Counted from the stretch's first letter, positions 1 through 64,000 are shown. The stretch: DNA of 64,000 nt from Macrostomum lignano (GCA_002269645.1 NIVC01000094.1:434001-498000); one strand, 5' to 3'. The notes: generated from the letters alone by a model not told the origin. A program made the numbers and translations.

Positions 1-47
1 AAAAACAGCTTGACAGCTTTTGTCACAGCTTATTTTCATTAGAAGCA

Positions 48-335
48 ATCATTCCCTTAGCAACGGACATTCCCTTAGCAACGGACATTCCCTTAGCAAC
101 AGCCGTTCCCTTAGAAACAGCCATTCCCTTAGCAACAGCCATTCCCTTAGCAACAGCCATTCCCTTAGCAACAACCATTCCTTTAGCAACATCCGTTCCC
201 TTAGCAACAGCCGTTCCCTTAGCAACAGCCATTCCCTTAGCAACAACCATTCCTTTAGCAACATCCGTTCCCTTAGCAACAGCCATTCCCTTAGCAATAT
301 CCGTCCCTTAGCAACAGACATTCCCTTAGCAACAA
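48..335 (+). repeat. 18-bp minisatellite (cattcccttagcaacagc)n upstream of the FAPP2-like ATG
   Basis: About 16 direct copies; explains spurious ORFs 20..370, 23..286 and 49..321. Confidence 0.95.
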
Positions 336-369
336 AGCCAGCCAGCTTGAATTTGCCCTCAATGCGTTG

Positions 370-1914
370 ATGGCAGCCACCGGCTCAGAACGCGCAGCCA
401 AGGAGGGCGGCCTGCACAAGTGGACCAACTATTTGAGCGGCTGGCAGCCCCGCTGGTTCCGCCTATCCGAAGGCAGCCAACTGTCTTATTACCTCAGCAA
501 GGAGGAGGTCAGCTCCGGCTGCCGCGGCTCGGTGAACATCTCCGTATGCGACGTGCTGCCCAGCCAGCACGACCCCCTGCGCTTCGATCTCAGCATCCCC
601 GGCGAGCAGCTCTGGCACCTGCGGGCCACCACACAAGCCGACAGGCAGAGCTGGATTGTCGCCATCGGCTCCTCCAAGGCTTGCGTCTCTAACGGGTCCG
701 GCCGGCCCGATGGCGCAGCTCCCAGCGCTGCTGCTGCCGCCGCGGCCGCCTCCGTGCCCAGCATCAACGCCCGGACGATGGAGCTGATGGCGCAGAAGAA
801 ATCGGAGCTGCGGCTCTACCACAGCCTGCTGCGCCAGCAGCTCCACGATCTCCAGTCCCAGCTGGGCGAGGGCCGAGTGCCCGATTTGGCCCAGCTCGAT
901 GACACCACTGGCCTGCTCAACGCCACCGCTGACACCTTCGCCGTGGCGCTGGACGACTGCATTGATCTGGCCAACACCATCGGGGAGCCGGCAATGCCGG
1001 CCGCCGCCACCTCGTCGCGGCCGCTCCCGCTGCAGCACCGGCCGCTGCAACGACCGCCGTCGAAGGACTCCTCGACGCTCGCTTCGGTGCTAGCGGCGCC
1101 CACTTCGCCAATTTTCGTTGCCAACCCCGGCGAAGAGGGCGTCCTGATGCCGGTCGTCACCGACCTGTCAATCGACTCCTCCGCCTCCACTTCGTCGACC
1201 GCTTCGGAGGCCGCCGTCGACCGGCCGCCGATTCGCCGACGTCAGCCGGCCAGGAAACGCCGCATCAACACCTTCTTCAGCCTGCTGCCGGCCTCCTTCG
1301 AGGACATCCGCCTCGGCCCTGGCGGCGACGTTCCCGTCGTGCCCTTCCTGGAAGCCTGCGGCGGCCTCGTCAACCTGATTGACATCTTCGAGTCTACCGC
1401 CTTTCTGCCTGTCCGAAACGACGTCCTTGGCAACATCGGCAAGCTGCGCGCCAAGCACGACTCGCTCAGCCCGCTGGCGGCTCACGCGCTGCAGTCGCTG
1501 ATCGAGGCGGAGGTCCGGCTGGGTCACAGCGCCGATTTGAACTCGGCGTGCGTGGCTCTCCTCTGGCTGAACCGGTCCATCCTGTTCCTGCAGCTGTTCA
1601 TTTCCAAGCTTTGCGACACCGATGGCGAGGACCTGACCGAGGCCGCCACTGAGGCCTACCATGGCTCGTTGAAGCCCTACCACGGCTGGGTTGTGCGCGG
1701 CGTTTTCTCGCTGGTTATTAAGTCGTTGCCAAGCAGATCGGAGCTGCTGTGTCGGCTCGGCCGGGCCAGAACCGAGCCGGCTGCGGAGGCGGCGCAGTAT
1801 CAGGCAGCCGTGGTTGCCGACGCCAGGTGCTACGCTGGCGCTATGGCCGTGGTGACTGAGCTCATCACCAAGATGCTGATTGCGAACGGCCTGGAGTCCC
1901 AGCAGCAGATTTGA
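370..1914 (+). CDS. PLEKHA8: PH domain + glycolipid transfer protein (GLTP) domain protein, PLEKHA8/FAPP2-like, intronless, 514 aa
   Basis: N-terminal KEGGLHKWTNYLSGWQPRWF...SYY...CRGS...WIVAIGSSKA is a FAPP-type PH domain. C-terminal PFLEAC...F..V.NDV.GNI.KL...ALLWLNRS...AY..SLKPYHGWVVRGVF is GLTP. ATG at 370, TGA at 1912-1914. Confidence 0.92.
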   Translation: MAATGSERAAKEGGLHKWTNYLSGWQPRWFRLSEGSQLSYYLSKEEVSSGCRGSVNISVCDVLPSQHDPLRFDLSIPGEQLWHLRATTQADRQSWIVAIGSSKACVSNGSGRPDGAAPSAAAAAAAASVPSINARTMELMAQKKSELRLYHSLLRQQLHDLQSQLGEGRVPDLAQLDDTTGLLNATADTFAVALDDCIDLANTIGEPAMPAAATSSRPLPLQHRPLQRPPSKDSSTLASVLAAPTSPIFVANPGEEGVLMPVVTDLSIDSSASTSSTASEAAVDRPPIRRRQPARKRRINTFFSLLPASFEDIRLGPGGDVPVVPFLEACGGLVNLIDIFESTAFLPVRNDVLGNIGKLRAKHDSLSPLAAHALQSLIEAEVRLGHSADLNSACVALLWLNRSILFLQLFISKLCDTDGEDLTEAATEAYHGSLKPYHGWVVRGVFSLVIKSLPSRSELLCRLGRARTEPAAEAAQYQAAVVADARCYAGAMAVVTELITKMLIANGLESQQQI

Positions 1915-2029
1915 CGCGCTGACTGATAGGCGCCTGTGCTTTGCTCCTGCTCGGCCGGATGCGTGAGAAATTGCGTGAAACGGCGCGTTTCTGTGGAACT
2001 GCAAAACTATAGAATGGACCTGCATTACT

Positions 2030-2232
2030 GTAGAAAGATCTGCATAACTGTAGAACAGATCTGTATTACTGTAGAACAGACCTGTATTACTGTAGAAAAG
2101 ATCTTTATTACTGTAGAGAAGATCTGTATTACTGTAGAACAGACCTGTATTACTGTAGAAAAGATCTTTATTACTGTAGAGAAGATCTGTATTACTGTAG
2201 AACGGATCTGTATTACTGTAGAACAGATCTTA
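2030..2232 (+). repeat. 21-bp minisatellite (tctgtattactgtagaacaga)n
   Basis: About 10 copies; source of the ITVEQIC pseudo-ORF. Confidence 0.9.
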
Positions 2233-3279
2233 AATTACTTTTTAAATGGCACTGTAATGCTGTAGTACATGATCATGTGTGTTTCAAAGCACTGCGAAAC
2301 TGTAGAACAGACCTGTACTACTGCACGAGTAGAATATGAGTCTGTAGAAGCGTAGAGCGTGTCTGTAATAATGTAGAACAGATATGTAAAACGGTAGAGC
2401 GGATTTGGATATATATATACATGTGTAGTATACGTTTCAGCCCGTAAGCGCAGGGTGTAAACTCGAGTCACCACCCTACCAGCTATCGGTCAGCTAGTGA
2501 AACATTAGTTTCAAGTTTTACTATCGATGTTTCTTTTTTGTTTTAATTTTTGTGTGACACTATCTTAACAATATTTTTGCGCACTGCATACCGGATGCCC
2601 CGTGTGTATGCAGTTCTCAGAATTCCCCAGGCCGAGGCAAGTACGCTTTATATTCCAAATCGTTTTCATCCATCCAGGATACTCCAGTGAACTCATCTCT
2701 CAACGCGGTGTTGCTGGCGCCCTCCAGACCGATCTACATTATTTTCTTTGCTAATCTGATAGCAACTTTGCTTTTTTGTTTGTCTGCCCTTGATTTTGTA
2801 TTTTTTAGAAAAACCGATTATTATAGGTCAACACGTGGATTTGTGTTGCTTTGCTGCCTAGTGCGATATTCAAGCCATGGGATAAATCTGTTCATGCCAT
2901 TTTCTGTGATAACCCCCCCCGCCGTGTGTTTGCCTCACCTGTGCAACCCCCAATGCAGTTCCACCTGCTTGCTTGTACCGCCAGTGCCCTGACCTGTCCG
3001 TGTATGTTTCTATAGACATGTGCATTAAATCTTATGAATATACATATTGATAAATATACACACACAAACATTAATGAGGCGATGGCTTCTCTGCCCTTCG
3101 TTTGGTTTATTGGACACTCAACGCAATAAAATCGATTGACGCTTTTGTGTTCAATGACTGTTCAATGTGATTAGCAGAGCGGTGTGTGAATTCGATGAAC
3201 AGTTATTGCAATTCAATGAAATAAAGATCGGGTGAACATCTGTCACCTATTCATCAGCTTATCCAACTCCTCTTATGTC

Positions 3280-4538
3280 TCAGGACCATAGTGACTCAAT
3301 CATTTGTTTGTCAGGACCATAGGGACTCAATCATTCGTTTGTCAGGACCATAGTGACACAATCATTCGTTTGTCAGGACCATAGTGACTCAATCATGTGT
3401 GTGTCAGTTACCATAGGGACTCAATCATTCACGTGTCAGTTACCATAGGGACTCAATCATTCACGTGTCAGGACCATAGGGACACAAGTGTGTCAGGACC
3501 ATAGGGACACAATCATTCGCGGGTCAGGACCATAGGGACACAAACATTCGTGGGTCAGGACCATAGGGACACAAACATTCGTGGGTCAGGACCATAGGGA
3601 CACAAACATTCGTGGGTCAGGACCATAGGGACACAATCATTCGTGTGTGTCAGGACCATAGGGACACAAACATTCGTGGGTCAGGACCATAGGGACACAA
3701 ACATTCGTGGGTCAGGACCATAGGGACACAATCATTCGTGGGTCAGGACCATAGGGACACAATCATTCGTGTGTGTCAGGACCATAGGGACACAAACATT
3801 CGTGGGTCAGGACCATAGGGACACAAACATTCGTGGGTCAGGACCATAGGGACACAATCATTCGTGTGTGTCAGGACCATAGGGACACAAACATTCGTGG
3901 GTCAGGACCATAGGGACACAAACATTCGTGGGTCAGGACCATAGGGACACAATCATTCGTGGGTCAGGACCATAGGGACACAAACATTCGTGTGTCAGGA
4001 CCATAGGGACACAAACATTCGTGGGTCAGGACCATAGGGACACAAACATTCGTGGGTCAGGACCATAGGGACACAAACATTCGTGTGTCAGGACCATAGG
4101 GACACAAACATTCGTGTGTCAGGACCATAGGGACACAAACATTCGTGGGTCAGGACCATAGGGACACAAACATTCGCGGGTCAGGACCATAGGGACACAA
4201 ACATTCGTGGGTCAGGACCATAGGGACACAAACATTCGTGGGTCAGGACCATAGGGACACAATCATTCGTGGGTCAGGACCATAGGGACACAAACATTCG
4301 TGGGTCAGGACCATAGGGACACAAACATTCGTTGGTCAGGACCATAGGGACACAAACATTCGTGGGTCAGGACCATAGGGACACAAACATTCGTGGGTCA
4401 GGACCATAGGGACACAAACATTCGCGGGTCAGGACCATAGGGACACAAACATTCGCGGGTCAGGACCATAGGGACACAAACATTCGTGGGTCAGGACCAT
4501 AGGGACACAAACATTCGTGGGTCAGGACCATAGGGACA
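3280..4538 (+). repeat. 31-bp minisatellite (gggtcaggaccatagggacacaaacattcgt)n with occasional 33-bp variants
   Basis: About 40 copies, more diverged at the 5' end. Confidence 0.95.
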
Positions 4539-5098
4539 ACTCCAGAATTTAAAATTAAATTTCCAAAAGTCCGCATTCATAGATTGAACATTGATTTTAT
4601 CAAGTTATTGATTCTGGAGTAGAGGTCAGCATTGTTTATTTAAACGTCTGGTTTGTGGTTTTTTGCTTGTTCGAAGCAGAAAAAAAGCGTGTTTTTGCGA
4701 CGTGATAAAACAGTTAAAAAGCGTTTATTACAAGCATTTAAAAAAACGTTTAGAAAAAAAACTTTTCTGTGGTTGCATAGTACAATTTTTTAACTCTGTT
4801 GTATTGTAAGTTGAAGAAGGATTCGCAGAACTGTATGAGCAGCGGGAAAGTGAGAATAGAGTTGCAAAAGATTCCGCAGGGACAGAAGTGCTACAGCATA
4901 TTAAATTATAATTCGCAAGAGCTTATAGCTATACAGTTAAAGACAGCTAAAGCACGTTCGGGTGCAGATCGTAGGAACTTTCGCTTGCTAAAAGTTTTCC
5001 GGTTTTCCGTTAATGAACATAAATTATCTCTCTGTCAGAGGTGGGATATTGCAATGAAGCATTGCAATGAAGGTTCAGTCAGATTGAGTCACTAAACT

Positions 5099-6506
5099 TG
5101 TGCCAGTCATGGACATGCTAATGCCAGTGATGGACACGCTAATGCCAGTCATGGACACGCTAATGCCAGTCATGGACACGCTAATGCCAGTCATGGACAC
5201 GCTTATGCCAGTCATGGACACGCTAATGCCGGTCATGGACACGCTTATGCCAGTCATGGACACGCTAATGCCAGTCATGGACAGCGCGCTAATGCCAGTC
5301 ATAGACACGCTAATGCCAGTCATGGTCACGCTTATGCCAGTCATGGACACGCTTATGCCAGTCATGGACAGCGCGCTAATGCCAGTCATAGAGAGCGCGC
5401 TAATGCCAGTCATGGACACGCTAATGCCAGTGATGGACACACTTATGCCAGTGATGGACACGCTTATGCCAGTGATGGACACGCTTATGCCAGTGATGGA
5501 CACGCTTATGCCAGTGATGGACACGCTTATGCCAGTCATGGACACACTAATGCCAGTGATGGACACGCTTATGCCAGTGATGGACACGCTTATGCCAGTC
5601 ATGGACACGCTAATGCCAGTGATGGACATTCTCATACCAGTCATGGACACGCTAATGCCAGTGATGGACATTCTCATACCAGTCATGGACACGCTAATGC
5701 CAGTGATGGACATTCTCATACCAGTCATGGACACGCTAATGCCAGTGATGGACATTCTCATACCAGTCATGGACACGCTAATGCCAGTGATGGACATTCT
5801 CATACCAGTCATGGACACGCTAATGCCAGTGATGGACACGCTAATGCCAGTCATGGACACGCTTATGCCAATCATGGACACGCTAATGCCAGTCATGGAC
5901 AGCTTATGCCAGTCATGGACAGCGCGCTTATGCCAGTCATGGACAGCGCGCTTATGCCAGTCATGGACAGCGCGCTTATGCCAGTCATGGACAGCGCGCT
6001 TATGCCAGTCATGGACAGCTTATGCCAGTCATGGACAGCGCGCTTATGCCAGTCATGGACAGCGCGCTTATGCCAGTCATGGACAGCGCGCTTATGCCAG
6101 TCATGGACAGCGCGCTTATGCCAGTCATGGACAGCGCGCTTATGCCAGTCATGGACAGCGCGCTTATGCCAGTCATGGACAGCGCGCTTATGCCAGTCAT
6201 GGACAGCGCGCTTATGCCAGTCATGGACAGCGCGCTTATGCCAGTCATGGACAGCGCGCTTATGCCAGTCATGGACAGCGCGCTTATGCCAGTCATGGAC
6301 AGCGCGCTTATGCCAGTCATGGACAGCGCGCTAATGCCAGTCATAGAGAGCGCGCTTATGCCAGTCATGGACAGCGCGCTTATACCAGTCCTGGACAGCG
6401 CGCTTATGCCAGTCATGGACAGCGCGCTTATGCCAGTCCTGGACAGCGCGCTTATACCAGTCATGGACAGCGCGCTTATGCCAGTCATGGACAGCGCGCT
6501 TATGCC
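5099..6506 (+). repeat. Compound minisatellite: 21-bp (atgccagtcatggacacgcta) switching to 24-bp (atgccagtcatggacagcgcgctt)
   Basis: Direct repeats; explains ORFs 5075-6639. Confidence 0.95.
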
Positions 6507-6738
6507 AACTATTTTCCTCTTTCGGTGGAACAAAATGGTTCCTCTTGCCGCTTTTCGCACGCCCTCCCGTCCTCATTACGTCAGTTTCGTCCATGATTAC
6601 GAACAAGGACCGCTAGAAATCGAATTCCGTACTAATTAATAATATGAATTTTATACCACAATCACAACTAACTTTGACACACGACAAGGGTACAGTGCAG
6701 TCAGCTTACAATGTGACATCGCCGGACGTGGATCATCA

Positions 6739-10441
<3,703 letters not shown>

Positions 10442-11257
10442 CTCGGCGTCTCAGCAGCTCCTTGTGTCTCAGTTGCCTCTATCTCTCAACTGTGAGTTCT
10501 TGTTCTGTTCGTCAGACTTGTTGACCGGTTTGCTCTGTAGAATGCAGTTCTATCATTTTTATAGCCTGCTGATCAAGAATTGCTGAAGGAAGGACTGTTG
10601 ACGCTTTCCTGATTTGCGGGTGCCGACGAATTGAAAGGTCGGCCAATCAGCCGCGGCCGCTCTTTTTCACCTCTAATTTCCCAAGCTGTTTACGCACTGG
10701 CAAGGTCAAGTCAATATTTGCCCTCTGGTTGTTGAATATCACCGCATCCAATAGGAGTTCAGGCGCACTGAACAGGGCTTGAACGATGTAGCTGAGAATT
10801 TGTTTCCCTAAAGATGGCCCGAATAAACTAATCGGATTCCCCTATTCAATAAGTAGTCACCTCGCCCCTCCGCCCGCCTTCACTTCAGTTTGCTACGCTC
10901 GTAGGCGGAGAGATTAGCAAGTACTCAGACTCGAAAGCAGCAACCCCGCTCTCCATTGTTCAGCTTAGACAGTTTCTCTTTCTATCCATTTCATTCCGAG
11001 CAAGAATGTGTTACTGTGCTCTGCGCCCCTGCGCTGCATTGAGCCTGCGGCCTCTAATGTGAGCGAAATCCGAGGGTTGGGCGGAGAACTGGGTGGGTAC
11101 TGCGCCTGCTGGATGCGCTGCAGTCCGCCTTTAAAGGCGCACCCAGTTTTTTAGCGCCAGAGAGCATAAGCTAGCAAGGTTTTTGCTTCGATAGAAACTC
11201 AGTTTCCGATATCGAATATCTGGAGCAGTATTTGAAGAAGAAGCGAAACAACCGGAG

Positions 11258-14200
11258 ATGAGCCATCTCAGCCTGCTACTGCTGGCAGTTTTTGCCGGGC
11301 TGGCCAGCGCAAATAGGCCGCCGTACTTTGTCAGGGACCTCAGTGGCACGGCGATCAAGGAGGACACCGCGCCGGGCACCGTCATCGGCAGAATCGAGGC
11401 CAGGGACCCGGAGGGCTTCGGCATCCAGTACCGGATCAATTCGCCCTACTTCATCATCGACTCTAGGTCCGGTGCCGTCACCCTCGTCAGAAACATCGAC
11501 CACGAGACCACTAAGACGATATCGTCCGTGTTTCTCATCAACTCATACGACGACAACGTACAGGTGGTGAGTCGTACAGTCACGTTCGCTATCATCGACG
11601 TGAACGACGTGGCCCCGGTGTTCACGCTGCCCGTGTTCTCCGGGTCAGTCGACGAGGCCTCGCCCAACGGCACAGTGGTCATCGCCAGCGTGGTGGCCAC
11701 CGACCTTGACGAAACCGGACCCGGCCTGACTGTGGAGTGCGACCGGGCCAGCGTTGCCTCCGAGTTCGCCGGCGTTTGCGACGTCTTCGAAGTTCTTCGC
11801 ACCGCGCCACTGCAGGTCCGGAGCTGGACTGGCAGCATCGTGCTGCGAGGCAATGTGGCCTACAAAGACAAAACCGCCTGGCAGCTGCCGCTGAAGGCGT
11901 CCGACGGTAGTTTTGTGACCATCGGGAGCGCCGAAATTCGCATCAACGACGTGCAGAATGAGCCGCCAATCTTTGTCACCTCGATGAACGTTCAAACCTT
12001 CGAGCAGTTCGAGGGCGCCATTATTACCATCGTGCAAGCGATCGACCAGGATCGCGGCAACCCGAGGCCAGTTGTGTACTCTCTGGTCACTAATCCCGGA
12101 GGCCTATTCGCAGTTGAGACTAACCTGACCTCGGGCCTGGGCACTGTAACCAACATCAAAGATCTAGACCGAGACACGGACCCGGTGCTTGCCGACGGCT
12201 TCGTCGCTGTGATTATCAAGGCCAGCGAGGTGATTAACCAGACAGCGAAAATTTATGGAAATGATAGTCTAACCACCGCCACCGCCACCCTGGTCGTCAC
12301 GGTCAACGGAATCAACAACAAGGCGCCAACTTTCAGTCAGACCGCAGCTTCCGTCTTCATGCCGGAAAACATACCGATCAATAGCCCCGTGCCTGGATTG
12401 TCACTCACGGTGAGGGACCTGGATCAGGGCGTCAATGCGTCGTTTTCTATCGTGCTGCTCAGCCACACAGACATATTTATGGTGGAGCCCGCCAGTGGAC
12501 AGGAACTGGCCGTGGTCTCAATCCGAGTGAAGAATATCTCTACCATCGACTATGATTTTGGAACAAAAGCTTATGTATTGAACTTGGAAGCTCGCGAAGA
12601 CAAGAGTCCGCCTGGACTGAGACTCACAGGCAGTGCCATGATTGCTGTGGTGCTAGTCGACATCAATGACTCAGTCCTCAGTTCAACAGCTCCTCCTACA
12701 GCTTCAGCGTTTCAGAGCTGGCAGCCGAGGGAACCGCTCTGACTTTTGGCATCCAAGCGACCGATCCAGACTCCGGGATGTTCGGCACGGCCGGAATTCG
12801 CTACTCGCTGATCGGCAACGGAGCGGATAAGTTCGAGATCAGAGACCCGACTCGTGCTGTGATCAGCGTCCGGCGCTGCACAGGCGTTCCCGGCAAGGGA
12901 CCTCTCTGCCTGGACCGCGAGCTGGCCCCAAGTTACACTTTGTTCCTAGTGGCCACAGACAATCAGGGCACCGGGAATTCGAATTCTACGTCGATTGTCT
13001 TTACTGTGCTCGACGAGAATGACAATCCGCCGATATTTGACAGCGCGACCGGCACGTACGAGTTTTTCATCAACGAAGGTCAGACCAGCGGTTCTCCGAT
13101 TTTCCAGGTGTCGGCCACGGACGCCGATTCTCCTCTTAATGGCAACAACGTCGTTCAATACTCAATTGTGGGAGAAAATGCTACCACCTACGACGGACTT
13201 TGGAGAATCCTATCGGGTGGGATTATCGTTGCGTCCAGGCCGGTGGACTACGAGACCATCCCAGGCCTGACTGGGAGCTACGTGTTTTATGCGCAAGCTC
13301 AGGACTCTTCTTCGCCCTACTTCAAGGCCTACGACAAGATTGTGATCAACGTCATCGATTTGAACGATAACGCGCCTATATTTACCGTGCCCAGTCCCGT
13401 CAGCCTCTCCGTGCTAGAGACGATGAATGGCTCGCACTATTTGACAACACTGAAGGCTACCGACGGAGATCTACCGACCACTGCTAACGGTCGCGTGTCC
13501 TACTCCATTCAGTCTGGGGCTCAGGGAAAATTTACCATTAACGACACGACTGGAGATTTGTACACCACCGCTGCTGCAACTTTTGACTACGATGTCCAAC
13601 CAGTTTACGTATTAAATGTTGTTGCAGAAGACAACGGTAGCCCGAGGCTACAGGCGGTGCTTAAAGTCAATGTGCACGTCATTGACACCAACAACCGGTT
13701 TCCTTACTTCCTTATGAATCCAAAGTTGGTGCAGGTGTACGAAAACACTCCAGTTGGAAGTTTCGTAACTCAAATGACAGCCATGGATCAGGATTCGGCC
13801 TCTCAGCTCAATTTTACTGTCCTATCGACTGTCTACAAGAGGCTTGACGGCACAGTCACAACCAGCAACGCGACTCTGTTCAACTTGAGTCCCACTTCAG
13901 CCAATGTGACTGTTCTGAACAAGCTGAATCGGGACATCGTGTCTGAAGTGACCATGTTGGTCCACGTTGCAGACCTCAACGCCACGTCTCCCCAGACAGC
14001 GACGGCCACCCTCATTATTGCCATCTTGGACGTCAATGACAGGGCGCCGGAGTTCGTCAGGCCGTGGACATTGTCCAATCCGTACTACAACATGAGTATC
14101 GATGAAGAGCAACCAATCGGTAGCTTTGTTGTGGTATTGACAGCCACGGATCCTGACGGCCCACTGAGCGGTTACTATATCGTCAATGATCCTCTTTCGG

Positions 14201-16506
14201 CCTTCTCTATATCCTCCTCAGGCACAGTGACACTGAGAGGACGACTTGACTTTGAAGCTGTTGAAGCGACCAACTTCACAGTTGTTGCCGTGGACTCTGG
14301 GGTGCCAAGACTGAGCGCTACAGCCACGGTGTCCATCACATTGAACAATATCAACGACATGAGTCCAATAGTTCAGCAGTCGCAGTACCAGTTCTCGTTG
14401 GTTGAGACCTACGGACCGGCTCCGTCTACACCGCTGAGCGGCCCAAATCGCTTCCTGGGAGTCGTGAACGCCTCAGACGCTGACAAGGGCGACTATGGTA
14501 GCGTAACTTTCCAACTGGCGGATCCTCGCTTCTTCTTGGTGCCCTCAGCCAACGGAGCCGAAGTCTACGCAAATGGGACGGCGTATTTTGACCGGGAGGT
14601 TACCAACCAAATCGTGCTTCAGCTGCAAGTCTCGGACAGCCCGGCCAATCCCACTGTCAGACGATTTGTATCGGCTCCTGTCTATGTTCAGATACTCGAC
14701 GTGAATGACAACGCGCCTCGATTTCTGGTGCCTGATTACTATGCTACTGTGGGCAACAATGCTCCCATCGGAACTTTATTTGTTTCAGTTTTGGCCACGG
14801 ATATAGACATAAACAACACATTGACCTACTCGCTACAGCCATCAGCCAACTCGGATCTGTTTGCTATGAACTCCAGTTCAGGGCAGCTTACCTCGACCCA
14901 ATCTCTTACAACAAAGGCGGGCAATATGCTTCTAACGGGAGTTGTGTCCGATGGTGTGCACAACGCCACTTGCTCCATTCACATCACCATTCTCGAGTCG
15001 AGCAGGACGCCACCTGTGTGGGTTTCACCCAGCAGTGACAACAACACTCTGCAGGTGCTGGAGGAGCAGTACCTGGGCCTGATCATCACCCGGCTGCAAG
15101 CGCGTGCCGATAATAGCAGCAGCGCCGAGGTGGCCCGCCTCACCTACGGCATCCTCTACGGAGACGCATTCGTCGATGAGACGCCGCAGTTCAAGGTGAA
15201 CCCAGTGACTGGTGTACTCACTGCCAACATCATTTTCGATCGCGAGAGGCAGGACCAATATCTGTTGAACCTGGCCGTTAGAGATGGTCGCACACCGCCG
15301 CTTGAGTCCCGCCTGTTCGTCATGGTGCAAATATTGGACGTCGACGATAACAAGCCAGTATTCGACAGGTCTAATTACGCATTCAGCGTGGCCGAGAGCG
15401 TCTCTGTCAACACGAGTGTCGGCACGGTGCGCGCTACAGATTTGGACATTGGGGTGAACGCCATCATCCGCTACAGCATTGTGTTGGGCAACACGGGCAA
15501 CGCCTTCCGCATCGACGCCGTCACTGGCGAGATTTTTGTCAACTCGCCGTTGGATCGCGAGACTACGGCCGATTATTCGCTGCAAGTCGGCTCAGGTAGT
15601 GCCGGCTCAAGCTCGGTTGCCTCGGTGGTCACGGTTAACATCAGCATTGGCGATGTGAACGACAATGTTCCGGCATTTTCTCAGCCGATTTTCAGCGCCA
15701 GTTTGCCGTACGACAGCCAGTTTGGCTCGTTGATTGTGAGAGTCAGTGCCGCTGACCCGGACTACGGAGACAATGCGCTTGTAGCCTTCTCTGTGGCGGA
15801 CGACCGAGGCCTCATGAGCATCGACAGCGCTGGCCGAGTCACGCTAGTGAGCCTTCCAACTTCATCCTCGACCACCCCAGCCACTGCACGTCTTTCTGCA
15901 TGGAATCCTGTCAGAGCGTCTGCGATATCCAGCGCCACACTGCGAGTTTGGTTCACCTCGTCCGCCGAGGTCGCGGTCCTGACCGTCACGCAGACCCCGG
16001 ACTGGGTGTCGCAGCACCTGGACATGTACCGAACTCAGTTAGTTGCCATTACCAACACTAGCAACGTGTTCATCACCTCTGTGCGCTACCACCTGAGTAA
16101 GGACGGAGAGCCAGACCTGACCCGAACTGACCTGCTGGTGACCGCGTCTCGACCCGACCTCACACTTTACTCCGGCCCCGAGCTCTCCAAACTGGTCCTA
16201 TCAGCGATGTCCAGCGGCGACTCCGCGGCCAATTTGCGCTTCCTGAAACTGCAGGACGCCTCAGGTGCTTCAGACCCCGGCGCCGCTGGTGACGTCGATC
16301 TCAGCCTGCCGGCAATCGCCGCCTGCGTGGTGCTGGCGGTGGTGCTGCTGGCCGCCCTGGGCTTCGCCATCGCCATGTACTGCATGCAGAAAAGCCTGGC
16401 TGCCAGGTGCGCCGCCCAGGCTGGCGCCAACCACCTGCAGTTCCTGAACATTCAGGGAATGCAGAAGCACAACATGGCTTACGACGAGAGTACAATTGTC
16501 GGCTGA
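11258..16506 (+). CDS. Non-classical cadherin, Cad87A/CDH23-like: signal peptide, ~14 EC repeats, membrane-adjacent domain, TM, short tail; no introns seen; 1-nt deletion near 12671-12676 joins ORFs 11258..12742 and 12778..16506 (~1749 aa)
   Basis: Signal MSHLSLLLLAVFAGLASA; NRPPYF start; repeated DxNDxxPxF, AxDxD and LDRE/LDYE motifs; TM IAACVVLAVVLLAALGFAIAMY. The shifted frame from 12676 reads PQFNSSSYSFSVSELAAEGT...IQATDPDSG, restoring EC5. Confidence 0.9.
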
Positions 16507-17446
16507 ACCTCGGCGGCTGAGTTTTCATTTCCTTGCCTCACTACTTGCTGTTGTTAGTAGGTCTATGAGCAAACAATGCTATTTTTAACTTTGCGTGTAA
16601 ATTAGTTTTTAATAATAAGAAATACTTAGATGATAAGTTATTTTGGCGACTAGGATTGACACCTGTTGCAAAATCTGAAAATATTGAATTAAGGCTTTAA
16701 CCTTTACACTTTTTGAAAATCTAATCCCTGATATAGTGATATCATTTGACACTTTGAGGCCATGACGTCTGTTTAATTTAACAAGTCTAGTTAACGTACG
16801 CTCGTATGTTTATTATTATGTTAGAAAGCAATTCCTGTGGATTTCACCGCAAATAGTGCTGTTGTTTCTGGTTTTCTGTTCAAAAATTTTAACAAAATAG
16901 ATGTGCCTTCAGCTCCTACACAAACCCAAATTGCGAAGTATTGTTGGATTTGATAATCAAATACTAAAAGACGAGCAGTCTGTCTTTTAAAATAGCTTCT
17001 TTTTAGCCAGCTAAGCTGCCGTAGATGTACGCCCCAGAGTTGAGCTTCCGCTGCACTGGAAGAATTTTGCACGGACGGCGGTTCCGACTAATTTAAATAA
17101 TTCACTGCAGGCATCCAAGGTGTGCTCATGCATTTTTTAATCGGGCATTTCATCACGCCACTGATATAGCGACGCTACTCAACGTGCTCGCGTCTGTCAT
17201 GCTCAGGGCGACAGAACTCACAGTTTAAACCGGCCGACTGATTGGCGCGGATTCTCCCGGCCGGATGCGTCGGACCAATCCATCTGATAGATTAATGGCC
17301 CCGTGATTAAGCAGAGCTCCAGTTGCATTGTGTTTGCCTCTTGTTTAACATGCACACTAATTATCTGCAATCGTACTTAGCAGTGTAATTATAATAAATG
17401 ACAATGCCGAGGCCTCCGGCACGAAGGTCGCGGCGCCGCTTCCTCC

Positions 17447-17509
17447 GGGGTTGACCCAAGGACCACTAGGAACACTTCGTTCTAATCTAGTAGTCCTTGG
17501 GTTGACCTC
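17447..17509 (+). ncRNA. Candidate pre-miRNA-like hairpin (63 nt)
   Basis: ggggttgacccaaggaccactag pairs with ctagtagtccttgggttgacctc over 23 positions (3 G-U, 1 mismatch); 17-nt loop. No known family recognised. Confidence 0.35.
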
Positions 17510-17732
17510 CGCAGTGAGCACTACCCCCTATTCATAAAGCATCGGCAATGAAAATGACCGATGACCACTATAGCAAAATCTGCTGCACCATGAAGATCTG
17601 TAACTAATTGACCTGGAGTCTGCGTTCTAAGAAACAAACTACGTCATATGAACTATAGTCTCGACACTCCGTTTTTGAACAAAATGTCGATAGTAGTTGG
17701 CCCGAGGGTTTTCGTGCGATTCCCGCCCGTGA

Positions 17733-17867
17733 GGGCCAACCACCAAGGCACAGAGACTGTACATGCCTGATGATTAGAAATTCAGAGCCGTTGTTCACCC
17801 TGCGTGAGCGTGTGAGTGCGTTCCTGCGTACTGGCGCGCTTGGATGTGCTCAGGAGCCAGCGGAATG
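17733..17867 (+). mobile_element. Short dispersed repeat (~135 bp), copy A; related copies at 49087-49139 and 55916-56047
   Basis: Shared blocks gggccaacc.ccaa.gcacagaga.tg.aca, gaaa.tcag, cctgcgtac and gtgctcaggagccagc. Confidence 0.5.
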
Positions 17868-18573
17868 CTGTAACCTTCAACTGATTCTGTCAAACCTATT
17901 TCTCTCACACAATGATTCCCGATTTATAATGCTCCGGGAAGTCTCCACTCTCGGTACCCACCACCGATAGCCCTCAAAGCTAGCAGAGAAGAATCTGCAG
18001 CCTACGGCTCGGAGCCGAAGCATCTTTTCCTGTTGAGCTGTTGCTGACTTGAATCCCTCACTCGTCAAAAAGTTTAGTTGAACCTGCGCTGACTCCTCCC
18101 ATCTGAGCAGCTCTTCTTGGCCTCTAAAGCGATCTCATAGAGAAAGGATAAAGTACAAAGGAAAGCAAAGGAAGGAAGACTCAAATTTGTGAGCCTGCAG
18201 ACAGAGAGCAGGGGGATCAGAGCTCAATGAGGCTCAAAAAGCAACTGGAAGAAGCGACTCCAAAGTGAAATGCTGAAGAGGATGCCGGGACCGGTTTGCA
18301 AGCGGCTTGGAAGCTCAGCGGACTCGGCTACTATTGGCCAAAAATACCTGCATCCTCAAAAAATACTCACTTAGTTGCGGCTGACAGGCAACCTGCGGGC
18401 TGGTCCAATCCGCTGCCCCGCCTGCTGCATAATACCAAAGTTCCGGGCTAAAGCCCTGCAGCCTGCAGTTTGCCTCAGCCCGTGACCGCGCCTGACCCCC
18501 CCCCCCTCACAGCTTGCTCTGCTTCGAACAAAAGCGAGGCGAAGATTGTCTGTGCGGACCCACTGAGCTGTGC

Positions 18574-19665
18574 ATGGGCACCGGCGGGCCCCGGACTCCA
18601 CGGGCGTCAGCCGCTCTGACCGCTTCCGCCGCGATTCTGACCGCGCTGCTCCTGTCTCTGCTGATGCCAACGTCGGCAGTGTCCTCTGAGTGCCACTGGA
18701 ACGCCTGGACCAGTCCTTCATCTGGGCGGCAGTGCGTGTGGCGCAACACAACCGTAGGACTACCGTCTAGAAGCCACGTGATCAGCCGGATTGTCACCTT
18801 CTGTGCGAAAGTGTCCCGCGTGCGCACAATGCACTGCAGCCAAGTCGACGACCTTGCAGACGGTGGCGAAGACTCGCAAACAGAGTTCCTCGAGCCGGCA
18901 GCGTTCGCGCCAGGCCTGGACCCGCTGAATGACCAGCCCGTGCCGGTGAGGCAGGCAGGCGATGACTGCTCAGAGCGCGGATGCCCGCCGCTCGATGGCC
19001 AATGGTGCTACTGGACCGCCTCTTTGAACTGCGACTTCCAGTGCCGCCTGGCGCAGCCCAACGCCAGCCAGGGCGGCGCCGAGGTCTTCCTGGTCAGGCG
19101 CCGCTTGTGCGCCTGTCCGAGACCGCGTAACCACGGCGCCGACTGCCCAGGCGCCGGGCTGGAGCGGGTTCGCTGCCGGTGCGAGTCGCTGGTCGACAGC
19201 CTGCGCGCTTTTCTTGGCACAGCGCCTGGCGCGCTGACGGCAGCCGGCGCCGCGATCGGCTTCTGCATTCTCGTCGCCTGCTGCGTGTTGCGCGCCCGCT
19301 GGGACCCCGACGGCGACGAAGAAGGTGAAACCGAAGCCCAGAGCAGCGGCAACGGCGTGCCGAGATGCTCGGCGGTTCGACTGGTCAATGCACCGACCGA
19401 GCTGACCTCCCTGCCCTGCAGCAGCAGCAGCGCCCGCGATCCCAGCTCGCTTGAGTTCACGGACCCGCCGAGGACGCAGAGGCGGCAGCGACGTCCAGCG
19501 CCGCCCCCTCCGCGTGAGCCGCCTGCAGCCCAAAGCAGAAAGCGCAGGCCGCCGCCCCCGCCACCGACGTCGACCTCGGATCGACAATCATCCCACTCAT
19601 CTGCGGTGACTTTGCTGCAAACCGCCGTAATGTATTCTGCTCACCTTCCAGATGATGTGGTGTAA
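18574..19665 (+). CDS. Single-pass membrane protein with thrombospondin type-1 (TSP1)-like domains and Pro/Arg-rich tail, intronless, ~363 aa
   Basis: Hydrophobic signal (AAILTALLLSLLMPTSAVSS); CHWNAWTS..C; DGQWCYWT..CDFQC...RRRLC.CPRPRNHGADCPG...ERVRC is a TSP1 pattern; TM ALTAAGAAIGFCILVACCVL. Confidence 0.72.
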   Translation: MGTGGPRTPRASAALTASAAILTALLLSLLMPTSAVSSECHWNAWTSPSSGRQCVWRNTTVGLPSRSHVISRIVTFCAKVSRVRTMHCSQVDDLADGGEDSQTEFLEPAAFAPGLDPLNDQPVPVRQAGDDCSERGCPPLDGQWCYWTASLNCDFQCRLAQPNASQGGAEVFLVRRRLCACPRPRNHGADCPGAGLERVRCRCESLVDSLRAFLGTAPGALTAAGAAIGFCILVACCVLRARWDPDGDEEGETEAQSSGNGVPRCSAVRLVNAPTELTSLPCSSSSARDPSSLEFTDPPRTQRRQRRPAPPPPREPPAAQSRKRRPPPPPPTSTSDRQSSHSSAVTLLQTAVMYSAHLPDDVV

Positions 19666-21651
19666 CAGGGGGTTGGGGGCTCGAGTTTTATCAGCTCAGT
19701 AAATTTATTCATGCATTACTTATGATGTCAGTCATTTACGGTAAACGTATACTTGTCATCGCGGACTTAACCGTGCGCTCAAATGCTGAAGTCATTAGTC
19801 TCTGTGTTAGTGTGCGATACATGACGTTGCTCTGCTCGCCAAGTTGACCGCTGCCTTTGCCTTCCTTCAGCATGTGTGTATATGAAAAAATGCTTTTGCA
19901 AATCATTGATTCATGCAGCGGAGGATCGCTCCCATTTTTTTAATTCGAAAAAAGCATTTACGAATTCAGTGCAGTAGTTAATTAATGGAGTTGTACTACT
20001 GTGTTAATCAATGCACCATAAATCTATTTTACGACTCAGATAATTGAATGCAATTGGAAAATCCGTTCATAAGGATTGCATGCTCTTTCTTCTTTGACCC
20101 TTAGGCGCTGCCTCGCTCCCTTGCTGCAAGCAGCTGATGGACAGAAAATTCGAGCAGCAGAACTTCAAGTCTGAGAAACACAATGCAACAGTTAAAATTG
20201 TAGAATAGTTAAAATCGTAAAATGAAAAAGGGAAATGAAAAGATTCTGGAATGGCTAAATGTACTGAAAATACACTTTTGAATCACCGGAACACCACTCA
20301 TATTACATAGAGATGCGGCTAGACCGCTGCTAGATTTGAGTGCGTACCACAGGAATCTGCGGAAAGATCAAATAATCTCTTATAACAGTTTACTAGTGCT
20401 GAAAATGTTTTTATATGGATTGATGTTGGCGAGAAAAAGGCAGACATTAGTTCATCAAGAGACAACCTCCAGCAAACCAACCTCCTACAAACTGGCAATT
20501 GATTAATAAAAAGACGTACATATAATGCTTCCAATAAAAATTAGAAAAAACTGTATACGCAGATAAAAGCAAAGCTTCTGAATTTTTCTTTTTGTGCTTT
20601 TCTTGTTTGTTTTAATGGACGTTTTTAATTTCCGTTCCTGCAATTTGAAAAAACGATTTCTATGAACTCAATCTTTCAAATCATAGCTCCGCTTAAAATC
20701 TAGCTTTTCATGACATTTTATAGCGGAGGTATACTCCTAGCTGGATTAAAATTATTCTGTAAATCTGTTCGAATCAGAAGATGCATATTATGTGTTTATG
20801 ATGTTAATATACATATAATATTGTCAATTTATAATGCTGAAAAGTGAAAACTCTAATTGTAATTCGAGCCGATTGATAACTTGATACTCTATCTATTGCT
20901 ATTTATTGTATGTAATGGAATTTATTTCGATTTAGCTTCTGTTTACATAGTTATCTAGCATAAATAAGATAGTTGGGAAAAGCATTAAGTTTGTTGGCTA
21001 GTGAGTATGAAATAATATTTGCATAGAAATAACAAAGTTTGAACTTTGAAACAATTTCTCATGCATGGCTCTTTTTCATATTCTGTTGGCTATACTCAAT
21101 ATAGCTTTGAGTCAATAATATTAATATTATTTTTGGCTTAAATGAGCTATACCTAACATAAATATAATTTTGTCTTACTTTCGTATTATTAAACTTAGTA
21201 AATAGCTTTGTAGTTGTATGTAATAGGCTTAAGAGTAAAAACATAAACCTAAGTGTCTGTTCAATTTATAATATTTATGTTATCATTTATAGTTTAATAA
21301 TCTATATTTTTTTTTCTTTAGGAAAGTATGTTCTTATATATTTAAAATTGATTTTTTATACATCATATTTTAGGTGCAAAAACATTTAAGTCATTCTGTC
21401 ATAATTTAAATCAAGCAAATTTTTTTTGTAAAATGAATATATTAAAAACTGTATTAGTAGTAGTATCTCATCTTATAACATTAAATATCCATTTAGACTA
21501 TTGTATTTAGTTTACATATAAAGCATTTTTCATTGGGTAACATTACTAATGCAGATTGGAAAATATCATTGCCAGTGGTTTGTGATATTTATATCAGTTA
21601 TTTTATGGATATTTGCTTCCCGCAGTGCATCCGCTCCAGGCTGCCTCCTAC

Positions 21652-24600
21652 ATGCCTGACTACTATCTGCACCTTCGCCGACATCGCCGAGGCAGCCACC
21701 TGGTGCTGGACGCCTGGCGTCGGCAGCTGCGCGATCGATTCGAGCTGGAGGAGGCCGGCGGCGGCGGAATCCTGCTGCTGACCCTGCTTGATGAGGCAGA
21801 CGAAAGTTCTACCGCGCCTTTGACTGGCCACGAGCGGGCGGCCGCCTGCGCCCGTGCTCTGGCTCAGTGCCGCGCGGATGGGCCTCTGGCTGACGCTTTT
21901 GGCGGCAGCGGCGGCAGCGGAAGTGGCGGTACCTCCTGGCTGGATGCCGACCCTTCCTTGATGCGATTCTGCAAGCGAAAGGTGACCATTGCAATGGCTC
22001 CCTGATTGGCTCTCAGCTGCTAGGCCAGCCTCCCAGATCCTTAGTTGCTGGGCCACCGCCACCCTCCCAGATCCTCAGAACTGCTGGTCAACCCTCCCAG
22101 ATCCCCAGTTTCTGGGCCAGCTTCCCAGATACTCAGTTGCTGGGCCAGTCTCCCAGATACTCAGTTTCTGGGCCAGCCTCCCAGATCCTCAGTTGCTGGG
22201 CCAGCCTCCCAGATCCTCAGTTGCTGGGCCAGCCTCCCAGATCCTCAGTTGCTGGGCCAGCTTCCCAGATCCCCAGTTGCTGGGCCAGCCTCCCAGATCC
22301 CCAGTTGCTGGGCCAGCTTCCCAGATCCCCAGTTGCTGGGCCAGCCTCCCAGATCCTCAGTTGCTGGGCCAGCCTCCCAGATCCTTAGTTGCTGGGCCAC
22401 CGCCACCCTCCCAGATCCTCAGAACTGCTGGTAAACCCTCCCAGATCCCCAGTTGCTGGGCCAGCTTCCCAGATCCTCAGTTGCTGGGCCTGCCTCCCAG
22501 ATCCTCAGTTGCTGGGCCAGCTTCCCAGATCCTCAGTTGCTGGGCCTGCTTCCCAGATCCCCAGTTGCTGGGCCAGCTTCCCAGATCCTCAGTTGCTGGG
22601 CCAGCCTCCCAGATCTTCAGCTGCTGGGCCAGCCTCATAGATCCTCAGTTGCTGCGTCACCATCCCAACAAATTTCTTCACTGAAGCAGTTCTTGACTTT
22701 ATTTCTGATCACGCATTTCCCTGCCGCAGGGCTTTCTCCGCTCCCACGGTCCCCTGCACCGGCCGTCGGAGGCCCGCTCCCTGTGGCGCCGCCTGCTGAT
22801 GTCGGCGCGTCCACCAGTGGAGGAACTGCGCGCCTACTTCGGCGAGCCGGTGGCGCTGTACTTCGAGTGGATGCACTGCTACTCCTGCTGGCTGGGCCCG
22901 CCCGCCGTCTTCGGCCTGCTGCTCTGGCTGGCGTCGCTTCGGTCGGGCGTGTCGGTGGACAACAACCCCTACTTGTCGCTGTACGCTGTCGGCCTGTCAG
23001 TCTGGGGCTTCACATTTCTAAAATTGTGGCATCGGCGCGAAACGGAGCTGGCGCACGCCTGGGGCACCCTGGGACTCGTGCGGCTGGCGTCCAAGCTGAG
23101 GCCGGAGTTCTGGGGGCACAAGCGGATCAGCCCGGTCACCGGGGAGCTGGAGATTCATTATCCCAGGTGCGGCTTTGGGGTAATGATAAGCCGATCCAAG
23201 CACTGAGTGAGAGCGGAGAGGCAGATTCAAGCACTGAGGGAGAGTGGAGAGGCAGATTCAAGCACTGGGGAGAGCGGAGAGGCAGATTCAAGCACTGAAT
23301 GAGAGCGGAGAGGCAGATCCAAGCACTGAATGAGAGCGGTGAGGCAGATCCAAGCACTGAATGAGAGCGGAGAGGCAGATCCAAGCACTGGGGGAGAGCG
23401 GAGAGGCAGATCCAAGCACTGGGGGAGAGCGGAGAGGCAGATCCAAGCACTGAGGGAGAGCGGAGAGGCAGATCCAAGCACTGGGGGAGAGCGGAGAGGC
23501 AGATTCAAGCACTGAGGGAGAGCGGTGAGGCAGATCCAAGCACTGAATGAGAGCGGAGAGGCAGATTCAAGCACTGAATGAGAGCGGAGAGGCAGATTCA
23601 AGCACTGAATGAGAGCGGAGAGGCAGATCCAAGCACTGAGGGAGAGCGGAGAGGCAGATCCAAGCACTGAATGAGAGCGGAGAGGCAGATTCAAGCACTG
23701 AATGAGAGCGGAGAGGCAGATTCAAGCACTGAATGAGAGCGGAGAGGCAGATCCAAGCACTGGGGGAGAGCGGAGAGGCAGATCCAAGCACTGAATGAGA
23801 GCGGAGAGGCAGATTCAAGCACTGAATGAGAGCGGTGAGGCAGATTCAAGCACTGAATGAGAGCGGAGAGGCAGATTCAAGCACTGAATGAGAGCGGAGA
23901 GGCAGATTCAAGCACTGAATGAGAGCGGAGAGGCAGATTCAAGCACTGAATGAGAGCGGAGAGGCAGATCCAAGCACTGGGGGAGAGCGGAGAGGCAGAT
24001 CCAAGCACTGAATGAGAGCGGAGAGGCAGATTCAAGCACTGAATGAGAGCGGAGAGGCAGATTCAAGCACTGAGGGAGAGCGGAGAGGCAGATCCAAGCA
24101 CTGAATGAGAGCGGAGAGGCAGATCCAAGCACTGGGGGAGAGCGGAGAGGCAGATCAAAGCACTGAATGAGAGCGGTGAGGCAGATTCAAGCACTGAGGG
24201 AGAGCGCAGAGGCAGATTCAAGCACTGAGGGAGAGCGGTGAGGCAGATTCAAGCACTGAGGGAGAGCGGTGAGGCAGATTCAAGCACTGAGGGAGAGCGG
24301 AGAGGCAGATTCTAACACTGAAATAATTTGAATAGCATTTTATTCTACAAAAACAGATGGCGCCGCCGTCTGAAGCAGACCTGCTCGGGCATAGCAACCG
24401 TTGCTATGCTGCTAGTGGCACTGGCTTACACCGTGTGCAGCCTGAATCTGCAGGGCATGGTGGAGCCGGTGCACAGGTTCAACTACACCAACCCCTTCCA
24501 CATCGCCGTACTGGCGGCTCAGGCCGGCCCCGGCCGCGTCTTCGACCGCACCTGCGCCTGGCGAGCTACCCTGGCCGCCGTGCTGCACTCCGCCGGCGTC

Positions 24601-27600
24601 TTCGTGCTCAACCGCCTGCTGTTCCGCCGGGTGGCCGAGGCTCTGACTAAATGGGAGAATCATCCCACCGTGGCCGAGCACGAGTCCGCTCTGGTGGGTG
24701 GGCAGCTTGGGGAGGTTTTGGGGCCACTCTTCACTGCTTCTGCACTACCGCACTTTTTATATTCTACTCTTTAGCAAGGTTTAGCACAGGTAGCGTCTTA
24801 TCTTATCTACCCCCTCCTCGCTTATCTACCCACTCCTCGCTTATCATCTACCCTCTCCTCGCTTATCAACCCTCTCCTCGCTTATCTACCCACTCCTCGC
24901 TTATCTACCCACTCCTCGCTTATCTACCCACTCCTCGCTTATCTACCCACTCCTCGCTTATCTACCCTCTCCTCGCTTATCTACCCACTCCTCGCTTATC
25001 TACCCACTCCTCGCTTATCTACACACTCCTCGCTTATCTACCCACTCCTCGCTTATCCACCCTATCCTCGCTTATCTACCCACTCCTCGCTTATCTACCC
25101 ACTCCTCGCTTATCTACCCACTCCTCGCTTATCAACCCTCTCCTCGCTTATCTACCCACTCCTCGCTTATCTACCCACTCCTCGCTTATCTACCCACTCC
25201 TCGCTTATCTACCCACTCCTCGCTTATCTACCCACTCCTCGCTTATCTACCCTCTCCTCGCTTATCTACCCACTCCTCGCTTATCTACCCACTCCTCGCT
25301 TATCTACACACTCCTCGCTTATCTACCCACTCCTCGCTTATCTACCCACTCCTCGCTTATCTACCCACTCCTCGCTTATCTACCCACTCCTCGCTTATCT
25401 ACCCTCTCCTCGCTTATCTACCCACTCCTCGCTTATCTACCCACTCCTCGCTTATCTACACACTCCTCGCTTATCTACCCACTCCTCGCTTATCCACCCT
25501 ATCCTCGCTTATCTACCCACTCCTCGCTTATCTACCCACTCCTCGCTTATCTACCCACTCCTCGCTTATCAACCCTCTCCTCGCTTATCTACCCACTCCT
25601 CGCTTATCTACCCACTCCTCGCTTATCTACCCACTCCTCGCTTATCTACCCACTCCTCGCTTATCTACCCTCTCCTCGCTTATCTACCCTCTCCTCGCTT
25701 ATCTACCCACTCCTCGCTTATCTACCCACTCCTCGCTTATCTACACACTCCTCGCTTATCTACCCACTCCTCGCTTATCTACCCACTCCTCGCTTATCTA
25801 CCCTCTCCTCGCTTATCTACCCACTCCTCGCTTATCTACCCACTCCTCGCTTATCTACCCACTCCTCGCTTATCTACACACTCCTCGCTTATCTACCCAC
25901 TCCTCGCTTATCCACCCTATCCTCGCTTATCTACCCTCTCCTCGCTTATCATCTACCCTCTCCTCACTTATCTACCCTCTCATCGCTTATCTACCCTCTC
26001 CTCTACCCACTCCTTATCCACCCTATCCTCGTTTATCTATCTAATTCTTGCTTATCTACCCTCTCCTCGCTTATCATCTACCCTCTCCTCGCTTATCAAC
26101 CCTCTCCTCGCTTATCTACCCTCTCATCGCTTATCTACCCTCTCCTCACTTATCTACCCTCTCCTCGCTTATCAACCCTCTCCTCGCTTATCTACCCTCT
26201 CCTCGCTTATCTACCCTCTCCTCGCTTAGCCACCCTCTCCTCCCTTATCCACCCTGTCCTCTCCTATCTATATTTTTTCTCTTACCTACTCACTTCCCGC
26301 TTCACCCACACTTCCCCGTGCCCGCCGCAGGTGCTGAAGCGCTACTGCCTGGAGGCGTTCGACTACTACGCCGCCCCGCTCTACTTGGCCTTCTACGAGC
26401 TCGACGTGCTGGCGCTTCGCTCGGCGCTGTTCACCCTGTTCGTGGCCGACTGCCTCCGCCGACTCGCCACCGAGCTGGTGCTGCCCTACTGCCTGCTGCT
26501 CGCCCAGGACCGGGCCAGGCGACTCCGCGACGCTGCTGCCAAGAAGGCGGACGCCGATCAGCAGCCTCCTCAGCAACAGCAGCAGCAGCCGGCACTTCAA
26601 GAAGGCGACGCCGTTGATTCAATTCAAGACGCTCGGGCTGACAATTGCGTCACGGACAAGACCCTGCTAGCTGAAGTATCCAGCGATAAGTATGAGCAGT
26701 TCGACGACTACCTGGAGATGTGCATCCAGCATGGCTACATCCTGCTGTTCGCCTCCTCCTTCCCGCTGGCCTCCTTGTTGGCCATCGTCACCAACGCTGT
26801 GGAGACCCGGTCTGACGCCTACAAGCTCTGCTTTGTGACCAGGTGACCCACTGGGGGCTCTGCTTTGTGACCAGGTGACCCACTGGGGGCTCTGCTTTGT
26901 GACCAGGTGACCCACTGGGGCTCTGCTTTGTGACCAGGTGACCCACTGGGGCTCTGCTTTGTGACCAGGTGACTCACTGGGGCTCTGCTTTGTGACCAGG
27001 TGACTCACTGGGGCTCTGCTTTGTGACCAGGTGACCCACTGGGGCTCTGCTTTGTGACCAGGTGACCCACTGGGGCTCTGCTTTGTGACCAGGTGACCCA
27101 CTGGGGCTCTGCTTTGTGACCAGGTGACTCACTGGGGCTCTGCTTTGTGATCAGGTGACCCACTGGGGCTCTGCTTTTTGACCAGGTGACCCACTGGGGC
27201 TCTGCTTTGTGACCAGGTGACCCACTGGGGCTCTGCTTTGTGACCAGGTGACCCACTGGGGCTCTGCTTTGTGACCAGGTGACCCACTGGGGCTCTGCTT
27301 TGTGACCAGGTGACTCACTGGGGCTCTGCTTTGTGACCAGGTGACCCACTGGGGCTCTGCTTTGTGACCAGGTGACCCACTGGGGGCTCTGCTTTGTGAC
27401 CAGGTGACCTACTGGGGGCTCTGCTTTGTGACCAGGTGACTCACTGGGGCTCTGCTTTGTGACCAGGTGACCCACTGGGGCTCTGCTTTGTGACCAGGTG
27501 ACCCATTGGGGCTCTGCTTTGTGACCAGGTGACTCACTGGGGCTCTGCTTTGGGACCAGGTGACCCACTGGGGCCCTGCTTTGTGACCCGGTGACCCACT

Positions 27601-28191
27601 GGGGCTCTGCTTTGTGACCAGGTGACCCATTATTTATCTTTAAACCAGACGGAGAGAGTGAAGATTCCTTATTGGGGATTAAATTGGGATCTGTGGACCA
27701 TAAAAGGTGAGATTTTAGTGACTTTAGCTACATCTGTGGATAAGTGGTGTTCCTGACTGGAGATTCGCGGTCCGAATAATCCTCTCGCTCTCCCAAACCC
27801 CTCTCGAAGGCGGCCGGTGGCTCCCGCGGGAGGCGCCCGCCAGTCCGCGGCCTGGCAGTCGGTGCTGGCGGCGCAGACCTGCCTGGCTGCGCTGACCAAC
27901 GCGGTGATCATCTGCGTGTCCTCCGAGCAGCTGGCGGCCTGGCTGCCCGCCCTGTACGACTCCGTGATTGCCGACGCGGCGCCCGAGGCCATCATCGCTG
28001 CCGGCATGGGCCGCTATGTGGTTGCCGCGGCCTTCATCATCGAGCACCTCATCCTGCTGGCCGGGGCTCTGATTTACCTGTCAATCAGCGACGTGCCCGC
28101 GTCTGTCAGGGTGGCCTTGGACAGGCGGCTGTTCCTGGCCGAGACGGCCGCGGCCGCAGCTGGTGATGCCGGGGTCAAGAAGACTAATTAG
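21652..28191 (+). CDS. ANO10: Anoctamin/TMEM16, ANO10 (TMEM16K)-like, 5 exons, ~665 aa: join(21652..21981,22730..23166,24357..24693,26331..26842,27810..28191)
   Basis: PLH..P.EELRAYFGEPVALYF; LTKWENH; YEQFDDYLEMCIQHGYILLFASSFPLASLLAIVTNAVETRSDAYKL; RP...WQ. Phases are compatible, total 1998 nt. Start Met is uncertain (an acceptor-like cgcag at 21625 allows an upstream exon); the last acceptor is AAG. Confidence 0.87.
22017..22650 (+). repeat. 28-bp minisatellite in ANO10 intron 1
   Basis: gctgggccagcctcccagatcctcagtt repeats. Confidence 0.92.
23190..24320 (+). repeat. 31-bp minisatellite in ANO10 intron 2
   Basis: gagagcggagaggcagattcaagcactgaat, about 36 copies. Confidence 0.95.
24800..26270 (+). 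repeat. 19-bp pyrimidine-rich minisatellite in ANO10 intron 3
   Basis: tcctcgcttatctacccac, about 75 copies; explains the first ~560 aa of ORF 24651..26846. Confidence 0.95.
26825..27629 (+). repeat. 31-bp minisatellite whose unit spans the ANO10 exon 4/intron 4 donor
   Basis: Unit gctctgctttgtgaccag|gtgacccactggg; the first copy begins inside exon 4; about 26 copies. Confidence 0.95.
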
Positions 28192-28194
28192 GCT

Positions 28195-28955
28195 GGAGCA
28201 GACAGGTGGGAGTGGGGTAGACAGGTGGGAGTGGGGCAGACAGGTGGGAGTGGGGCAGACAGGTGGGAGTGGGGCAGACAGGTGGGAGTGGGGCAGACAG
28301 GTGAGAGTATGGTAGACAGGTGGGAGTGGGGTAGACAGGTGGGAGTGGGGTAGACAGGTGGGAGTGGGGCAGACAGGTGGGAGTGGGGCAGACAGGTGAG
28401 AGTATGGTAGACAGGTGGGAGTAGGGTAGACAGGTGGGAGTAGGGTAGATAGGTGGGAGTAGGGTAGACAGGTGGGAGTAGGTTAGACAGGTGGGAGTGG
28501 GGTAGACAGGTGGGAGTGGGGTGGACAGGTGGGAGTGGGGCAGACAGGTGGGAGTAGGTTAGACAGGTGGGAGTGGGGTAGACAGGTGGGAGTGGGGTGG
28601 ACAGGTGGGAGTGGGGCAGACAGGTGGGAGTAGGTTAGACAGGTGGGAGTGGGGTAGACAGGTGGGAGTGGGGTGGACAGGTGGGAGTAGGTTAGACAGG
28701 TGGGAGTAGGTTAGACAGGTGGGAGTAGGTTAGACAGGTGGGAGTGGGGTAGACAGGTGGGAGTGGGGTAGACAGGTGGGAGTAGGTTAGACAGGTGGGA
28801 GTGGGGTAGACAGGTGGGAGTGGGGTAGACAGGTGGGAGTGGGGTGGACAGGTGGGAGTGGGGCAGACAGGTGGGAGTAGGTTAGACAGGTGGGAGTGGG
28901 GTAGACAGGTGGGAGTAGGGTAGACAGGTGGGAGTGGGGTAGACAGGTAGGAGGT
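28195..28955 (+). repeat. 19-bp G-rich minisatellite (agacaggtgggagtggggt)n directly after the ANO10 stop
   Basis: About 40 copies. Confidence 0.95.
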
Positions 28956-29674
28956 GGGTACATGTAGAGTGGTGGAAAGCCATGACTTATTAAACTCTGA
29001 AGCGCAGTCTCCCTATACCCAAGCCCAAGTATTTATTCCCCTAAATTTTGCCTAATCTCGTCAATCGCTTTTTCGCTCTATAGCTGTTTAGTTCACGTGC
29101 TATTGCCGAGTGTAATCAGACAGACTTTTTATGATTCATTGTTGCGCGTTTTTACTACTACTCGTACTGAGTAGTCTGTTGATTGATAAACATATTTCAA
29201 CTTGTTATTCGAATTTATTTATTCTCGATAATAGCTGAATTCGAGCCACCTTTGTCACAACAGAGAAAAGTTTTAGACCACTGCGCCACTGCAGCCACGT
29301 GTTTTCAGTGAGCGGTCCTGCCATTTTATACTGAGGCTTTGATCTGCCATTGAGAAATATTTGCTTTTTTGTAGACTTTCAGTTTGCTGAGAAAGTGTCT
29401 TTTGAAAGTCAATTTAGTATTTTCATATTTATATCAATTCTAACCCTTGTTTATCTTGATGCCAAGAAATATAGTCATTTGAATCCCGTAGCATTTCCCA
29501 GCGCCGGTTAGCAACAAGTATTATTTAACCATTGCTAATGAAGCCAAAATCATGCCTTGAAATCAAATCATTTTTAGACCTTAGCAAGTGTTAAGATTTT
29601 TTAAAATAATATACTAAGTTACCGTTGCTTCTAGATACGAGGCGTCTTAGATTTCTATTTTTTTTTCTGTACAG

Positions 29675-30223
29675 TTAAGATGTACACAGCATAAGATTCT
29701 GTACAGTTAAGATGTACACAGCATAGGATTCTGTACAGTTAAGATGTACACAGCATAAAATTCTGTACAGTTAAGATGTACACAGCATAATATTCTGTAC
29801 AGTTCAGATGTACACAGCATAGGATTCTGTACAGTTCATGTGTACACAGCATATGATTCTGTACTGTTTAGATGTACACAGCATAATATTCTGTACAGTT
29901 AAGATGTACACAGCATAGGATTCTGTACAGTTCAGATGTACACAGCATAGGATTCTGTACAGTTCAGATGTACACAGCATAGGATTCTGTACAGTTCATA
30001 TGTACACAGCATATGATTCTGTACTGTTTAGATGTACACAGCATAAGATTCTGTACAGTTCAGATGTACACAGCATATGATTCTGTACAGTTCAGATGTA
30101 CACAGTATAGGATTCTGTACAGTTCATATGTACACAGCATATGATTCTGTACAGTTTAGATGTACACAGCATAAGATTCTGTACAGTTCAGATGTACACA
30201 GCATAGGATTCTGTACAGTTCAG
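29675..30223 (+). repeat. 32-bp minisatellite (ctgtacagttcagatgtacacagcataggatt)n
   Basis: About 17 copies, ending at the putative COLGALT acceptor. Confidence 0.93.
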
Positions 30224-33200
30224 ATTCACTCGCAAGCACTTTCCTTCAGCTTCTCTCGCTTTGGCCTCATCTTCTGCTTTGCTGCATCGCAGCGGCTGTC
30301 GGCTTGGCCTCAGCCTCCTTAGCCAGCCTATCAGCCTCATCATCCTCAACTAGTGCGCCATCAATTCTGGTGGCTGTGCCGGCGCGCAACAAGGCGCACT
30401 CGCTGGGCCGCGCTCTGGCCTGCCTGCGGCGCCAGCGCTACCCGAAACGTCGCCTCGGCCTTCTGCTGATGACGGACCACAGCTCTGACGGCTCCGCCGC
30501 GGTGGCTGCCGACTGGTGCCGAGCCCTCCGACCCTGGTACGCCTTCGTGCAGCTGGTGGTGAGTCCGGAACTGTTCTCAATGATTCAGCAAGTAGAAAGC
30601 GAAACTCTTAGCAATTCATTTGTTTGCAATGGGAATAAAACCCAACTTAGACGCTGAGTAGAAAATAATTGAAGGACTGGTCCGAACAGATTGAATAGTG
30701 TGGTTGCAAAAGTCCAACGGCATAACAGAGGCATAATCCACCCCAGCATGTACGCAGGCCCTGCAGTACCCCCTGCCCAGCACCACCCACCCCAACATGA
30801 ACGCAGGCCCTGCAGTACCCCCTGCCCAGCACCACCCACCCCAACATGAACGCAGGCCCTGCAGTACCCCCTGCCCAGCACCACCCACCCCAACATGAAC
30901 GCAGGCCCTGCAGTACCCCCTGCCCAGCACCACCCACCCCAACATGAACGCAGGCCCTGCAGTACCCCCTGCCCAGCACCACCCACCCCAACATGAACGC
31001 AGGCCCTGCAGTACCCCTGCCCAGCACCACCCACCCCAACATGAACGCAGGCCCTGCAGTACCCCCTGCCCAGCACCACCCACCCCAACATGAACGCAGG
31101 CCCTGCAGTACCCCCTGCCCAGCACCACCCACCCCAACATGAACGCAGGCCCAGCAGTAACCCCCTGCTCAATGCCACCCACCCCAACATGAACGCAGGC
31201 CCTGCAGTACCCCCTGCCCAGCACCACCCACCCCAACATGAACGCAGGCCCTGCAGTACCCCCTGCCCAGCACCACCCACCCCAACATGAACGCAGGCCC
31301 TGCAGTACCCCCTGCCCAGCACCACCCACCCCAACATGAACGCAGGCCCAGCAGTAACCCCCTGCTCAATGCCATCCAATTAAAAGAAGAGCTCTCAATG
31401 GAGCCGCTGTTACGTCTGGCTAACTCGGCCTAAAGTAGCCCAAAGACGAGTCGCATTTGATCAGTTCGAGCATTATTTAAGTAGCTTTGGCTAGTCACAC
31501 AAATCGTAACTTAGTCAAGCTTCTAAGGCATTCTGGGGCCTAAGTTTCTAACCATACTGCTGGCAGTAGCGCTACAAGAGTTTGGCTGCTTTCCCCGCCC
31601 TCAGGAGGAGACGGAGCCCGCCTCCTACCCTGGCGAGACCGACCAGCTGCATTGGCCGGAGGCCCGCATGCGCCACCTGCTGCGCCTTCGTCAGCGAGCC
31701 CTGACTGCTGCCACCAGACTCGGCTTCGACTTCCTGCTTCTGCTAGATGCCGACGCGCTGCTGACCGAGCCGACAACCCTGTCCGCCCTGGTCGCTCTCG
31801 GCCGCCCAGCCGTCGCTCCGCTGCTGCTCACCGGCCGGCCGAATTCTCTGGCCGCGAATTTCTGGTCAGCCATCGGCCCGGACGGATATTACAGGCGCGG
31901 CCGGGACTACGCCAGGGTGCAGGCCCGCCAGCCCGGCTGGGTTGGACTGCAGCCGGCCGCCGTGCTGCACACCTGCGTGCTGCTGCGCACCCGGCTGGGC
32001 GTCGCACTGCACCCTCCGCCTGCCGACTATCCGGCCAGCTGGCCCATTGACGACCTGCCGCTGTTCTACTGGGTTGCCCGGCGGCTCCGGCCTCGCATTG
32101 ACAACCGACGAGTGTACGGCTTTTATCCGCCATCTCCGGAGTCGATTGACGGCCTGTCCGCAGCCCTGCTGGAGCGGGGCGCCTTCCGACGCCTGCTGAC
32201 CGACCTGCGGGATCAGCTGGCGACGCCTGTTCCGCATCCTCATCCGCATCCACATCCGCATCTGCATCCATATCCGCATCCGCATCCGCGTTCATATCCG
32301 CATCCGCATCCTCATCCGCATCCATATCCGCATCCGCATCCGCGTTCATATCCGCATCCGCATCCTCATCCGCATCCACATCCGCATCCGCATCCACATC
32401 CGCATCCGCATCCGCGTTCATATCCGCATCCGCATCCTCATCCGCATCCACATCCGCATCCGCATCCGCATTCATATCCGCATCCGCATCCGCATCGGGA
32501 TCCGCCGCCCGTGTTTATCATTGGCCTCGCGCGCCGTCCGGAGCGCCTTGCTCGCCTGTCTGCCGCCCTGTCGGACGCCGGCTGGCCGTATCAGCCGGTG
32601 CGCGCAGTCGACTGGCGCAGCCTTCGTCGCCGACGCCGCCGGAGACCGCTGCGGCAGCTGCCCGGCTACCGGGATCCCGCAACCGGCCGGCCGCTGACTC
32701 TGGGCGAAGCCGCCTGCCTGATGAGCCATCGGACTGTCTGGCGGCGAATTCGTCGGCTCCGGCTGGCCCGCGCCATCGTTCTGGAGGACGACGCCGACTT
32801 GTCGGCCGAATTCGAAGCGCTGGTGGAGGCGGCTCTCGCCGAAGCCGACGCCCTGCCCGCCTGGGACCTGCTGTACCTGGGCCGCAAGCCGCTGCTAGCG
32901 GGCGCGGAGACCCGAGTGCCGGGCAGCCGCTGGCTGGTGAGGCCGAACTACTCGCACTGGACGGTGGCCTACGTGCTCAGCCTGTCGGGCGCCAGGAAGC
33001 TGCTCAGCCTGCGCTCGCTGCCCAACCGTCTGCTACCTGTTGATGAGCTGCTGCCTGCCGCCTCAGGCGTCAGCCCGCACTTTTGGTCTAGCGATGCTGT
33101 CGGGTTGTCTGCCGACCGGCTGGCGGCCCTGTCCATCTGGCCGCTGCCGGTGGAGCCGCACAGGTACACCGGGATGCCGGGTCACCGGAGCGACACCGAG

Positions 33201-33287
33201 GATGCGCCTCCGCTTTGGTCACCGGAGCGGCTGGCCTTTGAGCGACTCGTTTTTGAGTCCAACTGGTGTCCGCGGCCTGAGTTCTGA
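30224..33287 (+). CDS. COLGALT1: Procollagen galactosyltransferase (COLGALT/GLT25D, GT25 family)-like; exons ~30224..30558 and 31605..33287; start codon not located
   Basis: Signal-like [23 protein letters not shown]; [14 protein letters not shown]...YPK; E.T.PASYP...HWPEAR..H...LRQ.AL; LLLDAD; NFW; [13 protein letters not shown]; GEAACLMSH; LEDD; WDLLYLGRK; [11 protein letters not shown]; C-terminal PEF. Donor GTGAGT at 30559, acceptor at 31604, phase 0. Confidence 0.88.
30740..31375 (+). repeat. 49-bp minisatellite in the COLGALT intron
   Basis: ccctgcagtaccccctgcccagcaccacccaccccaacatgaacgcagg, about 13 copies. Confidence 0.94.
32232..32496 (+). repeat. (CATCCG)n hexamer repeat, in frame within the COLGALT exon, encoding ~88 aa His-Pro
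   Basis: ORF 31668..33287 is uninterrupted; no strong GT/AG flanks the repeat. Confidence 0.9.
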
Positions 33288-33699
33288 GGGCTCCGGCTAC
33301 TTTTGTACTTTTGCATAAGTGCACATGTACTCCTCTTCAGCATTTGTCTGCTTTATTAACCAAGGTTTAGTTTTTTACATACAAGCTTTGCGGCTAAAGT
33401 AAATGTGATTTTTATCGGCAGCTGTTCAAAGTACCCACTGATGCACAGCACTAAAATTGCCTTTGAATTGCCTGTTTTAACTCTAAATTGCATTTCAGTA
33501 TTATTGTTTGACACCGTCTGACTGGTACCGTTAATATGAATGAATTCAATTCGAAATAAACGCGTACAGATGGCCAGTCCAAAGCACTGTAGCGTTATTT
33601 AATTACTTAATATAAATAATTCGTTTCTAAACATTTTTTTTACTTTTACTGCGCTTTTCTACTTTTTGAAGCTACCAAAACTCCTGGAGGTCTTTCGTT

Positions 33700-34175
33700 A
33701 CTTTGACCTCCCTTACCTCTCTGACCTCTTTTCTCTCTCTCTCTCTCTCTGACCTCCTTTCTCTGACCTCCCTTCTTCTCTGACCTCCCTTCTTCTCTGA
33801 CCTCTCTTCTCTCTGACCTCCCTCCCCTCATTGACCCTCCTCCCCTCTCTGACTTCCCTCCCCTCATTGACCCTCCTCCCTTCTCTGACCTCCCTCCTTT
33901 CATTGACCCTCCTCCCCTCTCTGACTTCCCTCCCCTCATTGACCCTCCTCCCTTCTCTGACCTCCCTCCCCTCATTGACCCTCCTCCCTTCTCTGACCTC
34001 TCTTCTTCTCTGACCTCCCTTCTTCTCTGACCTCCCTTCTTCTCTGACCTCTCTTCTCTCTGACCTCCCTCCCCTCATTGACCCTCCTCCCCTCTCTGAC
34101 CTCCCTCCCCTCATTGACCCTCCTCCCTTCTCTGACCTCCCTCCCCTCATTGACCCTCCTCCCCTTCTGACCTCC
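33700..34175 (+). repeat. CT-rich ~36-bp minisatellite
   Basis: ctctgacctccctcccctcattgaccctcctccc variants. Confidence 0.88.
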
Positions 34176-34639
34176 CTCGTTATTACAAGAGAGCAGACAA
34201 ATTTTGCCGTTCACTTAGAAGCAATAACATAAGCCGTTAAAGTGCATCAATCATGATAGTTAAGTGACGTCGCTACAGATCCAATTTTCATTTACAAATG
34301 GGAATTACGAGTATTATCTAGGGATTGGGAGGTTTATTGCCTCTCCTTGTAGACGTCAGATGTTACTCAAATGGGATCAGACTGCTCCAGTCCTGATTCA
34401 GAAATTAATAGCCTTCTCTGGCAATCTCTTAACTTTGTAGCTGTCTGTCTGTTTTGGTGTGTCGGGGTTTTCTGCCAGGATTTTTTACTTAGGAAGTAGA
34501 AGTGCCAAAGGGAATTGTACCCCAGCAGCTTAACCGAAAAAATAGCAATTTTCCTCAGTAGTAATACCGCCAATAAGAATTACCCCTGTTGGTAATTCTA
34601 CTGGATCTACTGGAGGTAATAAACAGTAGATCAGTTGAA

Positions 34640-35200
34640 TCACTGGGGAGAATTCCCCTAGCAGTATTACCACCAAAGAGAATTCCCCTAGCAGTATTAC
34701 CACCAAAGAGAATTCCTTCTAGCAGTATTATCTCCAAGGAGAATTCCCCTAGAGGTATTACCACCAAAGAGAATTCCTCTATCAGTATTACCACCAAGGA
34801 GAATTCCCCTAGCAGTATTACCTCTAAGGAGAATTCCCCTATCAGTATTACCACCAAAGAGAATTCCCCTAGCAGTATTACCTCCAAGGAGAATTCCCCT
34901 AGCAGTATTACCTCCAAGGAGAATTCCCCTATCAGTATTACCACCAAAGAGAATTCCCCTAGCAGTATTACCACCAAAGAGAATTCCCCTATCAGTATTA
35001 CCACCAAGGAGAATTCCCCTAGCAGTATTACCTCTAAGGAGAATTCCCCTAGAGGTATTACCACCAAAGAGAATTCCCCTAGCAGTATTACCTCCAAGGA
35101 GAATTCCCCTAGCAGTATTACCACCAAGGAGAATTCCCCTAGCAGTATTATAACCAAGGAGAATCCACCTAGCAGTATTACCGCTAAGGAGAATTCCCCC
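34640..35200 (+). repeat. 30-bp minisatellite (gagaattcccctagcagtattaccaccaaa)n
   Basis: About 18 copies; KENSPSSITT pseudo-ORF. Confidence 0.93.
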
Positions 35201-35774
35201 TAGCAATGGTAGTACCGATAAAAGTTTCTCTAATCTGTAGAACTACCACGTAGAATCCTCCGCTGTAATAGAACAGCCAAGGGGAATTCCCTAACAAGCA
35301 ATCCTAGAAGAACTGTAACCAAGCAAAAGTTATTCTAGCGAAGGAAATTACCTCCAGGTGTAATTCTCATGGTCTCAAACGCTGTTGACATGACTTCAGA
35401 TGAGTCATGTTTCACCCTCATCGCCAGCCTGACAATATTCACACTCACAATCTGAGCACAATAGTTGCCAGGCTTATTATTTTACTCAGCATTATGCTCT
35501 CATAAATCGCCAGCCCTAAAGAAAGAAGCAGAGCCGATCCCAGAGGGCCGGCTTCAGCCAGGCAGTAAAAGGCTGCACCTCATAGGTCCAAGTTTTGGCC
35601 GGGGCAGCAGCCCCCTCCCGACGCGTGCTGCATTTGCGCGGAATTTCAATGCACCAGCTGGCTTCGCTGAGCTTCTGCCGCGAGAGACGGTGCGAGTCAG
35701 TCAGGCTGCTAAAATTCATTACCGGAGAGTCCGGCTCAGGTCTCAGCAAGGAGCTCTAGTGATCGGTCGGCTGT

Positions 35775-36330
35775 ATACAGATCTAGCTGCGTCTACAGGT
35801 CTACTCAATCTACAGATCTAGCTGCGTCTACAGGTCTAGTCAATCTACAGATCTAGCTGCGTCTACAGGTCTACTCAATCTACAGATCTAGCTGCGTCTA
35901 CAGGTCTACTCAATCTACAGATCTAGCTGCGTCTACAGGTCTACTCAATCTACAGATCTAGCTGCGTCTACAGGTCTACTCAATCTACAGATCTAGCTGC
36001 ATCTACAGGTCTACTCAATCTACAGATCTAGCTGCGTCTACAGGTCTACTCAATCTACAGATCTAGCTGCGTCTACAGGTCTACTCAATCTACAGATCTA
36101 GCTGCGTCTACAGGTCTACTTAATCTACAGATCTAGCTGCGCCTACAGGTCTTTAATCTACAGATCTAGCTGCGTCTACAGGTCTACTTAATCTACAGAT
36201 CTAGCTGCGTCTACAGGTCTACTCAATCTACAGATCTAGCTGCGTCTACAGGTCTACTTATTAATCTACAGATGTAGCTGCGTCTACAGGTCTACCTAAT
36301 TTACAGTTCTAGCTGCGTCTACAGACGTAC
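35775..36330 (+). repeat. 35-bp minisatellite (tctacagatctagctgcgtctacaggtctactcaa)n
   Basis: About 16 copies upstream of the channel gene. Confidence 0.93.
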
Positions 36331-36473
36331 TCTTTCTGTAGATCTAATCTACCTAAGTAGATCTAGTTGCGATCTGCGATATCTATAGATCTATACAGTG
36401 ATTACCTATAGATCTGCTACATTTAGATACCAATCTACAGATCAAGAAGAGAATCTACGGACCTGCCAATCAG

Positions 36474-39400
36474 ATGCAGGTGCTGGACATCTGCTTCCAC
36501 AGCCAGCCACCCTTCTCCGACTGGCGCCAGCCGCAGCAGCGGGCTGCCAACCTCTCGATCAGCGGCGGCGACATCGGCGACCTCAGCGACGGCATCGAGG
36601 GTGTCTTCTGGGACCTGGCGCGGTCCGGTCTCGACCAGTGCGCCGCTGAATGGCGCGGCCCCGGCGCCTTCAGCTACCGGCTGAACCAGCTGAGCAGCGA
36701 GAGCAGGCTGCTGGCCGCCACTGCCGAAGGCGACTGCAACGTCGGGTTCCCGGCGACCTGGACTCCGCTGATGGACCGGCTGGCCGCGGTGCAGTTCCTG
36801 CCTATGGCCAGGTCGCCAGGTCTGGCCATTCTTGGACATTTTTGAAGGCCGATGTTTGCAATTTTACGTCTGAAAGGAAGCCACTGAGCATTAAGAACTC
36901 AAACACAGATCTTAACTTATTTAACTTATTAGATTAAATTAAGAGATGCTTATTACTGCCCTCAACAATGCCCTTATCAGTGCCCTTATCAGTGCCCTTA
37001 TCAGTGCCCTTATCAGTGCCCTTATCAGTGCCCTTATCAGTGCCTTTATCAGTGCCCTTATCAGTGCCCTTATCAGTGCCCTTATCAGTGCCCTTATCAG
37101 TGCCCTTATCAGTGCACCTAGTCGGTTATTAGAAATGTCCCATCTAATGGGCCCTGCATGGGCCAGCGACGCCCGTCTCCATCAGAACCTCCTCACTTCC
37201 AGGAGCGGTCTGGCTGGACACAACTGGCGGCCCGCATGCTGACGACGGCGCGTGGCAGCTGCGCACCGTGGCGCAGGCCTGGCCGCTGCTGCTTGTCATC
37301 CTGCTGTCTTGCGGCTACGCCGGCATCGCCATCTGGCTGCTGGAGCGGCTGCGCAACTCGCAAGAATTTCCCAGGCCGTTCGTGCGCGGCTTCTGGGAGG
37401 GCTGCTGGTGGGCCTTCATCACCATGACTACTGTTGGGTAAGTAATTTGGTTTGGAATTGGCTTTGCTTGGAAGTTTGGAACCACACACTCCACTCCAAT
37501 CACAATATACTAAATCTCTAATAGCTACTTAATTCTGATAGAACCCACCTCACTCCGCTAGCACCCACCTCACTCCGCTAGCACCCATCTCACTCCGCTG
37601 ATACTCACCTCACTCTGCTAGAACCCACCTCACTCCGCTGACACCCACCTTACTCCGCTAGCACCCACCTCACTCCGCTAGCACCAACCTCACTGCTCTA
37701 GCACCCACCTTACTCCGCTAGCACCCACCTCACTCCGCTAGCACCCACCTCACTCCGCTAGCACCCACCTCACTCCGCTAGCATCCACCTCACTCCGCTA
37801 GCACCCACCTCACTCCGCTAGCACCCACCTCACTTCGCAACATGTCCATTCAACCCCCGTCGCCCAGCTACGGTGATCGGTCGCCCAGCTACGGTGATCG
37901 GTCGCCCAAGTCAGTGTGCGGCCGTCTGTTCGCCTTCGCTTGGATCAGCTTCGGCCTGGTTGCCGTGTCAATGTTCACCGCTGGCATCACTGCGGCGCTC
38001 AGCGCTCAGGGCATGCAGCAGTTTGATGACGCCAAACTTATCGATGCGGGGGTGAGGCTGGTTTTGGCAGTTGCAGCGCATTTTCGCGTGGCAATAATAC
38101 CTGTGCTACTCATTCATTCTCATTGGTACCCTGCTCGCACTGCAGATGATTGTGCTGGACGGATCGCACGAGGAGAGCTTGGTTTACGAGTTCGGTTCTG
38201 CCCCTGTTGGTGAGGCGGCTTGAGTCTGGTGATGAAGCTTGGTTGTTCCCTCTCCCTTGACGCCTCTCCCTTCACGCCTCTCCCTTCACGCCTCTCCCTT
38301 CAGGCCTCTCCCTTCACGCCTCCCCCTTCATGTCTCTCCCTTCATGATCCCTTCATGCTTCTCGGATCATCGCAGTCGTGCCCACCTGGACCGATCTGGT
38401 TTCTGCTGCCGCGTCGTCGCCTCCTAAGAGCCGCCTGTCCTCGCCGTCCAACGACACTCAGGGGATCTCGCAACCTCCGCACGGCGTCCTGATGGAGCAT
38501 TTCATGTACCTTCACGTCCGCCAGCAGCACCCGCACCGCTTGCGGGCCTCCGCAGCCGCCGGCGTCTCCCAGCCGATGCTCGTTAGGCGGCCCACTCTGC
38601 GGGGCTTCCTCATCCGCGGCCTGCCCGACAAACTGTCCGAGAGTCTTGCCAGCCGCCTCCTCGGACAGCAGCTCAGCGTCTACGGACGGCTGGCCGGGCT
38701 GGCGCACGCGGACGAGGAGATCGGGGTGACTCGAGAGGATTCGGGTGGGATTCGGGTGGGATTCGGGCGGGATTCGGGTGGGATTCGGGTGGGATTCGGG
38801 TGGGATTCGGGTGGGATTCGGGCGGGATTCGGGTGGGATTCGGGTGGGATTCGGGTGGGATTCGGGTGGGATTCATGTGGGATTCGGGTGGGATTCGGGT
38901 GGGATTCAGGTGGGATTTCCATTGGATTCGGGCGGGATTCGGGTGGGACTTCCAGTGGATTCGAGTGGGACTCGGGTGAGATTCGAGTGGGATTCCATGG
39001 GATTAGGATGGGAGTCGTGGGAGTTCATATAGATTCGTCTGAGATTTTATCAGGAAGAGGTCGGCGATGGCTCCTGAGGTGTTACATGCGAGTGCAGCTG
39101 CACATGATGAAGGCTCTGGCTTCGACTTGAAGGAGAATCCTCAGGGATTTCTCATGATTTAAAAATGTTGTTCATCCTTCGAGATCACTCAGCATTGATG
39201 CAACATCGCGAGTTCCCGAGATCCCGGATCCTCTCCGCTGCCGCATGCCGATGGGAAAACAGAATGCATGCGAACTTCGCTCGCTAAATCCAATCTCTGG
39301 GATGCAAAATTTTCATTTGCGGCCAGCTCTAAGTGGGACCATGCAGGGCTGATCTGGCTTCTGTCGCGGCTGTCCATCCGCACTTATTTATCTGCTGATC

Positions 39401-40344
39401 AGCTGAAGCTCGCTACCCCCCCCCCACTCAGACTGCAGGCCTTTCATCAGTTGTCTAAATCTTCTCGAATTCCTTTTCTTTTCATTCGAGTCTGTGCACT
39501 ACAGACTGCCAGCAAACTTCAGTTATCAGAATAAGTTATTTCCTTTCTTTTCCTAGGTTTTTCCCAAAGAATCCTGATAATTATAAAAAAGTTTGCACAA
39601 AGCCTCATGCTATGACTAAGGCATAAGAATTTGAGTTGCTTGCTTCACTTTTGAACGGACGGGCAGTGAGGCGAGTGTCTGAGGGAGTGGGGATCTGAGC
39701 ACACTGGCAGTGAGGCGGGTGTCTGTGGGAGTGGGGATCTGAGCACACGGGCAGTGAGGCAGGTGTCTGAGGGAATGGGGATCTGAGCACGCTGGCAGTG
39801 AGGCAGGTGTCTGAGGGAGTGGGAATCTGAGCACACTGGCAGTGAGGCAGGTGTCTGAGGGAGTGGGGATCTGAGCACACTGGCAGTGAGGCGGATGTCT
39901 GTCCCGCATTTCAGCCACCCGAAGATCCACAGAGCCCGGAGGTGGTGGCCCGCTCCCTCTTCGTTGCCAACCGGCTGCAGCTGCTGGCGCTGGCGGTCTG
40001 CCTGGCGCTGCTGCTGGCGCTCCTGTTCGCCTGGGAGAAGCTGCGCTGGGCACCAAGGAATCCGCACTACCAGTGTAAGACTGCCGATTCCCACTTGGCC
40101 TCACTGCAGTTTTTCTCGCTACAAGTCATCTTCCCAAATTTCAGACGTGGAGCGCAACTGGAAATACGAGCGTCAGCGCAAAGACGCGGAGCTGCAGCAC
40201 CTGCGGATGCAGGCGCTGGCTTCGCCGAATTCGAGAAGTCGGCGGCTTCAGAGGCTTCGACTAAACCGGGACCAGAAGTCGCAGCCGCCGCAGCCGCCGG
40301 TCCAAATGGAGGCTGCAGATGAAGCTGGTGATGTCTGTGCATGA
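36474..40344 (+). CDS. iGluR-architecture ligand-gated channel with K+ channel filter (GluR0/AvGluR1-like), ~505 aa: join(36474..36819,37203..37437,37889..38051 [alt 37868],38146..38209,38376..38725,39915..40074,40145..40344)
   Basis: Spliced translation: S1 ...VGFPATWTPLMDRLAAVQFLPMARSPG; M1 AWPLLLVILLSCGYAGIAIWLLE; pore FWEGCWWAFITMTTVG|YGDRSPKS; M2 LFAFAWISFGLVAVSMFTAGITAALS; S2 MIVLDGSHEE...GVLMEHFMY; last TM LQLLALAVCLALLLALLFAW. All six junctions are GT-AG and phase-compatible, total 1518 nt. The 5' end may be incomplete. Confidence 0.85.
36960..37116 (+). repeat. 12-bp repeat (agtgcccttatc)n in channel intron 1
   Basis: About 13 copies. Confidence 0.93.
37545..37835 (+). repeat. 20-bp repeat (gcacccacctcactccgcta)n in channel intron 2
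   Basis: About 14 copies. Confidence 0.92.
38738..39000 (+). repeat. 11-bp repeat (gggattcgggt)n in channel intron 5
   Basis: Starts 12 nt after the donor at 38726. Confidence 0.92.
39660..39898 (+). repeat. 44-bp repeat in channel intron 5, ending just before the acceptor at 39914
   Basis: ggcagtgaggcaggtgtctgagggagtggggatctgagcacact, about 5.5 copies. Confidence 0.9.
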
Positions 40345-40529
40345 ATGCAGCTCGAATCGATTCACCAAGATTCAAATTGCTTTTTTAGTAAAAGCAGAGA
40401 AAGCGGTCAGCTTTTTCTTGTTACATGTGCATGTGGCTCGCTCTTACCCAATGGTCATTTCCGATTGATTTGACCTCTCATTAAGAAAAAACACTGCCAT
40501 CTTATTCTGTCCTTCTATATCTCTGAGCC

Positions 40530-41245
40530 GTCAACCCCACTCCCTAGCCCTGCTAACCCTTCACTCTGAGGCACCAACACCACTCGCTACCCCCGCTACC
40601 CCTCATTTTGAAGCACCAACCCCACTCCCTGCCCCCGCTACGCCTCATTATCTGAGGCACCAACCCCACTCCCTGCCCCCGCTACGCCTCATTATCTGAG
40701 GCACCAACCCCACTCCCTGCCCCCGCTACTCCTCATTCTCTGAGGCGGCACCAACCCCACTTTCTGCCCCGCTACCCCTCATTATCTGAGGCACCAACCC
40801 CAATTCCTGCCCCGCTACCCCTCATTATCTGAGGCACCAACCCCACTTTCTGCCCCGCTACCCCTCACTCTCTGAGGCACCAACTCCACTCCCTGCCCCG
40901 CTACCCCTCACTCCCTGAGGCACCAACCCCACTCCCTGCCCCGCTACCCCTCACTCTCTGAGGCACCAACTCCACTTCCTGCCCCGCTACCCCTCACTCT
41001 CTGAGGCACCAACTCCACTCTCTGCCCCGCTACCCCTCACTCTCTGAGGCACCAACTCCACTCCCTGCCCCGCTACCCCTCACTCTCTGAGGCACCAACC
41101 CCACTCCCTGCCCCGCTACCCCTCACTCTCTGAGGCACCAACCCCACTTTCTTCCCCGCTACCCCTCATTATCTGAGGCACCAACCCCACTCCCTGCCCG
41201 CTACCCCTCACTCTCTGAGACACCAACCTCACTCCCTGCCCCTAC
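40530..41245 (+). repeat. ~43-bp C-rich minisatellite
   Basis: ctgaggcaccaaccccactccctgccccgctacccctcactct variants. Confidence 0.9.
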
Positions 41246-42019
41246 AAAGCGACTCTCTTCTGGATCTCCCACTCTTTTAACAGCCCATTTAAAATGTTAA
41301 TCCCAAATCCTGATGCAGCGTCAGTCTCTCATCTCTGCATGCGATTACGCAGATATAAAGTAAAGTCATTCATTGAATAAAAATATATATATGTATGCTT
41401 TGTTGTAATTGTTATGAAATAAAAAACGCATAAGAAGGAAAATTCATTTATCAAGATACTACTTTACTCGAGTAGCTATAAGTAGAGTAGAAGGGACTCG
41501 AGTGCAGTTTTATTTTTTCTAATCAAACAGTTTTCAATGTGAAGAGTCTCTTAAAAAACAGTTGGAAAGAACAATCTGCGACACGTCTAATTTTCAGAAT
41601 ACAAAGCTGTAAAATTTGCCAGATGAATAAATAGCGGCTCACATAAACCTATTTTTATTAGCGTCTAAAATCAACCTTTTGAGTTGAGAAGATCTGCAAA
41701 TACTGAGGTCGAATAGCAAATAGCAAAGGAGAGTTACAACTGTCTGAAAGGGGCTGGTTGGGGAAGTTGTGTTCAATAGCGGCAGCAGGTACACAAAGAA
41801 GACTTATCAACAACAAAGAGAATAAACAAATAAGTAGATTTCAATAAAAACAAGTCAAATAAAATTAGTTATAATGACTGAATTTGGAGCTGAAAAAATC
41901 CTACACTTTAATCTGTCTCTACCTGGGACTTCATTAGAAATCAAAACAAAAATAGTTGACAGCAATCGTTAATCACTAAGCCAGTTATCTGTCATTCACG
42001 AACTAGTTATCATCAACAA

Positions 42020-43370
42020 TCATCATTTTCTAATGAGCCACCATTCATCATTTTTATAATAAGTCATAATCATCATTTTCTAATCGGTCATTAATAATAA
42101 TTTTCTAATGGGTCATCAATCATCATTTTCTGATGAGTCATCAATCATCATTTTCTAATGGGTCATCAATAATAATTTTCTAATGGGTCATCAATCATCA
42201 TTTTCTAATGGGTCATCAATAATAATTTTCTAATGGGTCATCAATCATCATTTTCTAATGGGTCATCAATAATAATTTTCTAATGGGTCATCAATCATCA
42301 TTTTCTAATGGGTCATCAATAATCATTTTCTAATGGGTCATCAATCATCATTTTCTAATGGGTCATCAATCATCATTTTCTAATGGGTCATCAATCATCA
42401 TTTTCTGATGAGTCATCAATCATCATTTTCTAATGAGTCAACAATCATCATTTTCTGATGAGTCATCAATCATCATTTTCTGATGAGTCATCAATCATCA
42501 TTTTCTAATCGGTCATCAATCATCATTTTCTAATCGGTCATCAATCATCATTTTCTAATGGGTCATCAATCATCATTTTCTAATCGGTCATCAATCATCA
42601 TTTTCTAATCGGTCATCAATCATCATTTTCTGATGAGTCATCAATCATCATTTTCTAATCGGTCATCAATCATCATTTTCTAATCGGTCATCAATCATCA
42701 TTTTCTAATCGGTCATCAATCATCATTTTCTAATCGGTCATCAATAATCATTTTCTAATGGGTCATCAATCATCATTTTGTGATGAGTCATCAATCATCA
42801 TTTTCTGATGAGTCATCAATCATCATTTTCTAATGGGTCATTAATCATCATTTTCTAATGAGTCATCAATCATCATTTTCTGATGAGCCAAAAATCATCA
42901 TTTTCTAATGAGTCATCATTCATCATTTTCTAATGAGTCATAATCATCATTTTCTAATCGGTCATCAATAATCATTTTCTAATAGGTCATCAATCATCAT
43001 TTTCTGATGAGTCATCAATCATTATTTTCTAATGGGTCATCAATCATCATTTTCTAATGGGTCATTAATCATCATTTTCTGATGAGTCATCAATCATCAT
43101 TTTGTGATGAGTCATCAATCATCATTTTCTAATGAGTCAACAATCATCAGTTTCTAATGAGTCATAATTCATCATTTTCTAATGGGTCTACAATCATCAG
43201 TTTCTAATAAGCCATCATTCATCATTTTTATAATGAGTCATAATCATCATTTTCTAATGAGTCGTCAATCATCATTTTCTAATGGGTCATCATTCATCAT
43301 TTTATAATGAGTCTTAATCAATATTTTCTGATCAGCCAACAATCATTATTTTATAAGGAGTCATCATCAA
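42020..43370 (+). repeat. 25-bp AT-rich minisatellite (aatcatcattttctaatgggtcatc)n
   Basis: About 50 copies, degenerate at both ends. Confidence 0.94.
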
Positions 43371-43565
43371 TCCTCATCATTCACAAATAAATCAGTTACC
43401 ACAAGCCATTATTAATGATCAAATTCCGACCCAAATTAAAACGACTCCAGCCAGTCGCAAAAGAATTCGCAAAGCAGATCGCCGAGCATTGACTTTGACC
43501 AGGAGCTACAAAGCCGGGAAAAAAGGCGGGGGTCAGAAGTTGCCGCCAACACAGCAGCTTGATGA

Positions 43566-56410
<12,845 letters not shown>

Positions 56411-56827
56411 CCACTCGGCGCGTACAGGAGCGGGTCAGGAATAGAAAAGCGGACAGGGTGAGGCTCAGGCTGAGAACCGACTCAACTTCCTCATGCAGCT
56501 CCCCATCCCCTGCACCCTTGGCTAATCTCCATTTGTCTCTCTGCGGGATCTGAGCCCGCTGCACTGATGGATGCGACTTCTCTCCCCCCCTCTCCCCCTC
56601 TCTCCCCCTTCCCCTCCACCCCACCCCTCTTTCTCTCCCATCATCCAGCTTCCCAATCGGGCATCAGCAGCAGCGGCAATCGGCAACAATAAACTGTTGG
56701 CTCGGCTGCTGCTCCAGAGAAAACACCAACAAGCTGCAGCTGGGAGGAAAAACAAGTGGCCGTTCCTGCAACCCCCCGTTTTCAGCCTCCTCAGGCCTAG
56801 GCTCCAGCAGTTCCGCAGTCTGCCTGC

Positions 56828-56859
<32 letters not shown>

Positions 56860-56971
56860 CTCTAGGTTAAAATTGCAGAGGCTCACAAAGACACAGAGGC
56901 AGAAAGAGACAGTGTGTGTATATGTGCTACGAACCCCTAGCTGACCTCGGCGGGACCAATATTCACCAGCA

Positions 56972-59900
56972 ATGGCCGCTGATGTAAGTACCGCGATAGA
57001 CTTTTTTTTCTTTTGTAAAAAAGGACAAGTTTAACAAACAAGTGAACCCACGTCGGGCAAAACACTTGCAATTGCTCTTTCTTAAGATTCTGAAGTTCGA
57101 TATTTGACGGCCAACCATTTGGGTTATGGTTGCAGTTAGAGTTTAGGTTAGGGTTTTAGGTCAGGGTTTAGGTTTGTGTTTAGCTTAGGGTTTAGTATAG
57201 GATTTAGTATAGGGTTTAGTTTAGAGTTTAGTTTAGGGTTTAATTTAGGGTTAGTTTAGGGTTTAGTTTAGGGTTTAGTTTAGGGTTTAGTTTAGAGTTT
57301 AGTATAGGGTTTAGTTTAGGGTTTAGTTTAGGGTTCAGTTTAGGGGTTAGTTTAGGGTTTACGAGTTAGTTTAAGGTTTTTGCTCAGTTTGCGATCTTTC
57401 TTTTCCAAAATCAGCTGTCCCGTGAGTTTCAGCTGGCAATTAAATGTTTTTAATGGATAGTTACGAGCTAAAAACTTGCAGGCAAAATTTTTTTTTAATT
57501 TTCAACGGGGACGCTTGAGACTCTAAAATCTTGTCTATTTAGCGCCCCAGAAATTCTGCTTGAGCAATGCAAACAGAAGCAAATTAATAATTTATGCAAT
57601 AAAAAGACTAAAAGCTTAGAATCCCATCAGGAATTCCTCCCTCATCGCTTCCAGCCTCTCAAACCGGAGGATGACTGCGACATGGCGACCACACTGGAGG
57701 AGCCTTTTAGTGCGTGAGACCGTTCTGAAACAGTTTCTGCCGAAAAAAGATGAATTATGATTTCTGATCCTGCTGCGGCCTGCTGGTGCAGCGGGATTGA
57801 AAAATATTTTATGATTATCAGGAGATGAAAATGAGTTAAAAGAATTAAGATGAGGGAATTAAGACAAAGCTGGCCTAGTGCCAACTGTAGCTCGGGTCCC
57901 ATCAACACAAATACCGACACCTTCCAAATCCAGGTACCCAAACAACCATTCAGATACCCAAGCACTAATACAGGCACCCAAACACCCATCCAGGTACACA
58001 AACACCCATCCAGGTACCCAAACAACCATTCAGATACCCAAGCACTAATACAGGCACCCAAACACCCATCCAGGTACCCAAACACGCATCCAGGCACCCA
58101 AAAACCCATCCAGGCACCCAAACACCCACCCAGGTACCGAAAAATACCCACTCAGGTGCCCAAACACCTATCCAGGTAACCAAAACATCCATCTAGGTAC
58201 CCAAACACCCATCCAGGTACCCAAACACCCATCCAGGTACCAAAAAACTCACCCGCAGTGTCCAAAGGCGAGCTCGCCCTGCACGAGGCGGCCCGCACAG
58301 GCAAGGAGGCCCGTCTGGAGGAGCTGCTGACGATCGTGAAGGTGGACTGTCGCAACAACCTGAACCGCACAGCGCTGCACATGGCGGCCAGCAAGGGCCA
58401 GACGGGGGCTGTCCGAGTCCTGCTCGAATACAAGGCCGGCATCGAGCTGGCCGACAAGTACGGCATGACCGCCTTGATGTGGGCGACCTACTTCGGCCAC
58501 ATCGAAGTTGTAGAACTGCTGCTGGAACGGTCGGCCAGCGTCAAGAAACGAAACAAGCTCGGCATGCACGCGCTGCACATCGCGGCCGACCAGAACAACT
58601 GCGAGCTGGTGCGGCTGTACCTCACCAAGACTAAGAAGAGCATCCTGAATGACACCGAGAAGGTGACAGTGGAGTTGCTTTAAATATCGACTGTAATGTT
58701 TAGACATTGATTTCAATATTATCGCTCCTTTCTGTAGAACGGCCAGACGGCTCTGATGATTGCGGCTGGAAAAGGCAACATTGAGGTTGTGCAACTGCTG
58801 CTGAGCTATCCGGAGGTTGATCTGATGGTCAAGGACGCTGTGAGTTTCTGCATCGTTGCAGGCTCTCCAATCAGGAAGACACTTGTAACGCTAGTCGTAA
58901 CGCATTGACAAAGGGGTGGGAGTGAGTATGGACTGGGAGTAGGGAGGGGCAGGGAGTGAGGAGGGGCAGGGAGTGAGGAGGGGCAGGGAGTGAGGAGGCG
59001 CAGGGAGTGAGGAGGGGCAGGGAGTGAGGAGGGGCAGGGAGTGAGGAGGGGCAGGGAGTGAGGAGGGGCAGGGAGTGAGGAGGGGCAGGGAGTGAGGAGG
59101 GGCAGGGAGTGAGGAGGGGCAGGGAGTGAGGAGGGGCAGGGAGTGAGGAGGGGCAGGGAGTGAGGAGGGGCTGGGAGTGAGGAGGGGCAGGGAGTGAGGA
59201 GGGGCAGGGAGTGAGGAGGGGCTGGGAGTGAGGAGGGGCAGGGAGTGAGGAGGGGCAGGGAGTGAGGAGGGGCAGGGAGTGAGGAGGGGCAGGGAGTGAG
59301 GAGGGGCAGGGAGTGAGGAGGGGCAGGGAGTGAGGAGGGGCAGGGAGTGAGGAGGGGCAGGGAGTGAGGAGGGGCAGGGAGTGAGGAGGGGCAGGGAGTG
59401 AGGAGGGGCAGGGAGTGAGGAGGGGCAGGGAGTGAGGAGGGGTAGGGAGTGAGGTGGGTATGAAATAATAACTACCCAATAAATAACAATCGCTCCAGAA
59501 AAAGATGACGGCACTGCATCTGGCAGCGGAGAACGGATGCGCCAAGGTGCTAGAAGAGCTGCTCCGGGAGGTGTACAAGCTGCGGGACCTGGTGAACGAG
59601 AAGGACGAAAGTGAGCGAATCCCGCTGCACTACGCGGTTGAAAAGGGCCACATCGGGGCGATCCGCTGCCTGCTGACCCACGGCAGCGAGGTGAACGCCA
59701 CCGCTGAGGTAGGGAAGCCTTTCATAGCCCAATCTGAGTTATTTTATTGATACAACTCCACCTTCAGAGTGAATAAATTTCAGCGCGAAATGACGGCTTT
59801 CCACCTGGCCGCTGTCAAGGGTCACATGGACGTGCTCAAATACCTCAAAGAGCACGGCGCCAACGTGAACGCTCTGAACCTTGTGAGTTCTAACTCGCTT

Positions 59901-62076
59901 TCTGAAAATAATCTTTTATAAAAATCAGAAGCTGATACAGTAATAACGGTATGACTGAGTCTCAGCCGCAACACAGGAATGAGGCTGAGGTGAAGAATTA
60001 GTACTGTCCAATTCATTCCTATGGCCACTGATAATGATACTGATTTTGTAGTGATTTCCCCTCTCCCTCTCTCCCCTTCTCTTTCTTCCCTCTGCCTCTC
60101 TACACCTCCCTTTCTCTCCTCTCCCTCTCTCCCCTTCTCTTTCTTCCCTCTGCCTATCTACCCCTCCCTTTCTCTCCTCTCCCTGTCTTATCCCATCCCT
60201 TTCTCCCCAGTCTCCCTCTCTACCCCCTCTCCATCTCTCCCTCTCTCTTCCTCTTTCTCCCTCTCTCTCCCTCTCTTCCTCTCCCTCTCTCTCTCTCTTC
60301 CTCTCTCCCTCTCTCTCCTCTCTCTCCCTCTCTTCCTCTCCCTCTCTCTCCCTCTCTTCCTCTCCCTCTCTCTCCCTCTCTCTCCCTCTCTCTCCCTCTC
60401 TCCCTCTCTCTCCCTCTCTTCCTCTCCCTCTTTCTCCCTCTCTCTCCCTCTCTCTCCCTCTCTCTCCCTCTCTTCCTCTCCCTCTCTCTCCCTCTCTTCC
60501 TCTCCCTCTCTCTCCCTCTCTCTCCCTCTCTCTTCCTCTCTCTCCCTCTCTTCCTCTCCCTCTCTCCCTCTCTCTCCCTCTCTCTCCCTCTCTTCCTCTC
60601 CCTCTCTCTCCTCTCTTCCTCTCCCTCTCTCTCCCTCTCTTCCTCTCCCTCTCTCTCCCTCTCTTCCTCTCCCTCTCTCCCTCTCTCTCCCTCTCTCTCC
60701 CTCTCTTCCTCTCCCTCTCTCTCCCTCTCTTCTCTCTTCCTCTCCCTCTCTCTCCCTCTCTCTCCCTCTCTCCCTCTCTCGAAGTGGTCGCCCAGCCAGA
60801 CTCTCCGCCTCATCCCTGAAATCCCCAGACGCACAGCACTGCTCTGCACTACGCCGCTCTAAACGACAGCGCGGAGCAAATCTTCACCTTGGTGAGCCTG
60901 GGCTGCGAGACCTCCCTGCCCAACAACGTGAGCACACCGATTGCAGTCGCAAATTTCAGTTTAATAAAAGAATCATCAAAGCCCAGGCAAGCTCAGCCGT
61001 GCTTTAATCCCGACCCGCTCTCGTCTCCAGCGCAACCAGACTCCGCTTCATCTGGCCGTGGAGCAGAACAAGCCGAATGCTGCTGAGGCGCTGCTGTTGT
61101 GCGACGCCCCCATCAACGTGCGAGACAAGGTGAGCCGCTGCCCCCCCCCCATGACTGCGGCGCTCCGGCAAGCCGGCAGTTAAAACTTATTCCTACAAGA
61201 GCGCTGTTGTAAAAGTGCACAGTCTACTTCAGATTTTAATCTGCCATAAATCATATTGGCAACACTAAGAATATAACAGAATAGAATAGAATAGAATAGA
61301 ATAGAATAGAATAGAATAGAATAGAATAGAATAGAATAGAATAGAATAGAATAGAATAGAATAGAATAGAATAGAATAGAATAGAATAGAATAGAATAGA
61401 ATAGAATAGAATAGAATTGAATAGAATAGAAATAGAATAGAATAGAATAGAATAGAATAGAATAGAAAAGAATAGAATAGAATAGAATAGAATAGAATAG
61501 AATAGAATAGAATAGAATAGAATAGAATAGAAATAGAATAGAATAAAATAGAATAGAATAGAATAGAATAGAATAGAATAGAATAGAATAGAATAGAATA
61601 GAATAGAATAGAATAGAATAGAATAGAATAGAATAGAATAGAATAGAATAGAATAGAATAGAATAGAATAGAATAGAATAGAATAGAATAGAATAGAATA
61701 GAATAGAATAGAATAGAATAGAATAGAATAGAATAGAATAGAATAGAATAGAATAGAATAGAATAGAATAGAATAGAATAGAATAGAATAGAATAGAATA
61801 GAATAGAATAGAGACTAGAATAGCTAGTCAGCTAGTTTGGTAGCCGTTCCGTCTAAAATTTTTATTTTTTATTTTTTTAGTCAAGGCCTGCAGCCTGCAA
61901 CAACCAATCAACAGCGAGTGACCTTGAGTATTGTTCAGTACGCATGTACATTCCCACCAATATTCCCACCAACATTCCAGACCGGGAAAACCCCCCTCAT
62001 CCTGGCCACGAGAGGCAGCTACATCAGCATGGTGGACATGATTATCAAGGCCGAGAGATACAGGGAGAGGAAAAAG
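56972..62076 (+). CDS. ANKDD1A: Ankyrin repeat protein, ANKDD1-like, 3'-partial: join(56972..56983,57655..57709,58259..58662,58738..58839,59499..59708,59784..59882,60829..60927,61031..61129,61981..62076); continues beyond the identified exons
   Basis: Ankyrin TALH/TPLH repeats in phase-0 exons of ~99 nt. GELALHEAAR and GKTPLILATRGSYISMVDMIIKAERY recall ANKDD1 (LHEAAR; SLVDMIIKADR). The death-domain exons were not found. The two short 5' exons are less certain. Confidence 0.8.
57140..57380 (+). repeat. Telomere-like 12-bp repeat (tttagggtttag)n in the ankyrin gene intron 1
   Basis: Alternating TTAGGG/TTTAG units. Confidence 0.85.
57925..58240 (+). repeat. 20-bp repeat (caggtacccaaacacccatc)n
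   Basis: About 15 copies ending ~18 nt before the acceptor at 58258. Confidence 0.9.
58915..59452 (+). repeat. 17-bp G-rich repeat (gggcagggagtgaggag)n
   Basis: About 31 copies. Confidence 0.95.
60058..60780 (+). repeat. CT-rich low-complexity tract
   Basis: About 720 bp of almost only C/T. Confidence 0.94.
61277..61812 (+). repeat. (AATAG)n pentamer microsatellite
   Basis: About 107 copies. Confidence 0.97.
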
Positions 62077-63571
62077 GTCAGAAGCTGACGGGAGTTGCAT
62101 AATTATCGCTTTACTTTCTAAAAGTACATTTTGCTCACCGCTTGGGTTGGCCGACTGCTTTCAAAAAACAAATAATTACTTCTCGCCTACTAACTCTTCT
62201 CTAGCTAAAATCTTAAAACCCGTCTTTTAGACAAGAACAGCTTTGCTGCATAAGCTTAGAGCAAATCGGGTAAGCCGAACCCCCTCACTTGGAGGAGTTG
62301 TGAATCAGTTAATACGAGGGAAGGTATTCGCATGACTCTCGCATATTATTGCACGAATACATTTTTGTGGTTTAGTCACATCCATGTGACTGGCTACGGT
62401 TCGTTTTCTGCCAATCACTGACCAAGCTTATAATAGGATCTAGAAGAACGTAACATTCAACCTCTGTTCCGAGAGGCATTAGCATGATTTTCGAGTGACC
62501 TTGGAGGGAATTCCCAACTTGCACCCACCTCCCTGCTTCACTGTACAAGAAAGGATGGAAACAACAAGACATGCACGAGAGTGGCCTTGGGAATCCCCGA
62601 CCGTCTCCACCGACAGTCAAAACAAATTAATTTGCGCCATTGGCTCAGAGTCGTCACGTGACTGCAGGGAACTCCGGAGGGGCGACAAAAGCACAAGGAA
62701 GAAGCACAAAAGAACTGCACTGTAGCATTTTGCCCATCTCCCTAGTGTATCAAGGATCAATGATACGAGCTACATTCCAGGGTGTTACGTTCTTCTAATA
62801 AACAAAGTGCTTCAAGTGTGGTTTCTTGCTTATTACGTCTCGTCATAGCTTTTAGTGAAAAGCTTTTTACAACTCGATTTAGACCACCAGTAAAGCCGCA
62901 TAACAGTAAGGCAGAGGTTCAACACACCGACACCATCGTGTGTCTCTGCTTCGAGCTTATAGCTTAGAGCGCAACCGCACCATTCATTCAAGTTCGACTA
63001 TCAACCCTTGAGGTTTGGACACTTCATGCGACTCCCCGCAGCCTCGAAGGTGCTTTTTAGTAGTTGTTATAGAATCCTTTTTACTTACGTTGTTAAATAA
63101 AGTTTGAAATATTAAGATAGATTTTGTTTAAATCATTATAACAATCGCTTATGCTCAGGATCCCACTCCCTGTTAGGCAAGTCGCTGAAAATTTTGCTTT
63201 CAATTTTCAAAGTTCCTGTAACTTTTGGTTTGTTGGTAAATATAACTGTGAGCATGCTCAACTAGTTTGCTTCAGTTTAGCTCGTAGTTTGTAATGGGGT
63301 GAAGGCTGCCATGGTCTATTTTACATTTCTGACTTAGGATTTCGCAGAGTTCGTATTATATAATAATTACGCAATCAAAAGATATAATAAAAATTAGTTA
63401 ATTCTATTCGATAAAATTTTATTCCACTCAGGACGCTTGTTTTTTAAATAAATGTATATAACTCTGCAAAGCCTACTTGCATAGGTTAGTGAGTAGTATG
63501 ATGCATTATGTAAGCACTTTTAACGTTTTTATTTACTTTGTAAGGGACGTGTATAAAATTGAATGAGTGAG

Positions 63572-63975
63572 GGGTATTGGAGCTGGGGTATTGGAACTGG
63601 GGTATTGGAGCTGGGGTATTGGAGCTGGGGTATTGGAACTGGGGTTTTGGAGCTGGGGTATTGGAGCTGGAGTATTGGAGCTGGGGTATTGGAGCTGGGG
63701 TATTGGAGCTGGGGTATTGGAACTGGGGTTTTGGAGCTGGAGTATTGGAGCTGGGGTATTGGAGCTGGAGTATTGGAGCTGGAGTATTGGAGCTGGGGTA
63801 TTGGAACTGGGGTTTTGGAGCTGGAGTATTGGAGCTGGGGTATTGGAGCTGGAGTATTGGAGCTGAGGTATTGGAGCGGGGGTATTGGAGCTGGAGTATT
63901 GGAGCTGGGGTATTGGAGCGGGGGTATTGGAGCTGGAGTATTGGAGCTGGGGTATTGGAGCTGGGGTATTAGAGC
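63572..63975 (+). repeat. 14-bp repeat (ggagctggggtatt)n
   Basis: About 28 copies. Confidence 0.95.
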
Positions 63976-64000
63976 TAATGTCATTGAAGAAATGTTTGAG

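What the first reader, a model, noticed from the sequence alone, without database searches (positions are those of the whole stretch)
36474..40344. Animal gene for a glutamate-receptor-type channel with an intact K+ selectivity filter (GluR0/AvGluR1-like), hidden by introns
Seen: seven phase-compatible GT-AG exons translate to S1-M1-pore-M2-S2-TM-tail. The pore WWAFITMTTVG|YGD is split by an intron and is absent from the ORF track. Ligand-domain residues fall at iGluR spacing: MDRLAAVQF vs GluA2 LVREEVIDF (the alpha-carboxyl Arg), VLDGSHEE vs TLDSGSTKE, VLMEHFMY vs LLESTMNE (the amino-group Glu), and FTAGITAAL at the SYTANLAAF gate position. Established: TxVGYG is the K+ channel signature; cyanobacterial GluR0 is a K+-selective glutamate-gated channel with this layout; rotifer AvGluR1 is the best-known animal iGluR retaining the motif; classical AMPA/kainate/NMDA/delta receptors lack it. 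Inference: an amino-acid-gated, possibly K+-selective (inhibitory) receptor with no amino-terminal domain but a eukaryote-like extra TM. His in place of Thr after the S2 Ser suggests the ligand may not be glutamate. Its introns show it is a resident animal gene, not contamination. Uncharacterised homologues may already exist in other invertebrates. No signal peptide was found, so the 5' end is probably incomplete.
Basis: partly seen in the sequence, partly recalled or inferred. Interest (0 to 1): 0.92.

Follow-up and report, generated by a model that had tools for sequence, protein, structure and literature searches.

The report
Animal glutamate-receptor-type potassium channel gene
This seven-exon flatworm-type gene encodes a channel built like a glutamate receptor but with a potassium-channel pore, and it belongs to a large family found in cnidarians, annelids, hemichordates and flatworms that I could not find described in any paper.

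Summary
Seven GT-AG exons on the + strand (36474-40344) join into one 505-aa reading frame. The order is S1, M1, pore helix with TMTTVG|YGD, M3, S2, M4 and a basic tail. An intron splits the filter Gly codon.

The pore scores as a K+ channel pore (Ion_trans_2, 55 bits) and passes Pfam's Lig_chan cut-off.

The gene is not an orphan. An exhaustive profile search finds at least 287 clusters with the same architecture. Named members come from cnidarians, annelids, hemichordates and Macrostomum. Every name is generic or wrong.

A high-confidence AlphaFold model of the Glandiceps member matches only iGluR LBD-TMD structures in the PDB. With the pore removed, the family's ligand domain still aligns with bacterial GluR0-type binding domains (97%). 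The window's own domain aligns with the family's (96%).

Three introns sit at the same position and phase as in the hemichordate gene, and two more nearly so. The flanking genes are animal genes. This is therefore a resident, vertically inherited animal gene.

Three things remain open. The S1 arginine is not conserved, so the ligand is unknown. No signal-peptide exon was found. K+ selectivity and ligand gating are inferred. I found no paper on this family.

The parts
36474..36819 (+). Exon 1 (346 nt). It runs from the ATG to most of S1, lobe 1 of the ligand-binding domain. It includes PPFSD (strand 1) and TPLMDRLAAVQFLPMA (36762-36809), which holds the candidate alpha-carboxylate Arg.
   Evidence: ORF and splice sites. 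tblastn of M. lignano P0013/P0001 covers 36594-36818. An AG lies directly before the ATG, so this may be an internal or trans-spliced exon. No signal peptide lies upstream in frame.
37203..37437 (+). Exon 2 (235 nt). It holds the end of S1 (GAVWLD), pre-M1, M1 (37277-37342), the pore helix and the first half of the filter, ...WWAFITMTTVG (filter starts at 37427). An alternative acceptor lies at 37167.
   Evidence: tblastn hits from all homologues end at 37438. Ion_trans_2 and Lig_chan cover this exon and the next.
37438..37888 (+). Intron 2, phase 2, inside the filter Gly codon (GG|C). It contains a 20-bp minisatellite (37539-37838). A 21-bp tandem duplication (37859-37908) duplicates the acceptor.
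   Evidence: The Glandiceps orthologue has an intron at the same codon position and phase (GG|A).
37889..38051 (+). Exon 3 (163 nt). It holds YGD of the filter, M3 with the gate-region motif SMFTAGITAAL (M3 at 37920-38000), and the start of S2.
   Evidence: All homologues begin aligning at 37890, which favours this acceptor over 37868.
38146..38209 (+). Exon 4 (64 nt). S2 segment MIVLDGSHEESLVYEFGSAPV, the position of GluA2 G653-S654-T655.
   Evidence: The Glandiceps gene has a 64-nt exon with the same two boundaries and phases.
38376..38725 (+). Exon 5 (350 nt). The rest of S2. It contains a lineage-specific Ser/Pro-rich loop (38414-38479) and HGVLMEHFMY (38480-38509), which carries the conserved acidic residue at the GluA2-E705 position.
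39915..40074 (+). Exon 6 (160 nt). Pre-M4 linker, M4 (39975-40034) and the start of the basic cytoplasmic tail.
   Evidence: 59% identity to M. lignano P0013 residues 574-643. A hydrophobic segment lies about 200 aa after the filter, as in nearly all family members.
40145..40344 (+). Exon 7 (200 nt). Arg/Lys-rich C-terminal tail (YVERNWKYERQRK...) and the TGA stop.
   Evidence: The positive charge after M4 fits a cytoplasmic C-terminus and therefore an extracellular S1/S2.

Best explanation
The locus is a resident animal gene, in a Macrostomum-type flatworm genome, for one subunit of a tetrameric channel with glutamate-receptor architecture. The architecture lacks an amino-terminal domain.

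Shown:
- The protein has a two-part extracellular clamshell (S1 and S2) interleaved with an M1 / pore-loop / M3 module, followed by a fourth membrane helix (M4) and a basic cytoplasmic tail.
- The pore helix and filter (WWAFITMTTVGYGD) are those of a canonical K+ channel.
- The gene is one member of a large cnidarian-plus-bilaterian family with this same layout.
- The family's clamshell is homologous to the amino-acid-binding domains of bacterial GluR0-type channels.
- The whole LBD-TMD unit of a family member models like AMPA/NMDA receptor LBD-TMD structures.

Inferred:
- As in GluR0 and iGluRs, the pore is inverted in the membrane.
- A small extracellular ligand closes the clamshell.
- The S1-M1, M3-S2 and S2-M4 linkers pull the M3 bundle (S-x-F-T-A-x-L-T) open, and K+ flows out.
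- The receptor would therefore hyperpolarise the cell, acting as an inhibitory ionotropic receptor.

The ligand is unknown and is probably not bound the classical way. The alpha-carboxylate Arg is not conserved in the family, while the acidic residue that binds the ligand's amino group is.
For: **Gene model.** Seven GT-AG exons give one ORF with GC3 of 0.81. All exons are recovered by tblastn with M. lignano A0A1I8J4Y3.

**Pore.** Ion_trans_2 scores 55 bits, Lig_chan scores 35.9 bits (cut-off 30.8), and the best PDB sequence matches are K+ channel pores.

**Family.** 287 clusters have E<=1e-30. Of 161 fetched sequences, 134 carry TTVGYGD. The 40 full-length members I inspected have M1, the pore, M3 and a C-terminal TM about 200 aa later. 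Named members are cnidarian, annelid, hemichordate or Macrostomum.

**Fold.** The AF2 model of Glandiceps LOC144435396, built with a 111-sequence alignment, has mean pLDDT 83.6, with most 10-residue blocks of the ligand domain above 90. Its top 50 Foldseek hits in the PDB are all iGluR LBD-TMD or full-length chains. The best is 8c1r_A, E 4.9e-13, with about 430-480 aligned columns.

**LBD homology without the pore.**
- Family versus bacterial SBP_bac_3-type GluR0-like LBDs: hhalign 97.3%, E 2e-11.
- Window plus M. lignano LBD versus the rest of the family: 95.8%, E 8e-9, 218 columns covering S1 and S2.
- LBD-only HMM versus the PDB hits only bacterial polar amino-acid binding proteins.

**Vertical descent.** The intron phases after the pore are 2, 0, 1, 0, 1 in both the window and Glandiceps. 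Three introns share the exact column, both genes have a 64-nt exon, and the neighbouring genes are animal genes.

**Topology.** Family members carry signal peptides (P0004, P0005, Saccoglossus, Ptychodera, Owenia). The Glandiceps ORF continues upstream into a signal-like segment. The tail after M4 is strongly basic.
Against: - No function has been measured for any member. K+ selectivity and ligand gating are inferred from motifs and architecture.
- The window protein itself was not folded. On their own, its S1 and S2 find only Macrostomum relatives by BLASTP, and they do not align significantly with bacterial LBDs directly.
- Pfam detects no binding-protein domain in any animal member tested.
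- The canonical S1 Arg is not conserved.
- The family's Cys motif (CCGxC) is reduced to a single Cys in the Macrostomum lineage.
- No signal-peptide exon was found, and none of six spliced models exists in a 15-billion-protein collection. Expression and the true 5' end are therefore unproven.
- Foldseek TM-scores are modest (0.30-0.49) because the relative placement of the domains differs.
Confidence: 0.65

Rival explanations
1. The protein is a K+ channel whose clamshell no longer binds a small-molecule agonist. It would be a leak channel, or a channel gated by something else such as ions, pH, a protein partner or membrane stretch, and the LBD-like domain would be structural or regulatory.
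For: The alpha-carboxylate Arg is not conserved across the family and is absent from the nearest M. lignano relative. Pfam no longer recognises the domain. Some cnidarian members add CUB and Ig domains, which usually bind proteins.
Against: The clamshell is conserved over the cnidarian-bilaterian divergence. Pocket-position residues are conserved: D/E at the E705 position in 89 of 108 members, D/E two residues after the S654 position in 91 of 108, and Arg or Ser/Thr at the S654 position in 91 of 108. The M3 gate motif and the three LBD-TMD linkers are retained. That is the machinery needed for clamshell-driven gating.
Confidence: 0.2
2. This copy is a decaying or unexpressed paralogue, that is, a pseudogene in the making. 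The family may be functional elsewhere.
For: No signal peptide or upstream exon was found. The spliced protein is absent from public protein sets. The LBD is very diverged, with Ser/Pro-rich loop insertions and loss of the CCGxC motif. A 21-bp duplication created a second acceptor at the filter exon.
Against: The 1518-nt frame is intact across seven exons and all splice sites are intact. GC3 is 0.81, well above the intron GC. The filter, pore helix, M3 and M4 are 59-72% identical to the M. lignano protein. The duplication is in frame and leaves the downstream acceptor usable.
Confidence: 0.1
3. Despite the TTVGYGD signature, the channel is a weakly selective or non-selective cation channel, and therefore excitatory, as most eukaryotic iGluRs are.
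For: Selectivity depends on more than the signature. A filter set in an inverted, iGluR-type scaffold has been tested in only a few proteins.
Against: The full pore helix plus filter plus Asp (WWAFITMTTVGYGD) matches canonical K+ channels such as Lmo2059, KcsA and KvAP. It is nearly invariant in the family. GluR0, with the same signature, is described as K+-selective, and AvGluR1 as selective for K+ over Na+ (PMC12332018; PMC12226733).
Confidence: 0.05
4. The gene is bacterial contamination, a recent horizontal transfer of a GluR0-type gene, or an ordinary two-TM K+ channel with unrelated flanks.
For: By sequence the family is nearer to bacterial SBP_bac_3+Lig_chan+Ion_trans_2 proteins than to classical iGluRs.
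Against: The gene has six spliceosomal introns. Three are at the identical position and phase as in a hemichordate gene, and two more nearly so. Animal genes lie on both sides in the same window. An M4 helix is present that the bacterial proteins recovered here lack. LBD homology holds with the pore removed.
Confidence: 0.01

Closest known systems
GluR0 (Synechocystis Slr1257) and bacterial GluR0-type channels (SBP_bac_3 + Lig_chan + Ion_trans_2)
   Same: The S1 / M1 / P-loop / M2 / S2 order, the TTVGYGD K+ filter and the absence of an amino-terminal domain are shared. After the animal family, these are the closest proteins by profile (E about 1e-49 to 1e-45). The ligand domains are homologous with the pore removed (97.3%).
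   Different: The window protein and its family have an extra C-terminal transmembrane helix (M4) and a cytoplasmic tail. They are intron-containing animal genes. Pfam's SBP_bac_3 and Lig_chan-Glu_bd models no longer detect their ligand domain. The ligand-binding Arg that is conserved in four of the five aligned bacterial proteins is not conserved in the animal family.
[quoted passage not shown] 2011; Lomash et al. 2013)
   Same: Both are animal iGluR-type subunits with M4 that keep the K+ channel signature sequence. Reviews treat AvGluR1 as the evolutionary intermediate between bacterial and vertebrate receptors (PMC12332018; PMC12226733).
   Different: AvGluR1 is described as having the same architecture as eukaryotic iGluRs (PMC12332018), which by my knowledge of the family includes an amino-terminal domain. 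The window protein has none. The LBD-only profile of the family finds no AvGluR1 LBD entry in the PDB at E<=10. AvGluR1 is known from a single lineage, whereas this family spans cnidarians and bilaterians.
Classical metazoan iGluRs (AMPA, kainate, delta, NMDA, epsilon, lambda)
   Same: The LBD-TMD architecture including M4 is shared. The best structural matches of a family member are GluA1-4 and GluN1/2 LBD-TMD chains. Pfam Lig_chan is passed.
   Different: The family has no ATD. It has a K+ channel filter instead of the Q/R/N-site pore loop. The SYTANLAAF motif is only loosely kept, as SMFTAGITAAL. Sequence identity to the structural matches is about 15%. The family would fall below the inclusion criteria of two large iGluR surveys (PMC6307864; PMC12226733); that reading is my inference.
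Canonical two-TM and six-TM K+ channels (KcsA, Lmo2059, KvAP, KCNQ)
   Same: The pore helix, the TTVGYGD filter and the inner helix are shared. These are the only significant sequence matches in the PDB.
   Different: In the window protein the pore is flanked by the two halves of a binding-protein fold and followed by M4. It has no voltage sensor, RCK or cyclic-nucleotide domain. The predicted membrane orientation is inverted.

Membership tests
iGluR superfamily (LBD-TMD ligand-gated channels) | Ligand-binding domain split into S1 and S2 around an M1 / P-loop / M3 channel module | tested here: met
   Alignments with family members and with bacterial GluR0-type proteins show S1 before M1 and S2 after M3.
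iGluR superfamily (LBD-TMD ligand-gated channels) | S1 and S2 form a bilobed type-II periplasmic-binding-protein fold (family level) | tested here: met
   The AF2 model of the Glandiceps member has mean pLDDT 83.6, and its top 50 Foldseek PDB hits are all iGluR LBD-TMD or full-length chains. LBD-only hhalign against bacterial SBP-type LBDs gives 97.3%.
iGluR superfamily (LBD-TMD ligand-gated channels) | The same fold in the window protein itself | tested here: inconclusive
   The evidence is indirect only. Window plus M. lignano LBD versus the rest of the family gives hhalign 95.8%, E 8e-9, over 218 columns. S1 and S2 alone give no significant direct match to bacterial LBDs.
iGluR superfamily (LBD-TMD ligand-gated channels) | Pfam Lig_chan (PF00060) above the gathering score | tested here: met
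   35.9 bits against a cut-off of 30.8, E 8.2e-9, residues 146-238. All four animal members scanned match.
iGluR superfamily (LBD-TMD ligand-gated channels) | SYTANLAAF gate motif in M3 (at least 4 of 9 residues, the criterion of Ramos-Vicente et al. 2018) | tested here: not met
   The window has SMFTAGITAAL, which gives 3 identities ungapped and 4 with a one-residue gap. The family consensus is S-x-F-T-A-x-L-T. The criterion is quoted from PMC6307864.
iGluR superfamily (LBD-TMD ligand-gated channels) | M4 helix after S2 (eukaryotic iGluRs) | tested here: met
   A hydrophobic helix lies at residues 407-426, followed by a basic tail. It is present in the 40 full-length members inspected and is 59% identical to the M. 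lignano protein.
iGluR superfamily (LBD-TMD ligand-gated channels) | Amino-terminal domain (classical eukaryotic classes) | tested here: not met
   S1 starts at residue 2. Family members have only a signal peptide, with or without a short Cys-rich stretch, before S1. One cnidarian subgroup has CUB and Ig domains instead.
iGluR superfamily (LBD-TMD ligand-gated channels) | Agonist-contact residues: Arg in S1, Ser/Thr in S2, acidic residue in S2 | tested here: inconclusive
   The window has R102, S255 and E in HGVLMEHF in plausible register. In the family the Arg columns hold R in only 11-17 of 108 members, and M. lignano has Gly/Leu there. The acidic residue is D/E in 89 of 108.
GluR0-type K+-selective bacterial receptors | TxVGYG selectivity-filter signature | tested here: met
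   TMTTVGYGD is present. Ion_trans_2 scores 55 bits.
GluR0-type K+-selective bacterial receptors | Only two transmembrane helices, with no M4 | tested here: not met
   M4 is present. The bacterial proteins end shortly after S2.
GluR0-type K+-selective bacterial receptors | Ligand domain recognisable as SBP_bac_3 / Lig_chan-Glu_bd | tested here: not met
   Pfam gives no hit at E<=10 in the four animal members scanned. Homology is seen only by profile-profile comparison and by weak HMM hits to bacterial amino-acid binding proteins.
GluR0-type K+-selective bacterial receptors | Glutamate-gated, K+-selective current | not testable with these tools
   This needs electrophysiology.
AvGluR1-like animal iGluR with K+ signature | Full eukaryotic iGluR architecture (taken to include the ATD) together with the K+ signature | tested here: not met
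   The signature and M4 are present but there is no ATD. PMC12332018 describes AvGluR1 as having the same architecture as eukaryotic iGluRs; that this includes an ATD is my own knowledge. No AvGluR1 LBD entry is matched by the LBD profile.

The most novel reading that the evidence does not exclude
The window gene is a member of an ancient, unrecognised class of animal ionotropic receptors. These would be ATD-less, M4-bearing, iGluR-architecture channels that kept the ancestral K+ filter. The class predates the cnidarian-bilaterian split and survives in cnidarians, annelids, hemichordates and flatworms. No member was recovered from vertebrates or ecdysozoans.

These receptors would act as ligand-gated K+ (inhibitory) channels for a ligand that is not bound like glutamate. 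If so, the class is a better candidate than the single rotifer AvGluR1 for the link between bacterial GluR0 and animal glutamate receptors. It would also be a natural fast inhibitory K+ receptor class.
Probability: 0.45. Interest if true: 0.9.

Novelty: new variant of a known kind. Interest (0 to 1): 0.74.

Why it matters
Textbook and recent review accounts link K+ channels to glutamate receptors through bacterial GluR0 and one rotifer protein, AvGluR1 (PMC12332018, PMC12226733). An earlier survey stated that the combination of binding domain and K+ filter was found only in bacteria (PMC2950845).

This gene belongs to a family of hundreds of animal proteins with that combination plus the eukaryotic M4 helix. 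The intron structure is shared between a flatworm-type genome and a hemichordate.

If the family works as its architecture predicts, many marine invertebrates have a fast, ligand-gated K+ conductance of the glutamate-receptor type. That would bear on three questions:
- how the iGluR pore lost K+ selectivity;
- when M4 was added, here apparently before or independently of the ATD;
- how inhibitory signalling is built in cnidarian and other non-vertebrate nervous systems.

Compact ATD-less subunits of about 450-500 aa would also be attractive for structural work and as chemogenetic silencers.

For genome annotation, current names for family members ('Cubilin', 'Kv subfamily F member 1', 'SGF29 C-terminal domain-containing protein') are wrong or chimeric.

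Tried and rejected
1. My first junction choice for exon 1/2 (36811/37203) broke the frame. A scan of donors and acceptors gave three in-frame pairs. I kept 36819/37203.

By the same stated rule it could not be given to structure prediction. I therefore used homologues as proxies.

3. The first AF2 run on Glandiceps P0002, with a 10-sequence alignment, was poor (pLDDT 51) and I did not use it. The second run, with 111 sequences, was good.

4. I first misread tblastn hits as tandem intronless paralogues upstream of the Glandiceps gene. They belong to other loci stored in the same file, and I withdrew the claim.

5. The word-indexed protein search found only five animal relatives, which suggested a rare gene. 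The exhaustive HMM search overturned that.

6. PDB sequence searches with the whole protein or whole-family profile return only K+ channel pores. The LBD had to be tested with the pore cut out.

7. Family S1, S2 and M4 HMMs dominated by the large unnamed clade score the window's segments only marginally. S1 reaches 9.8 bits, best of 200 shuffles. S2 reaches 2.9 bits. M4 is no better than shuffles.

8. The search for a signal-peptide exon in 33290-36473 gave nothing convincing. The best candidate is 34371-34466 (MGSDCSS...FVAVCLFWCVG), which has a weak donor.

9. Exact look-ups found nothing on record, both for a neighbouring ORF and for six spliced models. The species could not be named.

10. 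Eight literature searches found no paper describing the family.

Full report
**1. The observation**

The region 36474-40344 lies in a repeat-rich eukaryotic sequence. GC-rich blocks are separated by minisatellite-filled spacers. I rebuilt the gene model from the sequence.

My first junction choice broke the frame. A scan of GT donors and AG acceptors gave in-frame solutions. The preferred model is:
- exon 1: 36474-36819
- exon 2: 37203-37437
- exon 3: 37889-38051
- exon 4: 38146-38209
- exon 5: 38376-38725
- exon 6: 39915-40074
- exon 7: 40145-40344

All introns are GT-AG. Together the exons make one 1518-nt frame of 505 codons plus TGA.

GC at third codon positions is 0.81. Exon GC is 0.55-0.69 against 0.44-0.58 in the introns.

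All the quoted peptide motifs are there.

Two details were open.
- The exon 1/2 junction has alternatives (36811/37186 and 36819/37167). I prefer 36819/37203. Its acceptor has a good pyrimidine tract, and it yields ...FLPMARSP|GAVWLD, which matches the family motif F-[IL]-P-x-x-x-x-P-G-[AS]-V.
- A 21-bp tandem duplication (37859-37908) creates a second in-frame acceptor at 37868, which would add YGDRSPS. Every homologue starts aligning at 37890, so 37889 is the likely acceptor.

**2. What the protein is**

Pfam finds Ion_trans_2 (55 bits, E 7.6e-15), Lig_chan (35.9 bits against a gathering score of 30.8) and Ion_trans on residues 144-238. It finds nothing on the flanks. By sequence, the PDB returns only K+ channel pores: Lmo2059, KCNQ, KvAP and KcsA.

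The first protein search gave two Macrostomum lignano proteins (40% and 51% identity), an uncharacterised Glandiceps talaboti (hemichordate) protein and two unnamed transcript-like contigs. Below these came bacterial proteins with SBP_bac_3 + Lig_chan + Ion_trans_2, the GluR0 type.

A multiple alignment shows the layout:
- S1, with the PPF strand and a ...F-x-P... motif;
- M1, the pore helix and filter, and M3;
- S2, with G-[ST]-x-x-E and [DE] motifs;
- in the animal proteins only, a further hydrophobic helix and a basic tail.

**3. The family is large**

The word-indexed search suggested a rare gene. An exhaustive HMM search against 1.84 billion cluster representatives changed that picture. 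It found 287 clusters at E<=1e-30, with most listed matches near full length on proteins of about 440-500 aa.

Of 161 sequences fetched, 134 carry TTVGYGD. The 40 full-length members I inspected have M1, the pore, M3 and a C-terminal TM about 200 residues after the filter.

Names from two look-ups place members in these groups:
- hemichordates: Saccoglossus LOC102804213, Ptychodera, Glandiceps;
- annelids: Owenia, Dimorphilus;
- many cnidarians: Nematostella, Hydra, Hydractinia, Clytia, Rhopilema, Acropora, Porites, Stylophora, Exaiptasia, Actinia, Dendronephthya, Xenia;
- Macrostomum.

All are called 'uncharacterized', 'potassium channel domain-containing', or are misnamed ('Cubilin', 'Kv subfamily F member 1', 'SGF29 C-terminal domain-containing'). 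Bacterial GluR0-type proteins follow at E about 1e-49. No classical iGluR appears among the 120 listed proteins (the lowest at E 2e-45; 135 passed the 1e-30 cut-off).

**4. Is the flanking domain really an iGluR-type clamshell?**

The tools refuse spliced sequences, so I used the Glandiceps orthologue as a proxy.

- With ten sequences AlphaFold gave a poor model (pLDDT 51).
- With 111 family sequences it gave mean pLDDT 83.6, with most 10-residue blocks of the ligand domain above 90.
- Foldseek against the PDB returns only iGluR chains in the top 50. These are GluA1-4 and GluN1/2, as LBD-TMD or full-length chains. The best is 8c1r_A, E 4.9e-13, probability 1.0, with about 430-480 aligned columns and about 15% identity.
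- TM-scores are modest (0.30-0.49) because the domains are placed differently relative to each other.

To exclude a pore-driven match I cut the pore out.
- The family's S1+S2 profile aligns with the S1+S2 of bacterial GluR0-type proteins at 97.3% probability, E 2e-11, over 189 columns.
- The same LBD-only profile hits only bacterial polar amino-acid binding proteins in the PDB: 4ohn at E 6.6e-4, then 3hv1 and 3kzg. The GluR0 LBD scores E 1.5. No eukaryotic iGluR LBD or AvGluR1 LBD is hit.

The window's own ligand domain is very diverged.
- Alone, it finds only Macrostomum relatives by BLASTP.
- It scores weakly against family HMMs.
- A two-sequence profile (window plus M. lignano A0A1I8J4Y3) aligns with the rest of the family at 95.8%, E 8e-9, over 218 columns spanning both lobes.

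The fold assignment for the window protein is therefore transitive rather than direct.

**5. Resident animal gene**

The same window encodes a PH-GLTP protein, Fat/CELSR-type cadherins, an anoctamin, a GT25 glycosyltransferase, a protein kinase on the minus strand and an ankyrin-repeat protein.

The C-terminal 'extension' of the M. lignano models matches the window at 47482-47667 and 52922-53059. That is antisense to the kinase exons. Those models are therefore chimeric, and the two genomes share the order channel gene, then kinase.

I solved the Glandiceps exon structure exactly.

| Genome | Exon lengths (nt) |
|---|---|
| Glandiceps | 438 / 95 / 160 / 64 / 266 / 154 / 446 |
| Window | 346 / 235 / 163 / 64 / 350 / 160 / 200 |

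From the filter onward the intron phases are 2, 0, 1, 0, 1 in both. Three introns fall at the same alignment column: inside the filter Gly codon, and on both sides of the 64-nt exon. Two more fall within 1-4 columns in poorly aligned stretches. This argues for descent from a common bilaterian gene. It excludes contamination or a recent transfer.

**6. Ligand-binding residues**

hhalign's only local match between the window LBD and the bacterial LBDs pairs MDR with the bacterial ...DRE.... But the Arg is not a family feature.
- The two candidate columns hold Arg in 11 and 17 of 108 animal members. The closest M. lignano protein has Gly/Leu there.
- The acidic residue at the GluA2-E705 position is conserved (D 81, E 8 of 108).
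- The residue at the S654 position is Arg in 50, Ser in 22 and Thr in 19.
- Two positions later there is an acidic residue in 91 of 108.

The pocket therefore looks conserved but non-canonical, and the ligand is unknown. 'Amino-acid-gated' is not established.

**7. The 5' end**

Family members with complete N-termini have signal peptides directly before the first S1 strand (P0004, P0005, Saccoglossus, Ptychodera, Owenia). The Glandiceps reading frame continues upstream of its annotated ATG into a signal-like segment.

In the window, a stop lies 25 codons before the ATG. An AG sits directly before the ATG. I found no convincing upstream exon in 33290-36473. The best candidate is 34371-34466, with a weak donor.

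The basic tail after M4 fits an extracellular ligand domain, so a signal sequence is expected. It could come from a missed exon. Alternatively the mRNA may be trans-spliced at that AG; from memory, spliced-leader trans-splicing occurs in Macrostomum, and I did not test this.

None of six spliced variants is present in the 15-billion-protein collection.

**8. Mechanism**

The steps that are shown are the architecture, the filter, homology to iGluR and GluR0 at family level, and conservation since the cnidarian-bilaterian ancestor.

The rest is inferred:
- tetramer formation and an inverted pore;
- clamshell closure on an extracellular small molecule;
- opening of the M3 bundle;
- K+ efflux, and so hyperpolarisation.

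The rivals are a ligand-insensitive K+ channel (0.2), a decaying copy (0.1), a non-selective pore (0.05), and contamination or an ordinary K+ channel (0.01).

**9. Comparison with what is known**

The nearest described systems are bacterial GluR0, the rotifer AvGluR1 and the classical iGluRs.
- GluR0 has the same order and filter and no ATD, but lacks M4 and its LBD is recognised by Pfam.
- AvGluR1 has the K+ signature and M4, and is described as having the eukaryotic iGluR architecture. That architecture includes an ATD, which the window protein lacks.
- Classical iGluRs have the same LBD-TMD-M4 fold, but they carry an ATD, have no K+ filter and have SYTANLAAF.

Recent reviews still present AvGluR1 as the intermediate form (PMC12332018; PMC12226733). 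A 2010 survey stated that the binding-domain-plus-K+-filter combination was found only in bacteria (PMC2950845).

Eight searches of the held library, including a search for gene identifiers, found no paper on this family.

Two large iGluR surveys used filters that I infer would exclude the family. One required at least 4 SYTANLAAF residues (PMC6307864). The other used an IPR001320 HMM at E<=1e-10 (PMC12226733); that entry corresponds, as I recall, to Pfam Lig_chan, whose hit here is 8e-9. The library does not hold most subscription-journal papers, so a prior description cannot be excluded.

**10. Verdict**

The gene is one diverged member of a widespread, unnamed animal family that is already present but unrecognised in public databases. 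It is not a unique gene. I rate it a new variant of a known kind, with interest 0.74. Function, ligand, the 5' end and expression remain to be shown.

Noticed in passing
L002-L005 (Logan runs SRR33215971, SRR33215973 and SRR33215984; ENA assembly ERZ26222911): More than 100 of the 50%-identity cluster representatives form a separate clade of intronless paralogues of about 450-480 aa. They have a signal peptide and a Cys-rich stretch before S1. They sit on AT-rich contigs (34-35% GC, measured for L002-L004) from unnamed samples, one of them next to a reverse-transcriptase element. The organism, apparently one with a huge expansion of this family, is unidentified.
   Followed up: partly
Related proteins P0187-P0201, P0092, P0120 (cnidarians): A cnidarian subgroup of about 680-800 aa carries N-terminal CUB and immunoglobulin domains in front of the LBD-pore-M4 core, in the position where classical iGluRs have their amino-terminal domain. 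One is annotated 'Cubilin' and another 'Kv subfamily F member 1'.
   Followed up: no
window 47482-47667 and 52922-53059 (+), against kinase exons 47407-47817 and 52892-53383 (-): The M. lignano UniProt models A0A1I8J4Y3 (P0013) and P0001 are chimeras. They join an SGF29 fragment, the channel (with in-frame stretches at the positions of window introns 1 and 3, likely retained introns) and an antisense read of the downstream protein kinase. The match shows conserved gene order between the window and M. lignano.
   Followed up: partly
window 37859-37908: A perfect 21-bp tandem duplication (2.4 copies) spans the acceptor of the exon that starts with YGD of the filter. It creates two in-frame acceptors 21 nt apart. 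Use of the upstream one would insert YGDRSPS right after the filter.
   Followed up: partly
window 35776-41242: The four longer introns and both flanks of the gene each carry their own unrelated minisatellite: 35-bp x16 upstream; 12-bp x14 in intron 1; 20-bp x15 in intron 2; 14-bp x7 in intron 4; 11-bp x26 and 44-bp x5.5 in intron 5; 43-bp x17 downstream. The two short introns (94 and 70 nt) have none. The whole window is similarly rich in such arrays.
   Followed up: no
window 31527-33284 (+): The upstream neighbour is a GT25 glycosyltransferase-like ORF. It is interrupted by a long His-Pro dipeptide repeat (HPHPHP..., coded by an 18/24-bp tandem array at 32231-32505) inside the reading frame.
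   Followed up: no
window 295-1911, 11195-16503, 22709-23203, 58180-58680 (+): Other genes in the window are a PH + GLTP protein (FAPP2-like), a Fat/CELSR-type protocadherin with at least 8 cadherin repeats in one long exon, an anoctamin exon and an ankyrin-repeat exon. They show that the window is from an animal genome.
   Followed up: partly
L001 5902-6000 (Glandiceps talaboti OZ203269.1): The annotated start of LOC144435396 lies 33 codons downstream of an in-frame ATG. That ATG opens a signal-peptide-like segment (MAVRMIWIDLVISTLAIYNFLCFEPTSA...). The NCBI model probably lacks its true N-terminus.
   Followed up: partly
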